Shown here in pieces: positions 1-64,000 of a stretch of 64,000 nucleotides of DNA. The stretch lies in assembly GCA_963575745.1 (NCBI GenBank), contig CAUYUJ010000212.1, positions 1-64,000 of the forward strand, written 5' to 3'. Source of the DNA: Prorocentrum cordatum (taxonomy: Eukaryota). How positions within the stretch are numbered: position 1 is the first letter of the stretch; every line of letters starts with the position of its first letter. Below the pieces are notes generated by a model. That model was not told the origin of the DNA, made no database searches, and saw nothing but the letters and a program-made list of their open reading frames with translations. The position numbers and the translations under genes were made by a program.

Positions 1-59
1 GCATCCCGAAGTGCGATGGCGACCCGCGCATATCGCGCAAATCCAAGTCCTATCTCGAC

Positions 60-1092
60 TCACGGACCACGCGTCTCCGCTGTCATACATCCGCCAACGC
101 AATAGCACTTACAGGTGTAATGGGCCGCGCGAACTACTCGGGTGCATGGTGGCCCAGTAGGCCACTCGGTGTAACGATGAACTCCCTGGGGTGCCTCGAC
201 GGTGTCCCGCTGGTGTTCCGATGGTGCCCCGATCGCGCATAGGCGAAGTCCCGATTGCGTCGCCCGCCCAAGCGCGGTGGCGGCGGGATCGCGCGGAAGC
301 GCATCTTGGCTGTCGCCCTCGTCATCCAAGGAATCATTGTGGAGCTTCATGTCGCGGCCGTCCTTGCCATCTTTGATGTCGTCGCGGTGCTTGCTGTCGG
401 CGTCGGGGATTGGCTGTAGATGGTAGATCCTGCCCCTCATCTCGCTGACGAGCAGGAAGTAGTTGCCCTCCACGTCGCCGTAGACCACGTCCAGGTGGTC
501 TGTCTCTGGCCTGCGCGCCTTGAAGACCTGCTCTAGATTGTACAAGACGCCATCCAGCTGGCCAATCAACTTCAAGGGCTTGCCGTCCGTGTCGTAGTCG
601 GGGTTCCTATACGGACGACGGGGGCCAATGCCTGGGCTCTCGAAATCGGGCACCACGCGTAGAAGAAAAGATGCCGTGCTTGTTCTCGCCATGCAGCCTG
701 ACGCGGTTACCCCACTCGTCGTAGAACACGTCCGCGTCGTCCCTGTCGGACTTGGTCTTGACCACCGTAGCCGACATCAGCGCTTCGGTTGGAGCCCTTC
801 TTGCCCTTGGTGTAGCCGGCTGCGGAGCCGTCGCTGTAGCCCTCTGCGGAGCCGTCGCTGTAGCCCTTTGCGGAGCCGTCGCTGTAGACCTCGCAGCCAT
901 CGATGAAGGAGCCATCTGCGGAGCCGTCACGCCAGCCCTCTGCGTAGTCGTCGGTGTTGCCATCCGCGGAGCCGTCACTGTAGTCCTCGGCGGAGCCCTT
1001 GTCGTAGACCTCTGCGAGGCCGTCGTATCCCGTGTTGTAGCCCTCTGCGGAACAGCTGTTGCACTCCTCCTAGGAGAGCGAGATCGAGCCAT
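60..1092 (-). pseudogene. Hypothetical protein gene, frameshifted near 670, with an N-terminal 24-bp repeat region
   Basis: ORF 607..1092 (ATG at 1092) overlaps ORF 60..692, whose globular-looking part (FLLRVVPDF...YHLQPIP) continues it. A spliced-leader-like 22-mer lies about 47 nt upstream of the ATG. Confidence 0.45.
815..1050. repeat. 24-bp tandem repeat (GCGGAGCCGTCGCTGTAGCCCTCT), 3 good copies plus degenerate ones
   Basis: Read directly at 821-890; it translates as ATATAPQR repeats. Confidence 0.8.
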
Positions 1093-1138
1093 GGCTCGAA
1101 CTCTTGGCGCTCGCGCGGCCGCTGCGCTGGCTCGAAAG

Positions 1139-1160
1139 CTTGGGCCAAAACGGCTACGGA
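1139..1160 (-). other. Dinoflagellate spliced-leader-like relic
   Basis: Minus strand TCCGTAGCCGTTTTGGCCCAAG matches DinoSL DCCGTAGCCATTTTGGCTCAAG at 20/22 positions. Confidence 0.8.
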
Positions 1161-1812
1161 CCTCAAGCTGATCAAGAACGCGAGCCCCGCCACATGCATG
1201 TCAGTTTCTGGCACCGCAGAGGTTGTCCAACCATGAGCTCTCGCGCGCCTGATCTTTGAACGCTGGCCTGATCTGGGGCACTGGCCGCGTTCAACCTTGA
1301 TCGCCGCAGCGGCGCGATGCATGCCTGCCCTGCGACCCCTGGCCCCAAATGCAGCGAACGTGACCAGATCCCAGCGGCAGGGGCAGTTCGCGCCACGCTG
1401 TCGAGATCCAACCTGGGGGGCGTATATGTTGGAGCACATTCCAGCCGCGGCGACACCTAACTGCCTGGGCCAGGGTCTTCTCAGATGATGGGGCCCTTGC
1501 GTTTCCTCATCCTCCACGTCGCATGCTCACTTGTGTTGCCCCTTGTCATATCCCCCCTCGGGGCCGCTGTAAATGGAAATCAGTTGCGGGCCCCCTGATC
1601 AAAGAAACGCCGACTCAACTGCATCACCCCCCGGCATGCTGCAGCCCCCTGCGAGGACGCGGTCACGGCAACAGGCGCGGCTTGACATCGCGAGAAAGCC
1701 CCGGACCAGGACGCCCAAGATAAGTGGGAGGAACCACGAAGCCCGCTGGAAAGACGATGAGGATCGCGAACGGAGATGGATGAGGCGGAGGAGGACGACA
1801 CCATATTACTGA

Positions 1813-4800
1813 TCAAGGGATCTCCCTCGGCTCCCCGCCAAGAGCTTTCTCCTCGTCAGTAGGCTCGCGCTCCAGCTCGAACAGGCGCTGCAGCTCTGGC
1901 CGAGCCGCAGCCAGCCTCTCTAGGTGCTGGCGCCCCTGAAGTCGCAACTCGTACCCGCCAGACTTCCCCAAGTCCTTCTTGAATAGCTGGTGCGACTCTT
2001 TGTCCACGAACGAATTCTGGTTCAGGAGCCACGCCATCAGGTACCCGATGGGTCGCCCTTCTCCCTTGCGCGGCTTGCGACCCTCGACCCTGGTGATCCG
2101 ATCCATGTGGCAGTTCACGCCCTTAGGCTTGCAATGCTCATTGTGCTTGCAATGGGCGTTCAGCCTGCCCTTAGTCACGTCGTAGACAAGCTCGCCCAGG
2201 CCCTCCAAGGAGACGTACTTCCACTCGCCTGGAGGCGCCAGCGCTCCGGCGGGGGGCGCCCCCGCTCCACCTGCAGGCGCTTCTGCGTCTCCCCCTCCAC
2301 CTGGAGGCGCTGCCGCAGCACCTGGGGGACCTCCATCTCCGCCAGGTGGCCCTCCAACAGCGACATCAAGCCCTTCGCCAGCAAGTGGGCAACCGCCATC
2401 TCCGCCAGAGTGGCCCCCACCTCCGCCCGAGTCAGGCGGGCGGCAGCAGGGGGTGGGCGATGGCGAGGGCCGCGGCGGACGAGGCTGAGGCAACGGAGGC
2501 GGGCGGCGCAGAGGAGGAGGCGGAGGAGGTGGTGGATGGGGGCGGTGGAGGAGGAGGCGCAGGAGGACGCGGAGGAGGAAGAGGAGGAGGCGGAGGAGGC
2601 GGCGGACGAGGCGGCGGACGAGAGCGGGCGGAAGAGAAAGTGGAGGAGGAGATGTCAGGAGGAGGAAGAGCGGGAGGAGGTGGATGGGGGAGGAGGAGTT
2701 CAGGAGGTACAATCATCAGCGCGCCTTCTGGAGCACTGTGCACCTTGTGATCTGGTTTCTTCGGGGCGATCGCCATGGCGTTATCGTCCAAGCTGTCGTC
2801 GCTATCATCACTTCGTTCCGGGCTGACGTCGACGTATTCCGGGGGATCCGAGGTGTCGCTGCTGGCTCCTCCAAGCGCAGACTTGTCCAGCAAAGGCTTC
2901 TTGGCGACCTCGCCCCTATCGTTCTCGAGCCGCCTCGCTGGCCGCCGCAGAGAATTGAAGCCCGCATTGATAACGTCGCCCAGCCCGTTGAGGTCGTCGA
3001 ACTCACCATCCTTGATACCAACGCCGCCCGTCTCGTCGTCCTTGGGCTTCTTGAGCAGTATGACGTGATCTGGAGCAGCTTGCGACTCTGCACCAATATG
3101 TCCCAGAGAACGGTCGGAATCTATGTCGATATCAGCCCTGGCGGAGACCAGAGGCTTACCCAACACCGTTATCGCAACGCTGTGCATGCCCTTCCTGTGC
3201 CCGATAAGCTGCTTGATAAACGTATGATGGGATCCCCGTTTCAAAACGTTATTCTCCAACGCAGGTCTCAGAATGTGGATGTTCTCTACAGCAATGCCCT
3301 CGCGATTGAAGTCGCCCAGCTCAACGAACAGACCAATTGGGGGATCTTGCTTTCGAACATGGCAGCAGTACATAAACATCGTTGCCAAAATGTTCATCTC
3401 CTGGCAAACCAGCTCCAGCTTCAAGATTTTCCGAATCGGCTCGTCCTCTTTCAAGATTTTGTAGAAACTGGATGCTGCTGAACAGATCTGGCCATAGTTC
3501 GAATTATCCACAGTGCGGCAGATACCAGGGTGCGCCTCCATACATCGCTGTCTCACCGAGAACTTCCGTTCCTTCGGGATAGATCCTCTGAGGTAAACTC
3601 AATTGTCGCGAGCCGTCAGACACCCAACGAGATGCAGACAGAGATCATTCGGTGGGGGGACAGGCGAGAGGCGATTATGGGAGGCAGGAAACACAATAGG
3701 GAGCGCGAGGAAGGAGAGAGTAGAGAGGGAAATGAGAACGGGAGAGGACAGGGGGAAAGGAGAGAAGATTATGGGAAGGGGACTCAGAGTGACCCATGTG
3801 TCCTGCATCTCGGACAAGCGAGCCCCGCTGGTAAGCCTCCCTGCAAGAGTATCCCCAACTATTGAACGTTAGCGACTCCTCGTTGTCATCGCGCAAGCCC
3901 CTGCGCGGCCGAGCCCGAGATCTCGCGGCCTCCAAGAACTTCTCTGGACAGACGGGCATCTCAGCTGTAGCCAGTCCCCAAGCACAAGCGGCCACCTGAA
4001 CCTCGGACCCACCAACTGTCCTCAACTTCGAAGATCTCCGCTTGTTGTCATCGGCGTCGCGCCTCTGCTGTCCAGCGCGCCGTCTGTAGGAGCTCTGCTC
4101 CCCGGGAAGCAGGCTAGCAAACTGAGAGGCCCTGAGCTTCATGAACTCCGCGCGGTCGTTTGGATCGCCATCCTGGCGCGGGTGCTCCTTGGCGTAAAGG
4201 AACAAGGCCGTGCATCCTCCTCTCGTCTCGCCCTCCTTCCTCAAAGCATCCATCTGGGCCTGGAGGGGCACTCCAGCCGCAATCATGCTCGACCGCGTGT
4301 CCACCGTTGGATCCTGCCTGCCTTCAGATAAGTGGCGCCCCATGAACTGCGTCAAGTACCCGTCGCTCAAGTATCTCTCTGCCAAATACGGTCGGACATC
4401 GCCTCCGCTCTGCCCCATGGCTGCCAGCAGTCGTTCAACGTGCATGTTCGTCACCTTGGATGCTTGGCCCCAAAGTTTAAGCATTATCCTGGCATCTTTG
4501 TCTGCTATCATCGCATCGGGAGATGGATACTTAGAACGCAACTTAATGGAGAAAGCGTCGTCGAGACAACACGCTGGGACACGGAAGAACTCATGAACCA
4601 CCCAAGAGTTGTATGAATGCGCGGCCCACAGGAGTAATCTGAATGGCCAGTCCTCCAAGACAGATTGAAATCGCCACCATATAAAGACGCCAAGACAGAA
4701 CAAAGTATGAAGGCACTCCTCTTGCACATCCTGCAGGTCGCGAGGCGAGTTCTCGAAATGATGCCTCAGAAATAACAACTCTGGGGATCCACGCTGCAGC

Positions 4801-5866
4801 GCCCTCCCCACGTCAGCCTGGACGCGCCTGAACGGGCTGTCATCGCAACACACATCAATAAGGCATCCGCCCTCGTTGTCCAAGTGCTGCAAGCGAGCCC
4901 ACGCCCATTCCAACGTCTTCAGGCAGACAGTCAGCGCGATGATCCTCGCGCAGCGCGATCTGTCCTGGAGGCTCAGCCTACTGCGCTGGACCTTCCCTTT
5001 GATGTAACGACGATCGCGGTTGTCGTCGTCCTCGCCGGCCACCCCGTCAATGAAGTCCTTCTGCTCGGGGAAAGCTTCGACGAAGGCCCGTCTGAGGAGG
5101 CCCGAGATCATGAGGCCGGGCAGCTGCTCGCACATCGCGGCCACCGCGCTGTCAAACCTTTGGGCCCGCTCCACATCCGTCTCCGACCCGACTCCTCGCC
5201 CCTCCTCGGCGTCAAATTCGAACCCATCGTGCCTCTCGGCGCCCTCATCGCCGACCTCATCGCCATCCTCGTCGCCCTCCTCGTCGCCCTCCTCGCCGTC
5301 CTCCTCACCGACCTCCTCGCCGTCCGCCTCGTCGCCCTCGGCGTCTTCCTCCTCGTCATCTTCGTCGTCACACATGTCGCTGTTCTCGTCGTCATCTTCG
5401 TCGCCACCCTTGTCGTCGTCATCGCTGTCGCCCTCGTCGTCGTTCTCGTCGCCGTCCTCGCCGTCGTCCTCGTCGTCGACCGCGTTGTCGCCCACGTCGT
5501 CGTCACCTTCGACCACCGCGTCTGTCTCCTCGTTCACCTCATCGTCGCCATCCTCGCCGCCCCCCTCGTCGCCCTCCTCGTCCTCGCCATCGCCCTCCCC
5601 GCGTCCGCTCACCCGCGTCGTGGCCCTCCCACTGTCCCTGGGCCTCGCCCTCGCGTCTTTTTGCGGGTCGGGGAGGGGGGGGCTTCTGCCCTCGGGGGCC
5701 GATGCTTGGCTGGGATGATGCAGCCCGAGCCGGGGGCGACCATGCCCTCCACGATCGCGTCGAAGACATGATTGACTGCCTCCTGCCGATTGCTGCAGGC
5801 GCCGCACGTCACCTCGTAGTGCACTAGGCGCTCGTCGCGGATATCCCAGTTCACAAACTGGAGCAC
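1813..5866 (-). pseudogene. Large decayed gene, possibly a hAT-like DNA transposase, with a Cys/His-rich C-terminal domain
   Basis: Chain of ORFs 5609..5866, 3675..5807, 2432..3556 and 1813..2712. Motifs WPFRL...CCLD...FS.KL...W...TNMHVER recall the hAT C-terminal S/T..VER motif. C-terminal HCKH..HC...C...GRPIGYLMAWL. It is interrupted by an acidic triplet expansion and truncated at a poly-G repeat. Confidence 0.4.
3586..3802 (-). other. Putative 217-bp GA-AG intron
   Basis: Splicing CAG|GA...CAGAG|GA joins ORF 3675..5807 (..RDAG) in frame to SIPKERKFSVRQRCMEAHPG of ORF 2432..3556. Confidence 0.55.
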
Positions 5867-5979
5867 TTTGGACGCGCGCCCCCGGGGCGAAGAATTAGGG
5901 ATAGGGATAGGATTGCGAGAACGAGGAGGCGGGCGAGGAGGAATAGGAGGCAGATCAGCGTCTCAGCCCTCTCGCCCTA

Positions 5980-6057
5980 GTCCCACCAGCCCCCTGGGCG
6001 TCGGTGGTTTAGAGCGTTTGCCAGAACACCCCTCCTTCTTCACATATTTTGTTGTTG

Positions 6058-6088
<31 letters not shown>

Positions 6089-6089
6089 T

Positions 6090-6134
<45 letters not shown>

Positions 6135-6778
6135 ATCCCCCCCCTGACCGGAGGGGAGGGAGGTCCTCGAGTCGTCGACGCCCGCAACGGCATCGGCGAT
6201 TTACTCCAGTTGTGGTTCCATGTGCTCTGAGTGGGCTCGCCCCGGCAGCCCCCCCCCCCCCCCCCCCCCACACAATTCATCCCCACCCCCACCCCACCCC
6301 CCACCCCCACCCCCCGTGATCGTTCGCACCCCAAGGAAGCCTCAATGATGCCCCCGCAGCTCCCGAGGGCGCCCGAAGGGCCCAAGAGGTTGCCAGGAAA
6401 CCCCAAAAGGGCCCCCAGGATGCCCCCCCCCCCCCCCCCCCCCCCCCAAAGCTGCCAAGAGACCCCCAAGAGGCTCCAAGAAGCCCCCCAGAGGCCCCCC
6501 AGAGGCACCCAAGATGCGCCAAGAGGTCTCAGCGGGAATGCCAAATCATTGGTTTCACACTGGTTTTAGCCACATAATGGCCTCTTGGGGGGGGGAAGGC
6601 ACTGATTGAGATGACTCCAAGAGCGCCTGCGAGAGCCAAGATGACCTCCAAGATGGCTCAAGGTATCCTAAGATGTCTAATAATGGCATCCTCTGCGCAG
6701 TGCCCATTTCCTTGATCGACGCAATTTCTCTGGACATCGTTTCTGGATGGGCTGGCGGGGATTCGCGAAGCGTTCACA
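5980..6778. repeat. Dispersed repeat fragment: poly-G/poly-C runs, CCCAAGAGG-type repeats and a copy of the TIR motif of the 53356-57403 element
   Basis: 6739-6773 GTTTCTGGATGGGCTGGCGGGGATTCGCGAAGCGT matches 57365-57399. 5980-6020 is the reverse complement of a motif at 54325-54365. Confidence 0.6.
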
Positions 6779-7568
6779 AATCCTCAAGCTACTCCTTCTC
6801 CTCCCATGCCAGCCCCCATCTTGGGCTTCCTCATCGCCTCCGCCACTCCTTCGTCCCCCCCGGCTGTCCTGGCCTACGCGCTCGCGCGCATGCCCTGGGA
6901 ATCCAGGCGGCCGCGAATCCAAGCCGCGCGCCCCAGCGAGTGGTCGAGCAACGTCTTCGCGTGGGATGCCCACGAGGCCAGCGGCTGCAGCTTCTGCTCG
7001 AACTCCAGGCGCTCGTTGAGCAGTCGCCGGAGGCCCTGGAGGAACGCATCCCTGCGAGTGGAGCCGCCGAGGACGAACGCCACCGCGTGCGCGTCCCCGA
7101 TCAGCTTGGACTCGCCCGTCAGGACGACCATCAGCCTCGGGGAGGCGCGGGTTTACTTCGACGCCATACTCACCTATGAATCCCACCTCTCTGATCTATC
7201 AGTCCTACCGAGCCCGATCCGACCCAGCTCCCGACCCCCAATCCGTTCGGGCACCTGCTCGCAAGAAAACTCGGGCACCCCGAGGCAGCTCTCGACGAGG
7301 CGCAGCAGCTGAAAGGCATCCTGTCGCGACGCCACCTCCAAGAACCTTCACATACGTAAACCATTCCTGCCTCCCCCCGTCTTCACCGGCTGCGCCGCCT
7401 GTGCATGGTGTGTATGACGCACCCGGGCAGCGGCGAGACTAGGATGTTCGGCGCGCCCGCAAAAGTCTCGATGGTGAACAACCTCTTCCGCCTGTTCGGC
7501 TTGCAGTCGTCAGGGTTCTCCGACCATATGACGAACTTCGTTCTGCCTGCCATCTCGATCGCCTGCGC

Positions 7569-7616
7569 GTGGTCATCGTCATCGTCTGTCGTCGTCGTCT
7601 CTCGTCGTCGTCGTCG

Positions 7617-7656
<40 letters not shown>

Positions 7657-7910
7657 TCTCGTCGTCGTCGTCACTCGTCGTCGTCGTCGTCGTCGTCTCT
7701 CGTCGTCGTCGTCGTCTCTCGTCGTCGTCGTCGTCGTCGTCTCTCGTCGTCGTCGTCGTCGTCGTCTACGTCGTCGTCGTCTGTCGTCGTCGTCTGTCGT
7801 CGTCGTCTGTCGTGGTCGTCGTCTGTCGTCGTCATCGTCTGTCGTCGTCGTCTGTCGTCGTCTTTCGTCGTCGTATGTCGTCGTATGTCGTCGTCTGTCG
7901 TCGCCGCCGT
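7569..7910. repeat. (GTC)n microsatellite, degenerate
   Basis: Direct reading; further GTC/GAC tracts occur at 8270-8340 and 8520-8715. Confidence 0.95.
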
Positions 7911-10327
7911 CGGCGAATCCATCCGTGGTGGCGAGAGCCCCCCCTGACCCTCCCTCGCCCGCCTCCTCCTCCTCCGCCTCCTCCTGCTCCTGTTACTCCT
8001 CCTCCTCCTGCTCCTCCGCCTCCTCCTCCTGCCCCCCCCCCTCTCCTCCTCGTCGGCCCAGGCCCAGGCTCGCCTTCGTCGTGGTCAGACTCGGAAGGGC
8101 GCCCTCCAAAGCCTGGTCGACGCACGAAGCAGTGCCGCATTCCAGGAGGACGGGCCCGACGAGCACCTTCCCGCCGAAGACGGCCCCCTCGCGGTCCAGC
8201 ACGTGGAAGTCCGCAGCCTGGACTCCGCCCCCCGCCCTCATCCTCCTCCTGTTCCCCCCCCACACCCCGCTCGACGACGACGACGACGACGAAGACGACG
8301 ACTGCAAAACAGCGGCGGCGGCGGCGACGACGACGACTTCCCAATCCCCCGCTGGGCAGCCTGCGCGAAGACATCCATGACGCCCGCGCCAGGCGCCTTT
8401 CTGCTGAAATGGCCCTCGTCGCGCATCTTCTGCAGCGGCCATAGACGCCAGCGCCCGTCCTGCATCACAAAACCCGCGCGCCCTGACGCGCAGAGACCCC
8501 GCGATGCATGCATCCGTCGCCGTCTCCACCTCCACCGCCGCTGCGCCGTCGTCGTCGTCGCGGTCGTCGCCGCCGGCATCGTCGTCGTCGCCGCCGCCGT
8601 CGTCCTCGGCGCCCCGCCGCCGCCAGGCGTTGTCGACGTTGTGGTCGTCGTCGTCGACGCCCTCGTCGTCGTCGCCGTCGTCGCAGTCGTCGTCGTCGTC
8701 GTCGCCGTCGTCGGGGGTCCCGGGCGCGGCGGAGCCGCGTAGATAGCGCGCCAGGGGCTCCAGGACGCGCTGCACGGCGCCGAAAGCGAGGCGGACAGGA
8801 GTGCCTGAGAGGGCGGCGCGGGAGGAGCGTGGACGGGCGACGAGCATAGGGGGAGACACGCGACGATTGCACATTTAGGGGCGGGGGGGGGCGACGGGTG
8901 AGGATTAAGAAGAAGTGAGCAGCAAGAAGGGGGGTGCGACGAGGAGAGAGGGGCGCGAGGTGGAGCGAGGTAGAGCGAGGCGAAGCGAGGAGAAACGAGC
9001 ACGGGGAGCGACGGAAACCTGTGGAGCGAGGCAGAGAGAGGTGGAACGAGGCGGGCGACGCGGGGCGAGGCGGAGCGAGGAAGAGAGAGGGAACGACTGC
9101 GCGGAGAAGCAGCAGGCGGGGGAGGAGGGGTGGAGAAAGCGGAAGCGGCACAAGAGGAAGGTAGGACCCCCCCCCTCGCCGTGTCCCGCCCCCCTCTAAA
9201 TCTGACCCCATCCATGCACACTCATCGCTAATCCACCCTCGTCCGTCATCCCTTCCCTGCCCCATCCCTCATCCCTTCTCCCACATCCGCTGCCGTCATG
9301 ATGGCGGCCGATGAAGACGCATGCGCTGCCGCTGGCGCGATCGTCGATCACCTTGGCGACAGCAGAAGCCATCAAGTCCTGGCGGGGGGGCCGGGGGATG
9401 GGGGGGCCCGACAACATGGCGACGCTGTCGAGAAGGAAGAGAATGGGAGGGCAGGATAATGGAAAGTAGAGCGATGGGAAAACCGTGGAAAGATGGGGGG
9501 GAGGCAGCGAGATGAGGAGAGAACAACTAATAGGGGGGTACACTGACGAGGGTGAAAATGAAGAAGGAGTAGGATAAGGATGACGAAGAGGAGATGGAGG
9601 GGAGAAGAGCAGCGACGAGGAGGATGAGGACAGCGTAGAATGACGGGCAGCGCAGAGAGGGGAGAGGGAGGGGGATATCCTGGTGGAGCTGGGCGGACGC
9701 GGACGCCATGTCTGTCTCCCTCGTCGCGTGGCTCAACGCGTTTTGATTGGTCGAGCGCTCCTTTCGGCGCCCGCCGCGCCCACCTATGTTTCTGCACGTG
9801 AGCCTCTGCAGCGCCCGGGCGCCCCATGCCTGGGAATCCTCCTCCTCCTCCTCCTCCTCCTCCTCCTCCTCCTCCTCATCATCATCATCATCATCCTCCT
9901 CGTCCTCCGCCTCCTCCTCCTCCTCCTCCGCCCCCCCCTCGTCCTCCTCATCATCCACCTCCTCGTTCTCCACGTCCTACAAGAACCCAGGCGTTCCTCC
10001 TCCTCCTGTTCCTTCTCCTCTTCCTCCTCCTCCTCCTTCTCTCCCGCCTCTTCCCCCTCCTGCTCCGTCGACTCCTCATCCTCCAACGCCCCCCTCCATT
10101 GCGGGCCCCCTCTCGGATCCCCCGTTGCCTTCCCGCCCCAATCGGGCCGTTTGGTGGCGCCTTTCAGCACCACCTTGTCGCCTCGGCGGAGCTGCCAAGC
10201 ATTGTGCTTGGCCACGAATGCGTCGATGCCCCGCTTGCTGGCTGCGGGCCTGCGGCGGGGCGCCGGGAAGCGGAGGGGCGCCGGGCGCTGGAAGACGGGG
10301 GCGGGGAAAAAGGGGGGAGGGGGAGGA

Positions 10328-10358
<31 letters not shown>

Positions 10359-13300
10359 GAGGAGGAGCAGGAGGAAAAGGAAGAGGACGAGGAGGAGAGG
10401 CGGACCAACAGAAGCACGTAGGGGGAGGAGGAGAAAATAAGACGATGAGGAAGAGCAGGAGCACGGGCCTGGAGCGGGCTGCGCGGGGGAGTCGCAGCCG
10501 CGCCGCGGGGCGAGCGCCCACGAAGGCGCCAGCGCGGCGCCGGCGCTCGGGCAGTCGCGGCGGGCCGCCGAGAGCGCCAACAGCCCACTGCGGCTGGGCC
10601 GCTGGGCGCGGCAGGCGGGCGCCGCGCGCGATTGCGCCATCGGCGACGGCGCCGCGCGCGATGGCGCCGCCTGGAGGCGGCCCTTCCCCATCCGCGCAGG
10701 GGAAAAGGCCGAGGCCTCCTGAGGCCAAGTCCAAAATGGACATTGGGCCTAATGGCCCTCCGAATGGAGGAGGGCGAGGGAGAAGGAAGACGAGGATGAG
10801 GAGGAAGAGGAGCACGGACAGCAAGGAGGGAGAAGGAAAAAGGGGACGGAGAGAGGGGGGGAACAAATGGACAGAGAAGGGGGAAGGAAGAAGGAAGGAG
10901 GGGAGGGGACGCGGGCACGCATATAAGAAGAAGGTGGAGGGAGGGGAGGGAAAAGGAGGAGAAGGAGGAAGAGGGGGGGGGATGGAGGCAGGGGGAGGAA
11001 CATGGCGGAAGGGAGGGAGGGGGGAGCGAGGTATCAGGGATGGAACATCCGCCACCGTGCCTCCGAGGCACGAATTGGACTGCCCTGACAGCACTTGTAG
11101 TCGTCTGTCCTCTGTCCTTGGGCTTGAACAACTACATGGCCTACAATGCACGTATATATACATACATATATATATATACATATGTATATATGAATGTCTA
11201 TAGTTACAATTATATGTATATGTGTAAATGTATGGAAGTGTTCGTGATTTCGCTGCCGAACGTGTTCGTTCCCTGTATATGATATATTGCTGGGGTTATG
11301 ATGCATGGGTGTTGCGTACGCTTATTCTGAATTGATGTATATAAGTATTGCATGTATTTATTTATTTGAATTATTTGTTTGTTTGCTTTGTTTTTTTGTT
11401 TTTTTTGTCGGCGCTCTGGCCGAATTCTTTTCCTCCGCCGATAGAAATGCTCTTATTGTGAGAGTTGGGAAACCTCAAGTCATGGGGGTCATCGGGGGCC
11501 CACGGTGCTCATAGGGGTCCTGGGGCTCCTTGGAGTCACCAGCTCTCGGGGGCCATTTGGCTCATGGAGCTCGCAATACTCCTCGGGGCCATAGGCGCTA
11601 GCAGAGCGCGCAGGCCTCGCAGGGCTCATGGACCGATTGGGGCGAAGGGGCAAGTCGGGGCCATAGGGCTCATTGGGCCCATAGGCCGCATACGGTTCAC
11701 TGGGCTCGCAGGGCTCAGAAGGGGGGGCCCATGGGTCTCGCAAGGCTTCGCGGCTCTTAGCGCTGAGGGGCTCTAAGGCGCACGAGACGCACAGGCCTGC
11801 CTCATAGGGGTCATCGCCCTCCTATGGTGTCATGGAGGGTCGGGGGGGCATGGGGATCGGCCCATTGAGTTCATGGGGCCCCTGGGGCTCGTGAGCTCAT
11901 AGAGTTCATCGGGCTTCTGGTGCTCATAGGCGTCAACGGGCTCATCCGGCTCATAGGGCCCATGGAGCTTGGAGAGCTCATGGGCTCGTAGGGCCCCTAA
12001 GGCTCATTGGGCTCCTAGGGCTCATAGGAGCACTCGGGTTCGCGGTGGCCATCGGGCCCATGGGGCCCATAGGGCTTACAGGATGAAGGGGAGGATGGGG
12101 GTAGGTTTTTGGAGAGAGCGGCAGAGGGGAAGACCAGTTGAGGAGGCCACTCAGGAAGCTCCAAAGGGACAGCGCGGTCGATGCGAGGCCGCGGCGCCTG
12201 AGGGCGGAAACAGAGGGCCACGCTGAGGTCGGCCAGCGCCAGCAGCCGGACATCGCCGAACGCGGAGCTGACGTAGGCGATCGCACGGACTGCGTCGTCG
12301 CACCCGACGACGCCGACCTCGGCGGCGCGTCGGCGGCCCCCGGGAGGAGCTCGCCGATGACTCCCCAGTCCAGCTCGCCCCACGCGCAGCGACCGTCGCG
12401 GCGGAACGCGCGGAAGAAGAGCTGTCGAACCGTGTGCCCCCGAAAGTATTTGCACCCAGCGTGGAGGTGCATGAGTTTCGGTTCCCGCGACTCCAGCGGT
12501 TCGCGGAGGACACCGGGGCCCCAGGTGGCAGGCGGCGTCGCGGTGAACTTGCCCACGAAATTGCGCACAGCAGCCATGCTGGCGCCATCGTCGACGAGCT
12601 CCTGCAGCGCGGCCAACCCGCCGACAGGGCGGCGGGTATCGAACCGCGACCCCCCGGGCTTGAAGCGCTGACTCAAGTGGTGAACCACGTCCGCGGCGCC
12701 CTGCATCGCGAAGGCGGCGGCGCGGGAGGAGACAAATTTCGCGAAGGCAAGCACCACGCGGCGCCAAGGCGCCACGTGCATGAGCGCAATCCATCCGAAA
12801 ATGTCGGCGTCGTGCTCCAGCACGGACGTCAGAACAGTCTCTGCGTAAAGAAATGCTTCGGCGTCTGCCCGCTCGGAGATGCGCGACCACGCGGGGGCAG
12901 GGGGCGCAGCGTCCGCGGACAGGGGCGCGGCGACGTCCACGAACGCGGCAGGGGGCTGCCAAAAAACGCGTTCGCTCGAGAGGCCGTCGCCGTCGCGGTC
13001 TGCCCCGGGCGCAGCATTCGGCGCCAGATCTGGCGGGGGCACCACGGGGTTACCGGCAGCAGGGGCTGCCTGAGGAGCTTGGCCGCGTCGGCGTCGGCGT
13101 CGAGCAACGCTTGTAGCTGGGCGACCTCCGCCCGCAGGCGGCGGACCTCAGTTCAGGCGAAAGACGGGCCCAAAAGGGCCCCCTCGGCAGCCAACGGCGC
13201 CCACCTCGGGACCAATCGAGCGAGAAGGCGACGCAGTTGCCGCGCTGGGGCAGGCCGAGTTCCCCGCGCGGAGCGGAAAGGCCAGCCCAAGACGCCGTGA

Positions 13301-14299
13301 AGATGGAATCGTCGAAGGGGATTTCCCGGGTAGGAGCGGTGGCTCGGTGCTTCCGCTTTTCGGCCACGGGGCGGCGGAGACAGGAAGCGCTGTCAAGCGG
13401 GGGCCGAAGGCGCCTGGAGCCAAAAGGGAGACAGGGAAGAGGTTGCAGGAGCGGGCAGTGGAGAGAAGGAGCGAAGGAGGCAGGGAGGGACACAAAGGGC
13501 AAGAGAGGTCACGAAAGACATAGGGAGGGAAGGTCAGAGGCGTCGTCGATGGAGATATGAGGGGAGCTGGTGCTGCGGCGCAGGGAAGCAGTAACAACGA
13601 GCTCGCTAGAATGAATGACTGTTGTTCGTTGGCTGTTGCCGTGGACGATCAACATCGGCTCAGAACCGGTCCCCGATGCCAGATCGCGTTTGGACGGGTG
13701 ATCCGAAAACGGTCCCGACAGGCAGAAACGTCGAGAACTGTATCGTCGGGTTTGGGTGGTGGATTGTCCTCCTTCTCGTCCAGCCTCTTCCTGCTTCCCT
13801 CCTCCTCCTCCCTCCTTCGACCTCCTTGCTCCTTCGCCTCTCCTCGTGCGCCTCTCCCCCGGGAGAGCGGGCTTCACCTGCGGCTCTGAGTGGAGGATTC
13901 GCAGTGGGGCACCTTCGGCTGTCTCGTGGCCCTCATGGGGCCCCTGGGGTCCGTCTTCCTAGGAGGATCCGCAGAACGCTACGTCACCACATGTGTGCTG
14001 AGTGTCCCCTCACATGGACCGCGCCCCACAGGGAGCTCCATCGACGGTGAAGAGCCGACGTATGCATGCCGCTTCACCACTCCACCGACGGTGAAGAGCC
14101 GACGCGTGCATGCCGCCGCACCGTCCGTGGCGGCACACCCGTGATCTGGATTATGAATTGGGGGGGCCCTTCGGGGTCTCGCGGCGTGCGGGGTGAGAGC
14201 TCTGGAGGTGTTAGGGCTCCCAGGCCTCACAGGGCTCATGGGGCACCATGAGGCACCATGGTGGTCGTAGGGCTTGTGGGGCCGACAGGCCTCATATGG

Positions 14300-14830
14300 C
14301 TGATAGGGGTATGGCTTCTCGGGGCTCTCGGGGGGCTCCTTTTGAAGCTCTTTTGGGCTGTCTGGCGGCCCTCCAGGGCAGGGCCGTCCCGGGACCCTTT
14401 TGGGCCGTCCTGGGGGGGGCTTGGGCCGTCTTGGGCCCCTCTTGGTTCTTCTTGGGGGCCCCGTGCGGCCTTCTTGGGGCTTTCTGGAAGCCTTTTGATG
14501 GTTTTTGGGGTCGTCTTGGGGCTCTCTTGGGTCGTTTTGGAACCCTTTTGGGCTGTCTTGGGGCTCCCTTGGGGGCTTTTTGGGCCGTCCTGGGGCGATC
14601 TTGGGAGCCTATTGGCCCGTCTTGGACGCGGTGAAGGCCAAAGAAGCGGATATGCTAAAAATGTACGTTTTCCGACGGGAATGGGACGATTGTAACCTCT
14701 TGGGGGTCTTCTTGGGGGCCTCTTGGGCCGTCTTGAGAGCATCTTGGGCCGTCCTGAAGCCACCTTGAAGCCTCTTTGAGCGCTCATGAGCCGTTCTGGA
14801 GCGGTATTGGGCCGCCTTGGGGCTTTGCGG
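14300..14830. repeat. TCTTGGGGC/TTGGGCCGTC-rich dispersed repeat family
   Basis: The same short motifs recur at 53620-54245, 56230-56280 and 57170-57315, and inverted at 6330-6530. Confidence 0.75.
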
Positions 14831-15084
14831 GACCGTCCAGGGATGGCCGGGGGAGGCTCCCGAAACCGAAATTCGAATTTGACGTCGGTGGGAGCGCCCA
14901 GGGCCGAATTTATGTACGGGGGGGGGTCAGGGGGGGGTTTTCGCTTTCAGAATATTCGAAGAGGAATACATTAGATGTGTGCACCCCGCAGTCGCGGATA
15001 AGAGTGAGGGGGCGGCGGGGACGTCGGCAGTCTGCGACGCGCTGAACAAGCCCGCCGCAGGCGCCGATTTTTCGTTAAAGCAAT

Positions 15085-15335
15085 GTGGGTGGGTCGCGAG
15101 GTGGGTCGCGGGTGAATCGTGGGGGGGTCGCGTATGGGTCGCGGGCGGGTCACGGGTGGGTCACGGGGGGGTCGCGGGTGGGTCGTGGGGGGTCGCGGGT
15201 GGGTCGCGGGCGGGTCGCAGGGTGGGTCGCGGATGGGTCGCGGGTGGGTCGTGGGGTGGGTCGCCGGTGGGTCGCGGGTGGGTCGTGGGCGGGTCGCGGG
15301 GTGGGTCGCGGGTGGGTCGCGGGCCGGGTCGCGGG
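15085..15335. repeat. About 11-bp minisatellite (GGGTCGCGGGT)n
   Basis: Direct reading. Confidence 0.9.
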
Positions 15336-15399
15336 GGGGACTACGCCAAACAACAAACAAACAATCAAACAGACAAACGAAAACGAAAACTACGACGAG

Positions 15400-15430
15400 A
15401 ACAACCACAACAACAACAACAACAACAACC

Positions 15431-15467
<37 letters not shown>

Positions 15468-15487
15468 CCGTAGCAGCAGCAACAACC

Positions 15488-15520
<33 letters not shown>

Positions 15521-15845
15521 GTAGCAGCAGCAACAACCACAACAACAACAACCGAAGCAATAACGACAGCAATAACAGGATATCAATAATACTAAGAAGA
15601 ACCAGACGAACAAAAAAAAAAAAAAAAAAAAACGACATCAACATCAACAACATCAATAAGAGCAACAACAACAACAACAACAACCACAACAACAACAAGA
15701 ATCCGCATCGAAATCCAATTTCGGCAACGCACCCAGGGACTGTGAATGAACGTTCGCCCGCCCCCCACTCTGATATATATATATATAGATACATACATAC
15801 ATACATACATACATACATACATACATACATACATACATACATACA
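15400..15845. repeat. (AAC)n, poly-A and (TACA)n microsatellites
   Basis: Direct reading. Confidence 0.95.
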
Positions 15846-16429
15846 GATGTATAACATACGTCCATATATATAAATGTGTATGTGTGTATGTACGCGCACG
15901 CAAATGTGAAGACGTGATGACGGCGGTGATGACAGCGACGAGATATGATGAGGTGTCAAGCAAACAAGCACTCAAGCACGCAAGCGAGCAGCAACATACC
16001 TCGACTGAACGCAGCGTAACCCTGGTACCAGAAGCTTCGCCAAAGACAAGACAAAGTGAGGGCAAGCTAGAGATCAGACTGCAGACGGGCTGAAGCCTAT
16101 AGAAAGCTGCAACCCCGCTGAGGATTGTAAGGGAGCAAGCTGTCAAGGGTTACGGCGGCGTGCTGATGTTCAATGCACTGTGGTGCGTACGGCGCAACAC
16201 CTTGATCGCATTGGCTTGGGTTGCCTTAATGTGCTGTTGATTCCGCTGGAAGATTGAACAGCAGCCACCCTGTTCTCGCGCATAGAGCTAGCCACTGCCT
16301 GCTCCTCCTCCACCTGCCCCTCCTTCTGGGCATCACTACCACGAGCATCACCGTCAACGTTATCGTTGGCACGGTCATCGTAAACTTCGTCATCATCAAC
16401 ATCATACTCACTATCACAGGCCATCAGCA

Positions 16430-16510
16430 GTATCATCACCACAAGACCATCATAATTCATCATCATAACTATCACTATCATCATCAGCATCATCATCACC
16501 ACCACCATCA

Positions 16511-16555
<45 letters not shown>

Positions 16556-16650
16556 TCGTCATCAACATCATCGTCATAATCATCGTTATCGTCGTCGCCA
16601 TCGTCGTCATCATCATCATCGACGCCGTCGTCGTCATCGTCATCGTCATC
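16430..16650. repeat. (CAT/CGT)n microsatellite
   Basis: Direct reading. Confidence 0.9.
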
Positions 16651-17820
16651 GAGGCCGCCGCGCGCCCGGTGGCTGCCCGACGACCGCCCGCGCGGCGGCG
16701 GCTCCGAGGAGCGCGCCTCCGCCGCCGAAGCCGCCGCCGGGGGGCTGCATGACGTCGATCCCGAGCGGCATGCCGTCGCGCCTTGGGCGCGCGGCCCCGG
16801 GTAGGGAGCCCACAAAGGACGTACGCGCCCAGCTATGTACATGAACACAGTCCCTTGAAACGCGAGACCGGCCGCGTGATACGAACATTCGCGCAATGCG
16901 AACTCTCGAAACCAGTGTGGATTCGTGTACGTGAACGTCCTTCCTTCGCTCCTGACCTGGTGGGGGCGAGAAGGTCGAGGGTCGAAGGTCTATGTGAGGT
17001 TTGGCTTCTGTTCCGTCCTCCAAAGACCTCCAAAGCCTCCGTGGCGGCGGGAGCGTCTGCAGGAAATCTTCTTGTGATGACGCACCGTGCCGGCACAGAG
17101 AGGTGGGAAAACAAAAATGATATGTAGGGGGAAATCTTCTTGTGGCGACGCCCCGTCCTCTGGAGGCCTGCGAAGACCTCCGGAGACCTCTTTAGGGCCA
17201 CGGAGAACTCCTCCCTCCTCGACTCCGTCCCTCTTCCTTATTAACAAACCCTCCCTGTCGCAGACGTGTTGGTAGTCCGGGCCGTGCGTTGCGTCTAAGA
17301 CTTCCTTGCCGCTCATGACTTCGGAGCTTGCAGTTTGCAACTGCTTCAGAGATGGAGCACATGTCGTTTTCAAAATGTAGCTCTCGCCTGAGCGCCGCGC
17401 ACAGTCGTTTTTTCAAGTTGCCACGGCTTCAATGATGGAGGCCTGTTCCTTTTCAAAACGTGGCTCTCGCTCCAGCGCCGCGCACATTCGTCTCAAAAAT
17501 CTATAACTGAAATCACGCGAATAATGTGCCGTCACGACCGACGACTGTCAGGACGCAACAGTCACGATGATCCGCGGTGCTGACGTCCCATACACGGTGT
17601 TCTGGTACGACCTAAAAGTCAGGTCGCAACAGTCACGCTGATTCGCGTCGTTGCAGGATTGACGAGTACAATACAGCTGTCTTTGGATGGGGCATGTCCT
17701 GCAATGAAAACAAACTCGTGTAAGACTTCTGAAATGGAATCTTGGAGGGTTGACTGCAACATCGTGGATGCGTCTTGGGTTTAAACTGGCTCTCCTCATC
17801 TTCCCCCTCCTCCTCCTCCT

Positions 17821-17853
<33 letters not shown>

Positions 17854-18771
17854 ACTCCTCCTCCTCCTCCTCCTCCTCCTCCTCCTCCCTCATCGACTCC
17901 TCCTTGCGCCCGTGCGCGCGATCTACCTTACAAGCCAATCAAATCGTGTGCAAACTGAAACCAGGTTTCGGGGGACGCCGATTTCTTAACTCACACACAC
18001 ATACACACATACGCACGTCCTGACCAGACCAAACCTGGGCACAAAACTGGCGTATGCGCCCTCTGTCATCTGAGAAGAACACTGTACAACCCCGACCCAA
18101 CACAAAGTGGGCCACCCTCCTCACAACATTTCCATTGCGTCGGAGTGCTGAGTCAGGGGTTCGTGCCTACGGAATCCTATTTGCTTTTGCGAAAGTGCCA
18201 GCAAATCGCCCACATAACCGGATGGGCCTTCGGGTCGAATGTAATGTCGTGTGCTGCCCTTTCCGGGAGCGCTTCCAACACTGAACGAGGGACTTTGGAA
18301 GTAACGCGAGGAGGGGCACGGAAGAGGAAGAGATTATGCTGACAATGGGCGGCCTCTGAATCTCCGCAGATTGCGCCTCGAATACCGCACAAGCTTAGCC
18401 GCCTGATTCCGCCGCATCTCAGCGAGGCCATCCTACGGGTGCACATTCGCCCAACGTGTGGACAAGGTATCGGCGCGGGCGTGGCCCACAGAGTAGCACA
18501 GGGCATGGCCCAAAAGATCTGAAAATCTCTTGGGACCCATGCGCACCTCCGCAATTCTACACCCCATGGAAACGTGATGTTCCGCGTCAAACAGATGTTC
18601 TCAAAAAAATGTTGGCCATCGGGCCTGAGCTGAGGTTCCGTTTCCAAAGACGATCGGGTGCTGAAAATGGAGCACCCTTCAAACAAAAAGGACATGCTTC
18701 TAGAGTGCAACGGCACTTGACATCCGTTTCCAACATTTAGACATATACACACATATATACACACAGCCCGC

Positions 18772-18773
<2 letters not shown>

Positions 18774-18839
<66 letters not shown>

Positions 18840-18910
18840 GAGAAACAAACAGACAAACTGACAAAATAAGAAGCAAGCAAGCAAGCAAGCAAGCAGACAA
18901 ACAAACAAAC
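18774..18910. repeat. (AC)n and (AAGC/AAAC)n microsatellites
   Basis: Direct reading. Confidence 0.95.
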
Positions 18911-21900
18911 AATCAAAGAGACACCAACTGGCGAACTAACACGAACTAGCGAACTAACAAAACCTAACGAGGCGAATCCCGCCGTAGCGACGACGACGCC
19001 CTGGGAGGGGCCGCAAAAAACGAAACGACCAAATGCCTTCCCCCTCCAAGACCTCATCTTCCTCCGCTCCCAAACTCCTCCTCCTCCTCCTCCTCCTCTT
19101 CATCCTCCGCTCCTCCTCATCTTCCTCCTCCTCATCCTCATCTTCCTCATCCTCCTTTTCCTCCTCCTCCTCCTCCTCCTCCTCCTCCTCCTCCTCCTCT
19201 TCCTAGTCCCTGGAATGGCGTTCTGGCGCGATTCGGGAACGCCAGGAAGGAACATTCAAGTTGATTCCCCACTCTGAAATTGCAAGACTGGTGTCTTGGC
19301 GCGAGTAACGACTCTCGGACGGTTAATTTTCAACGGGGCACCCCCCGCACTGAAAACAAATTGTGGTAGGGACCTATCAAATGGGAATTCTGAACGAAAT
19401 GTATTGCAACATCGTTGGCAAAACCGTCCGAGGCGACAGCAAACCGAAAACCGGCCGAGCCGACAACGAAATCGGAACTGACCGAAATCGAAAGGCCGAA
19501 GACAACATCAATGGCGCAACGACGAGGCTACGCCACGATGACCGACCGAACCGAACCGACCGAACGCAACCGACTGCGATGCAACCGAACTGACCGAACC
19601 GTGAACTCCCTTGGTTGGTGCGTCTTGGGTTTGCACTGGTCTTCTTTCCCCGCTTCCTGCTCCTGACCCTCCTCTTGCCCATCCTCTCTCCTTCCCTCCC
19701 TCCGTTTCCCCCTCCCTCCTCCCGCTCCTCTGAAAACTCCTCCTCCCTCCTCCTGCCCCTCGAACCAGCGGCCGCTGGCCTCCGCATGTAGTGCTCAACC
19801 CCGGGCTGGCCGCACCCCTCTGCCTCGCGGAAGGCCTCAGCCGCCCCGCGCCCTGGCACGCGGGGGGGGGGGGGGCGGGAGGATGCGGGGGGAGAGGCGG
19901 GGAGTAGAATTGCGGGGGCTGGTGGCTGGTAAGACAGCATGGCGGCGGTAAAACTGACGTGTTCCCCATAATATCAGGCGCATGCGTTCCAGAGCTGCGA
20001 GCCCAGATAGCAGCCAAGCATCCTATTCGAACCGGAATTGCGCGGGCGATCGAACAATTCTGGCGGAGCATAGGAACCGAGAAAGAGGGAATGCCAGAAC
20101 TGTCCAACCCTCGCGCATCTGCCGATTTCGCACAAGATACATGGCCGCTACCTGGGGGGGCGCGCGCGAGGCCAGCGGAGCGCGTGCTCACTGACTGCGC
20201 TCCGAGGGCACGCTCGTGCTCTTAAGAACGGCATCGAGCAGCTCACCTGAGCGGCGCGAGGCGGCTAACCAGGCGCTGCGATTGCGCGCGCGCGCGAGAG
20301 GGGCGCGAGCCCCGGACCGAGGGGCCGAAAGTCAAATTGAAGCTCGAACACGCGACCTGCGAGGATGAGGGAACGAGAGATAAGACGAGACCTCGGCCTG
20401 GTAGAATGGATCTGGGAAAGAAGGTTGACATTTTCCTCGGGGGGCGCGGAACATGGCATCCTGCGCCACGCCTCGCCGCGCAGTCGACGTCCACCCAATC
20501 CACGTCTCCCACCGAGAGAGCGGTGCGAGGCCTGTCCGAGCCCGCCGCGGCGTCGTCAGCTTCGGACTCCTCAGCGCCCTCAGCGGGCGCGACCTTCTCC
20601 TCGTCATCGTCGTCGGCGGCCGTGTCCTTCCTCGACTGGTGCCCCGCCGCCCGCCACTGGCCCCGCGCCGTCTGGCCGCCGAGACAACAGCAGCGCGTTT
20701 TCTTGGGAGCCCTTGCGAGCTCGGCCGCGGGAGCTCGTCTTCCTGTCCTCGCCGTGCCTGCTGCTCTTGCTGCCGCGCTTGGACTGGCGGCGCTGCGCAG
20801 GGCCACGGCTGCCGATAGGTGCCCGGGATCCCGCGTCAGGCCTGAACGGGCGCACGTCGGCGACTTGGCACCCAGGAGCTGGCGCAGCATGCACTGGGGC
20901 GGCCCAAGGGGCAGTGGAGGCTTGCCCTCCGGCTCTGGCTGGGACGGCCTGCTCTTCGCTTCAGGCGACCGAGAGCGAAGCCGAGGCCGGCATTCCTGGG
21001 CCCGGGCGCCCCTGGCCCGCATGGGCCCTCGAAGATGCTGGGCCAGGGCGGCCCGGCCTCAAGCCTCCAGCGCGGGCGGCACGCAAGGCGCAGTAACGGG
21101 TTAGTGGGAGGACCCAGCGCGCCGCCAAGCGCTGGGCGATGACCATGACGGACGGCGCGCGGTCTCCCCCTCGACCGCGAGGGGCCCGTCGGGGTCGACG
21201 TTGCACTGCCCGCTCGCGACGCACACCTCGCGGCCGAACGCCACGCGCTGCTCCAGGTCCATGCAGCCGTCGATGTAGAGCACGAGCTTTGCGACGTGCT
21301 CGGGGAGAGGCTTGCTCCCGCGCCACTCGCAGCGGAGGTGCTTGGCGACCTTGACAGCATCGCGCAGCTCGTCAGGAGAGAGGGGTCGCGCCGCGACTTC
21401 CTGAGCACGATACCACGCAGCCTTCTTGTCCACCGCCCGAGTACGCGATGGCCTCCTCGAACGCTTCCAGCGGAAGCACAGGCGCCCTCGACTTGCTCCT
21501 CGCGGCCATCCGCGGGCGCACCCAGCCGCGGAGGCGGCGACGGCTGGGGCGATGCCGAGGGCCGAGGGGCAGCGCTGCCACGGCCTCGCATCGCTGGGGG
21601 GCTGCGCTGGCGGCGGCGCGCGCCGGGAGGCGAAGGGGCCACGTGGTCTTCGCGGCTGCGGCGGCGCGGCACCTCGGCGTGGCCCCCCAGGCTGCTGCAG
21701 CGGCGACCTCCTTCGCGGCGATGGTGAAGGCAACGTGGTGGAGGTGGCGCACGATGGGATGGGCACGCCGCTTCGACTCTGCTGCAGGTGGCGGCGGCGC
21801 CGTGGGCGGCATCCTCGGCGGCGAGGAACCATCCTTCCTGGCTGGAGAGGAACGCCCTTGACGGGCGCTCTGCTCTGGCGCCGTGGAGGCGAGCTGGCGC

Positions 21901-23020
21901 TCGCCTCTGGAGATGATGGCGTGGCTGGCCGCTTCGTCGCGGCGACCTGCTCCTCTGGCATGGCCACGCGCGTCGCCTCTTCGGGCGCGAGCGCATGCCC
22001 CGCGAAGGGCCGGCTGGCGCAGGCGAGCGCGCAGGCGCCCAGCGCCGCGCTCGCGGCCCGCGCGCAGGGCCGCTGGCGCAGGCCAGCGCGCAGGCAACCG
22101 ACGCCGCGCGCGGCTCGCACATTGAAAATGCAAACGGACGCGGATGTTGTGCACGTATGCGCACGTGCAAGTTCACACATCGCATCGCGCACTGCTGCGC
22201 ATGCCCTTCCACTTGCAACTGCCATACTACCAGTTCCATACAGTGCCTGCCGCGCCACCTGTCCCAGCCAAGGCAACGCGATACATCTACTGGGAGCGTG
22301 TGGATCCTGGCAATCATGAAATAAGACATGGGACCTCCACACGAGAGATGAGAAGGAGTAGATAGGTTTTGGCAAGGCCCGACTGGAGCACGATCACACT
22401 GGACACTGCTGGTTGTCTCCCTCGGCGGGCTTGCGCCCATGACCAGATGGCACGGTGAGCTTGGTCGCAGCGTTGAGGATGACGGCATATGGAATGTGGT
22501 CTCTGCCGGAGTGGAGTGCTGCGCGGTCGATGCAACCCTTCGTGAGTCCGCAATCATGTTGCGGATATCCTCCCAGCTCAGGGCCGATAGCTGGCCTGAA
22601 CACAGGAGGTCTCGGAGCCACAGGAAATGCGGCAAGAGTGAGTGATCTGCTCGAGGCTCGGGCCTAATGACCACCACGGCGGCGACGACGCCCGTAGAGT
22701 CAAGGCAAAGCTCGAGCTGCACAGCCGAAGCCTGCTGCCCATCTTGCTGGCACCGCTCGGCGCATGGACCGCGAGGCCCGAACGTAGTACTGAGCGCCAG
22801 GCCATGATCCATGGATGAGTTCGCGGCCGTCCATTCACTGGTGAAGGTGTTTCTTGTCACCGTGTTGGTAGATCAAGACTTCCAATCCAAAAAATGGCAG
22901 AGGATAGTGCCAGTAAAAGAAGCCGGCGCTGATGTTGAGAATGTGGTGCCCATGCACAGAATACTGCACCGCGTAGGACACGACCTGCCAAGTACCCCTT
23001 CCGTGTGTTGGGGTCTCGAC

Positions 23021-23218
23021 TGGGTCCCCGTGGCCCCCGACTCCCCTGGACCTCCAAGGAGCCCACGAAACTGGCGACAGTTGCGCAGTTCGCAGCCACC
23101 CAGGGAGCAGCCAGCTCTCGTCTGGGTCCGCGTGGCCCCCGACTCCACTGGACCTCCAAGGAGCCCACGAAACTGGCGACAATTGCGCAGTTCGCAGCCA
23201 CCCAAGGAGCAGCCAGCT
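23021..23218. repeat. 102-bp tandem repeat, target of the copia insertion; it resumes at 39102-39160
   Basis: Units start at 23021 and 23123. The second unit is cut at ...GCCAGCT and continues as CAGCTCTCGTCTGGGTCCG after the element. Confidence 0.9.
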
Positions 23219-23470
23219 AGTCGAAAGTGAGCCTGGTAGCTCAAATATGGCATATAGCCTGGCAAATTGCATCCATCGCTCTGCTGTGAAGGTACAGTAT
23301 GAGGGGTGGATGAGTAAGATCGGATAAGATCGATGTAATGATCTTTCCAGCACATAGCGAACACTCGCGGTGTCCGGGCAAATAGGGCGCGCGTGCCTTG
23401 GGCCAATGGCAACGGCGCGCGAGCTATGCTCCCGATACTGTAACATCTCCCAAAGAGCTACCCTTAAAGT
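23219..23470 (-). repeat. 3' LTR (252 bp)
   Basis: Matches 38850-39101 at 248/252 positions by manual comparison. Confidence 0.95.
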
Positions 23471-23840
23471 CGGGAGGGGAGGAGACGGAGAGCATAGTCG
23501 CACGCAAAGATCGCGCGCACGACTGTTTGCAAAGAAAAGAAAACAGTGCGTACAGTCTGGTCAAACACCAGACTGTAAGGCGAGTTTCCTCGCAAAGTAT
23601 TTCACGCAAATACAGGACAGCCCCTTCAAACAATGAAGGGCTATCGGCTCAGTTAGAGGTAAGCCAAAATTAGGCCATACCTCACCAAGCAAATGTGCAT
23701 TAAGGCAAAGAGCCTGAGTTGTAAGAAGCCGGCTCGTTGCCAGGCGTGAAATATAAGGCTCGTTTCCGAGCAGCTAAAGGGGCGCCTTTATAGTAGGCGC
23801 CCGTGCTGGCAAACTGGACCGCGAGGGCAACAAGGACAGA

Positions 23841-26800
23841 CTAAAATTGATTAGACTTAGGTTTGTCTCTGTCCTCGGGACCCCGAAAGGGAACAAATTG
23901 TTTCACGTCATACTTAAATGACTGAGTGCCTGACATCACTTCCAGAAGCAGCTCCCGATCGATGCTTCCCTTGTATGCCCATCTGCGGTCATATCCCTAG
24001 TATCACACCATTGCACGTTATGTACTATACCTATATCCATGAGCTCACGTATCCAGCTGATATGTCCAAGCAGAGTCCGTTCTGTAGGTATTTTGAGATC
24101 CCTGCTTGATAAAGATTTGCAGACGGACTCGGCGTCTATGGTAAGAGAGACTTTAATAGCAGGGCCTCCAACTTCACGCATGTCTCGTAGTTGTCGTGGA
24201 GTCAAAGCCCCTGCCTTAAGCTCGTGGAGAGTAATGAGCGTAGGGTAACACTCATCAAGGTTATGTGCGGCTGCAAGTGCCTCTGCAGCATAACTGGACC
24301 TCACCTGTAATCGGTGTGATTTGCATAGTCCGTCACAGAGGTGAACGACGGACTTGCCTTGGGGCGAGTTTCCTCGCCGTAGTACGTTGGCCCCGCGCAT
24401 GCCGTAGCCCTTGGTCTCGTCATCCTCCTCCCCGGTAAGCTTCCGATACCCCGAATCGCTATGGATGTCAACTTCATTCGTCGGCTTCATCCGAGGGAAG
24501 GTGATACGTTTCGGACTGCTGATCAGCTTTCGCGCCACAGCATTCAAACGTCTGACTTGCAGATTGGTGGGCTCTTGAACTTTCTGAAGAGAGACCACAT
24601 ATGCCATAAGCCAGATTTGGGTAAGAAGGGCATAGGCGAGGGCTCCTCGCAGGCTGACGAACATGTCGGTAATGAGTTTCGTGGCTTTGGCGTCGGCCGC
24701 CGCTCCTGTCAGTTCTAGGTGTGTGATAGGTCGTAGTTGTTTAATACACTCGTCCTGGTCCATGATCACATCTCCCTGATCATTCTTAGTGTAGCGAACG
24801 GCGCAGTTCGTATATGTGTGCTTGTTGAGCTTGCATTTGCCAAATACCTTTTCGACACGTTGTACATAGTCGTCTATATTTTTCTCTAGACCTGTCATGT
24901 TAATATCATCGACATGTTTTGCCGTCAGAAGGTCTTGGCTGAATTCAAATTCAGGATCGTAGCTGGTCGGTGTAAGTCCTATAGCTCGTGTGGTCGTACG
25001 AAGTTTGAGAGAGAACGCTCTTGGAGCGTCCTTAGTACCCGTTCCTGGTTTGAGGCATCTAAGACAGTGTCGACTTTCGTCGTAGGATGAGAAGCCGGGT
25101 AAGGTACGAAGTACCTGAGCGCTTCCTGGTGGAAGAGTAAAGCAAACCATGCGAGTTTCCTCGCCGGTGGCATGGGCAAGTTCCTCATAGGTCAAACCTT
25201 TTAGGAACGCCTTATCGATATCCATGGATGCTAAGATCCACTCTGGATGACATGCCGCTTCACTTGCCAGGAGTCGTTGGGACTGCCTTCGGGCGGTTCC
25301 CGAGAATGTTTCCACATCAAAAGCCTCAGTATCCATAAATCCACGAAGGACCAGTCTGAGACGAATGGTTTTGACGCTCTCGGTACCCATCTTTACGAAC
25401 TTCCACTTGTATACGTATCTGGAAGTCATGATGTTGGAAGCTTTGGATAAATCGTACATCTCAAAGCATCGGTTATCAATCCAGATTTTGAGCTCAGTAT
25501 ATAAGGCTTCACTAACCTCCTTTGGATGTGCTGCTATGTCGGCTTTGGTCAGTAGATCATCTTCTTTGACAACCACAGCACGTTTAGCAGCAAAGGATAC
25601 ATATACTCTCATCGTTGCGACCATATCGGTATCGAGCTGTGCAAGTTGAGTCTGATCCAGCACTATGTTTGACATTTCTGATGTAAAGCATAGTTCAACG
25701 TAAGGACCGTATTCATCACTGTCTAGAAAGTAGCTCTCGTCAGTTGTGTTTGAACAAAGCGATACTAGACAGGACTCACATGATTTCGGCTCGTCTCCGA
25801 GCATATCTGATGATGTAATATCATCTTCGTCCACAAATGCTGAAACCAAAACACATTGGTCGGGCAGCATAGTTGTTGGGACGCAATAAAGATAATCATC
25901 GGTAATCGTCGTAGGATGAAGGTCCATACGTAGCTCGTCGTACCACTCTTCCAGCATCATAGCTTCAATATTGTGTTCCTCATTTTCCTCATAGATTGTC
26001 GACAGACGGCCTTCGCTCGGCGATGAAGCATCTGGTGTGTCTGGAGAAGGCCTGTTTCCAGGCGACTCGTGTTCTCCAGACGTGTTGCTTGGATGCTGAT
26101 ATTTAGCCAAATCGTCGTGAAATCCTAAGGAAGGGACACGTGAAGTCAAGCATTGAATAAGTCTGGAGTGAGTGCTACCAGTGATCTGAGAAATGTGTAA
26201 GCCAGTGCCCACACATTCGTAATAGTGGAACGCCGGGCTGATGTCGTTGTCATAGTGGATCAGCGTAGACCCGGTGGCGTACTTTACTGCAGGTAGGCTT
26301 GACACACTCTTAGCCAATCGAACTGCTACTACATGTTCTACTCGGAAGTAATTTCGTACGAGATACTGTAGTGCTAAGTGTACGCGCGGGTGAAACTTGC
26401 TGTCGTCTGACAGATTAAGGTTTCCCTTGTAATCGGGGATATACCCGAAAACTTTGGCAGGTTTCCCTGCGCTGAGGTGTGCCACATAAGCAAGGACGGT
26501 TTGCATGGCCATATTATCCATGCCAAGTTCCCGTGTGAGGAGACATTCGATGTATAGTGTGTGACGAGCATCAGGATACATCACAATTACCTCACGAGAT
26601 CCTGCCTTGACAACAATATGTCCTCTTTCAGGCACATTTCGGATCACCGGGAATGGGCCATTCCAGCCTCCATGGTCGTCCTTGGTGGCAGTAGGTCGGT
26701 GGTAGTCGACCAAATCCCCTGATGAGTAGAGGCGAGCACCATCAGGAGTCGTCTTAGCCCTAAGAGCCCGATTTGTCTTGGCCACAGCAGTAGCCTGAGT

Positions 26801-28834
26801 TATAGCTTCTAGGCTGACTTCCCTTACACGACGTTCTCGTTCGTGTCCTGAAGTCTCGGGTCCCTTGGGAAAGTCAAGGGTATCGAGATCAGGAAGGAAG
26901 GAGGGCTGACGTCCTGTGTGTGCCTGATATGGCGATACTCCGTTATAAAACGTAAACGCATTAGTAACGAAGATGCCTTCCGCCAATACTCTAGTGAATA
27001 CAACAGGGATGTTGTGTCTATTCAATTCTTCCTCAATCATGTGGAGGACGCCTCTGAGAATGCCGTTTCGTGACTCAATTGAAGTCGCGTGTTGGCCAGG
27101 TGCTCGGATACGAAGTTCCGTGCCCTTATTGGCCATCATGGTTTTAGCGGCATCGTTATTCAGGGCGCCTTCTCCGTCTGAGTATAAAACTTTGAAGGGT
27201 CCGTGATAGGCAATCCAGCAATAGTGGTAGGCGTCGATGATAGCGCCACGTTCTCTGTCGGAAATTTCTAGGCCTGCTGCCAGGCGAATACAACGATCCA
27301 TAATATGAAATATGGTCCGTTTCTTGTAAAACATGAGGTCCATTTCCCCTTCATCGAGCCAGTTACCAGGAAGGCTCACCGATGGTAGCGTTGAGTTTCC
27401 TGGACGTTCCCATGCTCTACATCCCCGACAGGCATCACAGACTTCCTTGATCATGTTCAGTCGAACGTTATCAAGCCCCACCTTTTCGAGGATTAGCCTC
27501 ATCTTTGGATACTTCGCATGATACCATCGCAGATGCAGTTTTCGGAGTTCCTTTTTCACGACATGAGGTTCGTGACTACGGAGACTCTGTAGACTGTGTT
27601 GGATGTCGAATCTCGTCCAGTCGGGTAGTCGTGGAGCCCCAGAGCCGGTGGAGGCAAGAGGGTTCCTTGTAGCTCTCCGTAGTTGGTCCCCTGTGTTAAC
27701 TGCGTCTGGAGGTGGTGGTACGCCTTGTAGACGGCCGCGGCGGGCCGCTACCTGTGGCACTTCGCTAGAAGACGCAGAAGGCGTGTTTCCACGCTCGGGG
27801 GCGTCTCGTAGCATGTCGTAGCTGCTGGCACCGGATGTCGGATCGACGTTGCCGAAGGATCGTGGTCGCGGTGGCCTGGCATGTGCGCCTTGACGGCCAC
27901 CTGAAGCTGAAGCTTGGCCCTCACCAGGTTTAGGTAAGGGTTTCCACCAAGCTGGCACAGTTTTGCCTTCGGGGTCGTGGTCGTCTGGTAGTTTAAATGG
28001 TTCAGCAAAACGACATTTACCAGGTTCGGTATCGAGGTGGTTCTTAACACCCTTGCTTCTCGTAAGATCCCTCTGACATGCTGGACATGGCCAATATACA
28101 GAGATGGAATCATGATATTTACACTGCGTAGGGTCTCTGTTATGGCTCGGACTGTCCTTTCGGACATTGTCGATGCATGCCGGGCAAGTAGCCACCTTTG
28201 GGATGATACGATCACCGATGCGTCTCATACCTTCGCCTGGTTCAGCTTGATCGGGAAGGTCTGTAGGATAAGCATGTGCGGTACTTATAGGCGCGTTTCC
28301 GCGCGTGGTGTCAATGGCTTTCGCCAGATATACAGCTTCCACGAAGGCAGACTGCAGTCGTCGGGTGTATTTTTGTGCCAGTGAAAGCTCGGTATTGCAC
28401 GGTTGTGCGTGCACATGCTGACCGTTACACTTGAGTCGCTCAAAGGGTTTAAGAATTGTCTCGTCGTTGCTGGTGATATTTGTCGGCTTCTTAATATAGT
28501 CACCAGTCGTGTCTTTAAGTCCCGTAGCGCATTGGTCAATGCGTACGGTTGTAATGTGTGGTCGGTTGGCAAGCTTCTTCCATGGAGAAATATCATCTAC
28601 CCATGTTCCTGTAGGTTGTTCGCGTATAAACCACCTCTGAGAGTCATCTTGGGTTACAGCAATTTTACCACAATAAGTTATGTGCGGTAAGTCTTCTTTA
28701 TGGTGCTGTTCCCAAGTGTTGTAGTTGACTTTGTAGTTGTAGTAGGATGGTGGTCCTGTGGTGCGACAGCTGGGTTGCAGTATGGCAACTCGTACGTAGC
28801 ATATAGCAAAGTAATGGTCTATAACCTGCTGCAC
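23841..28834 (-). CDS. pol: Pol: zinc fingers, integrase (HHCC plus DDE), copia-type reverse transcriptase and RNase H; 1-bp deletion near 23971
   Basis: Integrase: LHLRWYH..CDACRGC, MDL, SDGEG, IESRN. RT: SRYVYKWK, RLRLVLRGF, DIDKAFL, KDAPRA, HVDD. RNase H: SDSG, SSYAAE, IDAES, MTADGHT. A frame change restores KGSIDRELLL, ending at TAG 23841. Confidence 0.95.
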
Positions 28835-28955
28835 CGAGGGGTCTCCCAGGTCGACATATGTAGTCTTGCCAAGTTGCCGCCTGAGGAAAGTCCCCTTGAG
28901 AAGGCAAGCTCTGAGATGCCACCCTCACCGCCACAAAGCTCCAACATATCCACGC
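28360..28955 (-). other. C5-cytosine methyltransferase-like domain, split by a 1-bp deletion near 28869
   Basis: ELCGGEGG (motif I-like), QPSC (PC motif IV), REQP (ENV-like) and DQC..G...KKPT. Adding one A restores GGNLDKTTYVDLGDPSVQQ. Confidence 0.7.
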
Positions 28956-30270
28956 AGTTGTTATGGCCATAGCATAGTGTAGCAACTATGCTGTATATGT
29001 TAGCGTGTGTGTCGGGCATAGATGTGGGGAGGGTAAGGAACAGGTCACCGTCCTCGTCGGAGCTTACCAGCTCAACAGGGACGTCAGTACTCCAGGTTGC
29101 CATAAGATCCTGTCCGAGTCCTGACAAGTCGTCGCCGCAATCGTCGCTTCCGTCTTCAACGTGCTTTTTAATGCGGCGAGGCTTGATGCCTGCTTCCTTT
29201 TCGGCTTTGAGCCTCTCCTTCTGTTTTATACGCGATTCAGTGGGTAAAGCTTGCTCGTCTTGTTCGTCGGTCTGTGTACTCATTGTCGTTGTTGAATGGG
29301 TACATGCGTCAATCGCCAGAGTCGGGGGGGGGAGAGAACAGTCATCTATGATGACGCGTCGATGTTTCTGTGGTGATTGAGTCGGCTCGTTTCCGAGCAA
29401 GACCGCTTCCTCGGGTTGCCAATACAACCAAGTACTGATGTTGGCAACCCCTGCAGGTGATGGTGCATGCCAATCATATCCTGTTGGTTGATCGGTAACT
29501 GAGATATCCTGAATAATCGCATTGGTATCCAGGTTGATTGTTACACGTCGGATGACTTCAGACCATTTTGGTCCTCCTTTATTAGTCGTCACGTAGTGAC
29601 GGATGTTATGGTCTGTACGTGTATACGTATTTAAGTATACGGGCACGTTTCCGTGCGTGGTGGTGCTCCCCAGGATGTTGTCGTTCAAGTGACGGATGAG
29701 TGTAGTACGTGTCTGAGCTCGCCATTCAGCATGCCGTACTGTATGGCTTGATGATGCTACCTGCATATAAGTACCGCTTGGTGTACTGTCTTGCATATTG
29801 AACGGAATACCGAAATGACGCAAACGCATCCGTATTACTGGCAACTTTAGATCTTCCAGAGTATCACGTACTGGAGATAACTTCCAAACATGTCCTGGGG
29901 GACCAAATATTATGATCTTCATGCGGAGTTTCTTGGCTTTTATCAATAGGTTCTGGATGCGTGACCAATGTGGGGCCACTCTCTTTCCTGGAGTTCTTAC
30001 GTACCAGTCACCCGGAGTACTGATCCATATGAGAGTGTAATCTCCACTGATCACCGCACCTAGGTAGTTTGTGCCCACGCTTGTCATAAGTTCGTTGTGG
30101 GAAATACGATCACAAATAGAACCTCGTGTGCGGAGGTCGGCACATGCCTCCCTCGTACCTTCAATGACAAAAGCCCTCTTACTAAGGCAGGTTACCCCGC
30201 TGTCCTTGTTACCCCCCGGCTTTTCAGCCAACAGGCAAGACGACGAGGGGGCGACGTCGCCCTGCCATCT
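28819..30270 (-). CDS. Polyprotein segment with a degenerate MTase-like domain, a GPKW..V.RRVT motif and the start of a DNMT-like domain
   Basis: Same frame as ORF 30271..35028, separated only by TGA at 30271-30273; it ends with MLELCGGEGG. Confidence 0.7.
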   Translation of the reverse strand, partial: RWQGDVAPSSSCLLAEKPGGNKDSGVTCLSKRAFVIEGTREACADLRTRGSICDRISHNELMTSVGTNYLGAVISGDYTLIWISTPGDWYVRTPGKRVAPHWSRIQNLLIKAKKLRMKIIIFGPPGHVWKLSPVRDTLEDLKLPVIRMRLRHFGIPFNMQDSTPSGTYMQVASSSHTVRHAEWRAQTRTTLIRHLNDNILGSTTTHGNVPVYLNTYTRTDHNIRHYVTTNKGGPKWSEVIRRVTINLDTNAIIQDISVTDQPTGYDWHAPSPAGVANISTWLYWQPEEAVLLGNEPTQSPQKHRRVIIDDCSLPPPTLAIDACTHSTTTMSTQTDEQDEQALPTESRIKQKERLKAEKEAGIKPRRIKKHVEDGSDDCGDDLSGLGQDLMATWSTDVPVELVSSDEDGDLFLTLPTSMPDTHANIYSIVATLCYGHNNCVDMLELCGGEGGISELAFSRGLSSGGNLARLHMSTWETPRCSRL

Positions 30271-33200
30271 TCAAGATGAAGAAGATGTGCCTACAATATC
30301 TGCCAGCATCTGGGCTTCCCTCAGATGCTGGAGCTCAGCACTGCAGCGCGCCGTGGCCTCAGAGGCGGATTGCTCCGCAAATGCTGTCAGCATCGATGGA
30401 TTATCAATCAGCTGTTTCAGCACGCCTTTGGACCTAGCGTCGCTGACCGTATGCAATTCACGATTAGTGTATCCCATCACTATTTTACGGCGGGACTGTA
30501 CTGCGTCCATGGGTACACTACCACCATGCAGGGCCAGTGTCCTGGCAACAAAACAATCGAACGTCTCGAGATCGTCGATGTTGTCGCCTCGCATGGTGGC
30601 CTTGGCGAGCGTCTCCATCAACCCCTGGGGCAGGTTTCCCTGCAATTGGTTGCGCTCCTGCGCTGGGGTCGGCTCGCCTGTCAGCACTGTCTGGAAGGAT
30701 GTGCTGCTTGAGCTCGAAGCGGGTTGCCCCGCAGCTCCAAAACAATCACACCTGATCGACAGATGCCCTGACGGCAACTTTGTCGTCGGCATGATTTTGG
30801 AGCCTTCTGGGAGCTCCATTTTGACCTGCCCCTTACCAGGGAATATCAGCTTTTCCTGGCCTCGTTCAAGCACGATGATCGTGCGTTTGTCCTGCATACT
30901 ATCGAGACCTAGGATGGCTGGCAGGTCCTTGCCACAGCCTGACACAATGTTCGTCTTGTATGAATCGAGTTGGGCCGACCCCTGGTACTCGCAGGCAATA
31001 CTGAATGTGCCTACGGTATCCGCTGGGGCCGACCCTTCTCCCACTCCGTTGATATTCAAACGAGAGCGGGGCTCGAACGTACAAGTACGGCCATGTGCCT
31101 CGGCAGCCTGGACGAACTTACGGCTCGTGTTCTCGCCCATGATGTTGATCTTCGAACCGACGTCGATGAGTATGGAATTTCCACCATCATCCAAGAACGT
31201 CTTACTCGGCTGCTTGATGTGCACAGTTTCTGAAGTGTCGGCTGTGTCGGTAGGCGGGTTTCCCCGCGGCACAGTCGTACTCCCTGGCGGGTTACCCCGC
31301 ATGACACTGGCATGCGACTCGCTCTCGGCCATGCGTGCCAGGTCAATGTACTGGAAGCACGACACGTGCTGGGCGTGATCGCCACGCTCCTCCCGCCAGT
31401 TGGCATACTCATCACGTATGCTCATATACTGCTCGCGGGTCGTGCGCCTCATCAACGTTAGGTACGAGTGAAGGGCGATGTCTTGCAGCCCCTCGTTCGT
31501 GATGTGATCCCGGTACCGCAGCCACTCCTCGAACTCCTCATTCGTCGCTGAGATATTGACGGCCCTGGCTGCTGTTGCTGCTGACGCCACTGAGGATTCT
31601 GATAAGTCTAGCGACGGACTATCAGTTTCAGGATTGTTGGCATCCAGCATAAATGTTGTGCGCGTATTATCCATCTGATTCTGGAAATGTCGTACACGCA
31701 ATTCACGCAGCTGGTCAGGGCCCAGTGACATCTCAGCCTCACCTCCACTCTGGGGAGACATCTGAGGAGTATCATGCAGGTTTCCCTGCTGAGGCGCCGT
31801 CATCGGGATAAGCTGATCAAAATATCCCGTTTCCATAGGCGGCCTTACCTCTTCAGGCAGGTGTCCCTGCTGTTGTGACGGAACTGTCTGCATAGCTAGC
31901 ATCCTGGACGTCATCTCCTCCACCATGCTCCTGAGCTCCCGCAGCTCTCTCGCTGACTGCTCAGGAGTCTGACTAAAGGAGCCGGTCCATGGGAAGGATG
32001 ATGCTATAATGCCAGGTGCTCGACAGATAGCACATGATGGCTGCTGGGGATCTCCCTCACGCTGATTTGTAACGTGGCCCACCACATTAGAATTCCAGCA
32101 TCCCTCGTGGAATAGGCGATTGCACCTCAGGCGGTAAACGCTATCCCTGGGCTGAAATTCTTCGAGGCATACCGCACAGGTATCTTCCATCCCAGTAAAG
32201 ACTTCTACGTCTGCTGCCCTGGGATATACCCGCCGCTGCCTCTCCAGTACCGTCTCGGAGGGCATGAAGGCTGATGGGGGTGTCCCCGTTGGATTCAGCA
32301 CTTCCTGCACTTCGACATTTGGCATGGAAGTGGTAGGAGTCACGGCGGGCGAGTTTCCTCGCAAAGGTGAGCCCCTGTTCCTCACCACATCAAGTGCAGC
32401 TGCACGTGACTGATCCCGTACGCTTTGCACCGCCTGCCTTCTCCTGAAGCATGCCTGCTGAGTGTGGTGCGTCTGCCTGATGTAGTCAGGCACGCCCCTA
32501 CTGCCAGACGATATTGAATGGGCAGTGGGCTGGACAACCACCTCTGTTGATGTTGGTGAAGGCGTGAAGGCCATGTGCGGGCACATGGAATGGTCACTGC
32601 AGCGCACATTAGTGAGGTTATGCATCTGATCCGCCAATTCACGAACAAATTTGTTCGGAACCCTTGACCCATCAGGGTATAATGGCGGGTTCATCTGCGC
32701 TGGTGGTGGCCTCTGGCCCTGAGACATGCTCGGATGGGCATTGAACGCCGGGATAAAGGCTCGTTGCCGAGCAGGATCCCGTGGGTTGGGACCCTCAGGC
32801 TCCCAGGACCAGGCTGGCCTCCACCTCTGCCCACTTGGGTGAGGCAGATTATGGCTCTGCACCTGCTGCACCGCGGCCGCCACTCTTGAGCGATAGTCGT
32901 CAGGTACACCCGCCCTGTGGTGGCTTGGTGTGCCAGGCAGGTTTCCCTGCTGACTCGTTGGCGTGCCGGGCGGCATCATGTTGAGGAGGGCTGTGCTGTG
33001 TTCAGCCCTAGCAGCAGCTATCCTCTCCATGAGAGTGCCGTTTGTGGCAGGGCGGACAGGTGTCCCGAATGGGGATTGTGCCGGTGGTGTGCCCAATGGA
33101 GTCATGCCCCTTGGAGTGTGCATGCTCTGAGTAGGGCTTCCATGCATTGGTTCAAACCGAGCAGGTCCGCTTGTAGGCAGGTTTCCCTGCATGGCCTGAC

Positions 33201-35028
33201 GATTTCTCGTAGCCATAGCGGACATTGCTCCCTGGCCTGCGGCCCAGGGATCCTGCTGGTATAACCTGTCCGCCAGCTGTTCTACCTGGTCAGGGTTCAG
33301 CGCGGCTGCGATCTGATCCAGGTCCGAGGTACTGATGGCCTGCCAAGACACGGCACTAGGCCCTTGGCTTGGGGCACGGCTTGGAGCCGCGCTCCCGGCC
33401 TCACTCTCGGTAATCATGAAGATCCGATAGATCTCAGGCTGGTTTCCCAGCTGGGTAGGGCTGTAGTGGTCCCCAACTTCTCTGTGGAGGTAGCCCATAG
33501 GGGGGTCAACGCCCCCTTGGTCTCGGGACCACTGGTACTTAACGCTGGAAGTACCAACGTCAGCCCACCTGTCAGGAGCAGACATCGTTGCGACAGAGAC
33601 TCGCGCATGGCGGCTCCCCAGATACTCTGGATTACGCCATTGCCTTCCTGTGGTCAGGTCCTCTACATGAGAGATGCAATACGGTTCAATGATACCGTTA
33701 TCTCCCTCGGACAAGAGGACTCCGTTATCGGACCAACAGAACTTCATACCATCTTGTATGGCCTTACGCCAATCTACGAAGATGATGATGTCTGAGTCTG
33801 GGTCCCACCCACTGTTCACGGCACGGCGGCGAACTGTCGGCACGAAGTGAATGCGCGACCGGCCTGTCCCCTTTTTCTTCGTGTTATGCTCAGGTCTACA
33901 GGACAGGCCGTGCCACATAATCCCTTCGAAGGCGTGCCATCGAGTGCCATGCATAGCAACATCGGGGTATGGGGCCGGTCTCCCGGCAGGTTGGTCGCAC
34001 AGCACAATGTAGCTGTACAGCGACCACGGAGCTTTCAATTCCCATGAATGCCCCTGAGAGGCGCGGACGAAGATAGCGGGCTCTCCGGAGTCCCGCATCA
34101 ACACCTTGAACTGTAGGCGCTGTTTTTCTTCTCCGTCTGGTTCGCGGACATGAACAACTGCCATCATGATGGCTGCTAGTTGGTCAACCGAGCGCCTACA
34201 TAGATGCTCGTTGATGATCTTGGCCTCGTCATATATTGGATTATACCCAGCGTGTCTTGATTGACCTGTGTTCCACGGATAACGGTCCACGAGTTCCACT
34301 AGGTTAACCCAACCATCATGATCATCGAAAGATTCCAAGCGCCACACAGGATTGTGTTGCTTGTCTGGCGCATGTCTGCATATCCTGCTGAGAGCTTTGC
34401 TCAGCTGTTTGAGAATAGCATTGGATGTGGGAAGGATTCCAGCTTTCCTGCATTCCTTCATGAATGTCTCATCCACCGAGCGTATCGGTGGGAGCTTCCG
34501 AAGCGCAAGTCTATCCCTGATCACATTTGGAGTCCCACTAGTGAAGGACGTGTCACCTGGGTGGTGCAGCTGAACCACTGGCGGGTTTCCCCGCATCGGA
34601 ACCTCTGTTGCTGAAGAGGCTGCGGCTCCAGAAGAGGAGGAAGCTGCGGCGGCAGCGCCTGGCGGGTTTCCCCGCGGAGATGCGCGACTGGCGCTGCCCC
34701 TGATCTTCGGCACCCAGGTACCCCTCGACATAGCACCTTCATCGGACCTCCTGGAACGAGCCGCCACAGGCGAAGCTGGCGCAGGTGCATACCCACTGCG
34801 CTCGAAAGCTGCCGCCTTTTTCGCAATGGAGCTGCTGCGACTAGGCGGGCGTCTTCGTTCCTCCATAGGGTCCTGAGGTTGCTGCTTGGGCACAGACGCT
34901 TGTGTAGGAGTTGTGCCAATCGGCGGCCTCGGAGTTTCAGTTCGAGGCACCTCCATCTGCACGTCTGGCCCAGGGTCCTGAGGGCTCGTCTCGGTTTCGG
35001 CACCGAGGACGAGGTGTCGGGGGTTCAC
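30271..35028 (-). CDS. Polyprotein segment with Tpt1/KptA-like 2'-phosphotransferase, RING-like finger and aspartic protease
   Basis: 1585-aa ORF. Tpt1 motifs at about 33665-34410, RING at about 32021-32178, protease LIDVGS...ILGLD at about 30900-31175. Confidence 0.85.
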   Translation of the reverse strand: MNPRHLVLGAETETSPQDPGPDVQMEVPRTETPRPPIGTTPTQASVPKQQPQDPMEERRRPPSRSSSIAKKAAAFERSGYAPAPASPVAARSRRSDEGAMSRGTWVPKIRGSASRASPRGNPPGAAAAASSSSGAAASSATEVPMRGNPPVVQLHHPGDTSFTSGTPNVIRDRLALRKLPPIRSVDETFMKECRKAGILPTSNAILKQLSKALSRICRHAPDKQHNPVWRLESFDDHDGWVNLVELVDRYPWNTGQSRHAGYNPIYDEAKIINEHLCRRSVDQLAAIMMAVVHVREPDGEEKQRLQFKVLMRDSGEPAIFVRASQGHSWELKAPWSLYSYIVLCDQPAGRPAPYPDVAMHGTRWHAFEGIMWHGLSCRPEHNTKKKGTGRSRIHFVPTVRRRAVNSGWDPDSDIIIFVDWRKAIQDGMKFCWSDNGVLLSEGDNGIIEPYCISHVEDLTTGRQWRNPEYLGSRHARVSVATMSAPDRWADVGTSSVKYQWSRDQGGVDPPMGYLHREVGDHYSPTQLGNQPEIYRIFMITESEAGSAAPSRAPSQGPSAVSWQAISTSDLDQIAAALNPDQVEQLADRLYQQDPWAAGQGAMSAMATRNRQAMQGNLPTSGPARFEPMHGSPTQSMHTPRGMTPLGTPPAQSPFGTPVRPATNGTLMERIAAARAEHSTALLNMMPPGTPTSQQGNLPGTPSHHRAGVPDDYRSRVAAAVQQVQSHNLPHPSGQRWRPAWSWEPEGPNPRDPARQRAFIPAFNAHPSMSQGQRPPPAQMNPPLYPDGSRVPNKFVRELADQMHNLTNVRCSDHSMCPHMAFTPSPTSTEVVVQPTAHSISSGSRGVPDYIRQTHHTQQACFRRRQAVQSVRDQSRAAALDVVRNRGSPLRGNSPAVTPTTSMPNVEVQEVLNPTGTPPSAFMPSETVLERQRRVYPRAADVEVFTGMEDTCAVCLEEFQPRDSVYRLRCNRLFHEGCWNSNVVGHVTNQREGDPQQPSCAICRAPGIIASSFPWTGSFSQTPEQSARELRELRSMVEEMTSRMLAMQTVPSQQQGHLPEEVRPPMETGYFDQLIPMTAPQQGNLHDTPQMSPQSGGEAEMSLGPDQLRELRVRHFQNQMDNTRTTFMLDANNPETDSPSLDLSESSVASAATAARAVNISATNEEFEEWLRYRDHITNEGLQDIALHSYLTLMRRTTREQYMSIRDEYANWREERGDHAQHVSCFQYIDLARMAESESHASVMRGNPPGSTTVPRGNPPTDTADTSETVHIKQPSKTFLDDGGNSILIDVGSKINIMGENTSRKFVQAAEAHGRTCTFEPRSRLNINGVGEGSAPADTVGTFSIACEYQGSAQLDSYKTNIVSGCGKDLPAILGLDSMQDKRTIIVLERGQEKLIFPGKGQVKMELPEGSKIMPTTKLPSGHLSIRCDCFGAAGQPASSSSSTSFQTVLTGEPTPAQERNQLQGNLPQGLMETLAKATMRGDNIDDLETFDCFVARTLALHGGSVPMDAVQSRRKIVMGYTNRELHTVSDARSKGVLKQLIDNPSMLTAFAEQSASEATARCSAELQHLREAQMLADIVGTSSSS
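33665..34410 (-). other. Tpt1/KptA-family RNA 2'-phosphotransferase domain
   Basis: Ordered motifs LSKALSRICRH, DGWV, KQR, VRASQGHS, HGT, GLS, RIHF and DGMKF..SDNGVLL.EG..G.I.P. The Arg-His-Arg-Arg catalytic set appears present. Confidence 0.9.
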
Positions 35029-38000
35029 TTTTGGCCTTCGAAGTTAGTGGGAGTGGGGGCCTCGTAGCCCTCTTCATGTAGATCTTACTAGAATCCTCCA
35101 ACATCTTGCGAGTTGCCTCGCGAGTGCGGTCTTCTGCTGTCCGCATACGCTCCTCATCCTCCGCCACACGTTGAGCCTTTATATCATCCTTGATTGTCGG
35201 TTCTGGTTGTTGGGACTGGCTAGAGACGCCAGGCGAGTTTCCTCGCATACTAGGAAGACTGAAGAGCGCGTCTTTCTCTTCCTGGGTCATGGCTACCAGT
35301 CCCCTTGGAACCGGGGTAGGCTTTTCTTCTTCGTTCGGATCCAAGTGGCTCAAGATCCCGAGACGACGATTCACTTCTGCAATTTCTTCCTGTGCCATCG
35401 GGATAAGTTGCGGATGGCCCTCTTTATGAGGGGTTTTGCCCCTGTTGGGGCTCAGGCCTTCGTTGTTGCCAACGGGGCATCCTGGCCTGTGGTTCTGGAA
35501 CGGCCGGGAACAAGGTCCGCATGCTGCGTGAGGCCTATACTGCTTGCGCGCCGCGATAATATCTCGCAACTGAGTCCGCGCTTCTTGAATTTCAGGGCGG
35601 CGGATATTTGTTGCAAGCTGATAGCCTCCGCGGATGGCCTTGCCATCACTGTCCCTATAGGCAGGGTTGCCCTTGCCGAAGGCCGAGTGTTCCCCTTTTC
35701 GGCGTCTTGGGTCGTTGTACGGAAGTAGCTGGCCACCTCTCCTGAGAGCGTGTTCTTTTGGGCCAGCCTGCCTCCACTCACGAGGAAGTCGAGCCTGTGG
35801 ATGTGGCTCTTCTCTGACGCGCGTATGGGAGCGAGATCTTCTGGTGTTCTCATCAGAGGAAGCTGCCGAAGCAGCAGGAGCGGCACCCGGTGGAGGTGCC
35901 TGAGGAGGCTCCTGTGCGATCCCAGATGGATCGTCCGATGGAGGCAGGTCTCCCTGCTGGGTGGAGCTCGGCGCAAATGGCGCTTGTGCCGATGGTGATG
36001 ATGATTCAGACTCATCAGGATCGAAGTCAACCTCTTCCTCACCATTCACGTCCATCATGAGGATGGTGACGTCATCCTCATCTAACCCGCAACCATCGCC
36101 TTCTACTTCTTCTGATGTCGAACTACCGATGATGATGGCCATTGGCGTATCTGGTACAGGCAGGTTTCCCTGCATAGCCGGCGTCTGTGCGTCGCTCGGC
36201 TGTCCCGGAGTAGGAGGCACTGTTGTCGGCTCAGGCTCGTTGCCGAGCACAGGCTGCCCAGCAATGTTACGCATGGCCGTATGGTTTGGCCTCATTCCCA
36301 CCGCCTGGAGACCCCATCCTGGCGGAGGAAGATCATGACCGCGCATAGCAATAGCCATTTCTAGAGCATTACGCCATCTACCACGGGAGTATATCAAGTG
36401 TCTCTGCACGTCCTGAGGATGCACGCTGTCAATGAGAGTCAGAGCTGCCAACAACAGCTCTGAGCTACCGCAAGCATCAGTATCCTGTTCTGTCATAATG
36501 TCAGCTTCGATATGTTCTTGACTCTCAGGATAACCAGTTATAAGTATCTCATGCATCCTCATGAGGGTCTGCAAAAGGGTGCGTGGTCCATATTCGCCTG
36601 GAGCAAGCGAACCAGGAGGTATGAACGGAGTATCTGGTTCGCCTGCAATGAAGGCCTGAACAAATGCCTGAGACTCCATTTCAATTAAGTCTTCAGTGGT
36701 CTGGGGATATTCTCCCATCAGAGACGGCCTGTTTCCAGGCGGGATTTCGGGCGGAGGTTCGAGGTTCCGTTGAACCTCGGAAGGCGAAGCCTCTATAGTG
36801 GTGTCCTCGTCGTCGCTCTCGTAGGCCATGATGTTGCCTGGGTTCCCGAACATCCAGTCGTAGAAAGAAAGAGGCTGGTTTCCCAGCGTACCGTGTTCCA
36901 CGGGAGTAAGCTCGTTACTGCCCATAACGAACCGGCGGACGTACTCGAGGTAGTACGCGTACAATCCATGACCATACGCTTCGAGCTCGTCGACGTTGTC
37001 CATGCCAACAACCCAAGTGAAAAATATCTGCTCCATAGCCTCAAAGTCCTGGAGGCTCAGATATTCAATGGATGGTTCACTTGAGCCAAAATGGACTTCG
37101 GTCGACCTGCCCTTTCCATTTCCCTTCACTGGACAATCTCGCACAAGATGATCGGAACTACCACATTCATGGCATTTGAGAACCTGGCCGTCTCTACCTC
37201 GCGGGTTTCCCCGCCTACCTTTGCCTTTTCCTGAGGTCTCTCTACGGCCTTTACCACGGCCTTTTCCCCCAAAGAATATCTCATCATGTTGTTCATCTGA
37301 GAGCCTCTGGAGAAATGCCGCGATACCTCGTCCGTTCAACCTCCGACGACCTCGCTTGCCTTTACCCTTTCCTTTAAAACTTCTACGTATCCTCCTTCTA
37401 ACACGACGCACTGGTTTTCGTGTGAACCTCCTCCACCTTCGTTTAGCCTGTTGTAATAACCAGAACAAATGCTCAGCACGCTGATTGTCGTTATCCATAT
37501 TCATAATATCTGACCAATCTAAAGCTTCAACACCATCTGATGATATAGTGTCTGTATGGGTGCCGGAGTCGAAATCCTCGTCTCCCAAGTAGGTGGATAC
37601 ACCGTCGGTTAGGGGGTTTGATTCCCCCCACAAAGAACGGTGTGGTTGTGGTTATCTAGAAGGAGGGCTGGTTGCCCAGCTTGGTTGTGATCGATCCCCT
37701 GCTAATAAAGCAGTGGATTCTCCTGGGTCATCGGCCCATACGCTTGAGGGCCCGTTTCCAGGCTGGGCTTCAGTGGTCAAGGTAGTGTAGAAATTTCCAC
37801 TACCAGATCCCCTTCCCCTTCCAAACACAGATCCTATGTTACCAGGAGCCCGTTCGGATAGGTGGCCTATCGAACGCATCCTCTCCAGCAACTCATCATA
37901 TTGTTGTTGTGTTCGGGGCATTTGGTGATTGAGTGGCTGTAAGAGTTGCATGGCTCGCTGGTTGCCGACGCCTAAGGCGCGGAATAGGATAGTGGTTAGC

Positions 38001-38884
38001 AGTTGGAAGTTGGGAAGGTCGAATCCCACCGATTGTGCCTCCAGTCGGGCCATTTCGAATCGGGTAAGGGTGACATCGATTCGTTCCCCGTGAGGCACGT
38101 GGAAGTCGATGAGTTGTGTGCCGGAAGTGAGCTGTCGCTCTTCCAGGCGTTCGAACTTCATGCTTAGGAGGAACATGATGTAGGTCACTGGGTCTGTGTG
38201 GACCCCATCGATGTCAGCACCATAGTTGATAATGTCAGGCGGTACCCTCATGGCGAGTGTCCTCGCTAGGCCACCTAGGCCGCGTTGTATTGCGGCCGCT
38301 TGGGCCTGTGGCGTCATACGTCCGCTTGTAACGTTGAGCCATGCGTTGACCTCGTAGATGTACTCACGAAAAGGTACATTACCTTGAGGGTCCCAATATG
38401 GGCCATGTGTTTGCCCATCGGTGCTGTTTTCTCCACGACGCATGTGTCCGATTGCTGCCCCCAGCGCGAACCATATAATAGCGAAAACGACTAGCCCGAG
38501 AATGTGTAACGAAGGACGGTTATGATGCGCGTTGTCGCGCTGGGGTAGCGCCTTGTCGAGTCTTCGAGGCGCTCTGTCTGGCGGGTCTCCCCGCCCCTGC
38601 TTCAAGTATTGCGCTGTTGGCTCGTTGCCGAGCGGTTGGTGGTAACGCACTGATGAAGCGTATACGGTACCAGTCTGGTCGTCTAGACGTCGTACCTCTC
38701 GTGTTGCTTCTTGCTCTTGGATAGATCCTCGTAAACGTACTGGGAGTGGTGGCGCAGAGTGGTAGGTAGTCACGAAGATCGTGCCGAAGAATATGAGGCT
38801 AAGAAAAGCAAGAGCTGACCACACGAGAGTGCGGCCAGCTCCGCTACCAAGTCGACAGTGAGCCTGGTAGCTCAAATATGGCAT
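34937..38884 (-). CDS. gag: Gag-like polyprotein region: two hydrophobic segments, capsid-like domain, Arg-rich tract and CCHC zinc knuckle; one in-frame TAA at 37652-37654
   Basis: ORFs 37652..39043 and 34937..37633 are in the same frame. There is an in-frame ATG at 38884 inside the LTR and CHECGSSDHLVRDC at about 37131-37175. Confidence 0.8.
38838..38849 (-). promoter_or_regulatory. Primer-binding site, tRNA-iMet type (TGGTAGCGGAGC)
   Basis: Abuts the 5' LTR. TGGTAGC is complementary to the ...GCUACCA 3' end of eukaryotic initiator tRNA, as in the Ty1 PBS. Confidence 0.85.
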
Positions 38885-39101
38885 ATAGCCTGGCAAATTG
38901 CATCCATCGCTCTGCTGTGAAGGTACAGTATGAGGGGTGGATGAGTAAGATAGGATAAGATCGATGTAATGATCTTTCCAGCACATAGCGAACACTCGCA
39001 GTGTCCGGGCAAATAGGGCGCGCGTGCCTTGGGCCAAAGGCAACGGCGCGCGAGCTATGCTCCCGATACTGTAACATCTCCCAAAGAGCTACCCTTAAAG
39101 T
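38850..39101 (-). repeat. 5' LTR (252 bp)
   Basis: Matches 23219-23470 and is followed immediately by the PBS on the minus strand. Confidence 0.95.
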
Positions 39102-40459
39102 CAGCTCTCGTCTGGGTCCGCGTGGCCCCCGACTCCCCTGGACCTCCCAGGAGCCCGCGACAAGAGCAAGCGTTGTGCAGCTCACTGCCGCACAGGGGGC
39201 GGCGCAGAAGCAGGCAGAGAGGGAGAGGGAGGCGGGAGACGTGGAGACCACAGCGCTCTACTCAAGACGAGCACCCAACAACTGGAGGGTTGGGAAACAT
39301 CTCTGGCCCAGACCTTCTCAGGTCAGGGATTTGTTCGTCCTAGACCCCCAAGGGGCCGCCCCGCGCGCGCGCGAAACAAAAAATACCCTGGAGTTTTTTC
39401 CCGAAAGTTTAGCACGCGTCTGGCCCGTTGGGCCAGCGAATTGTCCTAGGTTTCGGATGTCGAAACCCTCCCCATCCCTCCCTCACTGCGGCAAGGAAGC
39501 GAAGCAAGCAAGCAAGCAAGCTGGCCGAGCGCAGGAGGCGGACGGCAAACACCATCCCCCCTTTTCCGCTCCTCCTCGTCGAGGACCCCAAGAGGCAACT
39601 CCAGGGAGGTCTTCGTGGGAATGACTGAGAACGAATGAGCCCACTGAAGGGGCGACCTGTGCTGGAGTGGAATATAATAACGAACCATGCCGAATCAAAC
39701 CAAATTGGGCGGCATCATGCCGCAGCCAGGCCAATTCAATCGGATCAGACTGTAGGAAATGCAGCACCGATACTGAATCTAACCTCCCAGGAACCGCAAA
39801 CTTAAGCCCCACCCCCTCCCCACCCTCCCCCCAGACCCCCGACGTCGCAATCTGCGTCGCAGAATCGACTCGACGTCCCGGCCCCTCCCCCGGGAGCGGC
39901 TCCGCATCCTGAATATTTGTTCGATGGTCCCCGGGCCCAGCGAGGGCACTGTGAGGCCGGAAACGGCCAAAAATCGTACGTCGTGCTGATGTTCACGACG
40001 CGAGGGTCTGGCCCCCTCCCCCCCCCCGCTGCGGAACAAGCAGCCAATGCGCCCTTCCCCTCCTCCGGCTCTCCCCCTCTCTGCTCCCCCGCCGCTCGCC
40101 CCCTCACATCGTCTCTTCTCTTCTCTTCGCTCCTCTTCCCTTCTCTTCTCTTCTCTTCAGAAGTGGAGCCAGTGCCCTGGCACGTGCCCTGTCCATGCGG
40201 GGCCCCCCGCGCAGGTGGAACCCGTGCCTGCCGCGTCGCCGACCCCAACCCTCCCCCGCTCACCCCTGCGCTCCCCCCCTCGGGCCCTCCCCTGCCACTC
40301 CCCCCCTCCCCTCCCGGGCACGCGGCGCGCGCTCGGCGCTCCCCGCGCCTTTGGCCCTGGAGCCCAGGCGGAGCCCCGTGTCGGGCGGCGGCCCCGGAGC
40401 CGGCTGCTGCAGCTGCGGCGGCTGCTGCGGCGGGGGGGCTCCGTTTTTTCATCGCCAGA

Positions 40460-40880
40460 TGAGGAGGAGAACGAGGAGGAGGAGGAGGAGGAGGAGGAGG
40501 AGGAGGAGGAGGAGGAGGAGGAGGAGGAGGAGGAGGAGGAGGAGCAGAAGGGAAGTGAGGAGAAATGGAGGAAGGAGGAGGAGGGAGGAGGAGGAGAGGG
40601 AGGCCGAGCAGAAAGACGACGACGAAGACGACGACGAGGAGCAGGACGAGCAGGAGGAGGAATAGCAGGACGAGGAGGAGCAGGAGGAGGAAGACGAGGG
40701 AGAGGGGGAGAGGGAGACGAAGAGGAGGAGGAGGAGGAGGAGGAGGAGGAGGAGGACGAAGAGCAGGAGGAGAAGGAGGAGGAGGAGGAGGAGTGGGGGG
40801 AGGAGGAGGGAAGGGCCAAGGAAGAGGAGGAGGAGGAGGAGGAGGAGGACAGGAAGGAGGAGGACGAGGAGGAGGACCAG
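40460..40880. repeat. (GAG)n microsatellite, degenerate
   Basis: Direct reading. Confidence 0.95.
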
Positions 40881-41149
40881 AGTAAACCCAAGGTGCATCA
40901 AAGATGCTGCACTATACCCTTCCGTCCCAAGCCTCCTCCGCGTAAGTCCCTGTAAGCCTTCCCTCCCACTTCAAGAGGCGCCCCTTTCGAAGACCAGCAC
41001 CCTATGGGCCTGCCACTCAGGCGAGAGCCCCGCTTCAAAAAAGGAACGAGCTGACTTGTTGCCTCCTGCGAATGACAATAAACACGCAGAGAAAGGTATT
41101 ATCATACAGCTCAGTGAGGTGTCCAGCGCGACCCCCGCTTTAAAAAGGA

Positions 41150-42912
41150 GAGAGATCGTGATCCACCGCCGCTTTACTGTGGAAAATTGCCGCACTTTTC
41201 CTCCGGAACCCGGGGTCCCCACCCACTCCGAAATCCCCTCGGCTACTGGAAACCCTCCCCCCCCCCCCCTCCTCCCCCTGCAAACCCCTCCCTCCCCTAA
41301 CCCCCCCCCCCCCCCCTCCCCCTCGAAAACCGGGGGGGTCAACTACCGGGTCGAAACCCCCCCCTTCCTCCCCCCCTCGAAAACCAAGGGGGGCACTGGG
41401 GTTCCGAACCACCTCCCCCCACCCCAATCCCCGCCAGGCAAACGACTCCCGGCCCTAACCACGTCCGCCACCAATAAAGTCCGCACCAACATCCCCAGAC
41501 TGTTGTCCCCGTCACCACTATGTCCCTCAAACCAACCCACTTTCCCCAAACTAGGCCTCCAACCACCGTCCCCACAATCTCGCAACTCACCCAGCCAAGT
41601 GTGCCCACACAACCAAAACCAACCCAAACTAGTCGCACTGTCCACCCCAAACTTCCCCACCCACTAAAACACTGTTTCCACCACGCTCCCCTTCTCCCCA
41701 CTTTCTCCACGGCCCCAACCACTGCCCGACTATCCCCACTGTCCCACTGACTCCTCCGCTGACCCACTGAGCTGTCCCACTGTTCCCACCACGGTCCCCA
41801 CTGTCCCCACCACTGTCCCCACTGTACCTCTGTCCCATTGTCCCACCGCCGTCCTCGCCACCAGCCCCAACCACCCGGCCTTCACACCACTGTCCCCAAC
41901 CAACACTGTACCCTCCACTGTCCTCACTAAGTTTCCATCCACCACACTCCCCACACCACTGTCCAACACACAACAACACAACAACAAATAAAGTCCCCAC
42001 AACGCAAACCACCGTCCTCCCACCACTGTCGCCACTGTCCCCACTGTTCCACCATTGGTCCTCATAAACCATTGTCCCCATCCTGACCGTCCCCACCACT
42101 GTCACAACTGTTAGTCCACAACCGGTGTCCTCGCTGTCACTCCCACTGTGTCCCCACCACCCGTCCCACCACTGGTCCCGGCGCAACCCCCCACCTCAGT
42201 TGCCATTGGGGGGGGGGGTTTCGCACGGCGTAAGTGACCCACCCCATGGTTTTTTTCGCATTCAGCGGGGGGGGGGTTCGAACTCGGTAGTATGACACCT
42301 GACCACCATACACATCACACACAACACCCCCTCCCCCTTTTCATGATGAACTGGGGGGGGAGGGGTTCGAACCGGTAGTGACCCCCCCCGGTTTTCCGGA
42401 AGGGGGGGGGTAGGGGTTCGAACCGGTAGTGACCCCCCCCGGTTTTCCGCCAGCAGCGGTAGAACGCGCTCTTTCTCACATGTTGATGACACGTGGTTTT
42501 CAAAATGTGGTTTTGATGACACGCTGTCCCTACTATTCCCACCATTGTCCTCACCACTGTCCCCACCACTACCGTCCCCACCAGTGTCCCACTGTCCCCA
42601 CCACTGTCCCGCTGTCCCCTCACCACTGTCCACCGTCCCCACCACTGTCCGTACCCCCCCCTCGGTTTTCGAGGGGGGGGGGGTTCGAACCGGTAGTGAC
42701 CCCCCCCAGTTTTCGAGGGGGAGGGGGGGGGGGGGGGGTTTTCCACCGTATGTGACCCCAACCCCCTTTTCATGATGAACGGGGGGGGGGGGGGGGTCGA
42801 ACCGTCGTGACCCCCCGGTTTTCTGGAGGGTGGGGGGGGGAGGGTCGAACCAGTAGTGACCAACCCCCCCCCGTAGTTTTTCACGCCAGCCGCGGTAGAA
42901 CACGCTCCTTTC
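41150..42912. mobile_element. Non-autonomous TIR element (about 1.76 kb; Mutator- or hAT-like)
   Basis: Imperfect TIR of about 24 bp (GAGAGA(G/T)CGTGATCCACCGCCGC ... GCGGTAGAACACGCTCCTTTC). Flanks TAAAAAGGA and AAAAAAGGA suggest an 8-9 bp TSD. Internal CCACTGTCCC and TTCGAACC repeats; sister copy at 47473-61784. Confidence 0.75.
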
Positions 42913-43069
42913 AAAAAAGGACCACAAAACCACAAACAACACCCAATCCACTTGCTCTTGCATGCACCGAGAGGAGGAGGGGCGGCGAGGGCTCCTCCTA
43001 CCTACCATACCTCCTCCTCCTCCTCCTCCTCCTCGCTCCTCCTCCTCCTCCTCCTCCTCCTCCTCACTC

Positions 43070-43160
43070 ATACATCATCATCGCATCATCATTATCATCA
43101 CCACATACCACCACCACACCTCACAACACCACCACCACCACCACCATCATCATCATCACA

Positions 43161-43206
<46 letters not shown>

Positions 43207-43275
43207 CATCATCATAATCATCATACATCCATCATCCATATACATCATCATCTCATCATCAATCATCATAATCAT

Positions 43276-43306
<31 letters not shown>

Positions 43307-43308
43307 AG

Positions 43309-43361
<53 letters not shown>

Positions 43362-44265
43362 GCTTTATCATCATCAACAACAACATCATCATCATCAACA
43401 TCAGCATCATCATCATCATCAGCAGCATCATCATCATCATCATCATCATCAGCATCATGACCATCATCATCGCCAGCATCATCGCCAGCATCATTATCAA
43501 AATTGCCACATCGTCATCGTCATCGAGACCATCGTCGTCATCGTCAGAATCTTACTCATCGTTATCGCTATCGTTGTCGTCATCATCACCACCGTCAGCC
43601 TTCAGTATCATCAGCAGCAGCATCAGCAGCAGCAGCTTCATCAACATCAACAACAACAGCAGCAACCACTATCACAATCACAACAACGACAACAGCAACA
43701 ACAACAACAGCAACGCCAATACCAACAACCACAATTTCATCATAATAACCATGAACATCAGCATCATCATCAATAGCATCAGCCGCAACATCGTCAGCCT
43801 CATCATCATCACCACCACCACCATCAACATCATCAACGTCGTTATAGCGGTCAGACACGGCATCATCCGCAGCTTCATCATCAGCATCATCAGCATCATC
43901 ATCAGCAGCATCGTCATCATCATCACCATCAGCATCATCATCGCCATCAGCATCATCATAAGCGGAAGCAGCATCAGGTTCATCAGCATCACCAAATTCA
44001 CCATCGCTATCATCATCGACAGCGTCAGCATAACCGTCATCATCGCCATCCTCATCCTCATCATCATCGTCATCACCATCATCGTCATCATAATCTTCAT
44101 CATCATCGGCATCACGACCACCACCATCATGACAATCATAAACATCACCATCATCATCAGCATCATCATGATCATCAATATCATCATTCGCATCATTAAC
44201 ATCATCGTCATCAACAGCACCAGAAGCATCATCATCAACAGCAGCAGCAGTATCAAACTCACCAG

Positions 44266-44308
<43 letters not shown>

Positions 44309-45065
44309 GGCATCAGCAGCATTATAATCGTCATCATCACCGGCAGCAGCAACATCACAGATGCATGCTTCCTGGTCATCCTAATCGCCGCCATGCCACA
44401 TCACCACCACCACCACACCCATCATTGTCACCATCGGCATCACCAACAGTATCATCAGCATCGTCATCCCCACCATCACCTTCATCACCTTCACGAGTTT
44501 TGGTCCTCATAACCACAACCATGGCACAGCACCACCATCACCTCGACTCCGAACATCATCAACAGCAGCATAGCATCAGAATCACCCTGATCACCACCAT
44601 CATCAACATCGTCATCATCGACAGAAGCATCAACATAATGATCATCAGCATCATCATTTCAATCATAAGCAGCATCATCATGTCCCGCGATGGTTTTTCC
44701 GAGGCCACTGTCGGATTATACTATGGAGCAAAAGGTTGCACCGTGCACCTTTGGGCCCAGGCAGAGACCAAGACGCCACGCGAATTACAGTATGCCGAAA
44801 TGCCCTCGGCCACGGGGGAGCATTGTAGTGACAAGACAGGGGAGGGAAGGAACTCGAGAGCCGAAGGCTACGGAATGCAAGCATTCGGCCTCTCAACCCC
44901 CCCTCGTAAGGCATTAAGTTTCGAAAAGAAGGACCACCATCACCATCATCACCATCATCATCATCACCATCATCATATTCATCACCATCCCCATCAATAT
45001 CATCATCGTCATCATCAGCATCATGATCATTATCAGCATCACCATCACCATCCTCATCCTCATCG
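43070..45065. repeat. About 2-kb degenerate (CAT/CAG/CAC)n microsatellite field
   Basis: Direct reading. It includes one copy of a roughly 100-bp duplicated segment (44690-44790); the other copy is at 45084-45184. Confidence 0.95.
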
Positions 45066-45589
45066 TAAGGACCATGCCCCGACGATGGCTTTTTCGAGGC
45101 CGCTGTCGGATTATACTCTGGAGCAAAAGGCTGCACCGTGAACTTTTGTGCCCAGGCAGAAACCAAGACGCCACGCGAATTACAATCTGCTGAGAGGCCC
45201 TCGGCCAAACCATTCCCGAACCTACTGGAGGCTGCCGAACCACGAGGAAGACATGGCCAGAGCGCTAGACTGCTATCGGGCATTCACCTGGGCGCGCGCC
45301 CATCTCGGGGCAAGCGGATTTGGATACGGTTGCGCCATCAGTGCCCACAGAGGCACTCTCAGAGAACGACCCTTAAGGATATGATGAGGCTTGCTAGTTC
45401 TGATGCAACAACTACGCGAAAAATGGCAGCGGCGAGAAAAAGATTCCTCATCCACGCGAAATCCCAGGAGGCCAGTGAGTTTTTTCCAGCGGGTCCCGTC
45501 CTGACAATAGTGAGTAACAGCCCTGAAAAAATGCGGCAGCCTACGAGAACGCTGGAGCGAGGGAAGCAGCCACTATCTAGACATAGCAA

Positions 45590-45996
45590 ACTTCTCAATC
45601 GTGCAAAAAATCGGCATGCGCCTGCAACTGGCCCAGAGGCCCTCGCAGAATCTCGCTAGACGATTCGCCAGCTCGATCTGTGCACGATCGGCAGGGTGCG
45701 CCACGGCAGCCATGCCCCAAATCTCGGAGTCCGACCGCAGCCTGCTGGGCCATGCGCCAGGCTGCCCGGGCCTCCGGGACGGGCCCACGCCCCTGATCCC
45801 GGCCCAGGTCCGACACGGGAGTCCGAAGCGCACGCCCCAGATGAGCCCTGCATCCAGCCAGCCGCGCAGCTGGCGAGCGACCCGCGGGGCGGCGAGATCC
45901 CACTCTGGCCCCCCAGCCGATGCCCCACTCGACGACGAGGGCGCCCTCCTTGCGCCGGGCGTCCGCCAGGACGCCCGCGCCCGAGAACACCTCCAC
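45590..45996 (-). pseudogene. Cytosine methyltransferase-like domain of the DIRS-like element
   Basis: EVFSGAG, GLPCRTW and a truncated IE(NP)-like motif, spread across two frames. Confidence 0.7.
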
Positions 45997-46059
45997 GAAG
46001 ATGGGCGGCGCCGGGAAGCGGCGCCTCCGAGGCCCCAGCGCTGCATCTGCTCATTGGCG

Positions 46060-46851
46060 CGGCCGGGCTTCAGGTAGCGGGCGACCGACGCGCCGGACCT
46101 CCACCAGTCGCGCAGCTTCACGCTGGCCAGCGCCCGCAGTTTCATGGCCAGCTCCACCGACGGCCCGGAGTGCCTCAGCTGGCACAGCTGCGGCGCCAGC
46201 GCCTCCACGCCCACGTCGGCCGCCGCTAACTTGAAAAGGGCGCTGGCCCGCGCAAGGGCGACGCCTTCAGCCACCGCGAGGACGGTGGCAGAAACCCGTA
46301 GAACGGCAGGTCTAAGGGGGTCACCTCGTCGTAGACCTAGGTCTTGCTTGGCGCGGCCAGCTCGCGCGGGCGCAGGACCAGCGACCAGCCGCCGCAGGCG
46401 CCCCCGGAGCTGGGGGGATCAGGTGCGCCCCCTGCGCCTCGAGGGCCTCCGAGAACCCCAGGTAGCCGGCGAAGGTCGCCAGCGCGTAAATCGCGACCCG
46501 CAGCTGGCCCACGTCGATCAGACAAGTGGCTACGAGAGCGACGATCTCCCAAGGTAGCGGGAGCCTGGAGCGCGCTCGGACCATGCGCCGCCAGCCGCGC
46601 AGCGCCTGCAACGCCGGCGGCGGCCCCGGCCCCCCGCGCGCAAACTGCGGCACCATGCACTTCAGCGCCGCCAGCACGCGGGCCCCTCGCTCTGGGTCCC
46701 ATCCCTCGGCGCACTGCTGATCCATCCACTGGGCGTCGGCTGTCGCCGTCCGCGGCCCCGCTGACGAGGTCGCCAGCCAGTCCGAGAACTCTTGCCACAT
46801 GCCAAGGCACTTGTTCCTCCCGGTTTCCGGCACCGAGAGCGCCTTCAGCAC
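46060..46851 (-). pseudogene. Tyrosine recombinase remnant
   Basis: ALRGWRR..P..SRLPLPW, GYLGFSE (degenerate YLRxxE), QLRHSG and W.S..SVARY.K.GR. Confidence 0.7.
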
Positions 46852-47238
46852 ACGGCCGCTGGAGGCCCGCAGGACTGCCGCCTCGGGGGCTCGGGCCGTG
46901 GCCCGCGCTGCACGCCGGGCCGCCGCGCCCTCCGCCCTCGCCCTGACACGGCGGCCGCGCAGCTCTCGCAGGGGGCGAGGCGGGGCCCGCGCCGGCCGGC
47001 GGGCGGGCGGCCGCGGCGGAGCCCGCGCGGGGCGCGCCCCAGGCCGCCCAGGGGCTCACGATCACAAACCTGGGTTGTGCGATCGCGGACGCTGGCGGGC
47101 CTCCAGGCCGCCCCCAGGCCGCCTCCAGGGCCGCCGGGGGCCGCGCTGGGGCCGCGATGATCGGGCTCGCCTGCCCCAGCGCCGGGCCCGCGCGGCGGTC
47201 AGACTGGAAACTGCACCCCACTGGAGCCGCGCGCAAAT

Positions 47239-47472
47239 TCAGAGGGCCCGCCGCGACAGCAGGTCGGCGGGGTTCGCCTCTGAAAAGATCCACCGCAGCG
47301 CCGCGACGACGCCGCCAGCTACTGCAGGCGCGGCCCACAGGCGACAGACGCGGGCCATCCTCGGCCGAGAGGACCGGCCTTTCGAGAGAGCCAAGACGGC
47401 CACGAGGTCGTCCGAGAGGAAGGACCCGGTGACCATGCTGGCCGGAATCACGGAGGACGTACTTCAGGGCAT
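47239..47472 (-). pseudogene. RNase H C-terminal half of the DIRS-like pol
   Basis: LSDDLVAVLALSKGRSS ... LRWIFSEANPADLLSR. Confidence 0.8.
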
Positions 47473-49671
47473 GAGAGAGCGTGATCCACCGCCGCTTGAC
47501 TGTGGAAAATCCCCCCCCCACTCTACCTCCGGAACCCGCCCCCCTCCCTTCGAAAATCCAACGCACCCCTGCTGGACCCCCACCCCCTTCCCCCCAGAAA
47601 CCCCCCCTAAACCCCTCCCCTCCGGGAAACCGGGGAGGGCCACTGCCGGTTCGAACCCCTCCCCCCTCCAGAAAACCAGGGTGGGCAACCACCAATTCGA
47701 ACCCACCCACCCCTCCTCGAAAACTAGGGAGGGCCACTACCGGTTCGAACCCCCCCCCCCCACACACATCGCCGGCAGACGACTCCCGGGCCCCCCCCAC
47801 CGTTCGCGCCATCCCCCACGCTGTCCCCAGCAGCACTGTCCCCACCACCACGGCCGCCACTGTTCCCACCACCGCCCCCAGTCCCCACTAGTGCCCCACC
47901 ACTATCGCACTGCCCCCACTGCCCCCACCACTGTGCCAACCAGTCCCACTCCCCCCATTTACCCCACGGACGCCACCACTGTCACACTGCCCCCACTGCT
48001 CCCACTGCCCCACTGTCCCACTGCCCCCGCCGCCGACTCACTGAGCTGTCCCACTGTTCCCACCACTGTCCGCATGTCCTCACTGTCCGCACCACTGCCC
48101 CCACTGCACCTCTCCCCCATTGTCCCACCACCGTCCTCGCCACCGCCCTCACCACTGCCCCCACCACCACTGTCCCCACCACTGCCCCACCGCCCCCACC
48201 GCATCCCCACTGTCCCACACTGCTGTCCCCACCACCACCGTCCCCACCACTGTCCCACAGTCCCCACCACTGCCCCACTGCCCCCACTGTTCCCACCATT
48301 GTTCCCACTGTCCCCACCAATGCCCCCACCAGTGTCTCACTGTCCCCACTCTTCCCACAATCGCCCCACCGCGGTACCACTCCCCCAACCTTCCCCACGG
48401 CCGCCGCCCTCACCACCGACTTCACCACTGCCCCCCCACTACAGTCCCGACAACTGCCCCACTGTCCGCACCACTGCCCCACTGTCCACGCACTACTGCC
48501 CCCACCACCTCCGCCCCCACCACTGTCCGCACCACTGCCCCACTGTCCCCGCACCACTGTCCCCATCACCACCGCCCCCACCACTGTCCTAGTACCCCCA
48601 CCACTGTCCTACTGCCCCGAGGAGCGGAAATCGTTTGCCGGCGGCGAAGGGGCGGAGGCTCGAACAGGTGACCCCCCCCCTGTTTTCGAAAGGGCAGGGC
48701 GGGGGTCGAACTCGCAGCGCCCCCCCCCCATGGACGGGGGGGTGGAAGGGTTCGAACTGGCAGTGAGCCCCCCGGTTTCCCAGCCCATCAATTCTCTTAA
48801 AGTTAAAAGATACCACTAAAATAATTAGTTCCCAACTAAAAAATTTAGCGGTGAACTGCTCAATGTAGAATACCCCTAAAATATTAGGGGCATGCGCAAG
48901 TAAAACGAATATATTGCGAATCGATGGTTTTATTCGAAATCATCACAGGAGTGAGCGCGCGGGCCACTTCAACGCAACATGAATTACATTGGGGCGATCT
49001 CGGGACACTCGTGTTATGACTGAAAAACTTGTTGTAAGCAGCGCGGTGCACGCTGTGCAAGCTGTGTGCGGCAGCCGCGGGCCCTCGCGTATCTCGCCAT
49101 CGCTATGCTGTCCAAACTGTTGCGTAGCATGTTCGATGAATGCCACCTATCTTGAAAAGCTGTTTCACGTCGGCGTGAAGCAGATGTTTCGTTCAGCCCC
49201 GTCGCTCTTTGCGTCGCAGGCGTGGTGCTTCGCAGGTCTGGCGTTCATGTTTGAACGCCTCAGCGCGCTGTGGTTGGGGTTTCGGTTCATGCCGTTTTCC
49301 CTGTGATAGCGCTTGGTTTGGCAGGAGGCCTCCTGAGGGCTCAATTTTGCCGGTTCGCTGCGCGCGCCTTGTGTTTGCGTGCGATGGCCCGCCCGCCGCG
49401 TTCCAACAAAAAAAAAAGTCGTCCTCCTCCTCTTCCTTCTCCTCCTCCTCCTCCTCCTCCTCCTCCACCTCCTCCTCCTCCTCCTCCTCCTCACTCTCCT
49501 CCCCCCCCCTCCTCCTCTCCCCCCCTCCCTCCTGCATCATCCCCCCTCGTCGTCCTCCTTGTCCTTCTCCTCCTCCTTCTACTTCTCGCCTCCCCCTTCC
49601 TCGTCCTCCTCCCCCATCCCCCACTCGTGGCCCTTCCTCCGATCCTCCTCCTCGTCCTCGTCCTTCTCCTC

Positions 49672-49703
<32 letters not shown>

Positions 49704-49892
49704 TCCTCCTCCCCCTCCTCCTCAGTAGGAGTTCCAACGGAGCAGGGGTCCTCTCAGTAACAGCGGGGGGTAGCGGAGGCAGGCGGGAAGCCAGAATATG
49801 TGAGAAGAGACGGGCAGGATAACCATACAGCAGCATGAGCATGATCAATGTTTTTCTCTGCAGCCGCAAGTGAGTACCACAGTGCCAACATG

Positions 49893-51661
49893 CTATAGTA
49901 TGTACTTCTCAATATCAGACCTGTGAATAAACCTACTGTTATGAGAGCAATTCGAAACGATTTCGACACATGTTCCAATCATATCCTCGTCTTCGCAATT
50001 CCAATTCTCACGAGGATTGCCGTGGACAATGTAGTCCTCTTCAGCAAGGTGAATAAATATATGATGTTTGGGGTATGGCTTAAAAGCAATGAAGGATTTC
50101 GGCCGGCCTGGGTGTCTGGGCAGTTCCATGTATAGGGTCACGTGCTGCCTTGCCAAGCGCCCCAAACGAACGGCCATGAACTCGCCATCCACTGGTTCCT
50201 CACGCGACCTCGGAAGTCTCTGTACCAGCGAACCATGGAATCCAAACATTGGAAAACTAACATCTGATATGGGGTCTCAGCTGGAAATATGCATTCCAGC
50301 ACATAGTGAAGAACGTGCGCCATGAGCCGAAAATCCGATGCTTTGAGTTTGAGCTTGACCCCCTTTTCGCCTTTAGCTTGGATCATCCCCAAAGTCAGTT
50401 TGTTCAAGGGTGGTTTGCTGTATTTTAAACTCTTGCTCGCCATTTTCACGAAACCTGCGATGTCAGCCAACGTTTCATCTGGGCGAGTTCTCAGGCCGCC
50501 CATTCGACGAAAGAGCTCCATAACGATATTTCCGTTCAGGTATTGTGTGATCCCGAGGTCGCACACATGCATGACGTCACAAACAGTGTATGGTAAAATG
50601 AAGCCTGGTATAGTCCAGAACACTGCATGTCGATCTCCATTTAGCATGCTCGGTCGCATCGGTGAAAGGGCAGGCGGCACTTTGGGCGGCACCACATCTG
50701 AAGCACATCTGTTTGGAAGGACCTTCGCCGCGCCAGCCCCTGAGGCCGATGACCTTTTTGAGCCAGTCCCAATCGAATCTGCCTTGAATGACTCCACCTC
50801 TACGCGACAGCACGGCACCCTGAGCAGCCAAGGCCGCTCGCTTGCTGTCGCCACGAAATGCAGATTGAGAGAACGGGGTGCCATCATGTCGCTTGGCAGG
50901 ATATCTACCAGCGAGCCACACCCGAAAAGACCAAGACAGAACTCGCCAGATGCTGTCGCACGTGCATCTGCCTTTGCAGCCACAGTTGCAATACAGAAAA
51001 CCAGGAACAACGCAAACCCAATATCGTTTTTTTTCTCAGCTTTTGTACTTATGCAGTTCCACAGCACCATCAATAATTTGTCATTGCTCGTGAAAGGCGC
51101 CTCGTCGCCCCAAAGGCCGACCGCGACTATGTTTTGATGATCTGCAGCCCCAACGCGATCGGCCCATTCTCGTCTTGTTTTGTATCCAGAGGCCATGTCA
51201 GGGAAGTCGGCCCAGCTCGCCGGATCGTCGCTGGCGAAGGCTTCGAACCTTTCGTAGGGAAGCAAGAAAAATACCTTGTCTTGAATTTTGCACTGGCGGT
51301 CGTAGTCCCACAGGTCAACGCATGCCTCGTAGACATCAGGATGCTGCGAGCCGCGCCGATGTCGATTGATCACCGTGCGATGTGAATTACCAGCGTGGGG
51401 GGATACTGATCGGCCAGACATCTCCTTGATCTCTTCCACATCTTTCGCTGAGAGCTGTCCACCCTTGAACCGTTTTACAGCGAAGTCTTCGATCTGGCCA
51501 GCGAGAGTGCCCGCATCGCCTGGAGCACAACGCCTGCGGGGCGCATCAATGCCAAGGGATTGGCGTATGCCTTGGCATGGGGGCATCAAGATGGCACAAA
51601 GGCTGAGTACCATAAACATATCCCTTGCGAATTTCTTTGGGCCAAAATGGGCTAGCAACAC
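49893..51661 (-). pseudogene. Frameshifted CMC/EnSpm-like transposase
   Basis: LWGDEAPF, DWDW...CFRC, DVMH..DLG, PKHH.FIH and NPRENWNCEDE across ORFs 50138..51661, 50577..50921 and 49893..50249. Confidence 0.7.
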
Positions 51662-52270
51662 CGAGGAGGAGGAGGAGGAGGAGGGGGGAGCAGCAGCAGC
51701 CGCAGCAGCAGGAGCGAGGTGAGAGCAATAGGGCCCACAGTAGCCATTGAGATATTGCAGCGTTCGCTAGCTCGCATGGGATCGGATATTGGGGGAAGGG
51801 CCTGGCTCAATAGTTTTCCGATTTGGATTGTGCATTGCATTGATGTGTTGGTCCTCTGGGAGTGGCTGCCATTCTCCCCCCTCCCTCTCTGCGCGCCGCT
51901 GCGACCTGCGCATGGAATTTACGGGGTGCGCACGGGGCCTTCGGAGGGGCCCCCTCCTCCTCTTACTCCTCCTCATCTTGCCTCTCTTGGTGCTTTCAAA
52001 CTTGCTTCGACAAACATAGAGAACAAACATGTTACATCTCCTCCTCAACCTCTTCTTCCTCCTCCTCCTCCTACTCCTCCTCCTCATCATCATCATCATC
52101 ATTCCTCCTCCTCATCCTCCTCCACCCTCCATCCTTCTCCCTCTCATCATCCACTCGGGTCCTCTCGTCATCCTAATTGCCCTCGCCCTACTCGCTCTCT
52201 CTCTAGCTCTATCCACCCCCCCCCCCTTCTGACTGGGGCTCTGCTTTGATTGGGCCTGGAAGGCCGGCCT

Positions 52271-53185
52271 TTAAGGGCTTTGAGGGTTGGTCTGGGCCTG
52301 GAGGTACCTCAAGGGGCCGTCGCCCCACTGCGTCTTCGCAGCGAGGCGGTCCTCGACGGCCCGCACCTCTGACAATTCCTTGGTCATCTTGTCGTACTGG
52401 ATCTTGGCTTTCTTGGCCTGGTCGCGGAGCAATTCGTTCGCTTCTGCGACGAGCTTCTCATCCTCGATGGCCTTCTTCTGCTCAGGGGTTAGGGGTTCTT
52501 CCTCCTTGGCATCAGCTGGTGACGGCGCTGGCTTCTGGCCACTGCCGCTGCTGCCCGCGGTCTTGCGCTTCTTCGAGGAGACCTGCGGGACTGTGAACGA
52601 GTAGCTGTTCTCCATCATCGTTTTCAGGTCCTCCACTTGGTGGGCCTCGAGCGAAGACTCCGCGGTGACCGCGACCGACTCCTTCTTCTCCTTCTCCCAG
52701 AAGTCCTGGACGTTGATCGGGCAGTAGTACTGCTTCACTCATTGCTCGGCCAAGAGAGGGCTCTCGTGCATGCGCTCAGGAAACTCCTTGCCCTCGCACC
52801 TCAGCTTGGCATGCTCGACGTTGTTGCAACCCTTGGGCCCTCCGAACTCAACGATCGTCATCCAGGCCTTAGCCCCCGACCCCCTGGAGATGCTGCTGCG
52901 GCTGGCGCTGTTGCGCACGAGGGAGCCCCCCGTCGCAGGATCCACAAGAAACGCCGCGAGCCACTCGCGACGGTCTTCATCATCTTTCAATTTTGAATAT
53001 TCCACATGCTTCTCGGCGCAACACGTCTTCAACGTCGCGTTGAGGGCCGAGAAGGCCCGCATGCGAAGGCTCCGCTCCACGCCCGCGATGCCCTCTGTCG
53101 CGATGGCGCCGCCCTCCGAGAGGAGCTGGCGCTTCAGATCCTCGCATGCGCTGGGGAGCTGCTCAGGCCTGCGCTTTGGAGGCAT
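52271..53185 (-). pseudogene. Transposon-borne hypothetical protein (about 305 aa) with one in-frame TGA at 52739
   Basis: ORFs 52739..53185 and 52271..52738 abut in the same frame. An SL-like relic lies at 53228-53246. Confidence 0.6.
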
Positions 53186-55321
53186 TGCAGCACGAAACCC
53201 TAGGTTGGATTGCAGAACGTGTTTGAAGAACCCAAATGGCTACGGAGTGGGGAGGTCTCGGCGGGGGACAGCACTGAACGAAGGCAGATCATTTTAAGGC
53301 CCAGAGGGGCCGTCATCCTTTTAAGGTTGGTGTTGTTGGGGTGGTTGACATAATGCTTGACGCTTCGCGTATCCCCCCCAGCCCATCCAGAACCGATCAG
53401 CAGGGGAATTGCTGAATCAGGGGCGGCAGGACGCATGCAGTGGCGCAGCCGTCTTCGAGAAAACAAGGATCACAAACAGCTCCCCGCATGGAAGTTTAAG
53501 ATGAAAATCAGTGCGAGCTGCGATGGTGTTTCGATGAGGGGTGAGGGGTGTTTCGATGACTCGTACTGGTTGTTGCATTATTGACTTGTATCTTAAGCTC
53601 GTGTGCGTTCCGAAACTTGGAGGCATCTTGGGGCTCTCTTGGGATTCTCTTGGGCCCCTCTTGTGGCCTCCTGGGGCTCTTTCTTGGGGCTCTCTTGAGG
53701 TCATCTTAGGGCCTTCTTGGGGCTTTTTGGAGCTCTTTTGGGGCGTCTTGGGGCCCTCTTGGGGCTCTTTTGGGTGGTCTGGGGGCCTTCTTGGGGCTCT
53801 TTTGGGATGCCTGACGGGCCTCTTGGGGCGCCGTCCTGGACCCTTTCGATACAAAAAGGGGCGCCCTTAATTCGGACCCCCCCCCATCGGAGGCTCAAGA
53901 GTGCCGTCCTGGGGCCCTCTTAGGCCGTTCTTGGAGCGCTCTCGGGCGCTCGTGAGGCCGTCTTGTAACCCTCTTGGACCCCCCTTGGGGCTATCTTGGA
54001 CCGTCTTGGGGCCATCTTTAGGCCTCGAGAGCCCATCGGGGGCAAAAAAGCGAGAAGGCAAACAAACAGTGTTTTTCCTTAAGTTTTGAAACCGTCTTGG
54101 GGCCGTCTTGAGGCCTTTTGGACGTGCGTCGGAGGCTATCTTGACCCATCTACCGCTAGCTTGGGCCATCTTGGAGGCCATCTTGCGCTCTCTGAGGCCC
54201 TCTTGGAACCATCTTGGGCCATCTTGGGCCATCTTGGACGCTGCTATGGGTCGGCCTCCCCCCCGTCCAAACGCATGGAGGGGGGGGGGGGGCAAACCTC
54301 CCAAGCAGGGGAAGGAAGGAGGTTGAACGCCCTAGACCACCTGCGCCCAGAGGGCTGGTGGGATTTTCTCTCGGGCCCGCCCCATGTGAATCTTGCTCTC
54401 CCCCGAAGCGCCAGTCAACGGCCACAGACAAGTCTATTTGAATATCTCTTTGTCGTGTGAACATGCTCCTTCTCGTCCTACTTCTCGTCCTCCTCCTGCT
54501 CCTCCCCTCCTCCTCTCCTTCCTCCTCCTCCTCCTCCTCCTCCTCCTCCTCCTCCTCCTCCTCCTCCTCCTCCTCCTCGTCATCATTCTTATCCTGGCCC
54601 TCGTCCTCACCCTGCTCTGCAGGCGGTTTGATGTCATTGTTTCCGAGAGGTCGCACCCCTCGCGCGATCGCTACTGGCACGGACAGGCTGCCTCGGGGCG
54701 AGCAGGCCAGGACCCAGAGACCAGGCTGCCTGCGTCGCCGGCGCGCGCCGGCGGAGGCCCTATCTCCGGCGCATCTCTGGCAGGGGGGGGGGGGCCAGAT
54801 ATAGAATCCTTGAAAAACCTTGTGTTTTTTGATTTTCTATATCTGGCACCCCTCCTCTGCCAGATATGCGCCAGACATAGATGCCCCCCCCGCGACCGTT
54901 CTGCCCCGGCAGCGCGCGGCTAACTGCGACGCCGCCCTGGGTCAGTCTTTGGAAGCAAAATCGTCTGCACCATTGGCGGCCCATGCACGGGGGGCTCCAA
55001 GATGGTTACTGAGGGCGGGCCCCAACTTAGAGCGCGCGAGCGGCCAGCGGCGCAGACAATCTCGCGCCCCTGGAAGGACCCAGGGGGAGCGAGGAGGAGG
55101 GGGAAGAGGACGAATGAGAGAAGGGAAAGTAGGGAAGAAGAGGAGGATGAGGAGGGGAACAGGTTTGCTTGTTCAAATGGGTTTGAAACGCAGACGTGGA
55201 GAAGGAGGAGGAGGAGGAGGAGGAGGGCGAGTAATGGAGGAGGGTAAGGAGGAGTCAAACTGGAACGGAGGAAGGAGGAGTGGACGGTGAAGGATGGAGG
55301 AAGGATCTATTGACGCGAAGC

Positions 55322-56131
55322 TCAGGGTGCAGCCGCTATCCTCGCGAGCTCGCTCAACTCCTCCTGTATGTCACCCTCGTCGTTCGCGATGGCCCTGAGG
55401 GTCGCGATGTCTGAATCATCTGACGTGCTGCCTTCGCTGTCCACCATGATTGGCTCAGCTGGGAGTGCATCTGGTACGAAGTTAACGCACCCGATGATGT
55501 CGGGTACCTCATTCCCTGGCATCGTGCAGCAAGCAAAGTACCAGGGACACGTGACCCCAAGCAAAGTCAAGTCGATGACGGTCGCCTGCATACGATTGTG
55601 GCCCAAACAGTAATGCGGGGGGTCGACCGAGAAGTTGACGGGCGCTATCATCACAGGCTTGTCGATCTGAAATTGGTCGCGAGCCAGCTGGGTCATGGCG
55701 CTGTTGCAGTTGTAGCAGTGCCACGCAGGGAAGTCCATCACCCCAGACGGACTTTGAGCTGGCGACCATCTCATCCGCCGATCCTCGGTCTGCACGAACG
55801 ACGTATCTGCAAGGACTGTCCTAGGGCGGCAAAGTGGGAGCACGTTGACTGGTGGCGGCGGTGGTTGACGACCCCCCGTCGGCGACCTCGGGTAACTCAT
55901 GTCGGCATAGAGCGCATCAACATCAACCCCCGTGCGCGTCAGCCAGCCTTCGACGTCCTCGTCGCTGCTGTATGGCGTTCTGCAGACGGGGCAGCTGAGA
56001 GGGTGGATGGGTCCTCTGGTAAGCCACAAACCTAAACACATGGCGTGCACGCCATGATGGCACGAAGGCGTGAACTCGGCAGCGTCCACAACTGTGTCAT
56101 CGAAGGGCTCCTCGCAGATACAGCACGTCAT
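55322..56131 (-). CDS. RING-H2 finger protein (about 269 aa), intronless, probable retrogene
   Basis: CCICEE...CHHGVHAMC...W...CPVC, with ATG at 56131 directly after an SL-like relic. Confidence 0.75.
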   Translation of the reverse strand: MTCCICEEPFDDTVVDAAEFTPSCHHGVHAMCLGLWLTRGPIHPLSCPVCRTPYSSDEDVEGWLTRTGVDVDALYADMSYPRSPTGGRQPPPPPVNVLPLCRPRTVLADTSFVQTEDRRMRWSPAQSPSGVMDFPAWHCYNCNSAMTQLARDQFQIDKPVMIAPVNFSVDPPHYCLGHNRMQATVIDLTLLGVTCPWYFACCTMPGNEVPDIIGCVNFVPDALPAEPIMVDSEGSTSDDSDIATLRAIANDEGDIQEELSELARIAAAP

Positions 56132-56334
56132 GATTGAGCCAAAGCGGCTGCGGAGGTGGAGGTGGAGGTGGAGGTGGAGGTGGACTTCGAGCGTGCATGG
56201 GTTTGAGCTGGTCCGAAATTTCAACCGTCCCTTTTGGGGCCATCTTGGGCCGTCTTTGGGCAGCCCTGAGGCCTCGAGGGCCCATGAGAGGCGAAGTAAG
56301 CGCGAGAAGGTAAACAACATTGGTTTTCTGAGTA

Positions 56335-57147
56335 CGCATGGCCGTTTAAACCCGCGCGGCCCTTCTAACCCGCATGGCCGTTTTAACCCGCGTGCCTGGT
56401 TTGACCCGCGCGGCAGTTTTATCCCGCATGACCCTTTTAACCCGCGCAGCAGTTGTAACCCGAATGGCCGTTTTAACCCGCATGGCCGTTCTAAGCCGCA
56501 TGGTTGTTTGAACCCTCATGGCCGCTGTAACTCGCATGGCCGCTTTAACCCGCATGGCCGTTTTAACCCGCGCTGCCGTTTTAACCCGCATGGCTGCGTT
56601 AACCCGCATGGCCGTTTTAACCCGCACGGCCGTTGTAACCCGCATGGCCGTTTTAACCCACATGGCCGCGTGAACCCGCGTGGCCGTCGTAAACCGCATG
56701 TCCGTTTTAACCCGCATGGCCGTCTTAGACCGCATGTCCGTTTAACCCGCATTGCCCTTTAAAGCCGCATGGCCGTGTTAACCCAACTTGCAGTTTTAAC
56801 CCGCATGGCCACGTGAACCCGCATGACCGTCTTAACCCGCATGGCTGTGTTAACCCGCATGACAGTTTTAGACCGCACGAACGTTGTAACCCGCATGGCT
56901 GCTTTAACCTGCATGGCCGTGTCAACCCAAACTGGCAGGTTTAGCCCGCGTGGTCGTTTCAACCCGCATGGCCGTCTTAACCCGCATGGCCGTCTTAACC
57001 TGCATGGCTGTGTTGACCCGCATGGCCGTTGCATCCCGCATGGCCCGCACGACAGTTGTAACCCGAATGGCCGTTTTAACCCGCATGGCCGTTCTAACCC
57101 GCATGGTTGTTCTAACCCGCATGGCTGGTTTAACCCGCATGGCCGTT
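56335..57147. repeat. 18-bp tandem array (TTAACCCGCATGGCCGTT), about 45 copies
   Basis: Direct reading; the units are head-to-tail with no spacers. Confidence 0.95.
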
Positions 57148-58777
57148 GAAACCTATCTGAGGCAGTATTGAGCCTCTCTTGGTCCGTCTTGGCACCCTCT
57201 TGGGTTTCCCTTGGGCCTTCTTGGGCTGTCTTGGGGTCCTCTTGGGCCGTCCCAAGGCTCTCTTGGCAGCATCTTGGGCCGTCTTGGAACGATTTGGGAA
57301 CCGTCTTGGGCCGTTCGTGGCCCTTCGATGCGGTAACCTTGATTCGCAGATTTCCCTGCTGATCGTTTCTGGATGGGCTGGTGGGGATACGCGAAGCGTC
57401 AAGAATGCTTCAGGAAGCGCCCGAACGAACTGCTTGTTTTTTTTTTTGGTTTCCAAGGGGGGATGGGGGAGGGTTTGCGCGGCGATGGTGTCGTCGCCGC
57501 TTTCCCTCGCCGCCCCCCGTCTGATCCGCCCGCTGCTGAGGGGCCCCCTCCTCTTCCTACGGCGCGCGAGCGGGGCGCAGCAGCCTCGAACATGTCGACG
57601 TCCGCGCCACGGGGCAGCGGGGGGGCGGGGAGTGGGGCGGTGGGAAGACGCCCCGTTCTTTCCTCCTCTCCCTCGGCGCGCCGCTGCGGCATTCTTTTGG
57701 CCTCCTCCTCCTCCTCCTCCTCCTCCTCTTCCTCCTCCTCCTCCTCCTCCCCCTCCTCCTCCTCCTCCCCCCCTCTCCCTCATCCTCCCATTCCTTCTCC
57801 CTGTTGTTTGCCAGCCTCGTTTGAGAAAAACTGCCCCACACCCCCCTCAACTTATTCATGCTCATCCACCTCCTCCGCCCCCTGCCCCTCAATCGCCCCC
57901 CGCATTCCATGGAAGGAATACTTCGCGCCTTTGTTTTGTTCCCTCGCTCTCGCTCAGCTCCCCCCCCCCCCACTCGTCCTGCTCTTCCTCGTCGTCGTCC
58001 TCCTCCCCTACCCCTCATTAGTTCTCATCGTCCTCCTACTCTTCCTATTCTTGGTTGCCCCCCTAATCGTCGTCCTGCATCTATTTCTTTCTGTCGCTCT
58101 CTTTCTCTGTCTTCTCCTCGTCGTGCTGTTCCTCCAGATTTCATATTCAGTTGAAGCTACTCATGGCCCTCCTCCTTCTCTCCTCATTCCTCCTCTTCTT
58201 CGTCCTCCCTCTCATCCTCGCCCCTCTCTTGCACACCCCTTGTCTTCGGTCCCCCCTGAAGGGCTGAGCGCACCTTTCACCAGAAAGAGCCCAGAGCGAC
58301 ACGCGAAAGCGGAACCCTCGCAGCGGGTGGAAGAGGAGCGTGGGGGTGAGCAAAATGCGGGCAGCGTGGATGATTTCGAGTTTGACCGAAGAGGGCACGG
58401 ATGCGTGGATGCGTCGACCGAATGGGAAGCAGCGGAAGTTGACGAGGAGAAGTGGTGGCGTGAGCATATGTTCTTCATTCCTCCTCCGTATCGTTCTCCT
58501 TGTCCTCCCTCCTCCTCCTCCTCCACCTCCCCCCCTTCCTCCTATTCCTCATGGAGCGTCGATGCAATCAGGGGCAGCACAATCAAACACCACATGACTC
58601 GGAGGGGAGGTGCTCTCTCTTTTTTGGCGACGTTTTTCAGGTCATCGCTCGAAGCTCGCACATGCGGTAATGACAGGGCCTGTCATGAATGCTCTGTTGT
58701 CGAAGGTGCAACACGTGACAGCTCTCACCATATCCGCATCATACCCAATGAGGGTGGCTTCATGATACCTGCGAAAC

Positions 58778-60106
58778 TCAAGCCGCCGCGCCGACAGTCT
58801 TCTGGAGCTGACAGATGCGAAGCGCTAGCTTCCATAGTCGATCGACCTCCTCTTTGCTTGAGTGCGTCCAGGTGATCTGCAACCCCTTCTGGCCGTTGAC
58901 CCTCAGCCCATCTGGAACATCAGCAGGAAGCTCGAAGACGTCTGTGACGTAAAAAAATCGTTCAGCTTTTTTCCGCGACAGCGTGATCTGCATTTTGCTG
59001 GCACGGTTCACCATTTTCTCGTAGTCGCCCTGTGTTCGGGTCGTACGCGTAGGTCTTCTTGCCGGCCTCGAGCTCGAAGGTGGCCGCCGCATCAGGCGGC
59101 AACATGTCCCGTCCTGCTTGCAACATCTCGTCCAACGTCTTCCCCTCAGGCCCATGATCGCCCTCCTCCTGCGCCTCCTCAGCGGGAGCCGCCTTCTCAC
59201 CAGGAGGCGCGATTTCTCCTTCACAGGCTGCTGGCTTCTTCACAGGTGGCTTCACTTTAGGTTTAGCTGCAGCTGGCCTCTTCTTCGGTCGTGCACTCTT
59301 TTTTGGTACTCCGACAGGGACAGGGGCCAACAAGTTCTTCTTGTCTTCGCTGATCTACATCGATGGAATCTCGGTAAGCATGGCATCTTCCACTCCTGCG
59401 TTCTTGAAGATGGCAACTGCAAAGCCCCCCTCGCCGCTCTTGAAACTGTCGGCCCCCAGGCGGCCCCCGTCCGACATCAGCGCGAAGGCGCGCATCCCCG
59501 TTCCCACGGGCTCGACGCACTTGAAGATGATGGTTGGTGCGTCGGCATCTGGCTCCACGTCAGCTGGGGAATCTTGATCTCCACGAAAAGCAAGCAAGGG
59601 TGCGGCCGTGAATTCTCAGCAGCAGCCATCTGGTCAGTCGCGTCGGTGGGCTCGATCATGTTGTAGATGTCCTGGAGCCACTGAGGGTGATTTTTTGTGA
59701 CGTTCGAGCCCGATGCCAATGCCTTGTAGCGATCGCACCTCTCCCGAACGTGGCTGAGCATCACTCGATACGTATATGCCATCATATCCATGGTTTGCTG
59801 GAAGTCTGTCATTTTGTTGCTGACGCCCCAGTCAAGTAGCTCCACTCTGCGATGTGCCCACCTCTGGACTAATGCATTCTTAATATCACTTTGTTTGAAG
59901 AAACCTCCACGCTTGTCGATCTGAATGAGCGCCGTCAACGTTGCCACATGGGTGTGAAGGCCTGCGTTACCAATGTCCGCCCGCATGTCTCGGCTCGCAT
60001 ACTCTGGGAAGGGTCCGTCTTTGGGAAAACATTCTAAGAGCATCTCGGAGAGACCATCGCACTGAAATGTGCGCGTGCGCGGGCGCTTCCTGCGCGGTGA
60101 GCTCAT
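58778..60106 (-). pseudogene. Transposon-borne hypothetical protein, multiply frameshifted
   Basis: Chain of ORFs 59477..60157, 59355..59597, 58962..59333 and 58778..59224. ATG at 60106 lies downstream of an SL-like relic at 60133-60153. Confidence 0.55.
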
Positions 60107-61792
60107 GCGTGTCGGATCCGTCGCGCCAACACCGCGAGCCAAAATGGCGATGGTCACGGATGTGTAACAAAACGAAATGTCGTTCCCGTTGCAGCGTTGG
60201 CCTCATTTTCAGGGTTCCGTTCGTTCCGCATTCTTCCACGCGCGGTGTTTTTACACACAGGATTGGGGGGTTACGTTCAGAATCTTGGTTCTGCCGAGCG
60301 GTGCCCTCTTCTGCTATGCCATGCCATGCTATGTCATGCTATTTGGTTGGCCATGCCCTGACTGTGCGAATTTCAGTGGATCCAGGTCTACGTCATGGTA
60401 AGGGATGGGAGGGCGGGGTCGGACATCAGATAAGACGCACGCGCACCTAGCTTGCCACCCCCCACTCCCCCTCCCCCTCCCCCCTCCTCCTCCTCCTCCT
60501 CCGCCTCCTCCTCCTCTTATTCCTCCTCCTCCTCGCCCTCCTCCTGCTCCTCCTCCACCTCTTGGGGCATCTGTCTGAGTCACGGCGTGCGCGCGTGGCG
60601 AGAGCATACGCATGAAACTTGCTCGGCCGCCCTCCGTCGGACATGGAGGAGGGGGGAACGTGGGTGCGGAGGACGTGGAGGTCTCGGGGGCGGGCGACGA
60701 CGATGGTGGCTGCGGCGAGGGACGGGATAAAGAGGATGGATGAGCAGGAAGAAAAGGAAACGAGGGTGGACGGAAAGGAAGAGCAGACTGACGAAGGAGG
60801 AGGAGGAGGAGGAGGAGAAGGAAGAGGAGGACGACTGTTTTTTGTTGGAACGCGGCGGGCGGGCCATCGCACGCAGACACAAGGCGCACACAACGAACCA
60901 GCAAAATTGAGCCCTCAGGAGGCCTCCTGCCAAACCAAGCGCTATCACAGGGAAAACGGCATGAACCGAAACCCCAACCACAGCACGCTGAGGCGTTCAA
61001 ACATGAACGCCAGACCTGCGAAGCACCACGCCTGCGACGCAAAGAGCGACGGGGCTGAACGAAACATCTGCTTCACGCCAACGTGAAACAGCTTTTCAAG
61101 ATAGGTGGCATTCATCGAACATGCGACGCAACAGTTTGGACAGCATAGCGATGGCGAGATACGCGAGGGCCCGCGGCTGCCGCACACAGCTTGCACAGCA
61201 TGCACCTCACTGCGTACAACAAGTTTTTCAGTCATAACACGATTGTCCCGAGATCGCCCCAATGTAATTCATGTTGCATTGAAGTGGCCCGCGCGCTCAC
61301 TCCTGCGATGATTTCGAATAAAACCATCGATTCGCAATATATTCGTTATACTTGCGCATGCCACTAATTTTTTAGTGGTATTCTACCTTGAGCAGTTCAC
61401 CACTGAATTTTTTAGTTGGGAACTAATTATTTTAGTGGCACCTCTAAACTTTAAGAGAATGGACGGGCTGGGTTTCGAAGGGAGAGGGAGGGGGGGAACG
61501 AGTTGGGACCCCCCAGTGACCCCCCCGGTTTTCCGCCAGCAGCGGTAGAACCCGGTTCTCGATGGGGGGGGTCGAACAGGTAGTGCCCCCCCCCCCCCCA
61601 GTTTCCGAGGGGGGGGGTCGAACCCGCAGCGAACCCCCCCCCCCTTTTCACAATGGACTGGGGGGAGGAGGGGTTCGAGCCGGCAATGACCCCATCCGGT
61701 TTTCGAGATGGGGGGCGGGGGGGGGGGCGGGTTGGGAACCCCCAGCGACGCCCCTCCGCCAGCAGCGGTAGAGCACGCTCCTTCCAGAGCAT

Positions 61793-63650
61793 GGATGAGA
61801 TCCCCCCAACGCGGCAACGCGTTCCTCCCGCCCCCAAGCCCCAGCGGCCATGGCACCCACTCCCCCGCGACGACCTCCACGTACTCCCGTTCCCCTCTGA
61901 GGCTGAGACGACCTGTTCCCTCGGGGCACGGGCGTTCGCATCCTGAAACGCCAGCGCCCCCGCGCCCCGCCGAGCCCCTGCGAGACGCGTTCGCCAAGAT
62001 CTCGCGAGCGCACCCCTCGGCCCCACTCGGAAGCATCCGCGCGCCAAAAACTCGGCCCAGCCACTCCGCCCGGAGGCCAGCATGAGCAAGAGGCACAACG
62101 TCCATGGCCAACGACAGCCCCCGGCGAACGCTGGGCCACCACGCCCGCGGAGCCCCCCTAGCCTTCGCGAAGAAGCGATACACGGCGGAGAAGACCGACA
62201 AGAGCGGGCGCCCCACTATGAAGAGGACGGCGCAGTGCCCGACGACGCGCGTCAGTTGCTGGGCCGATACCCTCGGCATCGCGAGCAGGGCCCAGGTGGC
62301 CAGGGTGAGCCGCCAAGCCCTCCGAGGCGCCGGAGAGACGGCCCCGCGGCGCCCGTCGATCACCCAGCCTAGCAGCTGCGCCTGAAGCGCTACCGGCCCC
62401 TCCTCGTGGACCCGCAGTCCACTCGAACGCAGCCCCGCCACAATGTCATCCGTCATCTGCTCTGCGACGGAGGGGCCCAGCGAGAGCGCGCCAAAATTGT
62501 CGACCGGCGCCAGCCCAGCGCGGTCGGCGGCCGACTCGGCCACCTGCCGGTAGACCGCGAGCGCGCGGGACCAACCCACGGGCAGGACCGCGAGCCGCGG
62601 CCAGACTTTCTGAGCCCGGCCCAGCCCCGCGCCAGCAGCCCGCCCCAGCCGCCACGCATCAAAGGGCGGCAGGGCGAAGCACGGGCGCCGCCCGGGGCGG
62701 CTCCAGGTTGTAGAAGGCGCCCGTGATATCGGCCGGAGCCGCCCACAGGTTGTCGCCGCGGGGGAGCTCCAACGCCGCCCGCGCCGCCCCGGCAGCCAAG
62801 CTAACGTCCGCGGGCGCGCCGAAACAAAAGTTATCGGACCCGGCATCCACGACAAGCCGCTGCCGCCCAGTCTTCTCGGGCACGCTGCAGAGAGCGACCT
62901 CGCGCGCCACGCCCCGAAGGTCGTCGACGAGGTCGATGGCCCGGCGTCGAGCAGCCGCGTCAGCAGGGCTGCGCAGCGCCGGAGGTCGCGCAAGGCCGCG
63001 TCCACGCACGGCTTCTTGAAGCCTGCTCAAACTGCCAAACTTCGTTCGATCGTCTGCAAGACCTTGCTCGTGATATCACGATAGACGTGGCGAAAGAACC
63101 CCGGGCTCCAGCGACCGGCCCAGCGCCGCGGAAACATTGCCAGGCGGGGGAAGCGAGAGCCGGGGAACGTCGATCGCCTCCGCCCTGGTCGACAGCGAGC
63201 CGTCGTACGACAGAATAGCTCGGAGCTCCCGGAGGGCTGCCGACGGCTCTAGGTCGCCCGGCGGGGGGCTCAGCTGCGAGACGGACGCCGCAATCCGATC
63301 CAGGCACCGCTGCCGCGCCGCGTTCGCGGCAGGCGGGCGGGCGCCACTGCCCCCAAGGCCGCTGAGGCCGCTGAGAGACTCCACCGCCTGCCTCACGAAC
63401 CACGGCGCCGACGCCGCCCGGCGCGCGCGCCCCCGCGTGCTGCGCGAGCCCCCGCCCCCAGCCAGTCCGCCGGGGTCGGCGGCAGCCGGCGCCGGCAGCG
63501 GAAACATGCCCCGCTGCCGATCTGCGCCCGCCGCGCCGCGCCTGCCATCCACATCCTCGCCGTCGCAAGCGAACGCCGAGGAAGGTCCTGCTGCCGCAGC
63601 ACCCAGAGAGGCAGGGCCACGGAGCCCCTCCGGGATCGAGTCCATCATGA
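61793..63650 (-). pseudogene. DIRS-like reverse transcriptase and N-terminal half of RNase H
   Basis: SVPEKTGRQRLVVDA, DITGAFYNL, VLPVGWS, VDNF, LLG and ADASEWG. Confidence 0.8.
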
Positions 63651-63689
63651 CTTCGGGCCCCTGGTTTTAGCCCCAGAGGCCCAGAGGCG

Positions 63690-64000
63690 GCCTCTGCTTC
63701 CTCCCGCAACTTGCGGGCGTTCTTCTTGAAGTGGCTGACGCGCTCGAGCTCCTTGCCGACGACGCCCAGGAGGGCTGGGCAAACCATGCTGCTCGGCCGG
63801 CTGGCCGCGCCGGTGCCACCCAGGAACGCGTTGGCCCCCTCCAGCGGCAGCTTCAACTGGCCGGCGCCCTGCCCCCGCTGCTTCTCGCCCCGGAAATGCT
63901 CGATAAGCTGCAACTTCCTCGCGAGCCGCTCGACCCCGACGAGGTTGGCCACATTGACCTCGTCGATGGCGGCCAAGTCTTCGAGCACCGCGCTGAGAGT
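63690..64000 (-). pseudogene. Gag-like ORF C-terminus of the DIRS-like element (partial)
   Basis: DEVNVANLVGVERLARKLQLIE...VCPALL...KKNARKLREE immediately upstream of the RT region. Confidence 0.5.

What the first reader, a model, noticed from the sequence alone, without database searches (positions are those of the whole stretch)
23580..38633. Retrotransposon RNA studded with at least 33 covarying GNRA-tetraloop hairpins
Seen: the sense (minus) strand carries the 14-mer GC-NN-G-[GNRA]-C-N'N'-GC at plus-strand starts 23580, 23758, 24364, 25151, 26050, 26457, 27781, 28291, 29385, 29643, 30630, 30719, 31254, 31287, 31776, 32349, 32759, 32937, 33177, 33438, 33974, 34581, 34662, 35233, 35944, 36160, 36235, 36727, 36874, 37201, 37667, 38581 and 38620. 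G-U wobble versions occur at 30187 and 37750, and a loop variant at 31857. Ten different NN pairs occur (GCAGG, GCGGG, GCGAG, GCTCG, GCCTG, GCGTG, GCGCG, GCACG, GCTGG, GCCGG), each perfectly compensated. Loops are GAAA, GCAA, GTAA or GAGA. All copies share one orientation, and they fall in different reading frames (GNLP, AGQP, RQR) and in the 3' UTR. I noticed none outside the element. Known: GNRA tetraloops are stable RNA folds and protein or tertiary-contact sites, and some RNA viruses use multiple dispersed packaging signals. Inference: this is an RNA-level code overlaid on a 15-kb coding region, possibly for Gag-mediated packaging, compaction, export or transcription processivity. I know of no description of such a system in LTR retrotransposons.
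Basis: partly seen in the sequence, partly recalled or inferred. Interest (0 to 1): 0.92.

Follow-up and report, generated by a model that had tools for sequence, protein, structure and literature searches.

The report
GNRA hairpin array in giant retrotransposon
A 16-kb Copia-like retrotransposon of a marine protist carries about forty small, perfectly paired GNRA-tetraloop hairpins on its coding strand, a trait shared with covarying stems by a whole clade of related elements, and this looks like an undescribed RNA signal written over the protein code.

Summary
The pattern GCNNG-GNRA-CN'N'GC occurs 35 times on the minus strand and 0 times on the plus strand of the 64-kb window. All 35 lie inside one LTR retrotransposon at 23219-39102. 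Shuffles that keep the protein sequence give 1.25 on average, with a maximum of 5.

Of 78 sense-strand GGNRAC cores, 36 have all four outer pairs complementary, against 1 of 25 on the antisense strand. Four hairpins lie in untranslated leader or trailer. Most of the rest encode x-G-N/D-x'-P, where x and x' are complementary codons.

Thirty-three related metagenome loci show the same sense-only hairpins: 23 of 314 cores fully paired, against 2 of 170 on the antisense strand. They recur at some of the same sites, and stems and loops differ by lineage. All loci with two or more hairpins fall in one well-supported clade.

The structure is therefore real and under selection. My best guess, at about 0.45, is multivalent binding sites for the element's basic, zinc-knuckle Gag, used for genome selection and assembly. 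No RNA data were available. My literature searches found no description of this.

The parts
23219..39102 (-). Copia-like LTR retrotransposon, 15,884 bp, sense strand = minus strand
   Evidence: LTR pair; ORFs and Pfam domains; relatives
38850..39102 (-). 5' LTR (253 bp)
   Evidence: local alignment with 23219-23471, ungapped; 97% identity over 260 nt
23219..23471 (-). 3' LTR (253 bp)
38831..38849 (-). primer-binding site TGGTAGCGGAGC..., directly after the 5' LTR
   Evidence: sequence; the likeness to Copia initiator-tRNA PBS is recalled
38441..38443 (-). first in-frame ATG downstream of the LTR (putative gag start); homologues begin to align about here
37121..37177 (-). CCHC zinc knuckle of Gag, preceded by an arginine/lysine-rich stretch
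   Evidence: Pfam PF00098, E 9e-4, below the curated cut-off; sequence
24842..25471 (-). RVT_2 reverse transcriptase
   Evidence: PF07727, E 2.5e-8
38620..38633 (-). hairpin GCTCG-GCAA-CGAGC, 5' leader
38581..38594 (-). hairpin GCGGG-GAGA-CCCGC, 5' leader, 39 nt from the previous one
37667..37680 (-). hairpin GCTGG-GCAA-CCAGC
37201..37214 (-). hairpin GCGGG-GAAA-CCCGC (peptide RGNPR in the conserved Gag basic region)
36874..36887 (-). hairpin GCTGG-GAAA-CCAGC
36727..36740 (-). hairpin GCCTG-GAAA-CAGGC
36235..36248 (-). hairpin GCTCG-GCAA-CGAGC
36160..36173 (-). hairpin GCAGG-GAAA-CCTGC
35944..35957 (-). hairpin GCAGG-GAGA-CCTGC
35233..35246 (-). hairpin GCGAG-GAAA-CTCGC
34662..34675 (-). hairpin GCGGG-GAAA-CCCGC
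34581..34594 (-). hairpin GCGGG-GAAA-CCCGC
33974..33987 (-). hairpin GCCGG-GAGA-CCGGC
33438..33451 (-). hairpin GCTGG-GAAA-CCAGC
33177..33190 (-). hairpin GCAGG-GAAA-CCTGC
32937..32950 (-). hairpin GCAGG-GAAA-CCTGC
32759..32772 (-). hairpin GCTCG-GCAA-CGAGC
32349..32362 (-). hairpin GCGAG-GAAA-CTCGC
31776..31789 (-). hairpin GCAGG-GAAA-CCTGC
31287..31300 (-). hairpin GCGGG-GTAA-CCCGC, doublet with 31254 (33 nt apart)
31254..31267 (-). hairpin GCGGG-GAAA-CCCGC
30719..30732 (-). hairpin GCGGG-GCAA-CCCGC
30630..30643 (-). hairpin GCAGG-GAAA-CCTGC
29643..29656 (-). hairpin GCACG-GAAA-CGTGC (HGNVP; P0001 has HGDVP in the same context)
29385..29398 (-). hairpin GCTCG-GAAA-CGAGC
28291..28304 (-). hairpin GCGCG-GAAA-CGCGC (RGNAP; aligned to RGDTP, RGNAP and HGNV in relatives)
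27781..27794 (-). hairpin GCGTG-GAAA-CACGC (RGNTP; aligned to HGDVP in P0001 and P0008)
26457..26470 (-). hairpin GCAGG-GAAA-CCTGC, other frame (AGKPA)
26050..26063 (-). hairpin GCCTG-GAAA-CAGGC (PGNRP)
25151..25164 (-). hairpin GCGAG-GAAA-CTCGC inside the conserved RT motif (GEETR), other frame
24364..24377 (-). hairpin GCGAG-GAAA-CTCGC; family hot spot at pol ~1516
23758..23771 (-). hairpin GCTCG-GAAA-CGAGC, 3' untranslated region
23580..23593 (-). hairpin GCGAG-GAAA-CTCGC, 3' untranslated region
37750..37763 (-). variant GCCTG-GAAA-CGGGC (one G.U)
30187..30200 (-). variant GCGGG-GTAA-CCTGC (one G.U)
38253..38266 (-). variant GCGAG-GACA-CTCGC (GACA loop); L025 has a hairpin at the aligned site
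31857..31870 (-). variant GCAGG-GACA-CCTGC
30533..30546 (-). variant GCCAG-GACA-CTGGC
35461..35474 (-). variant CGTTG-GCAA-CAACG (perfect, other outer pairs)

Best explanation
SHOWN. The sense strand of this retrotransposon, and of a clade of its relatives, carries dozens of copies of one small structured motif. The motif is a 5-bp stem closed by 5'G-C3', a GNRA tetraloop and, in this element, an unpaired C after the stem: GCNNG-GNRA-CN'N'GC-C. Pairing is kept by compensated changes, both among copies and at shared sites in different lineages. This holds whatever the reading frame, and also in untranslated parts.

INFERRED (about 0.9). The selected form is the genomic or messenger RNA. It is the only single strand that always exists in the sense orientation, and the purine at loop position 3 is the signature of RNA GNRA loops.

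INFERRED (about 0.45, my best guess for mechanism). Each hairpin is a binding site for an element-encoded RNA-binding protein, most likely the arginine/lysine-rich, single-CCHC-knuckle part of Gag. About forty sites spread over a 16-kb RNA would mark it as 'self', nucleate Gag along its length and promote selective packaging and condensation into the virus-like particle. A doublet sits in the 5' leader between the PBS and the gag start, where retroviral packaging signals lie. Lineage-specific stems and loops would then be the result of each lineage's reader and sites evolving together.
For: Numbers, strand bias and chance controls.

Predicted folding: 30 of 35 hairpins form with probability above 0.5 in a 214-nt context, and the isolated hairpins have dG of -7.0 to -9.3 kcal/mol.

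Motif features beyond mere pairing:
- The closing pair is 5'G-C3' in nearly all copies.
- Base +15 is C in 30 of 35, including the four non-coding copies. Base -1 is G in only 4 of 35, so the stem stays at 5 bp.
- Conserved loop, closure and 3' C point to a reader that sees sequence, not only stability.

Position: two hairpins lie in the 5' leader between the PBS and the first ATG, and two in the 3' UTR. 3'-UTR or leader copies also occur in L009, L011, L014 and L001. Spacing is somewhat more even than random: CV 0.73 against 0.96, with 2.4% of random sets as low.

Relatives:
- 23 of 314 sense cores are fully paired, against 2 of 170 antisense, over 33 loci.
- Shared sites carry different compensated stems: pol ~1041 in 6 of 14 covering loci, pol ~1516 in 3 of 25.
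- All rows with two or more hairpins lie in one clade with 100/100 support.

Lineage-specific identity:
- L011 has TCACG in all its copies, and L009, L010, L004 and L005 have GCACG/GCATG.
- P0015 has PGNRI seven times, and P0008 has H-G-N/D-V six times.
- P0001 has GD in 7 of 7 hairpin peptides, against 3 of 26 in the window (Fisher p = 2.8e-5). Four of the five P0001 sites that the alignment covers match window hairpins.

Gag has a long basic stretch and a CCHC knuckle.

From established knowledge (recalled): retroviral NC knuckles and arginine-rich peptides bind small G-containing tetraloop or GNRA-like hairpins.
Against: - No binding, packaging or RNA-structure data exist, and no RNA run held the element.
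- Outgroup elements keep a homologous basic/CCHC Gag region (L025, 47% identity) yet have almost no hairpins. So the hairpins are not an obligatory partner of that domain.
- Hairpin density varies from 0 to about 2.6 per kb within the clade.
- Single-transition near-misses are as often A.C (32) as G.U (31) on the sense strand, against 10 and 11 on the antisense strand. G.U is therefore not preferentially tolerated, and this adds nothing for RNA over single-stranded DNA.
- In L010 three copies share a 36-nt unit, and in L011 about 22 nt are shared. Duplication or conversion therefore contributes to the pattern in those lineages.
Confidence: 0.45

Rival explanations
1. The hairpins are selected RNA elements that serve another step than Gag-mediated packaging. 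Candidates are binding of a host protein for export, stability or translation; protection of a 16-kb transcript from processing; reverse-transcriptase pausing that promotes template switching between co-packaged RNAs; or tetraloop-helix contacts that compact or dimerise the RNA.
For: All the structural and comparative evidence fits equally well. A deletion variant in run X3 joins 31244 to 34578, next to two identical hairpins at 31254 and 34581, with 39 other letters in between. This is compatible with switching at hairpins. Outgroups share the Gag basic region without hairpins.
Against: Pausing or stability alone does not explain the fixed G-C closure, the GNRA loop and the 3' C. The classical GAAA receptor halves are not enriched: CCTAAG 2 sense against 3 antisense, TATGG 22 against 20. 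A host-factor site would not be expected to change stem and loop lineage by lineage.
Confidence: 0.22
2. The functional form is single-stranded DNA made during reverse transcription. This could be plus-strand DNA with GNRA loops, or minus-strand cDNA carrying the complementary hairpins with TYNC loops. It would be read by a nuclease, primase, deaminase or the integrase.
For: Every perfect hairpin also exists in the complementary strand. A.C and G.U near-misses are equally common, as expected if wobble pairs give no advantage. The tract before the 3' LTR is pyrimidine-rich on the sense strand, not a polypurine tract, so plus-strand priming may be unusual in this element.
Against: A purine at loop position 3 is the hallmark of RNA GNRA loops (recalled structural knowledge). 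It is kept in 35 of 38 GCNNG-class copies with a GNNA loop in the window. Hairpins in the leader and the 3' UTR suit an RNA signal. No known LTR-element step uses dozens of internal DNA hairpins.
Confidence: 0.1
3. The hairpins are by-products of a duplicative or conversion-like process, for example reverse-transcriptase slippage or template switching that copies a short palindromic cassette. They would be tolerated in variable linkers and have no function of their own.
For: L010 has a 36-nt unit at three sites 2.0-2.3 kb apart, and L011 has a shared unit of about 22 nt. Doublets 30-51 nt apart occur in the window, L010 and L011. P0001 has one extra hairpin peptide inserted relative to the window. 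Stems are uniform within some lineages. 26 of 33 copies share one frame.
Against: In the window the flanks of the 35 copies are unrelated: 27% identity against 25% for random pairs. Ten stem types are all perfectly compensated. Copies sit inside conserved RT and Gag motifs in other frames. The motif is limited to one strand. Shared sites carry different stems in different lineages. Simple copying predicts identical copies, not covariation.
Confidence: 0.08
4. The hairpins are sites of RNA modification or editing. For example, loop A-to-I editing would read as GAAA to GAGA and recode Asn to Asp.
For: P0001 has Asp at all 7 hairpin peptides where the window mostly has Asn. Loops within L011 and L009 differ only by A/G at loop positions 2 and 3 on constant stems. 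Part of the P0001 cluster comes from a transcriptome.
Against: P0001 is only 78% identical to the window, so it is another lineage, not an edited copy. GAGA loops also occur in the window's own sequence. Known adenosine deaminases do not target 4-nt loops on 5-bp stems (recalled). No matched DNA and RNA data were available.
Confidence: 0.05
5. The signal is a peptide motif, x-G-N/D-x-P, for example a protease site or linker, and the hairpin is incidental.
For: 26 of 33 copies encode that peptide in one frame.
Against: With the protein sequence kept and synonymous codons shuffled, only 1.25 hairpins remain on average. Seven copies use other frames, and four lie outside coding sequence. The first and fourth residues are always a pair encoded by complementary codons.
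Confidence: 0.02

Closest known systems
Multiple dispersed packaging signals of single-stranded RNA viruses (MS2, parechovirus and others). Sources: PMC6281560, highlights and abstract seen in the search listing; PMC4751978, abstract start seen in the listing.
   Same: Many short stem-loops spread through coding sequence share a small loop motif on variable stems. They are thought to bind coat protein co-operatively and so select and fold the genome.
   Different: Those signals are degenerate and were mostly found by SELEX or CLIP. Here the copies are near-perfect 14-15-mers with strict GNRA loops and a fixed closing pair, in an LTR retrotransposon, and binding has not been tested.
Dispersed RGAG stem-loops of the hepatitis B virus pregenome (PMC7612645, abstract start seen in the listing).
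   Same: It is a reverse-transcribing element whose RNA carries several stem-loops with a purine-rich four-letter loop motif, bound by a core protein with an arginine-rich domain.
   Different: HBV has few sites and loose stems. It is a different loop motif in a different virus family. No covariation across a clade has been reported to my knowledge.
Retroviral psi stem-loops with G-rich tetraloops bound by NC zinc knuckles, such as the HIV-1 SL3 GGAG loop (recalled; a review, PMC7599994, was seen by title only).
   Same: The window element has two hairpins in exactly that place.
   Different: Retroviruses have a handful of sites confined to the leader. Here about 40 sites run through the whole 16 kb, 3' UTR included.
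Phage lambda and P22 boxB hairpins bound by the arginine-rich N peptide (recalled).
   Same: A 5-bp G+C-rich stem carries a loop that adopts a GNRA fold and is read by an arginine-rich peptide. Gag here has a long arginine-rich stretch.
   Different: boxB has a five-letter loop, occurs once or twice per operon and acts in antitermination, not in a retroelement.
Palindromic repeats inserted in frame in protein genes: Rickettsia RPE (recalled) and the bacterial dRS3/NTS hairpin repeats of scan note e1-818799.
   Same: Short hairpin-forming units are translated as part of proteins, preferentially in variable loops.
   Different: Those are selfish repeats of 27-150 nt with conserved full-length sequence, in both orientations, spread over a genome. 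Here the unit is 15 nt with unrelated flanks, one orientation, confined to one retrotransposon clade, and with covarying stems.

Membership tests
GNRA tetraloop hairpin (RNA structural motif) | Four-letter loop with G at position 1, purine at 3 and A at 4 | tested here: met
   All 35 copies were found by that definition: GAAA 24, GCAA 6, GAGA 4, GTAA 1. Only 3 further copies have GACA.
GNRA tetraloop hairpin (RNA structural motif) | Loop closed by a Watson-Crick helix that is kept by compensatory change | tested here: met
   36 of 78 cores have 4 of 4 outer pairs. Covariation 0.357 against 0.157, with 0 of 500 shuffles reaching it. There are ten stem types.
GNRA tetraloop hairpin (RNA structural motif) | Forms in RNA | not testable with these tools
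   Prediction only: 30 of 35 form with p > 0.5. No RNA run was available.
Ty1/Copia LTR retrotransposon | Two direct LTRs flanking an internal region, with a PBS next to the 5' LTR | tested here: met
   253-bp LTRs, 97% identical over 260 nt, and PBS TGGTAGCGGAGC.
Ty1/Copia LTR retrotransposon | Domain order gag - protease - integrase - RT (RVT_2) - RNase H | tested here: met
   CCHC in gag; RVT_2 at pol residues 1152-1361; an HHCC-like integrase finger at about residue 464, upstream of RT. Protease and RNase H were not confirmed by a profile.
Ty1/Copia LTR retrotransposon | Polypurine tract before the 3' LTR and a 5-bp target duplication | tested here: inconclusive
   The tract before the 3' LTR is pyrimidine-rich on the sense strand. 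A possible AGCT duplication of 4 bp is seen.
Dispersed packaging signals (packaging-signal-mediated assembly) | Many stem-loops with a shared loop motif dispersed along the genome | tested here: met
   35 canonical copies plus about 6 variants over 15 kb.
Dispersed packaging signals (packaging-signal-mediated assembly) | Sequence-specific binding by the cognate capsid protein | not testable with these tools
   No RNA-protein tool was available. Gag has a basic stretch and a CCHC knuckle.
Dispersed packaging signals (packaging-signal-mediated assembly) | Needed for selective encapsidation or assembly | not testable with these tools
   This needs experiments.
boxB / N-peptide type hairpin | Five-letter loop folding as GNRA with one extruded base | tested here: not met
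   The loops are four letters in all 35 copies.
In-frame selfish palindromic repeats (RPE / REP-like) | Copies share sequence over their whole length, flanks of the core included | tested here: not met
   In the window, flank identity is 27% against 25% for random pairs. It is met only in L010 (36 nt) and L011 (about 22 nt).
In-frame selfish palindromic repeats (RPE / REP-like) | Both orientations, and spread through unrelated genes | tested here: not met
   0 plus-strand hits and 0 hits outside the element in the window. Relatives have 23 sense and 2 antisense. The host genome as a whole could not be searched.

The most novel reading that the evidence does not exclude
The hairpins are a multi-copy, lineage-specific RNA 'barcode'. 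Each retrotransposon lineage marks its own 16-kb RNA at about forty sites with a hairpin whose stem, loop and 3' neighbour are matched to its own Gag. Competing lineages and cellular RNAs would then be excluded from its particles. This would be a kin-recognition code overlaid on a protein code, evolving by concerted compensatory change.
Probability: 0.25. Interest if true: 0.9.

Novelty: new variant of a known kind. Interest (0 to 1): 0.8.

Why it matters
How LTR retrotransposons pick their own RNA for packaging is poorly understood outside a few yeast and retroviral models. No case is known to me of a retroelement whose whole coding region is studded with one strict, covarying hairpin.

If the hairpins are Gag sites, this element gives an unusually clean system. 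It offers about 40 near-identical sites, natural compensatory variants and sister lineages with different loop and stem rules. These could be used to test multivalent packaging signals, the co-evolution of an RNA signal with its reader, and how far a protein code can be bent to carry a second code.

It also gives a simple sequence signature for finding and classifying this clade of giant Copia-like elements in marine protist genomes and metagenomes.

Tried and rejected
- **Whole genome of the window:** none is held, so the motif could not be counted genome-wide.
- **Expression:** no RNA holder was listed for the element. The four runs laid are contigs and cannot show RNA ends, strand or editing.
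- **Differences between the window copy and the contigs:** none of the 40 best-supported differences falls in the 35 hairpins. Only about 1.2 would be expected by chance, so this tells nothing, and 1858 further differences were not shown.
- **G.U against A.C near-misses as an RNA-versus-DNA test:** 31 against 32 on the sense strand, 11 against 10 on the antisense strand. This is inconclusive, and the copies are not independent.
- **Tetraloop-receptor halves:** not enriched.
- **Rfam gathering search of the window:** 0 matches.
- **IMG/VR scan for relatives:** none found.
- **Link to the Tpt1 domain:** rejected as an explanation. Relatives with hairpins (L004, L009, L010) align to the middle ORF only around the RING finger and residues ~1258-1452, not over the Tpt1 part.
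- **Conserved domain upstream of integrase as a cytosine methyltransferase:** my idea from motif look-alikes. Pfam gave nothing. The PDB profile search gave 0 hits. The AlphaFold model had mean pLDDT 62.9. Foldseek found nothing with E below 0.001, and its best hits were RNase H-like or resolvase at E 0.1-0.3. VIA gave Z of 5.6 or less for Rossmann-like and RuvC-like chains, below the tool's noise level. The domain remains unresolved.
- **Host identification from the rest of the window:** 12 long ORFs gave only one RING hit.
- **First shuffle script:** timed out and was re-run in lighter form.

Full report
**1. The observation.**

A direct scan for GC-NN-G-GNRA-C-N'N'-GC, with NN and N'N' complementary, finds 35 copies on the minus strand and none on the plus strand of the 64-kb window. 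All 35 lie between 23580 and 38633.
- The two G.U versions (30187, 37750) and the GACA loop version (31857) are there. Two further GACA copies lie at 38253 and 30533.

The excess over chance is very large.
- Shuffling synonymous codons while keeping every amino acid leaves a mean of 1.25 copies (maximum 5 in 300 shuffles), against 33 in the ORF segments.
- First-order Markov sequences give 0.02 copies, against 35.
- A test that does not select on pairing gives the same answer. Of 78 GGNRAC cores on the sense strand of the element, 36 have all four outer positions complementary, where about 0.3 is expected. On the antisense strand it is 1 of 25.
- On all 77 cores within the LTR-bounded element, the covariation score is 0.357 against 0.157 +/- 0.025 in shuffles, reached by 0 of 500 shuffles, and it collapses when partners are slid.
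- Ordinary 5-bp/4-nt hairpins occur at about 2 per kb outside the element: 96 in 47.8 kb. Inside it there are 63, of which 35 are this one class.

**2. What carries the hairpins.**

The region is a Copia-like LTR retrotransposon on the minus strand, at 23219-39102.
- Two 253-bp LTRs align without gaps.
- A primer-binding site, TGGTAGCGGAGC, follows the 5' LTR.
- The long open frames encode a Gag with a long arginine/lysine stretch and one CCHC knuckle, a middle part with a Tpt1/KptA domain and a RING finger, an integrase-like zinc finger, and an RVT_2 reverse transcriptase downstream of it.

The window copy is a decayed one. Two in-frame stops and two frame changes break what is one frame in relatives such as P0001. 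Contigs of four sequencing runs mostly carry extra bases at two of these points.

The family is highly repeated. Between 682 and 29,890 contig pieces per run lie on it.

The host is a marine protist that I cannot name.
- The closest protein cluster, at 78% identity, holds fragments labelled Pyramimonas sp..
- Relatives at 35% identity carry Symbiodiniaceae and Prorocentrum labels.
- The rest of the window gave no informative gene.

**3. Anatomy of the motif.**

- The unit is 15 letters. Base +15 is C in 30 of 35 copies, including the four non-coding ones. Base -1 is G in only 4 of 35, so the helix stays at 5 bp.
- The closing pair is 5'G-C3' in nearly all GNRA hairpins of the element.
- Flanks are otherwise unrelated: 27% identity against 25% for random pairs.
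- As RNA the hairpins have dG of -7.0 to -9.3 kcal/mol. 30 of 35 are predicted to form with probability above 0.5 in a 214-nt context, with a median of 0.96.
- 26 of 33 copies inside open frames use one frame, giving x-G-N/D-x'-P with x and x' encoded by complementary codons. Four use a second frame and three the third.
- Some of the copies in the other two frames sit inside conserved protein motifs, for example GEETR in the reverse transcriptase.
- Two copies (38620, 38581) lie between the PBS and the first in-frame ATG at 38443, that is, in the probable 5' leader. Two more (23758, 23580) lie in the 3' UTR.
- Spacing is mildly more even than random: CV 0.73 against 0.96, with 2.4% of random sets as low. 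Doublets 33 and 39 nt apart occur.

**4. Relatives.**

A scan of metagenome contigs with the pol alignment returned 33 loci, 117 kb in all, with 33-64% identity in the best segment.
- On their sense strands, 23 of 314 GGNRAC cores are fully paired, where about 1.2 is expected. On the antisense strands it is 2 of 170. Ten of the 33 loci have at least one perfect copy.
- With GNNA loops and one G.U allowed, the counts are 46 sense and 5 antisense.
- Some sites are shared with the window but carry other, compensated stems. At pol ~1041, 6 of 14 covering loci have a hairpin: GCGAG, GCATG (twice), TCACG, GCAAG and ATGTG, against the window's GCTCG. At pol ~1516 it is 3 of 25. At most other window sites it is 0 or 1 of the covering loci. 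Most window sites in gag and the middle ORF lie in stretches that do not align at all.
- A tree was built from 351 pol columns of 25 loci plus the window. Eight loci with fewer than 250 aligned residues were left out. Every row with two or more hairpins falls in one 17-row clade with 100/100 support. Eleven of its 17 rows have at least one hairpin. The nine rows outside it have none, or a single imperfect one.

Stems and loops are lineage-specific.
- L011 has TCACG in all its copies.
- L009, L010, L004 and L005 have GCACG or GCATG. L008 and L014 have GCGCG. L030 has GCGA loops in all three copies.
- The same shows in proteins without DNA. P0015 has PGNRI seven times, P0008 has H-G-N/D-V six times, and P0020 has HGNVA three times.
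- P0001, 78% identical to the window, has Asp at 7 of 7 hairpin peptides (GNGA loops). The window has Asp at 3 of 26 (Fisher p = 2.8e-5). Four of the five P0001 sites covered by alignment A1 match window hairpins, two of them with changed but still complementary codons.

**5. What it most likely is.**

Shown: a strand-specific, structure-constrained motif that is conserved across a clade and independent of reading frame and coding status. It is not a peptide motif. In the window it is not a family of recently copied repeats.

Inferred: the RNA is the selected form.
- The orientation is that of the transcript.
- The loop obeys the RNA GNRA rule.
- The sites include the leader and the 3' UTR.

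The fixed closure, loop and 3' C argue for a reader of sequence as well as shape. The lineage-specific re-writing of many sites argues for a reader that evolves with the element.

The most economical candidate is Gag, with its arginine-rich stretch and CCHC knuckle. This rests on analogy with retroviral NC binding to tetraloops and arginine-rich peptide binding to GNRA-like hairpins (recalled), and with the dispersed packaging signals of RNA viruses and of the HBV pregenome (abstracts only). I put this at about 0.45.

Points against it:
- There are no binding or RNA data.
- The outgroup element L025 keeps a homologous Gag basic/CCHC region but has almost no hairpins.
- Hairpin density varies widely within the clade.
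- A.C and G.U near-misses are equally frequent.
- L010 and L011 carry cassette-like copies (36 nt and about 22 nt), which shows that duplication or conversion also shapes the pattern.

**6. Rivals.**

- Another RNA-level role, such as a host factor, template switching or compaction: 0.22.
- A single-stranded DNA form during reverse transcription: 0.10. The pyrimidine-rich tract in the place of a polypurine tract keeps this open.
- A non-functional by-product of duplication: 0.08.
- Modification or editing sites: 0.05.
- A peptide motif: 0.02.

Evidence for and against each is given in the Rival explanations section.

**7. Novelty.**

- Full-text searches for dinoflagellate + retrotransposon + GNRA returned 0 papers.
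- 'GNRA tetraloop' + 'LTR retrotransposon' returned 2 papers, judged unrelated from title and abstract in the listing.
- A broader search on retrotransposon, tetraloop, packaging signal, Gag and hairpins listed only retroviral and Ty1/Ty3 work (listing only).
- The paper on retrotransposon-borne methyltransferases in Symbiodinium has no occurrence of 'hairpin', 'stem-loop' or 'secondary structure' (term search of the text).
- These searches cover open-access text only.
- The scan's own notes hold nothing on this DNA. They hold only an unrelated bacterial hairpin repeat.

I class the finding as a new variant of a known kind (cis-acting RNA hairpin signals of reverse-transcribing or RNA elements). 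It has an unusually strict and numerous form, and a concerted, lineage-specific evolution that I have not seen described.

Noticed in passing
window 33703-34407 (-): The retrotransposon's middle ORF contains a Tpt1/KptA RNA 2'-phosphotransferase domain (PF01885, E 1.7e-22). Relatives L004, L009, L010 and L025 do not align over this part. A search for Tpt1/KptA plus retrotransposon listed no paper on such a fusion (listing only).
   Followed up: partly
window 32020-32184 (-): A RING finger lies inside the element's polyprotein (PF13639/PF17123, E about 5e-5, just under the curated cut-off). This stretch does align in relatives L004, L009, L010 and L025.
   Followed up: partly
window 23472-23495 (-): The tract just upstream of the 3' LTR is pyrimidine-rich on the sense strand (CTCTCCGTCTCCTCCCCTCCC), where a polypurine tract is expected.
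   Followed up: no
window 28300-29500 (-); L004:2229-3500: A conserved domain of about 300 residues lies upstream of the integrase and has no Pfam or PDB sequence match. The AlphaFold model has pLDDT 62.9. Fold searches give only weak Rossmann-like or RuvC/RNase H-like matches (E at least 0.1; Z at most 5.6).
   Followed up: partly
window 31244 / 34578: One contig of run X3 joins 31244 to 34578, skipping 3333 nt that include the Tpt1 and RING parts, with 39 other letters in between. Both ends lie next to identical hairpins at 31254 and 34581.
   Followed up: no
window 28868, 34990, 35011, 23970: Many contigs of the four runs carry one to four extra bases at these places relative to the window. 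The window copy therefore has private frame changes. It also has in-frame stops at 37652 and 30268-30270.
   Followed up: partly
L010:3703, 5971, 8005; L011 (eight sites): In L010 three hairpins share a 36-nt unit (11 + 14 + 11 nt) at sites 2.0-2.3 kb apart. In L011 the copies share about 22 nt. This differs from the window, where flanks are unrelated.
   Followed up: partly
L007, L009, L024, L025: Several metagenome contigs run from pol straight into gag, and L025 holds more than one unit length. This suggests tandem, circular or LTR-collapsed assemblies of the element.
   Followed up: no
window 40415-40926 and 43076-44500: Long arrays of 9-15-nt periodic G+C-rich repeats lie on the flank of the element.
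   Followed up: no
window 42355-42845: Five copies of a 62-nt G-rich unit containing GGTTCGAACCGGTAGTGACCCCCCCCGGTTTTCC.
   Followed up: no
window 23014-23217 and 39106-39207: A 102-nt repeat, tandem at 23014-23217, recurs at 77% identity just beyond the other LTR. The element may have inserted into a repeat array.
   Followed up: no

What the first reader, a model, noticed from the sequence alone, without database searches (positions are those of the whole stretch)
33665..34410. Tpt1/KptA RNA 2'-phosphotransferase embedded in a copia polyprotein
Seen: a full ordered set of Tpt1 motifs (SKALSRICRH, DGWV, KQR, RASQGHS, HGT, RIHF, DG.KF..S.NGVLL) between Gag and protease, in an uninterrupted ORF inside the LTRs. 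One of the element's own hairpins (33974) lies within the domain, which suggests long residence rather than recent capture. Known: Tpt1 uses NAD+ to remove RNA 2'-phosphates after tRNA ligation, and some homologues ADP-ribosylate 5'-phosphorylated DNA/RNA ends. Inference: the element may package an enzyme that repairs RNA or tRNA primers blocking reverse transcription, or that caps cDNA/RNA ends against host defence. It is not a standard LTR-element domain.
Basis: partly seen in the sequence, partly recalled or inferred. Interest (0 to 1): 0.87.

Follow-up and report, generated by a model that had tools for sequence, protein, structure and literature searches.

The report
Tpt1 RNA-repair enzyme inside a retrotransposon
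A 16-kb copia-type jumping gene, probably from a dinoflagellate, carries a well-preserved copy of the cellular enzyme Tpt1 inside its own polyprotein, which hints that an NAD-dependent step on RNA or DNA ends helps this family of elements to copy itself.

Summary
Window 33703-34407 (minus strand) encodes a complete Tpt1/KptA domain: Pfam PF01885 E 1.7e-22, 80.7 bits against a cut-off of 26. The AlphaFold model has pLDDT 88.6, and its 22 best PDB matches are all Tpt1/KptA. All four essential residues (Arg-His, Arg, Arg) are present.

The domain lies between a Gag zinc knuckle and a RING plus retropepsin. It sits inside a 15.9-kb Ty1/copia-like LTR element with 252-bp LTRs (4 differences), a 5-bp target duplication and a primer-binding site.

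It is not a one-copy accident. The same domain, with the same lineage-specific insertions, occurs at the same position in two other divergent lineages: P0152, and L041 in an uninterrupted 2653-codon ORF. Logan contigs from four runs cover it. Relatives with more distant Pol lack it.

This window copy is itself decaying: it has a private frameshift at 34990 and has lost a RING zinc ligand.

The function is inferred, not shown. The most likely role is removing 2'-phosphates that block reverse transcriptase. Capping of 5'-phosphate ends with ADP-ribose is the main rival. My literature searches found no report of Tpt1 in a retrotransposon.

The parts
23219..39101 (-). Whole LTR retrotransposon (15.9 kb), Ty1/copia-like. 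Order: Gag, Tpt1, RING, protease | stop | unknown ~900 aa, integrase-like, RT (RVT_2), RNase H region.
   Evidence: LTR pair and target duplication; ORFs; Pfam
38850..39101 (-). 5' LTR, 252 bp
   Evidence: 4 differences in 252 bases from the 3' LTR; BLAST 98.4%
23219..23470 (-). 3' LTR, 252 bp
39102..39106 (-). Target-site duplication AGCTG (the other copy is at 23214-23218). The element is inserted in a 102-nt tandem repeat.
38838..38849 (-). Primer-binding-site-like TGGTAGCGGAGC directly after the 5' LTR
   Evidence: sequence read; the tRNA it matches was not identified (no tRNA gene in the window)
37130..37177 (-). Gag CCHC zinc knuckle (KCHECGSSDHLVRDCP)
   Evidence: Pfam zf-CCHC E 9.4e-4, 19.6 bits, just under the cut-off of 20.8; sequence
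34990..34991 (-). Place where this copy lacks one base that nearly all other copies have. This causes the frame change between the Gag frame and the Tpt1 frame.
   Evidence: read-laying table 4: extra T behind 34990 at depth 240/309 (X1), 248/248 (X4), 7.3/7.3 (X9), 27.6/27.6 (X2)
33703..34407 (-). Tpt1/KptA RNA 2'-phosphotransferase domain (residues 213-447 of frame 30271-35043)
   Evidence: PF01885 E 1.7e-22; AF2 pLDDT 88.6; Foldseek best match 7yw2, E 2.7e-13, TM 0.79
34372..34377 (-). Arg223-His224, equivalents of yeast Tpt1 Arg23-His24
   Evidence: alignment, translation; essential residues named in PMC6097658 (passage read)
34117..34119 (-). Arg309 in KQRLQ, equivalent of yeast Arg71
33859..33861 (-). 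Arg395 in GRSRIH, equivalent of yeast Arg138
33974..33987 (-). Element-type hairpin GCCGG-GAGA-CCGGC inside the Tpt1 domain. It encodes AGRP in a surface loop between the QGHS and HGT motifs.
   Evidence: the loop has lower pLDDT (block 151-160 = 71)
32020..32184 (-). RING-H2 finger. This copy has Arg where other copies have a zinc-ligand His (codon 976).
   Evidence: Pfam zf-RING_2 and zf-RING_11, E about 5e-5, just under the cut-offs, above them in relatives; difference at 32117
30751..31176 (-). Retropepsin-type protease (DVGS ... ILGLD)
   Evidence: alignment A6 with invariant D-x-G-S; AF2 pLDDT 82.9; Foldseek best matches FIV, XMRV and EIAV proteases, best E 4.7e-4, TM 0.55
30271..30273 (-). 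In-frame TGA between the Gag-Tpt1-RING-protease frame and the Pol frame; probably read through
   Evidence: a single in-frame TGA or TAG at the same boundary in L033, L030, L031, L008, L003, L040, L029 and L002
24842..25471 (-). Reverse transcriptase, RVT_2 (Ty1/copia type)
   Evidence: PF07727 E 2.5e-8, 34.3 bits against cut-off 31.6

Best explanation
Shown. The stretch encodes a complete Tpt1/KptA domain with an intact active site. It is an inherited module of the Gag-protease polyprotein in one lineage of very large (about 16 kb) Ty1/copia-like LTR retrotransposons. The hosts are marine protists, and the host of this window is probably a Prorocentrum-like dinoflagellate.

The domain entered the spacer between Gag and the RING finger once, in the common ancestor of the window family and the L041 family. 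It has been kept since, while the sequence around it diverged to about 30% identity.

It lies upstream of the stop codon that separates the protease frame from Pol. It would therefore be made in Gag amounts rather than Pol amounts.

Inferred mechanism. As part of Gag-protease, or released from it by the protease, the domain meets the element's RNA in or near the particle. There it uses NAD+ to take 2'-phosphate groups off the RNA. Such groups are the scars left when an RNA cut to 2',3'-cyclic phosphate and 5'-OH ends is rejoined by a Trl1-type ligase. They inhibit reverse transcriptase, so removing them restores a copyable template.

The window copy itself is a decaying member of the family.
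For: Identity of the domain.
- PF01885 E 1.7e-22, profile positions 5-177 of 177.
- AF2 model pLDDT 88.6, pTM 0.82.
- All 22 PDB matches with E <= 1e-3 are Tpt1/KptA; the best is mouse TRPT1 at TM 0.79. A sequence search of the PDB finds only human and mouse TRPT1.

Constraint.
- The window domain keeps 31 of 38 residues that are near-invariant in 56 cellular-type Tpt1 rows, against 19 of 121 at variable columns (Fisher p 1.4e-13). P0152 keeps 32 of 38 and L041 28 of 38.
- The Arg-His, Arg and Arg equivalents of yeast R23, H24, R71 and R138 are present in all three (residues from PMC6097658).

Not a single copy.
- P0152 (1379 aa, metagenome) has PF01885 plus RING in the same order.
- L041 has PF01885 (E 1.1e-16) plus RING in one uninterrupted 2653-codon ORF, colinear with the window.
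- Seven short fragments at 54-81% identity carry a Pyramimonas label.
- Logan contigs of four runs cover all 30 bins of 28700-37800, including the Tpt1 bins. In X1, 13,990 pieces were laid at 85-100% identity.

Single origin.
- The insertions SFD[DE][HY]D[GA]W and SC[RL]xE[HD]NxK are shared.
- The element rows fall in one 9-row clade with SH-aLRT 99.
- On a Pol C-terminal tree, the window and L041 share a 5-row clade (SH-aLRT 99), with the Tpt1-less L002 as its sister.

Lineage-specific gain. L002, L029 and L033 have both flanks (Gag knuckle region and RING) but a spacer of only about 370-550 aa and no Tpt1.

Mechanism. 2'-phosphates inhibit reverse transcription (PMC5824351, passages read). 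KptA domains embedded in RNA-virus polyproteins have been read as RNA-end repair modules (PMC9503650, section 3.7.3 passages).
Against: - No activity, substrate, packaging or expression was tested.
- Pfam finds no partner of an RNA-repair pathway (ligase, kinase, 2H or cyclic phosphodiesterase, Macro) in the element.
- Rfam finds no ribozyme or other RNA family in 22000-40000. So nothing in the element shows that its RNA is ever cut and rejoined.
- Relatives of the same superfamily do without Tpt1, so the step is not essential for this kind of element.
- The catalytic residues serve 5'-phosphate ADP-ribosylation equally well, so they do not pick out the 2'-phosphate reaction.
- Two near-invariant positions differ in the window copy: His to Arg in R-x-H-x-H, and Arg to Asp in SGxR.
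- All three best-supported private changes of this copy in the domain are non-synonymous.
- The match to bacterial KptA equivalog models is far below their cut-offs.
- Whether the host uses a Trl1-type ligase is not known.
Confidence: 0.45

Rival explanations
1. Same domain, different reaction. It ADP-ribosylates 5'-phosphate ends of the element's cDNA or RNA, using only step 1 of the Tpt1 pathway. This would shield them from exonucleases, from ligation into dead-end circles, or from host sensors.
For: Tpt1 enzymes, including human TRPT1, make 5'-phospho-ADP-ribose caps on RNA and DNA. My basis is the title of Munir et al. 2018 as cited in PMC11848433 and the abstract of PMC10415124. The catalytic residues needed are all present. 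Production at Gag level fits a stoichiometric job on ends inside particles. No RNA-ligation partner or ribozyme is present that would create 2'-phosphates.
Against: Nothing in the sequence distinguishes this from 2'-phosphate removal. In the enzymes studied, capping is reported as a side activity in vitro (my recollection of that literature, not read here). No Macro or other ADP-ribose-removing domain is present in the element.
Confidence: 0.22
2. The domain has changed target. It works as an ADP-ribosyltransferase or NAD+ consumer against host factors (counter-defence), perhaps together with the neighbouring RING E3, and no longer on nucleic-acid phosphates.
For: The Gag-to-protease region evolves fast: 27-41% identity between the window and L041, where the Pol C-terminus is 73%. 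The domain carries lineage-specific insertions in both lobes. A RING finger is always nearby. KptA belongs to the ART superfamily, many of whose viral members are conflict proteins (PMC9503650 passages).
Against: The full Tpt1-specific residue set, including the RNA-binding N-lobe motifs, is kept: 28-32 of 38 near-invariant positions. This argues for the ancestral chemistry. There is no match to anti-phage defence models. The RING predates the Tpt1 and occurs without it.
Confidence: 0.13
3. A passenger: a host Tpt1 coding sequence that was captured and is carried along without use, or an artefact of assembly or of a nested insertion.
For: This copy is decaying: a private frameshift at 34990, a RING zinc ligand lost, and three private non-synonymous changes in the domain. 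Relatives manage without the domain.
Against: The domain is present, in frame and with its active site intact, in three lineages that share only about 30-46% identity in it. Canonical residues are strongly enriched among the conserved positions. In L041 the ORF is unbroken for 2653 codons. Element-type hairpins lie inside the domain at different places in the window and in L041. Contigs of four runs cover it.
Confidence: 0.07

Closest known systems
Cellular Tpt1 / TRPT1 / KptA (Pfam PF01885; e.g. mouse and human TRPT1, PDB 7yw2 and 7yw3)
   Same: Two-lobe fold, full-length HMM match, the four essential residues, and the RAxQGHS, HGT and S-x-N-x-V-L-S-x-G motifs.
   Different: It is not a free-standing protein but a segment of a retrotransposon Gag-protease polyprotein. 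At best it is about 31-39% identical to cellular-type sequences. It has three kinds of insertion: after the RH motif, about 30 residues forming two extra helices before KxR, and SC-R-x-E-H-N-x-K before the last Arg. It scores far below the cut-offs of bacterial KptA equivalog models.
KptA/Tpt1 domains embedded in polyproteins of positive-strand RNA viruses (Beihai picorna-like virus, Botrylloides leachii nidovirus; 'PTP1' of invertebrate nidoviruses)
   Same: A cellular RNA 2'-phosphotransferase built into the polyprotein of a selfish RNA-based replicator. It has been read as RNA-end repair (PMC9503650 section 3.7.3, passages; PMC11848433, passage).
   Different: Those are RNA viruses of animals, with the domain in replicase polyproteins. 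Here it is an LTR retrotransposon of a protist, with the domain in the Gag-protease part. I did not compare the sequences, so common descent is untested.
Retrotransposons that captured host enzymes (e.g. cytosine methyltransferases in Symbiodinium and Klebsormidium retrotransposons)
   Same: A host enzyme domain recruited into a retroelement and then kept and multiplied with it (PMC5890265, abstract and passages).
   Different: The enzyme, its chemistry and its position differ. That paper states that Symbiodinium Copia elements lack a DNMT domain, and it does not contain the terms Tpt1 or phosphotransferase (0 occurrences each).
Ty1/copia LTR retrotransposons
   Same: LTRs, a 5-bp target duplication, a TGG-type primer-binding site, a Gag knuckle, and a protease upstream of an RVT_2 reverse transcriptase.
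   Different: About three times the usual size. It has Tpt1 and RING domains between Gag and protease, about 900 residues of unknown function before the integrase-like part, and an in-frame stop between protease and Pol. The tract before the 3' LTR is pyrimidine-rich, not purine-rich. About 35 sense-strand GNRA hairpins lie within the coding sequence.

Membership tests
Tpt1/KptA (PF01885, PTS_2-RNA) | HMM match above Pfam's gathering score over the whole profile | tested here: met
   80.7 bits against 26, E 1.7e-22, profile 5-177 of 177. Also met in P0152 (51.4 bits) and L041 (61.8 bits).
Tpt1/KptA (PF01885, PTS_2-RNA) | Four essential residues (yeast Arg23, His24, Arg71, Arg138) | tested here: met
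   By alignment these are Arg223-His224, Arg309 and Arg395 of frame 30271-35043. The residue list comes from PMC6097658. Mapping them onto the motifs is my inference from spacing and motif context.
Tpt1/KptA (PF01885, PTS_2-RNA) | Two-lobe Tpt1 fold | tested here: met
   AF2 pLDDT 88.6, pTM 0.82. All 22 PDB matches with E <= 1e-3 are Tpt1/KptA, with TM up to 0.79 normalised by target.
Tpt1/KptA (PF01885, PTS_2-RNA) | NAD+-dependent removal of an internal RNA 2'-phosphate | not testable with these tools
   Needs enzyme assays or complementation of yeast tpt1-delta.
Bacterial KptA equivalogs (NCBIfam NF002012-NF002015) | Score above the curated equivalog cut-off | tested here: not met
   Best is 31.7 bits against a cut-off of 239. 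It belongs to the Pfam family but is not an equivalog of the bacterial enzymes.
Ty1/copia LTR retrotransposon | Direct LTRs flanked by a short target-site duplication | tested here: met
   252-bp LTRs with 4 differences; AGCTG on both sides; the flanks are units of one 102-nt tandem repeat.
Ty1/copia LTR retrotransposon | RVT_2-type reverse transcriptase | tested here: met
   PF07727, 34.3 bits against 31.6, E 2.5e-8.
Ty1/copia LTR retrotransposon | Order protease - integrase - reverse transcriptase | tested here: inconclusive
   The protease fold lies upstream of RVT_2. The integrase is read only from an H-H-C-C and D-D-E-like motif pattern in frame 23936-28924 (my reading). No integrase HMM match at E <= 0.01.
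Ty1/copia LTR retrotransposon | Polypurine tract before the 3' LTR | tested here: not met
   The 30 bases before the 3' LTR on the sense strand are pyrimidine-rich (CGACTATGCTCTCCGTCTCCTCCCCTCCCG).

The most novel reading that the evidence does not exclude
Retrotransposition of these elements includes an NAD+-dependent chemical step on nucleic acid that no known retroelement uses, and the Tpt1 domain works together with two other peculiarities of the family.

One option involves the dozens of sense-strand GNRA hairpins. All three Tpt1-bearing lineages have GNRA-type hairpins, whereas the Tpt1-less L025-L033 group has ATCA-loop hairpins. The hairpins could be sites where the RNA is cut and rejoined, leaving 2'-phosphates that the Gag-linked Tpt1 removes.

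The other option involves the RING finger downstream. Tpt1 could cap 5'-phosphate ends with ADP-ribose, and the RING E3 could then act on that mark. This would be by analogy with DELTEX ligases, which ubiquitylate ADP-ribosylated nucleic acids (recalled from memory, not read here).
Probability: 0.1. Interest if true: 0.9.

Novelty: new variant of a known kind. Interest (0 to 1): 0.66.

Why it matters
Tpt1 is known as the last enzyme of fungal and plant-type tRNA splicing. Its role in the many organisms that lack that pathway is an open question.

Here a retrotransposon lineage has kept an intact Tpt1 in its structural polyprotein through deep divergence. That gives a natural setting in which the enzyme's substrate should be a defined nucleic acid: the element's own RNA or cDNA. 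It points to a step, 2'-phosphate removal or end capping, that can limit reverse transcription in vivo.

It adds an RNA-repair or ADP-ribosylation enzyme to the short list of host enzymes recruited by LTR elements. It parallels the KptA domains seen in a few RNA-virus polyproteins. It also concerns a high-copy element family in dinoflagellate-type genomes, whose repeat biology is little known.

The activity can be tested directly with standard assays.

Tried and rejected
- Whole genome of the window: none is held. No genome-wide copy count, host Tpt1 or host ligase could be examined.
- Word-based search for long proteins carrying this Tpt1: none among 488 candidates. P0152 was missed because its cluster representative is short.
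- Word-based search with the RING-protease part: 1 hit only, a Prorocentrum cordatum gene model that contains protease-region pieces at 82-97% identity.
- Metagenome scan with Tpt1 peptide patterns: 595 pattern matches, none confirmed. A 12-row alignment was too variable to search with.
- Viral-contig scan: 58 pattern matches, none confirmed. Phage records: no match. PADLOC: no match.
- Rfam on 22000-40000 at E <= 1: 0 matches.
- tRNA scan of the window: 0 genes, so the primer tRNA is unidentified.
- Pfam at E <= 5 on the unassigned polyprotein parts: nothing credible.
- ESM Atlas on frame 28822-30270: only unnamed clusters, plus a weak lead (0.82) to C5 DNA methylases.
- Expression: no RNA holder listed among the 24 runs. 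This says nothing either way.
- dN/dS among copies: not possible. Read laying printed only 40 of 863 variable places, and no DNA of close relatives of the domain could be fetched.
- Donor of the domain: the element clade sits on a long branch among unnamed cellular-type sequences, so the donor is unresolved.
- The idea that the hairpins depend on Tpt1: rejected in its simple form. The L025-L033 lineages have 16-27 ATCA-loop hairpins each and no Tpt1.
- The idea that the frame change before the domain is programmed: rejected. Nearly all other copies have one more base there.
Full report
**1. What is there**

On the minus strand, the stop-free frame 30271-35043 (1590 codons) contains a Pfam PF01885 (RNA 2'-phosphotransferase, Tpt1/KptA) match at residues 213-447, which is window 33703-34407. 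The match has E 1.7e-22 and 80.7 bits against a gathering score of 26, and covers profile positions 5-177 of 177.

A sequence search of the PDB finds only human and mouse TRPT1: 7yw3 at E 6e-10 and 7yw2 at E 3.7e-8. An AlphaFold2 model built on a 74-row alignment has mean pLDDT 88.6 and pTM 0.82. All 22 of its PDB matches with E <= 1e-3 are Tpt1/KptA structures, the best being mouse TRPT1 (E 2.7e-13, TM 0.79 normalised by target). The next matches are PARP catalytic domains at E > 0.02.

Yeast Tpt1 needs Arg23, His24, Arg71 and Arg138 (PMC6097658, passage read). By alignment these are Arg223-His224 (CRH), Arg309 (KQRLQ) and Arg395 (GRSRIH) of the frame. Mapping them onto the motifs is my inference from context and spacing.

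**2. The element around it**

- Two 252-bp direct repeats (23219-23470 and 38850-39101) differ at 4 positions.
- They are flanked by the 5-bp duplication AGCTG.
- The flanks on both sides are units of one 102-nt tandem repeat, so the element landed in a minisatellite.
- TGGTAGCGGAGC follows the 5' LTR directly.
- Reading the minus strand, the order is as follows:
  - a Gag region with a CCHC knuckle at 37130-37177 (19.6 bits, just below the cut-off of 20.8);
  - the Tpt1 domain;
  - a RING-H2 finger at 32020-32184;
  - a protease at 30751-31176;
  - an in-frame TGA at 30271;
  - about 900 residues without a family;
  - an integrase-like part, recognised by motif pattern only;
  - an RVT_2 reverse transcriptase at 24842-25471 (34.3 bits against 31.6).
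- The protease is not seen by Pfam. It has the invariant D-x-G-S and L-G-x-x-S motifs in a 12-row alignment. Its model (pLDDT 82.9) matches FIV, XMRV, EIAV and HIV proteases and Ddi1 (best E 4.7e-4, TM 0.55).

So 'Tpt1 between Gag and protease of a copia-type element, inside the LTRs' is correct.

**3. State of this copy**

The polyprotein is in five pieces.

- The frame change just upstream of the Tpt1 frame (overlap 34937-35043) is private to this copy. In Logan contigs of four runs, nearly all other copies have one more base behind 34990, at depths 240/309, 248/248, 7.3/7.3 and 27.6/27.6.
- The TGA at 30271 is probably not damage. A single in-frame TGA or TAG stands at the same protease/Pol boundary in L033, L030, L031, L008, L003, L040, L029 and L002. 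This suggests stop-codon read-through. The Tpt1 would then be made with Gag, in larger amounts than Pol.
- The second frame change (28819-28924) is shared with most contig depth in X1 and X4. A minority has an extra base behind 28868 (136/699 and 770/3683). Related elements have one continuous frame there. This is unresolved.
- Whether the TAA at 37652 is private could not be seen, because only 40 of 863 variable places were printed.
- Of those 40 best-supported places where this copy differs from nearly all others, 17 are synonymous and 23 are not.
- Three of them lie in the Tpt1 domain (codons 209, 276, 456). All three are non-synonymous and none is catalytic.
- One replaces a zinc-ligand His of the RING with Arg (codon 976).

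The window copy therefore looks like a dead member of a live or recently live family.

**4. Is the domain only here?**

No.

(a) An exhaustive profile search of 1.84 billion representatives gave 626 hits at E <= 1e-3. The best was P0002 (46% identical). Its cluster also holds P0152, a 1379-residue metagenomic ORF with PF01885 (E 1.7e-13), the RING, and the start of the protease in the same order.

(b) Seven short fragments at 54-81% identity carry the label Pyramimonas sp. CCMP1952. One of them, P0006, joins a Pol-like piece to a Tpt1 piece.

(c) I fetched 61 metagenomic loci using a Pol alignment. tblastn with the domain hits 1 of the 61, L041. Its 2653-codon uninterrupted ORF has PF01885 (E 1.1e-16, full profile) and the RING, and is colinear with the window: Gag 41%, Tpt1-to-RING 27%, protease 31% identity.

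(d) Contigs of four runs cover all 30 bins of 28700-37800, including the three bins over the domain. The numbers of pieces laid were 13,990, 4,746, 333 and 1,581, spread over identity classes from under 90% to over 99%. This means many diverged copies. Twenty runs from 14 studies hold part of the domain's words.

(e) A Prorocentrum cordatum gene model (P0189) contains protease-region pieces at 82-97% identity. The host of the window is therefore probably a Prorocentrum-like dinoflagellate. The Pyramimonas label on the fragments leaves the host range open.

**5. Constraint and origin**

*Constraint.* Across 56 cellular-type rows, 38 columns are at least 80% conserved. The window domain matches 31 of these 38, against 19 of 121 variable columns (Fisher p 1.4e-13). 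P0152 matches 32 of 38, L041 28 of 38, and the partial P0010 22 of 32. The window differs at two of the 38: His to Arg in R-x-H-x-H, and Arg to Asp in SGxR.

*Shared insertions.* The three full element domains share insertions absent from cellular Tpt1: SFD[DE][HY]D[GA]W after the RH motif, and SC[RL]xE[HD]NxK before the last Arg.

*Domain tree.* I built a quick maximum-likelihood tree of 65 rows. Fragments under 150 residues and P0002 were left out. The four element rows fall in a 9-row clade with SH-aLRT 99. The other five rows of that clade (P0015, P0019, P0023, P0044, P0056) are short metagenomic proteins of unknown context that carry the same insertions, and some are visibly decayed. The clade sits on a long branch, so the donor is unresolved.

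*Relatives without the domain.* Pfam finds a RING but no PF01885 in the complete upstream ORFs of L033, L025, L031, L040 and L029 (1294-1855 residues). In all I scanned 16 ORFs from 11 loci, and one had PF01885. L002, L029 and L033 have both flanks, but only about 550, 480 and 370 residues between the Gag knuckle region and the RING, against about 1400 in the window.

*Pol tree.* I also built a tree of the last 154 Pol residues with 38 rows. Loci whose match was under 140 residues, among them L033 and L031, were left out. The window and L041 share a 5-row clade (SH-aLRT 99), and the Tpt1-less L002 is its sister (91). This is a short alignment and a quick search.

*Conclusion.* The simplest reading is one gain in the Gag-RING spacer after the split from the L002 type, followed by retention.

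**6. The hairpin**

The sense strand of the element carries 38 perfect hairpins with a 5-bp stem and a GNRA loop. Of these, 35 have the form GCNNG-GNRA-CNNGC with co-varying stems. The antisense strand has 1 and 0 respectively. Most lie in one reading frame and encode x-G-N-x-P.

The hairpin at 33974-33987 is in a different frame. It encodes AGRP in a surface loop of the Tpt1 model, where pLDDT is 71 for block 151-160. L041 has 8 such hairpins, one of them inside its Tpt1 domain at a different place. In P0152 and P0154 the flanking residue pairs of 11 and 7 x-G-[DN]-x-P motifs are those expected from complementary codons (inferred at the protein level).

The hairpins do not depend on Tpt1. The L025-L033 group has 16-27 hairpins each of the form NNNNA-ATCA-TNNNN and no Tpt1. 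L014 has ten TCACG-GRAA-CGTGA hairpins.

**7. How it most likely works**

*Shown:* a catalytically equipped Tpt1 domain, kept under constraint, in the Gag-protease part of the polyprotein.

*Established:*
- Tpt1 transfers an internal RNA 2'-phosphate to NAD+ (PMC6097658 abstract).
- Trl1-type ligation leaves such a phosphate.
- 2'-phosphates inhibit reverse transcription (PMC5824351 passages).

*Inferred:* element RNA that has been cut to cyclic-phosphate ends and rejoined carries 2'-phosphate scars. A Tpt1 travelling with Gag removes them so that the RNA can be copied. This is the reading given to KptA domains in RNA-virus polyproteins (PMC9503650 section 3.7.3).

*Against it:*
- no ligase, kinase, 2H or Macro partner in the element;
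- no ribozyme;
- relatives manage without the domain;
- the host's ligase type is unknown.

The main rival is 5'-phosphate ADP-ribose capping of cDNA or RNA ends, which uses the same residues. The tRNA-primer version is unlikely, because the splice-junction phosphate lies in the anticodon loop, away from the primer's 3' end (established knowledge).

**8. Comparison and novelty**

It is a member of Pfam PF01885. It is not an equivalog of bacterial KptA: 31.7 bits against a cut-off of 239.

The closest analogues in kind are the KptA domains in a picorna-like virus and in nidoviruses, and the host enzymes captured by retrotransposons, such as DNMTs.

Searches for Tpt1 + retrotransposon + phosphotransferase (5 papers), KptA + transposable element (2), PF01885 (4), Tpt1 + polyprotein (19), and LTR retrotransposon / phosphotransferase / ADP-ribosyl / polyprotein (27 with at least 3 of 4 terms) turned up no report of a Tpt1 domain in a retroelement. 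I checked the likely ones by passage. The library does not hold most subscription-journal papers, and I opened no supplements, so an earlier mention cannot be excluded.

I class it as a new variant of a known kind: an LTR retrotransposon with a captured host enzyme.

Noticed in passing
window 23593-38633, minus strand; also L041, L014, L045, L025-L033: The element's sense strand carries 38 perfect hairpins with a 5-bp stem and a GNRA loop. Of these, 35 are GCNNG-GNRA-CNNGC with co-varying stems, mostly in one frame, encoding x-G-N-x-P. The antisense strand has 1 GNRA-loop hairpin and none of the GCNNG form. Related lineages have their own loop types: ATCA, 16-27 per contig; and TCACG-GRAA-CGTGA. 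This looks like a family-wide set of dispersed RNA signals, perhaps for packaging. No Rfam match.
   Followed up: partly
window 30271-30273; L033:5409, L030:1825, L031:11702, L008:2154, L003:1545, L040:6843, L029:9984, L002:3590: A single in-frame TGA or TAG separates the protease frame from the Pol frame in the window and in eight related loci. This suggests programmed stop-codon read-through in this copia-like group.
   Followed up: partly
window 32020-32184; RING in L002, L003, L008, L025, L029, L031, L033, L040, L041, P0152: A RING-H2 finger between Gag and protease is found in every related upstream ORF that reaches far enough, with or without Tpt1. In the window copy a zinc-ligand His is replaced by Arg (codon 976), whereas other copies have His.
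   Followed up: partly
window 27635-30270, minus strand: About 900 residues between the protease frame's stop and the integrase-like part have no Pfam family but are conserved in relatives (Pol ORFs of about 2000-2160 aa). An ELCGGEGG motif and an ESM Atlas row at 0.82 give a weak lead to C5 DNA methyltransferases. This is untested.
   Followed up: partly
window 23014-23218 and 39102-39160: The element is inserted in a tandem repeat with a 102-nt unit. Two units lie on one side and part of a unit on the other.
   Followed up: yes
window 23471-23500, minus strand: The tract just upstream of the 3' LTR is pyrimidine-rich on the sense strand, not the usual polypurine tract. The LTR ends read ACT...ACT rather than TG...CA.
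   Followed up: no
window 31244-34578: One contig of run X4 joins 31244 to 34578, with 39 other letters between. This form lacks Tpt1 and RING. Both ends lie next to GCGGG-GAAA-CCCGC hairpins, which suggests deletion between hairpins.
   Followed up: no
protein P0062 (JGI metagenome, 1700 aa): An unnamed eukaryote-type protein joins SPRY, a ligase-like DUF7920, a kinase-like AAA_33 and a tRNA-ligase CPD domain to a C-terminal Tpt1. That would put a whole Trl1-type ligase and Tpt1 in one chain. P0009 and P0011 are tandem Tpt1 repeats.
   Followed up: no
protein P0189 (Prorocentrum cordatum gene model): The C-terminal 200 residues of this 1207-residue gene model are pieces of this element's protease region (82-97% identical). 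This is probably a mis-annotated transposon fragment.
   Followed up: partly
window 40415-40926: A long low-complexity array of 9-15-nt periods. It reads as poly-Glu on one strand and poly-Pro/Leu-rich frames on the other, just beyond the element's 5' flank.
   Followed up: no
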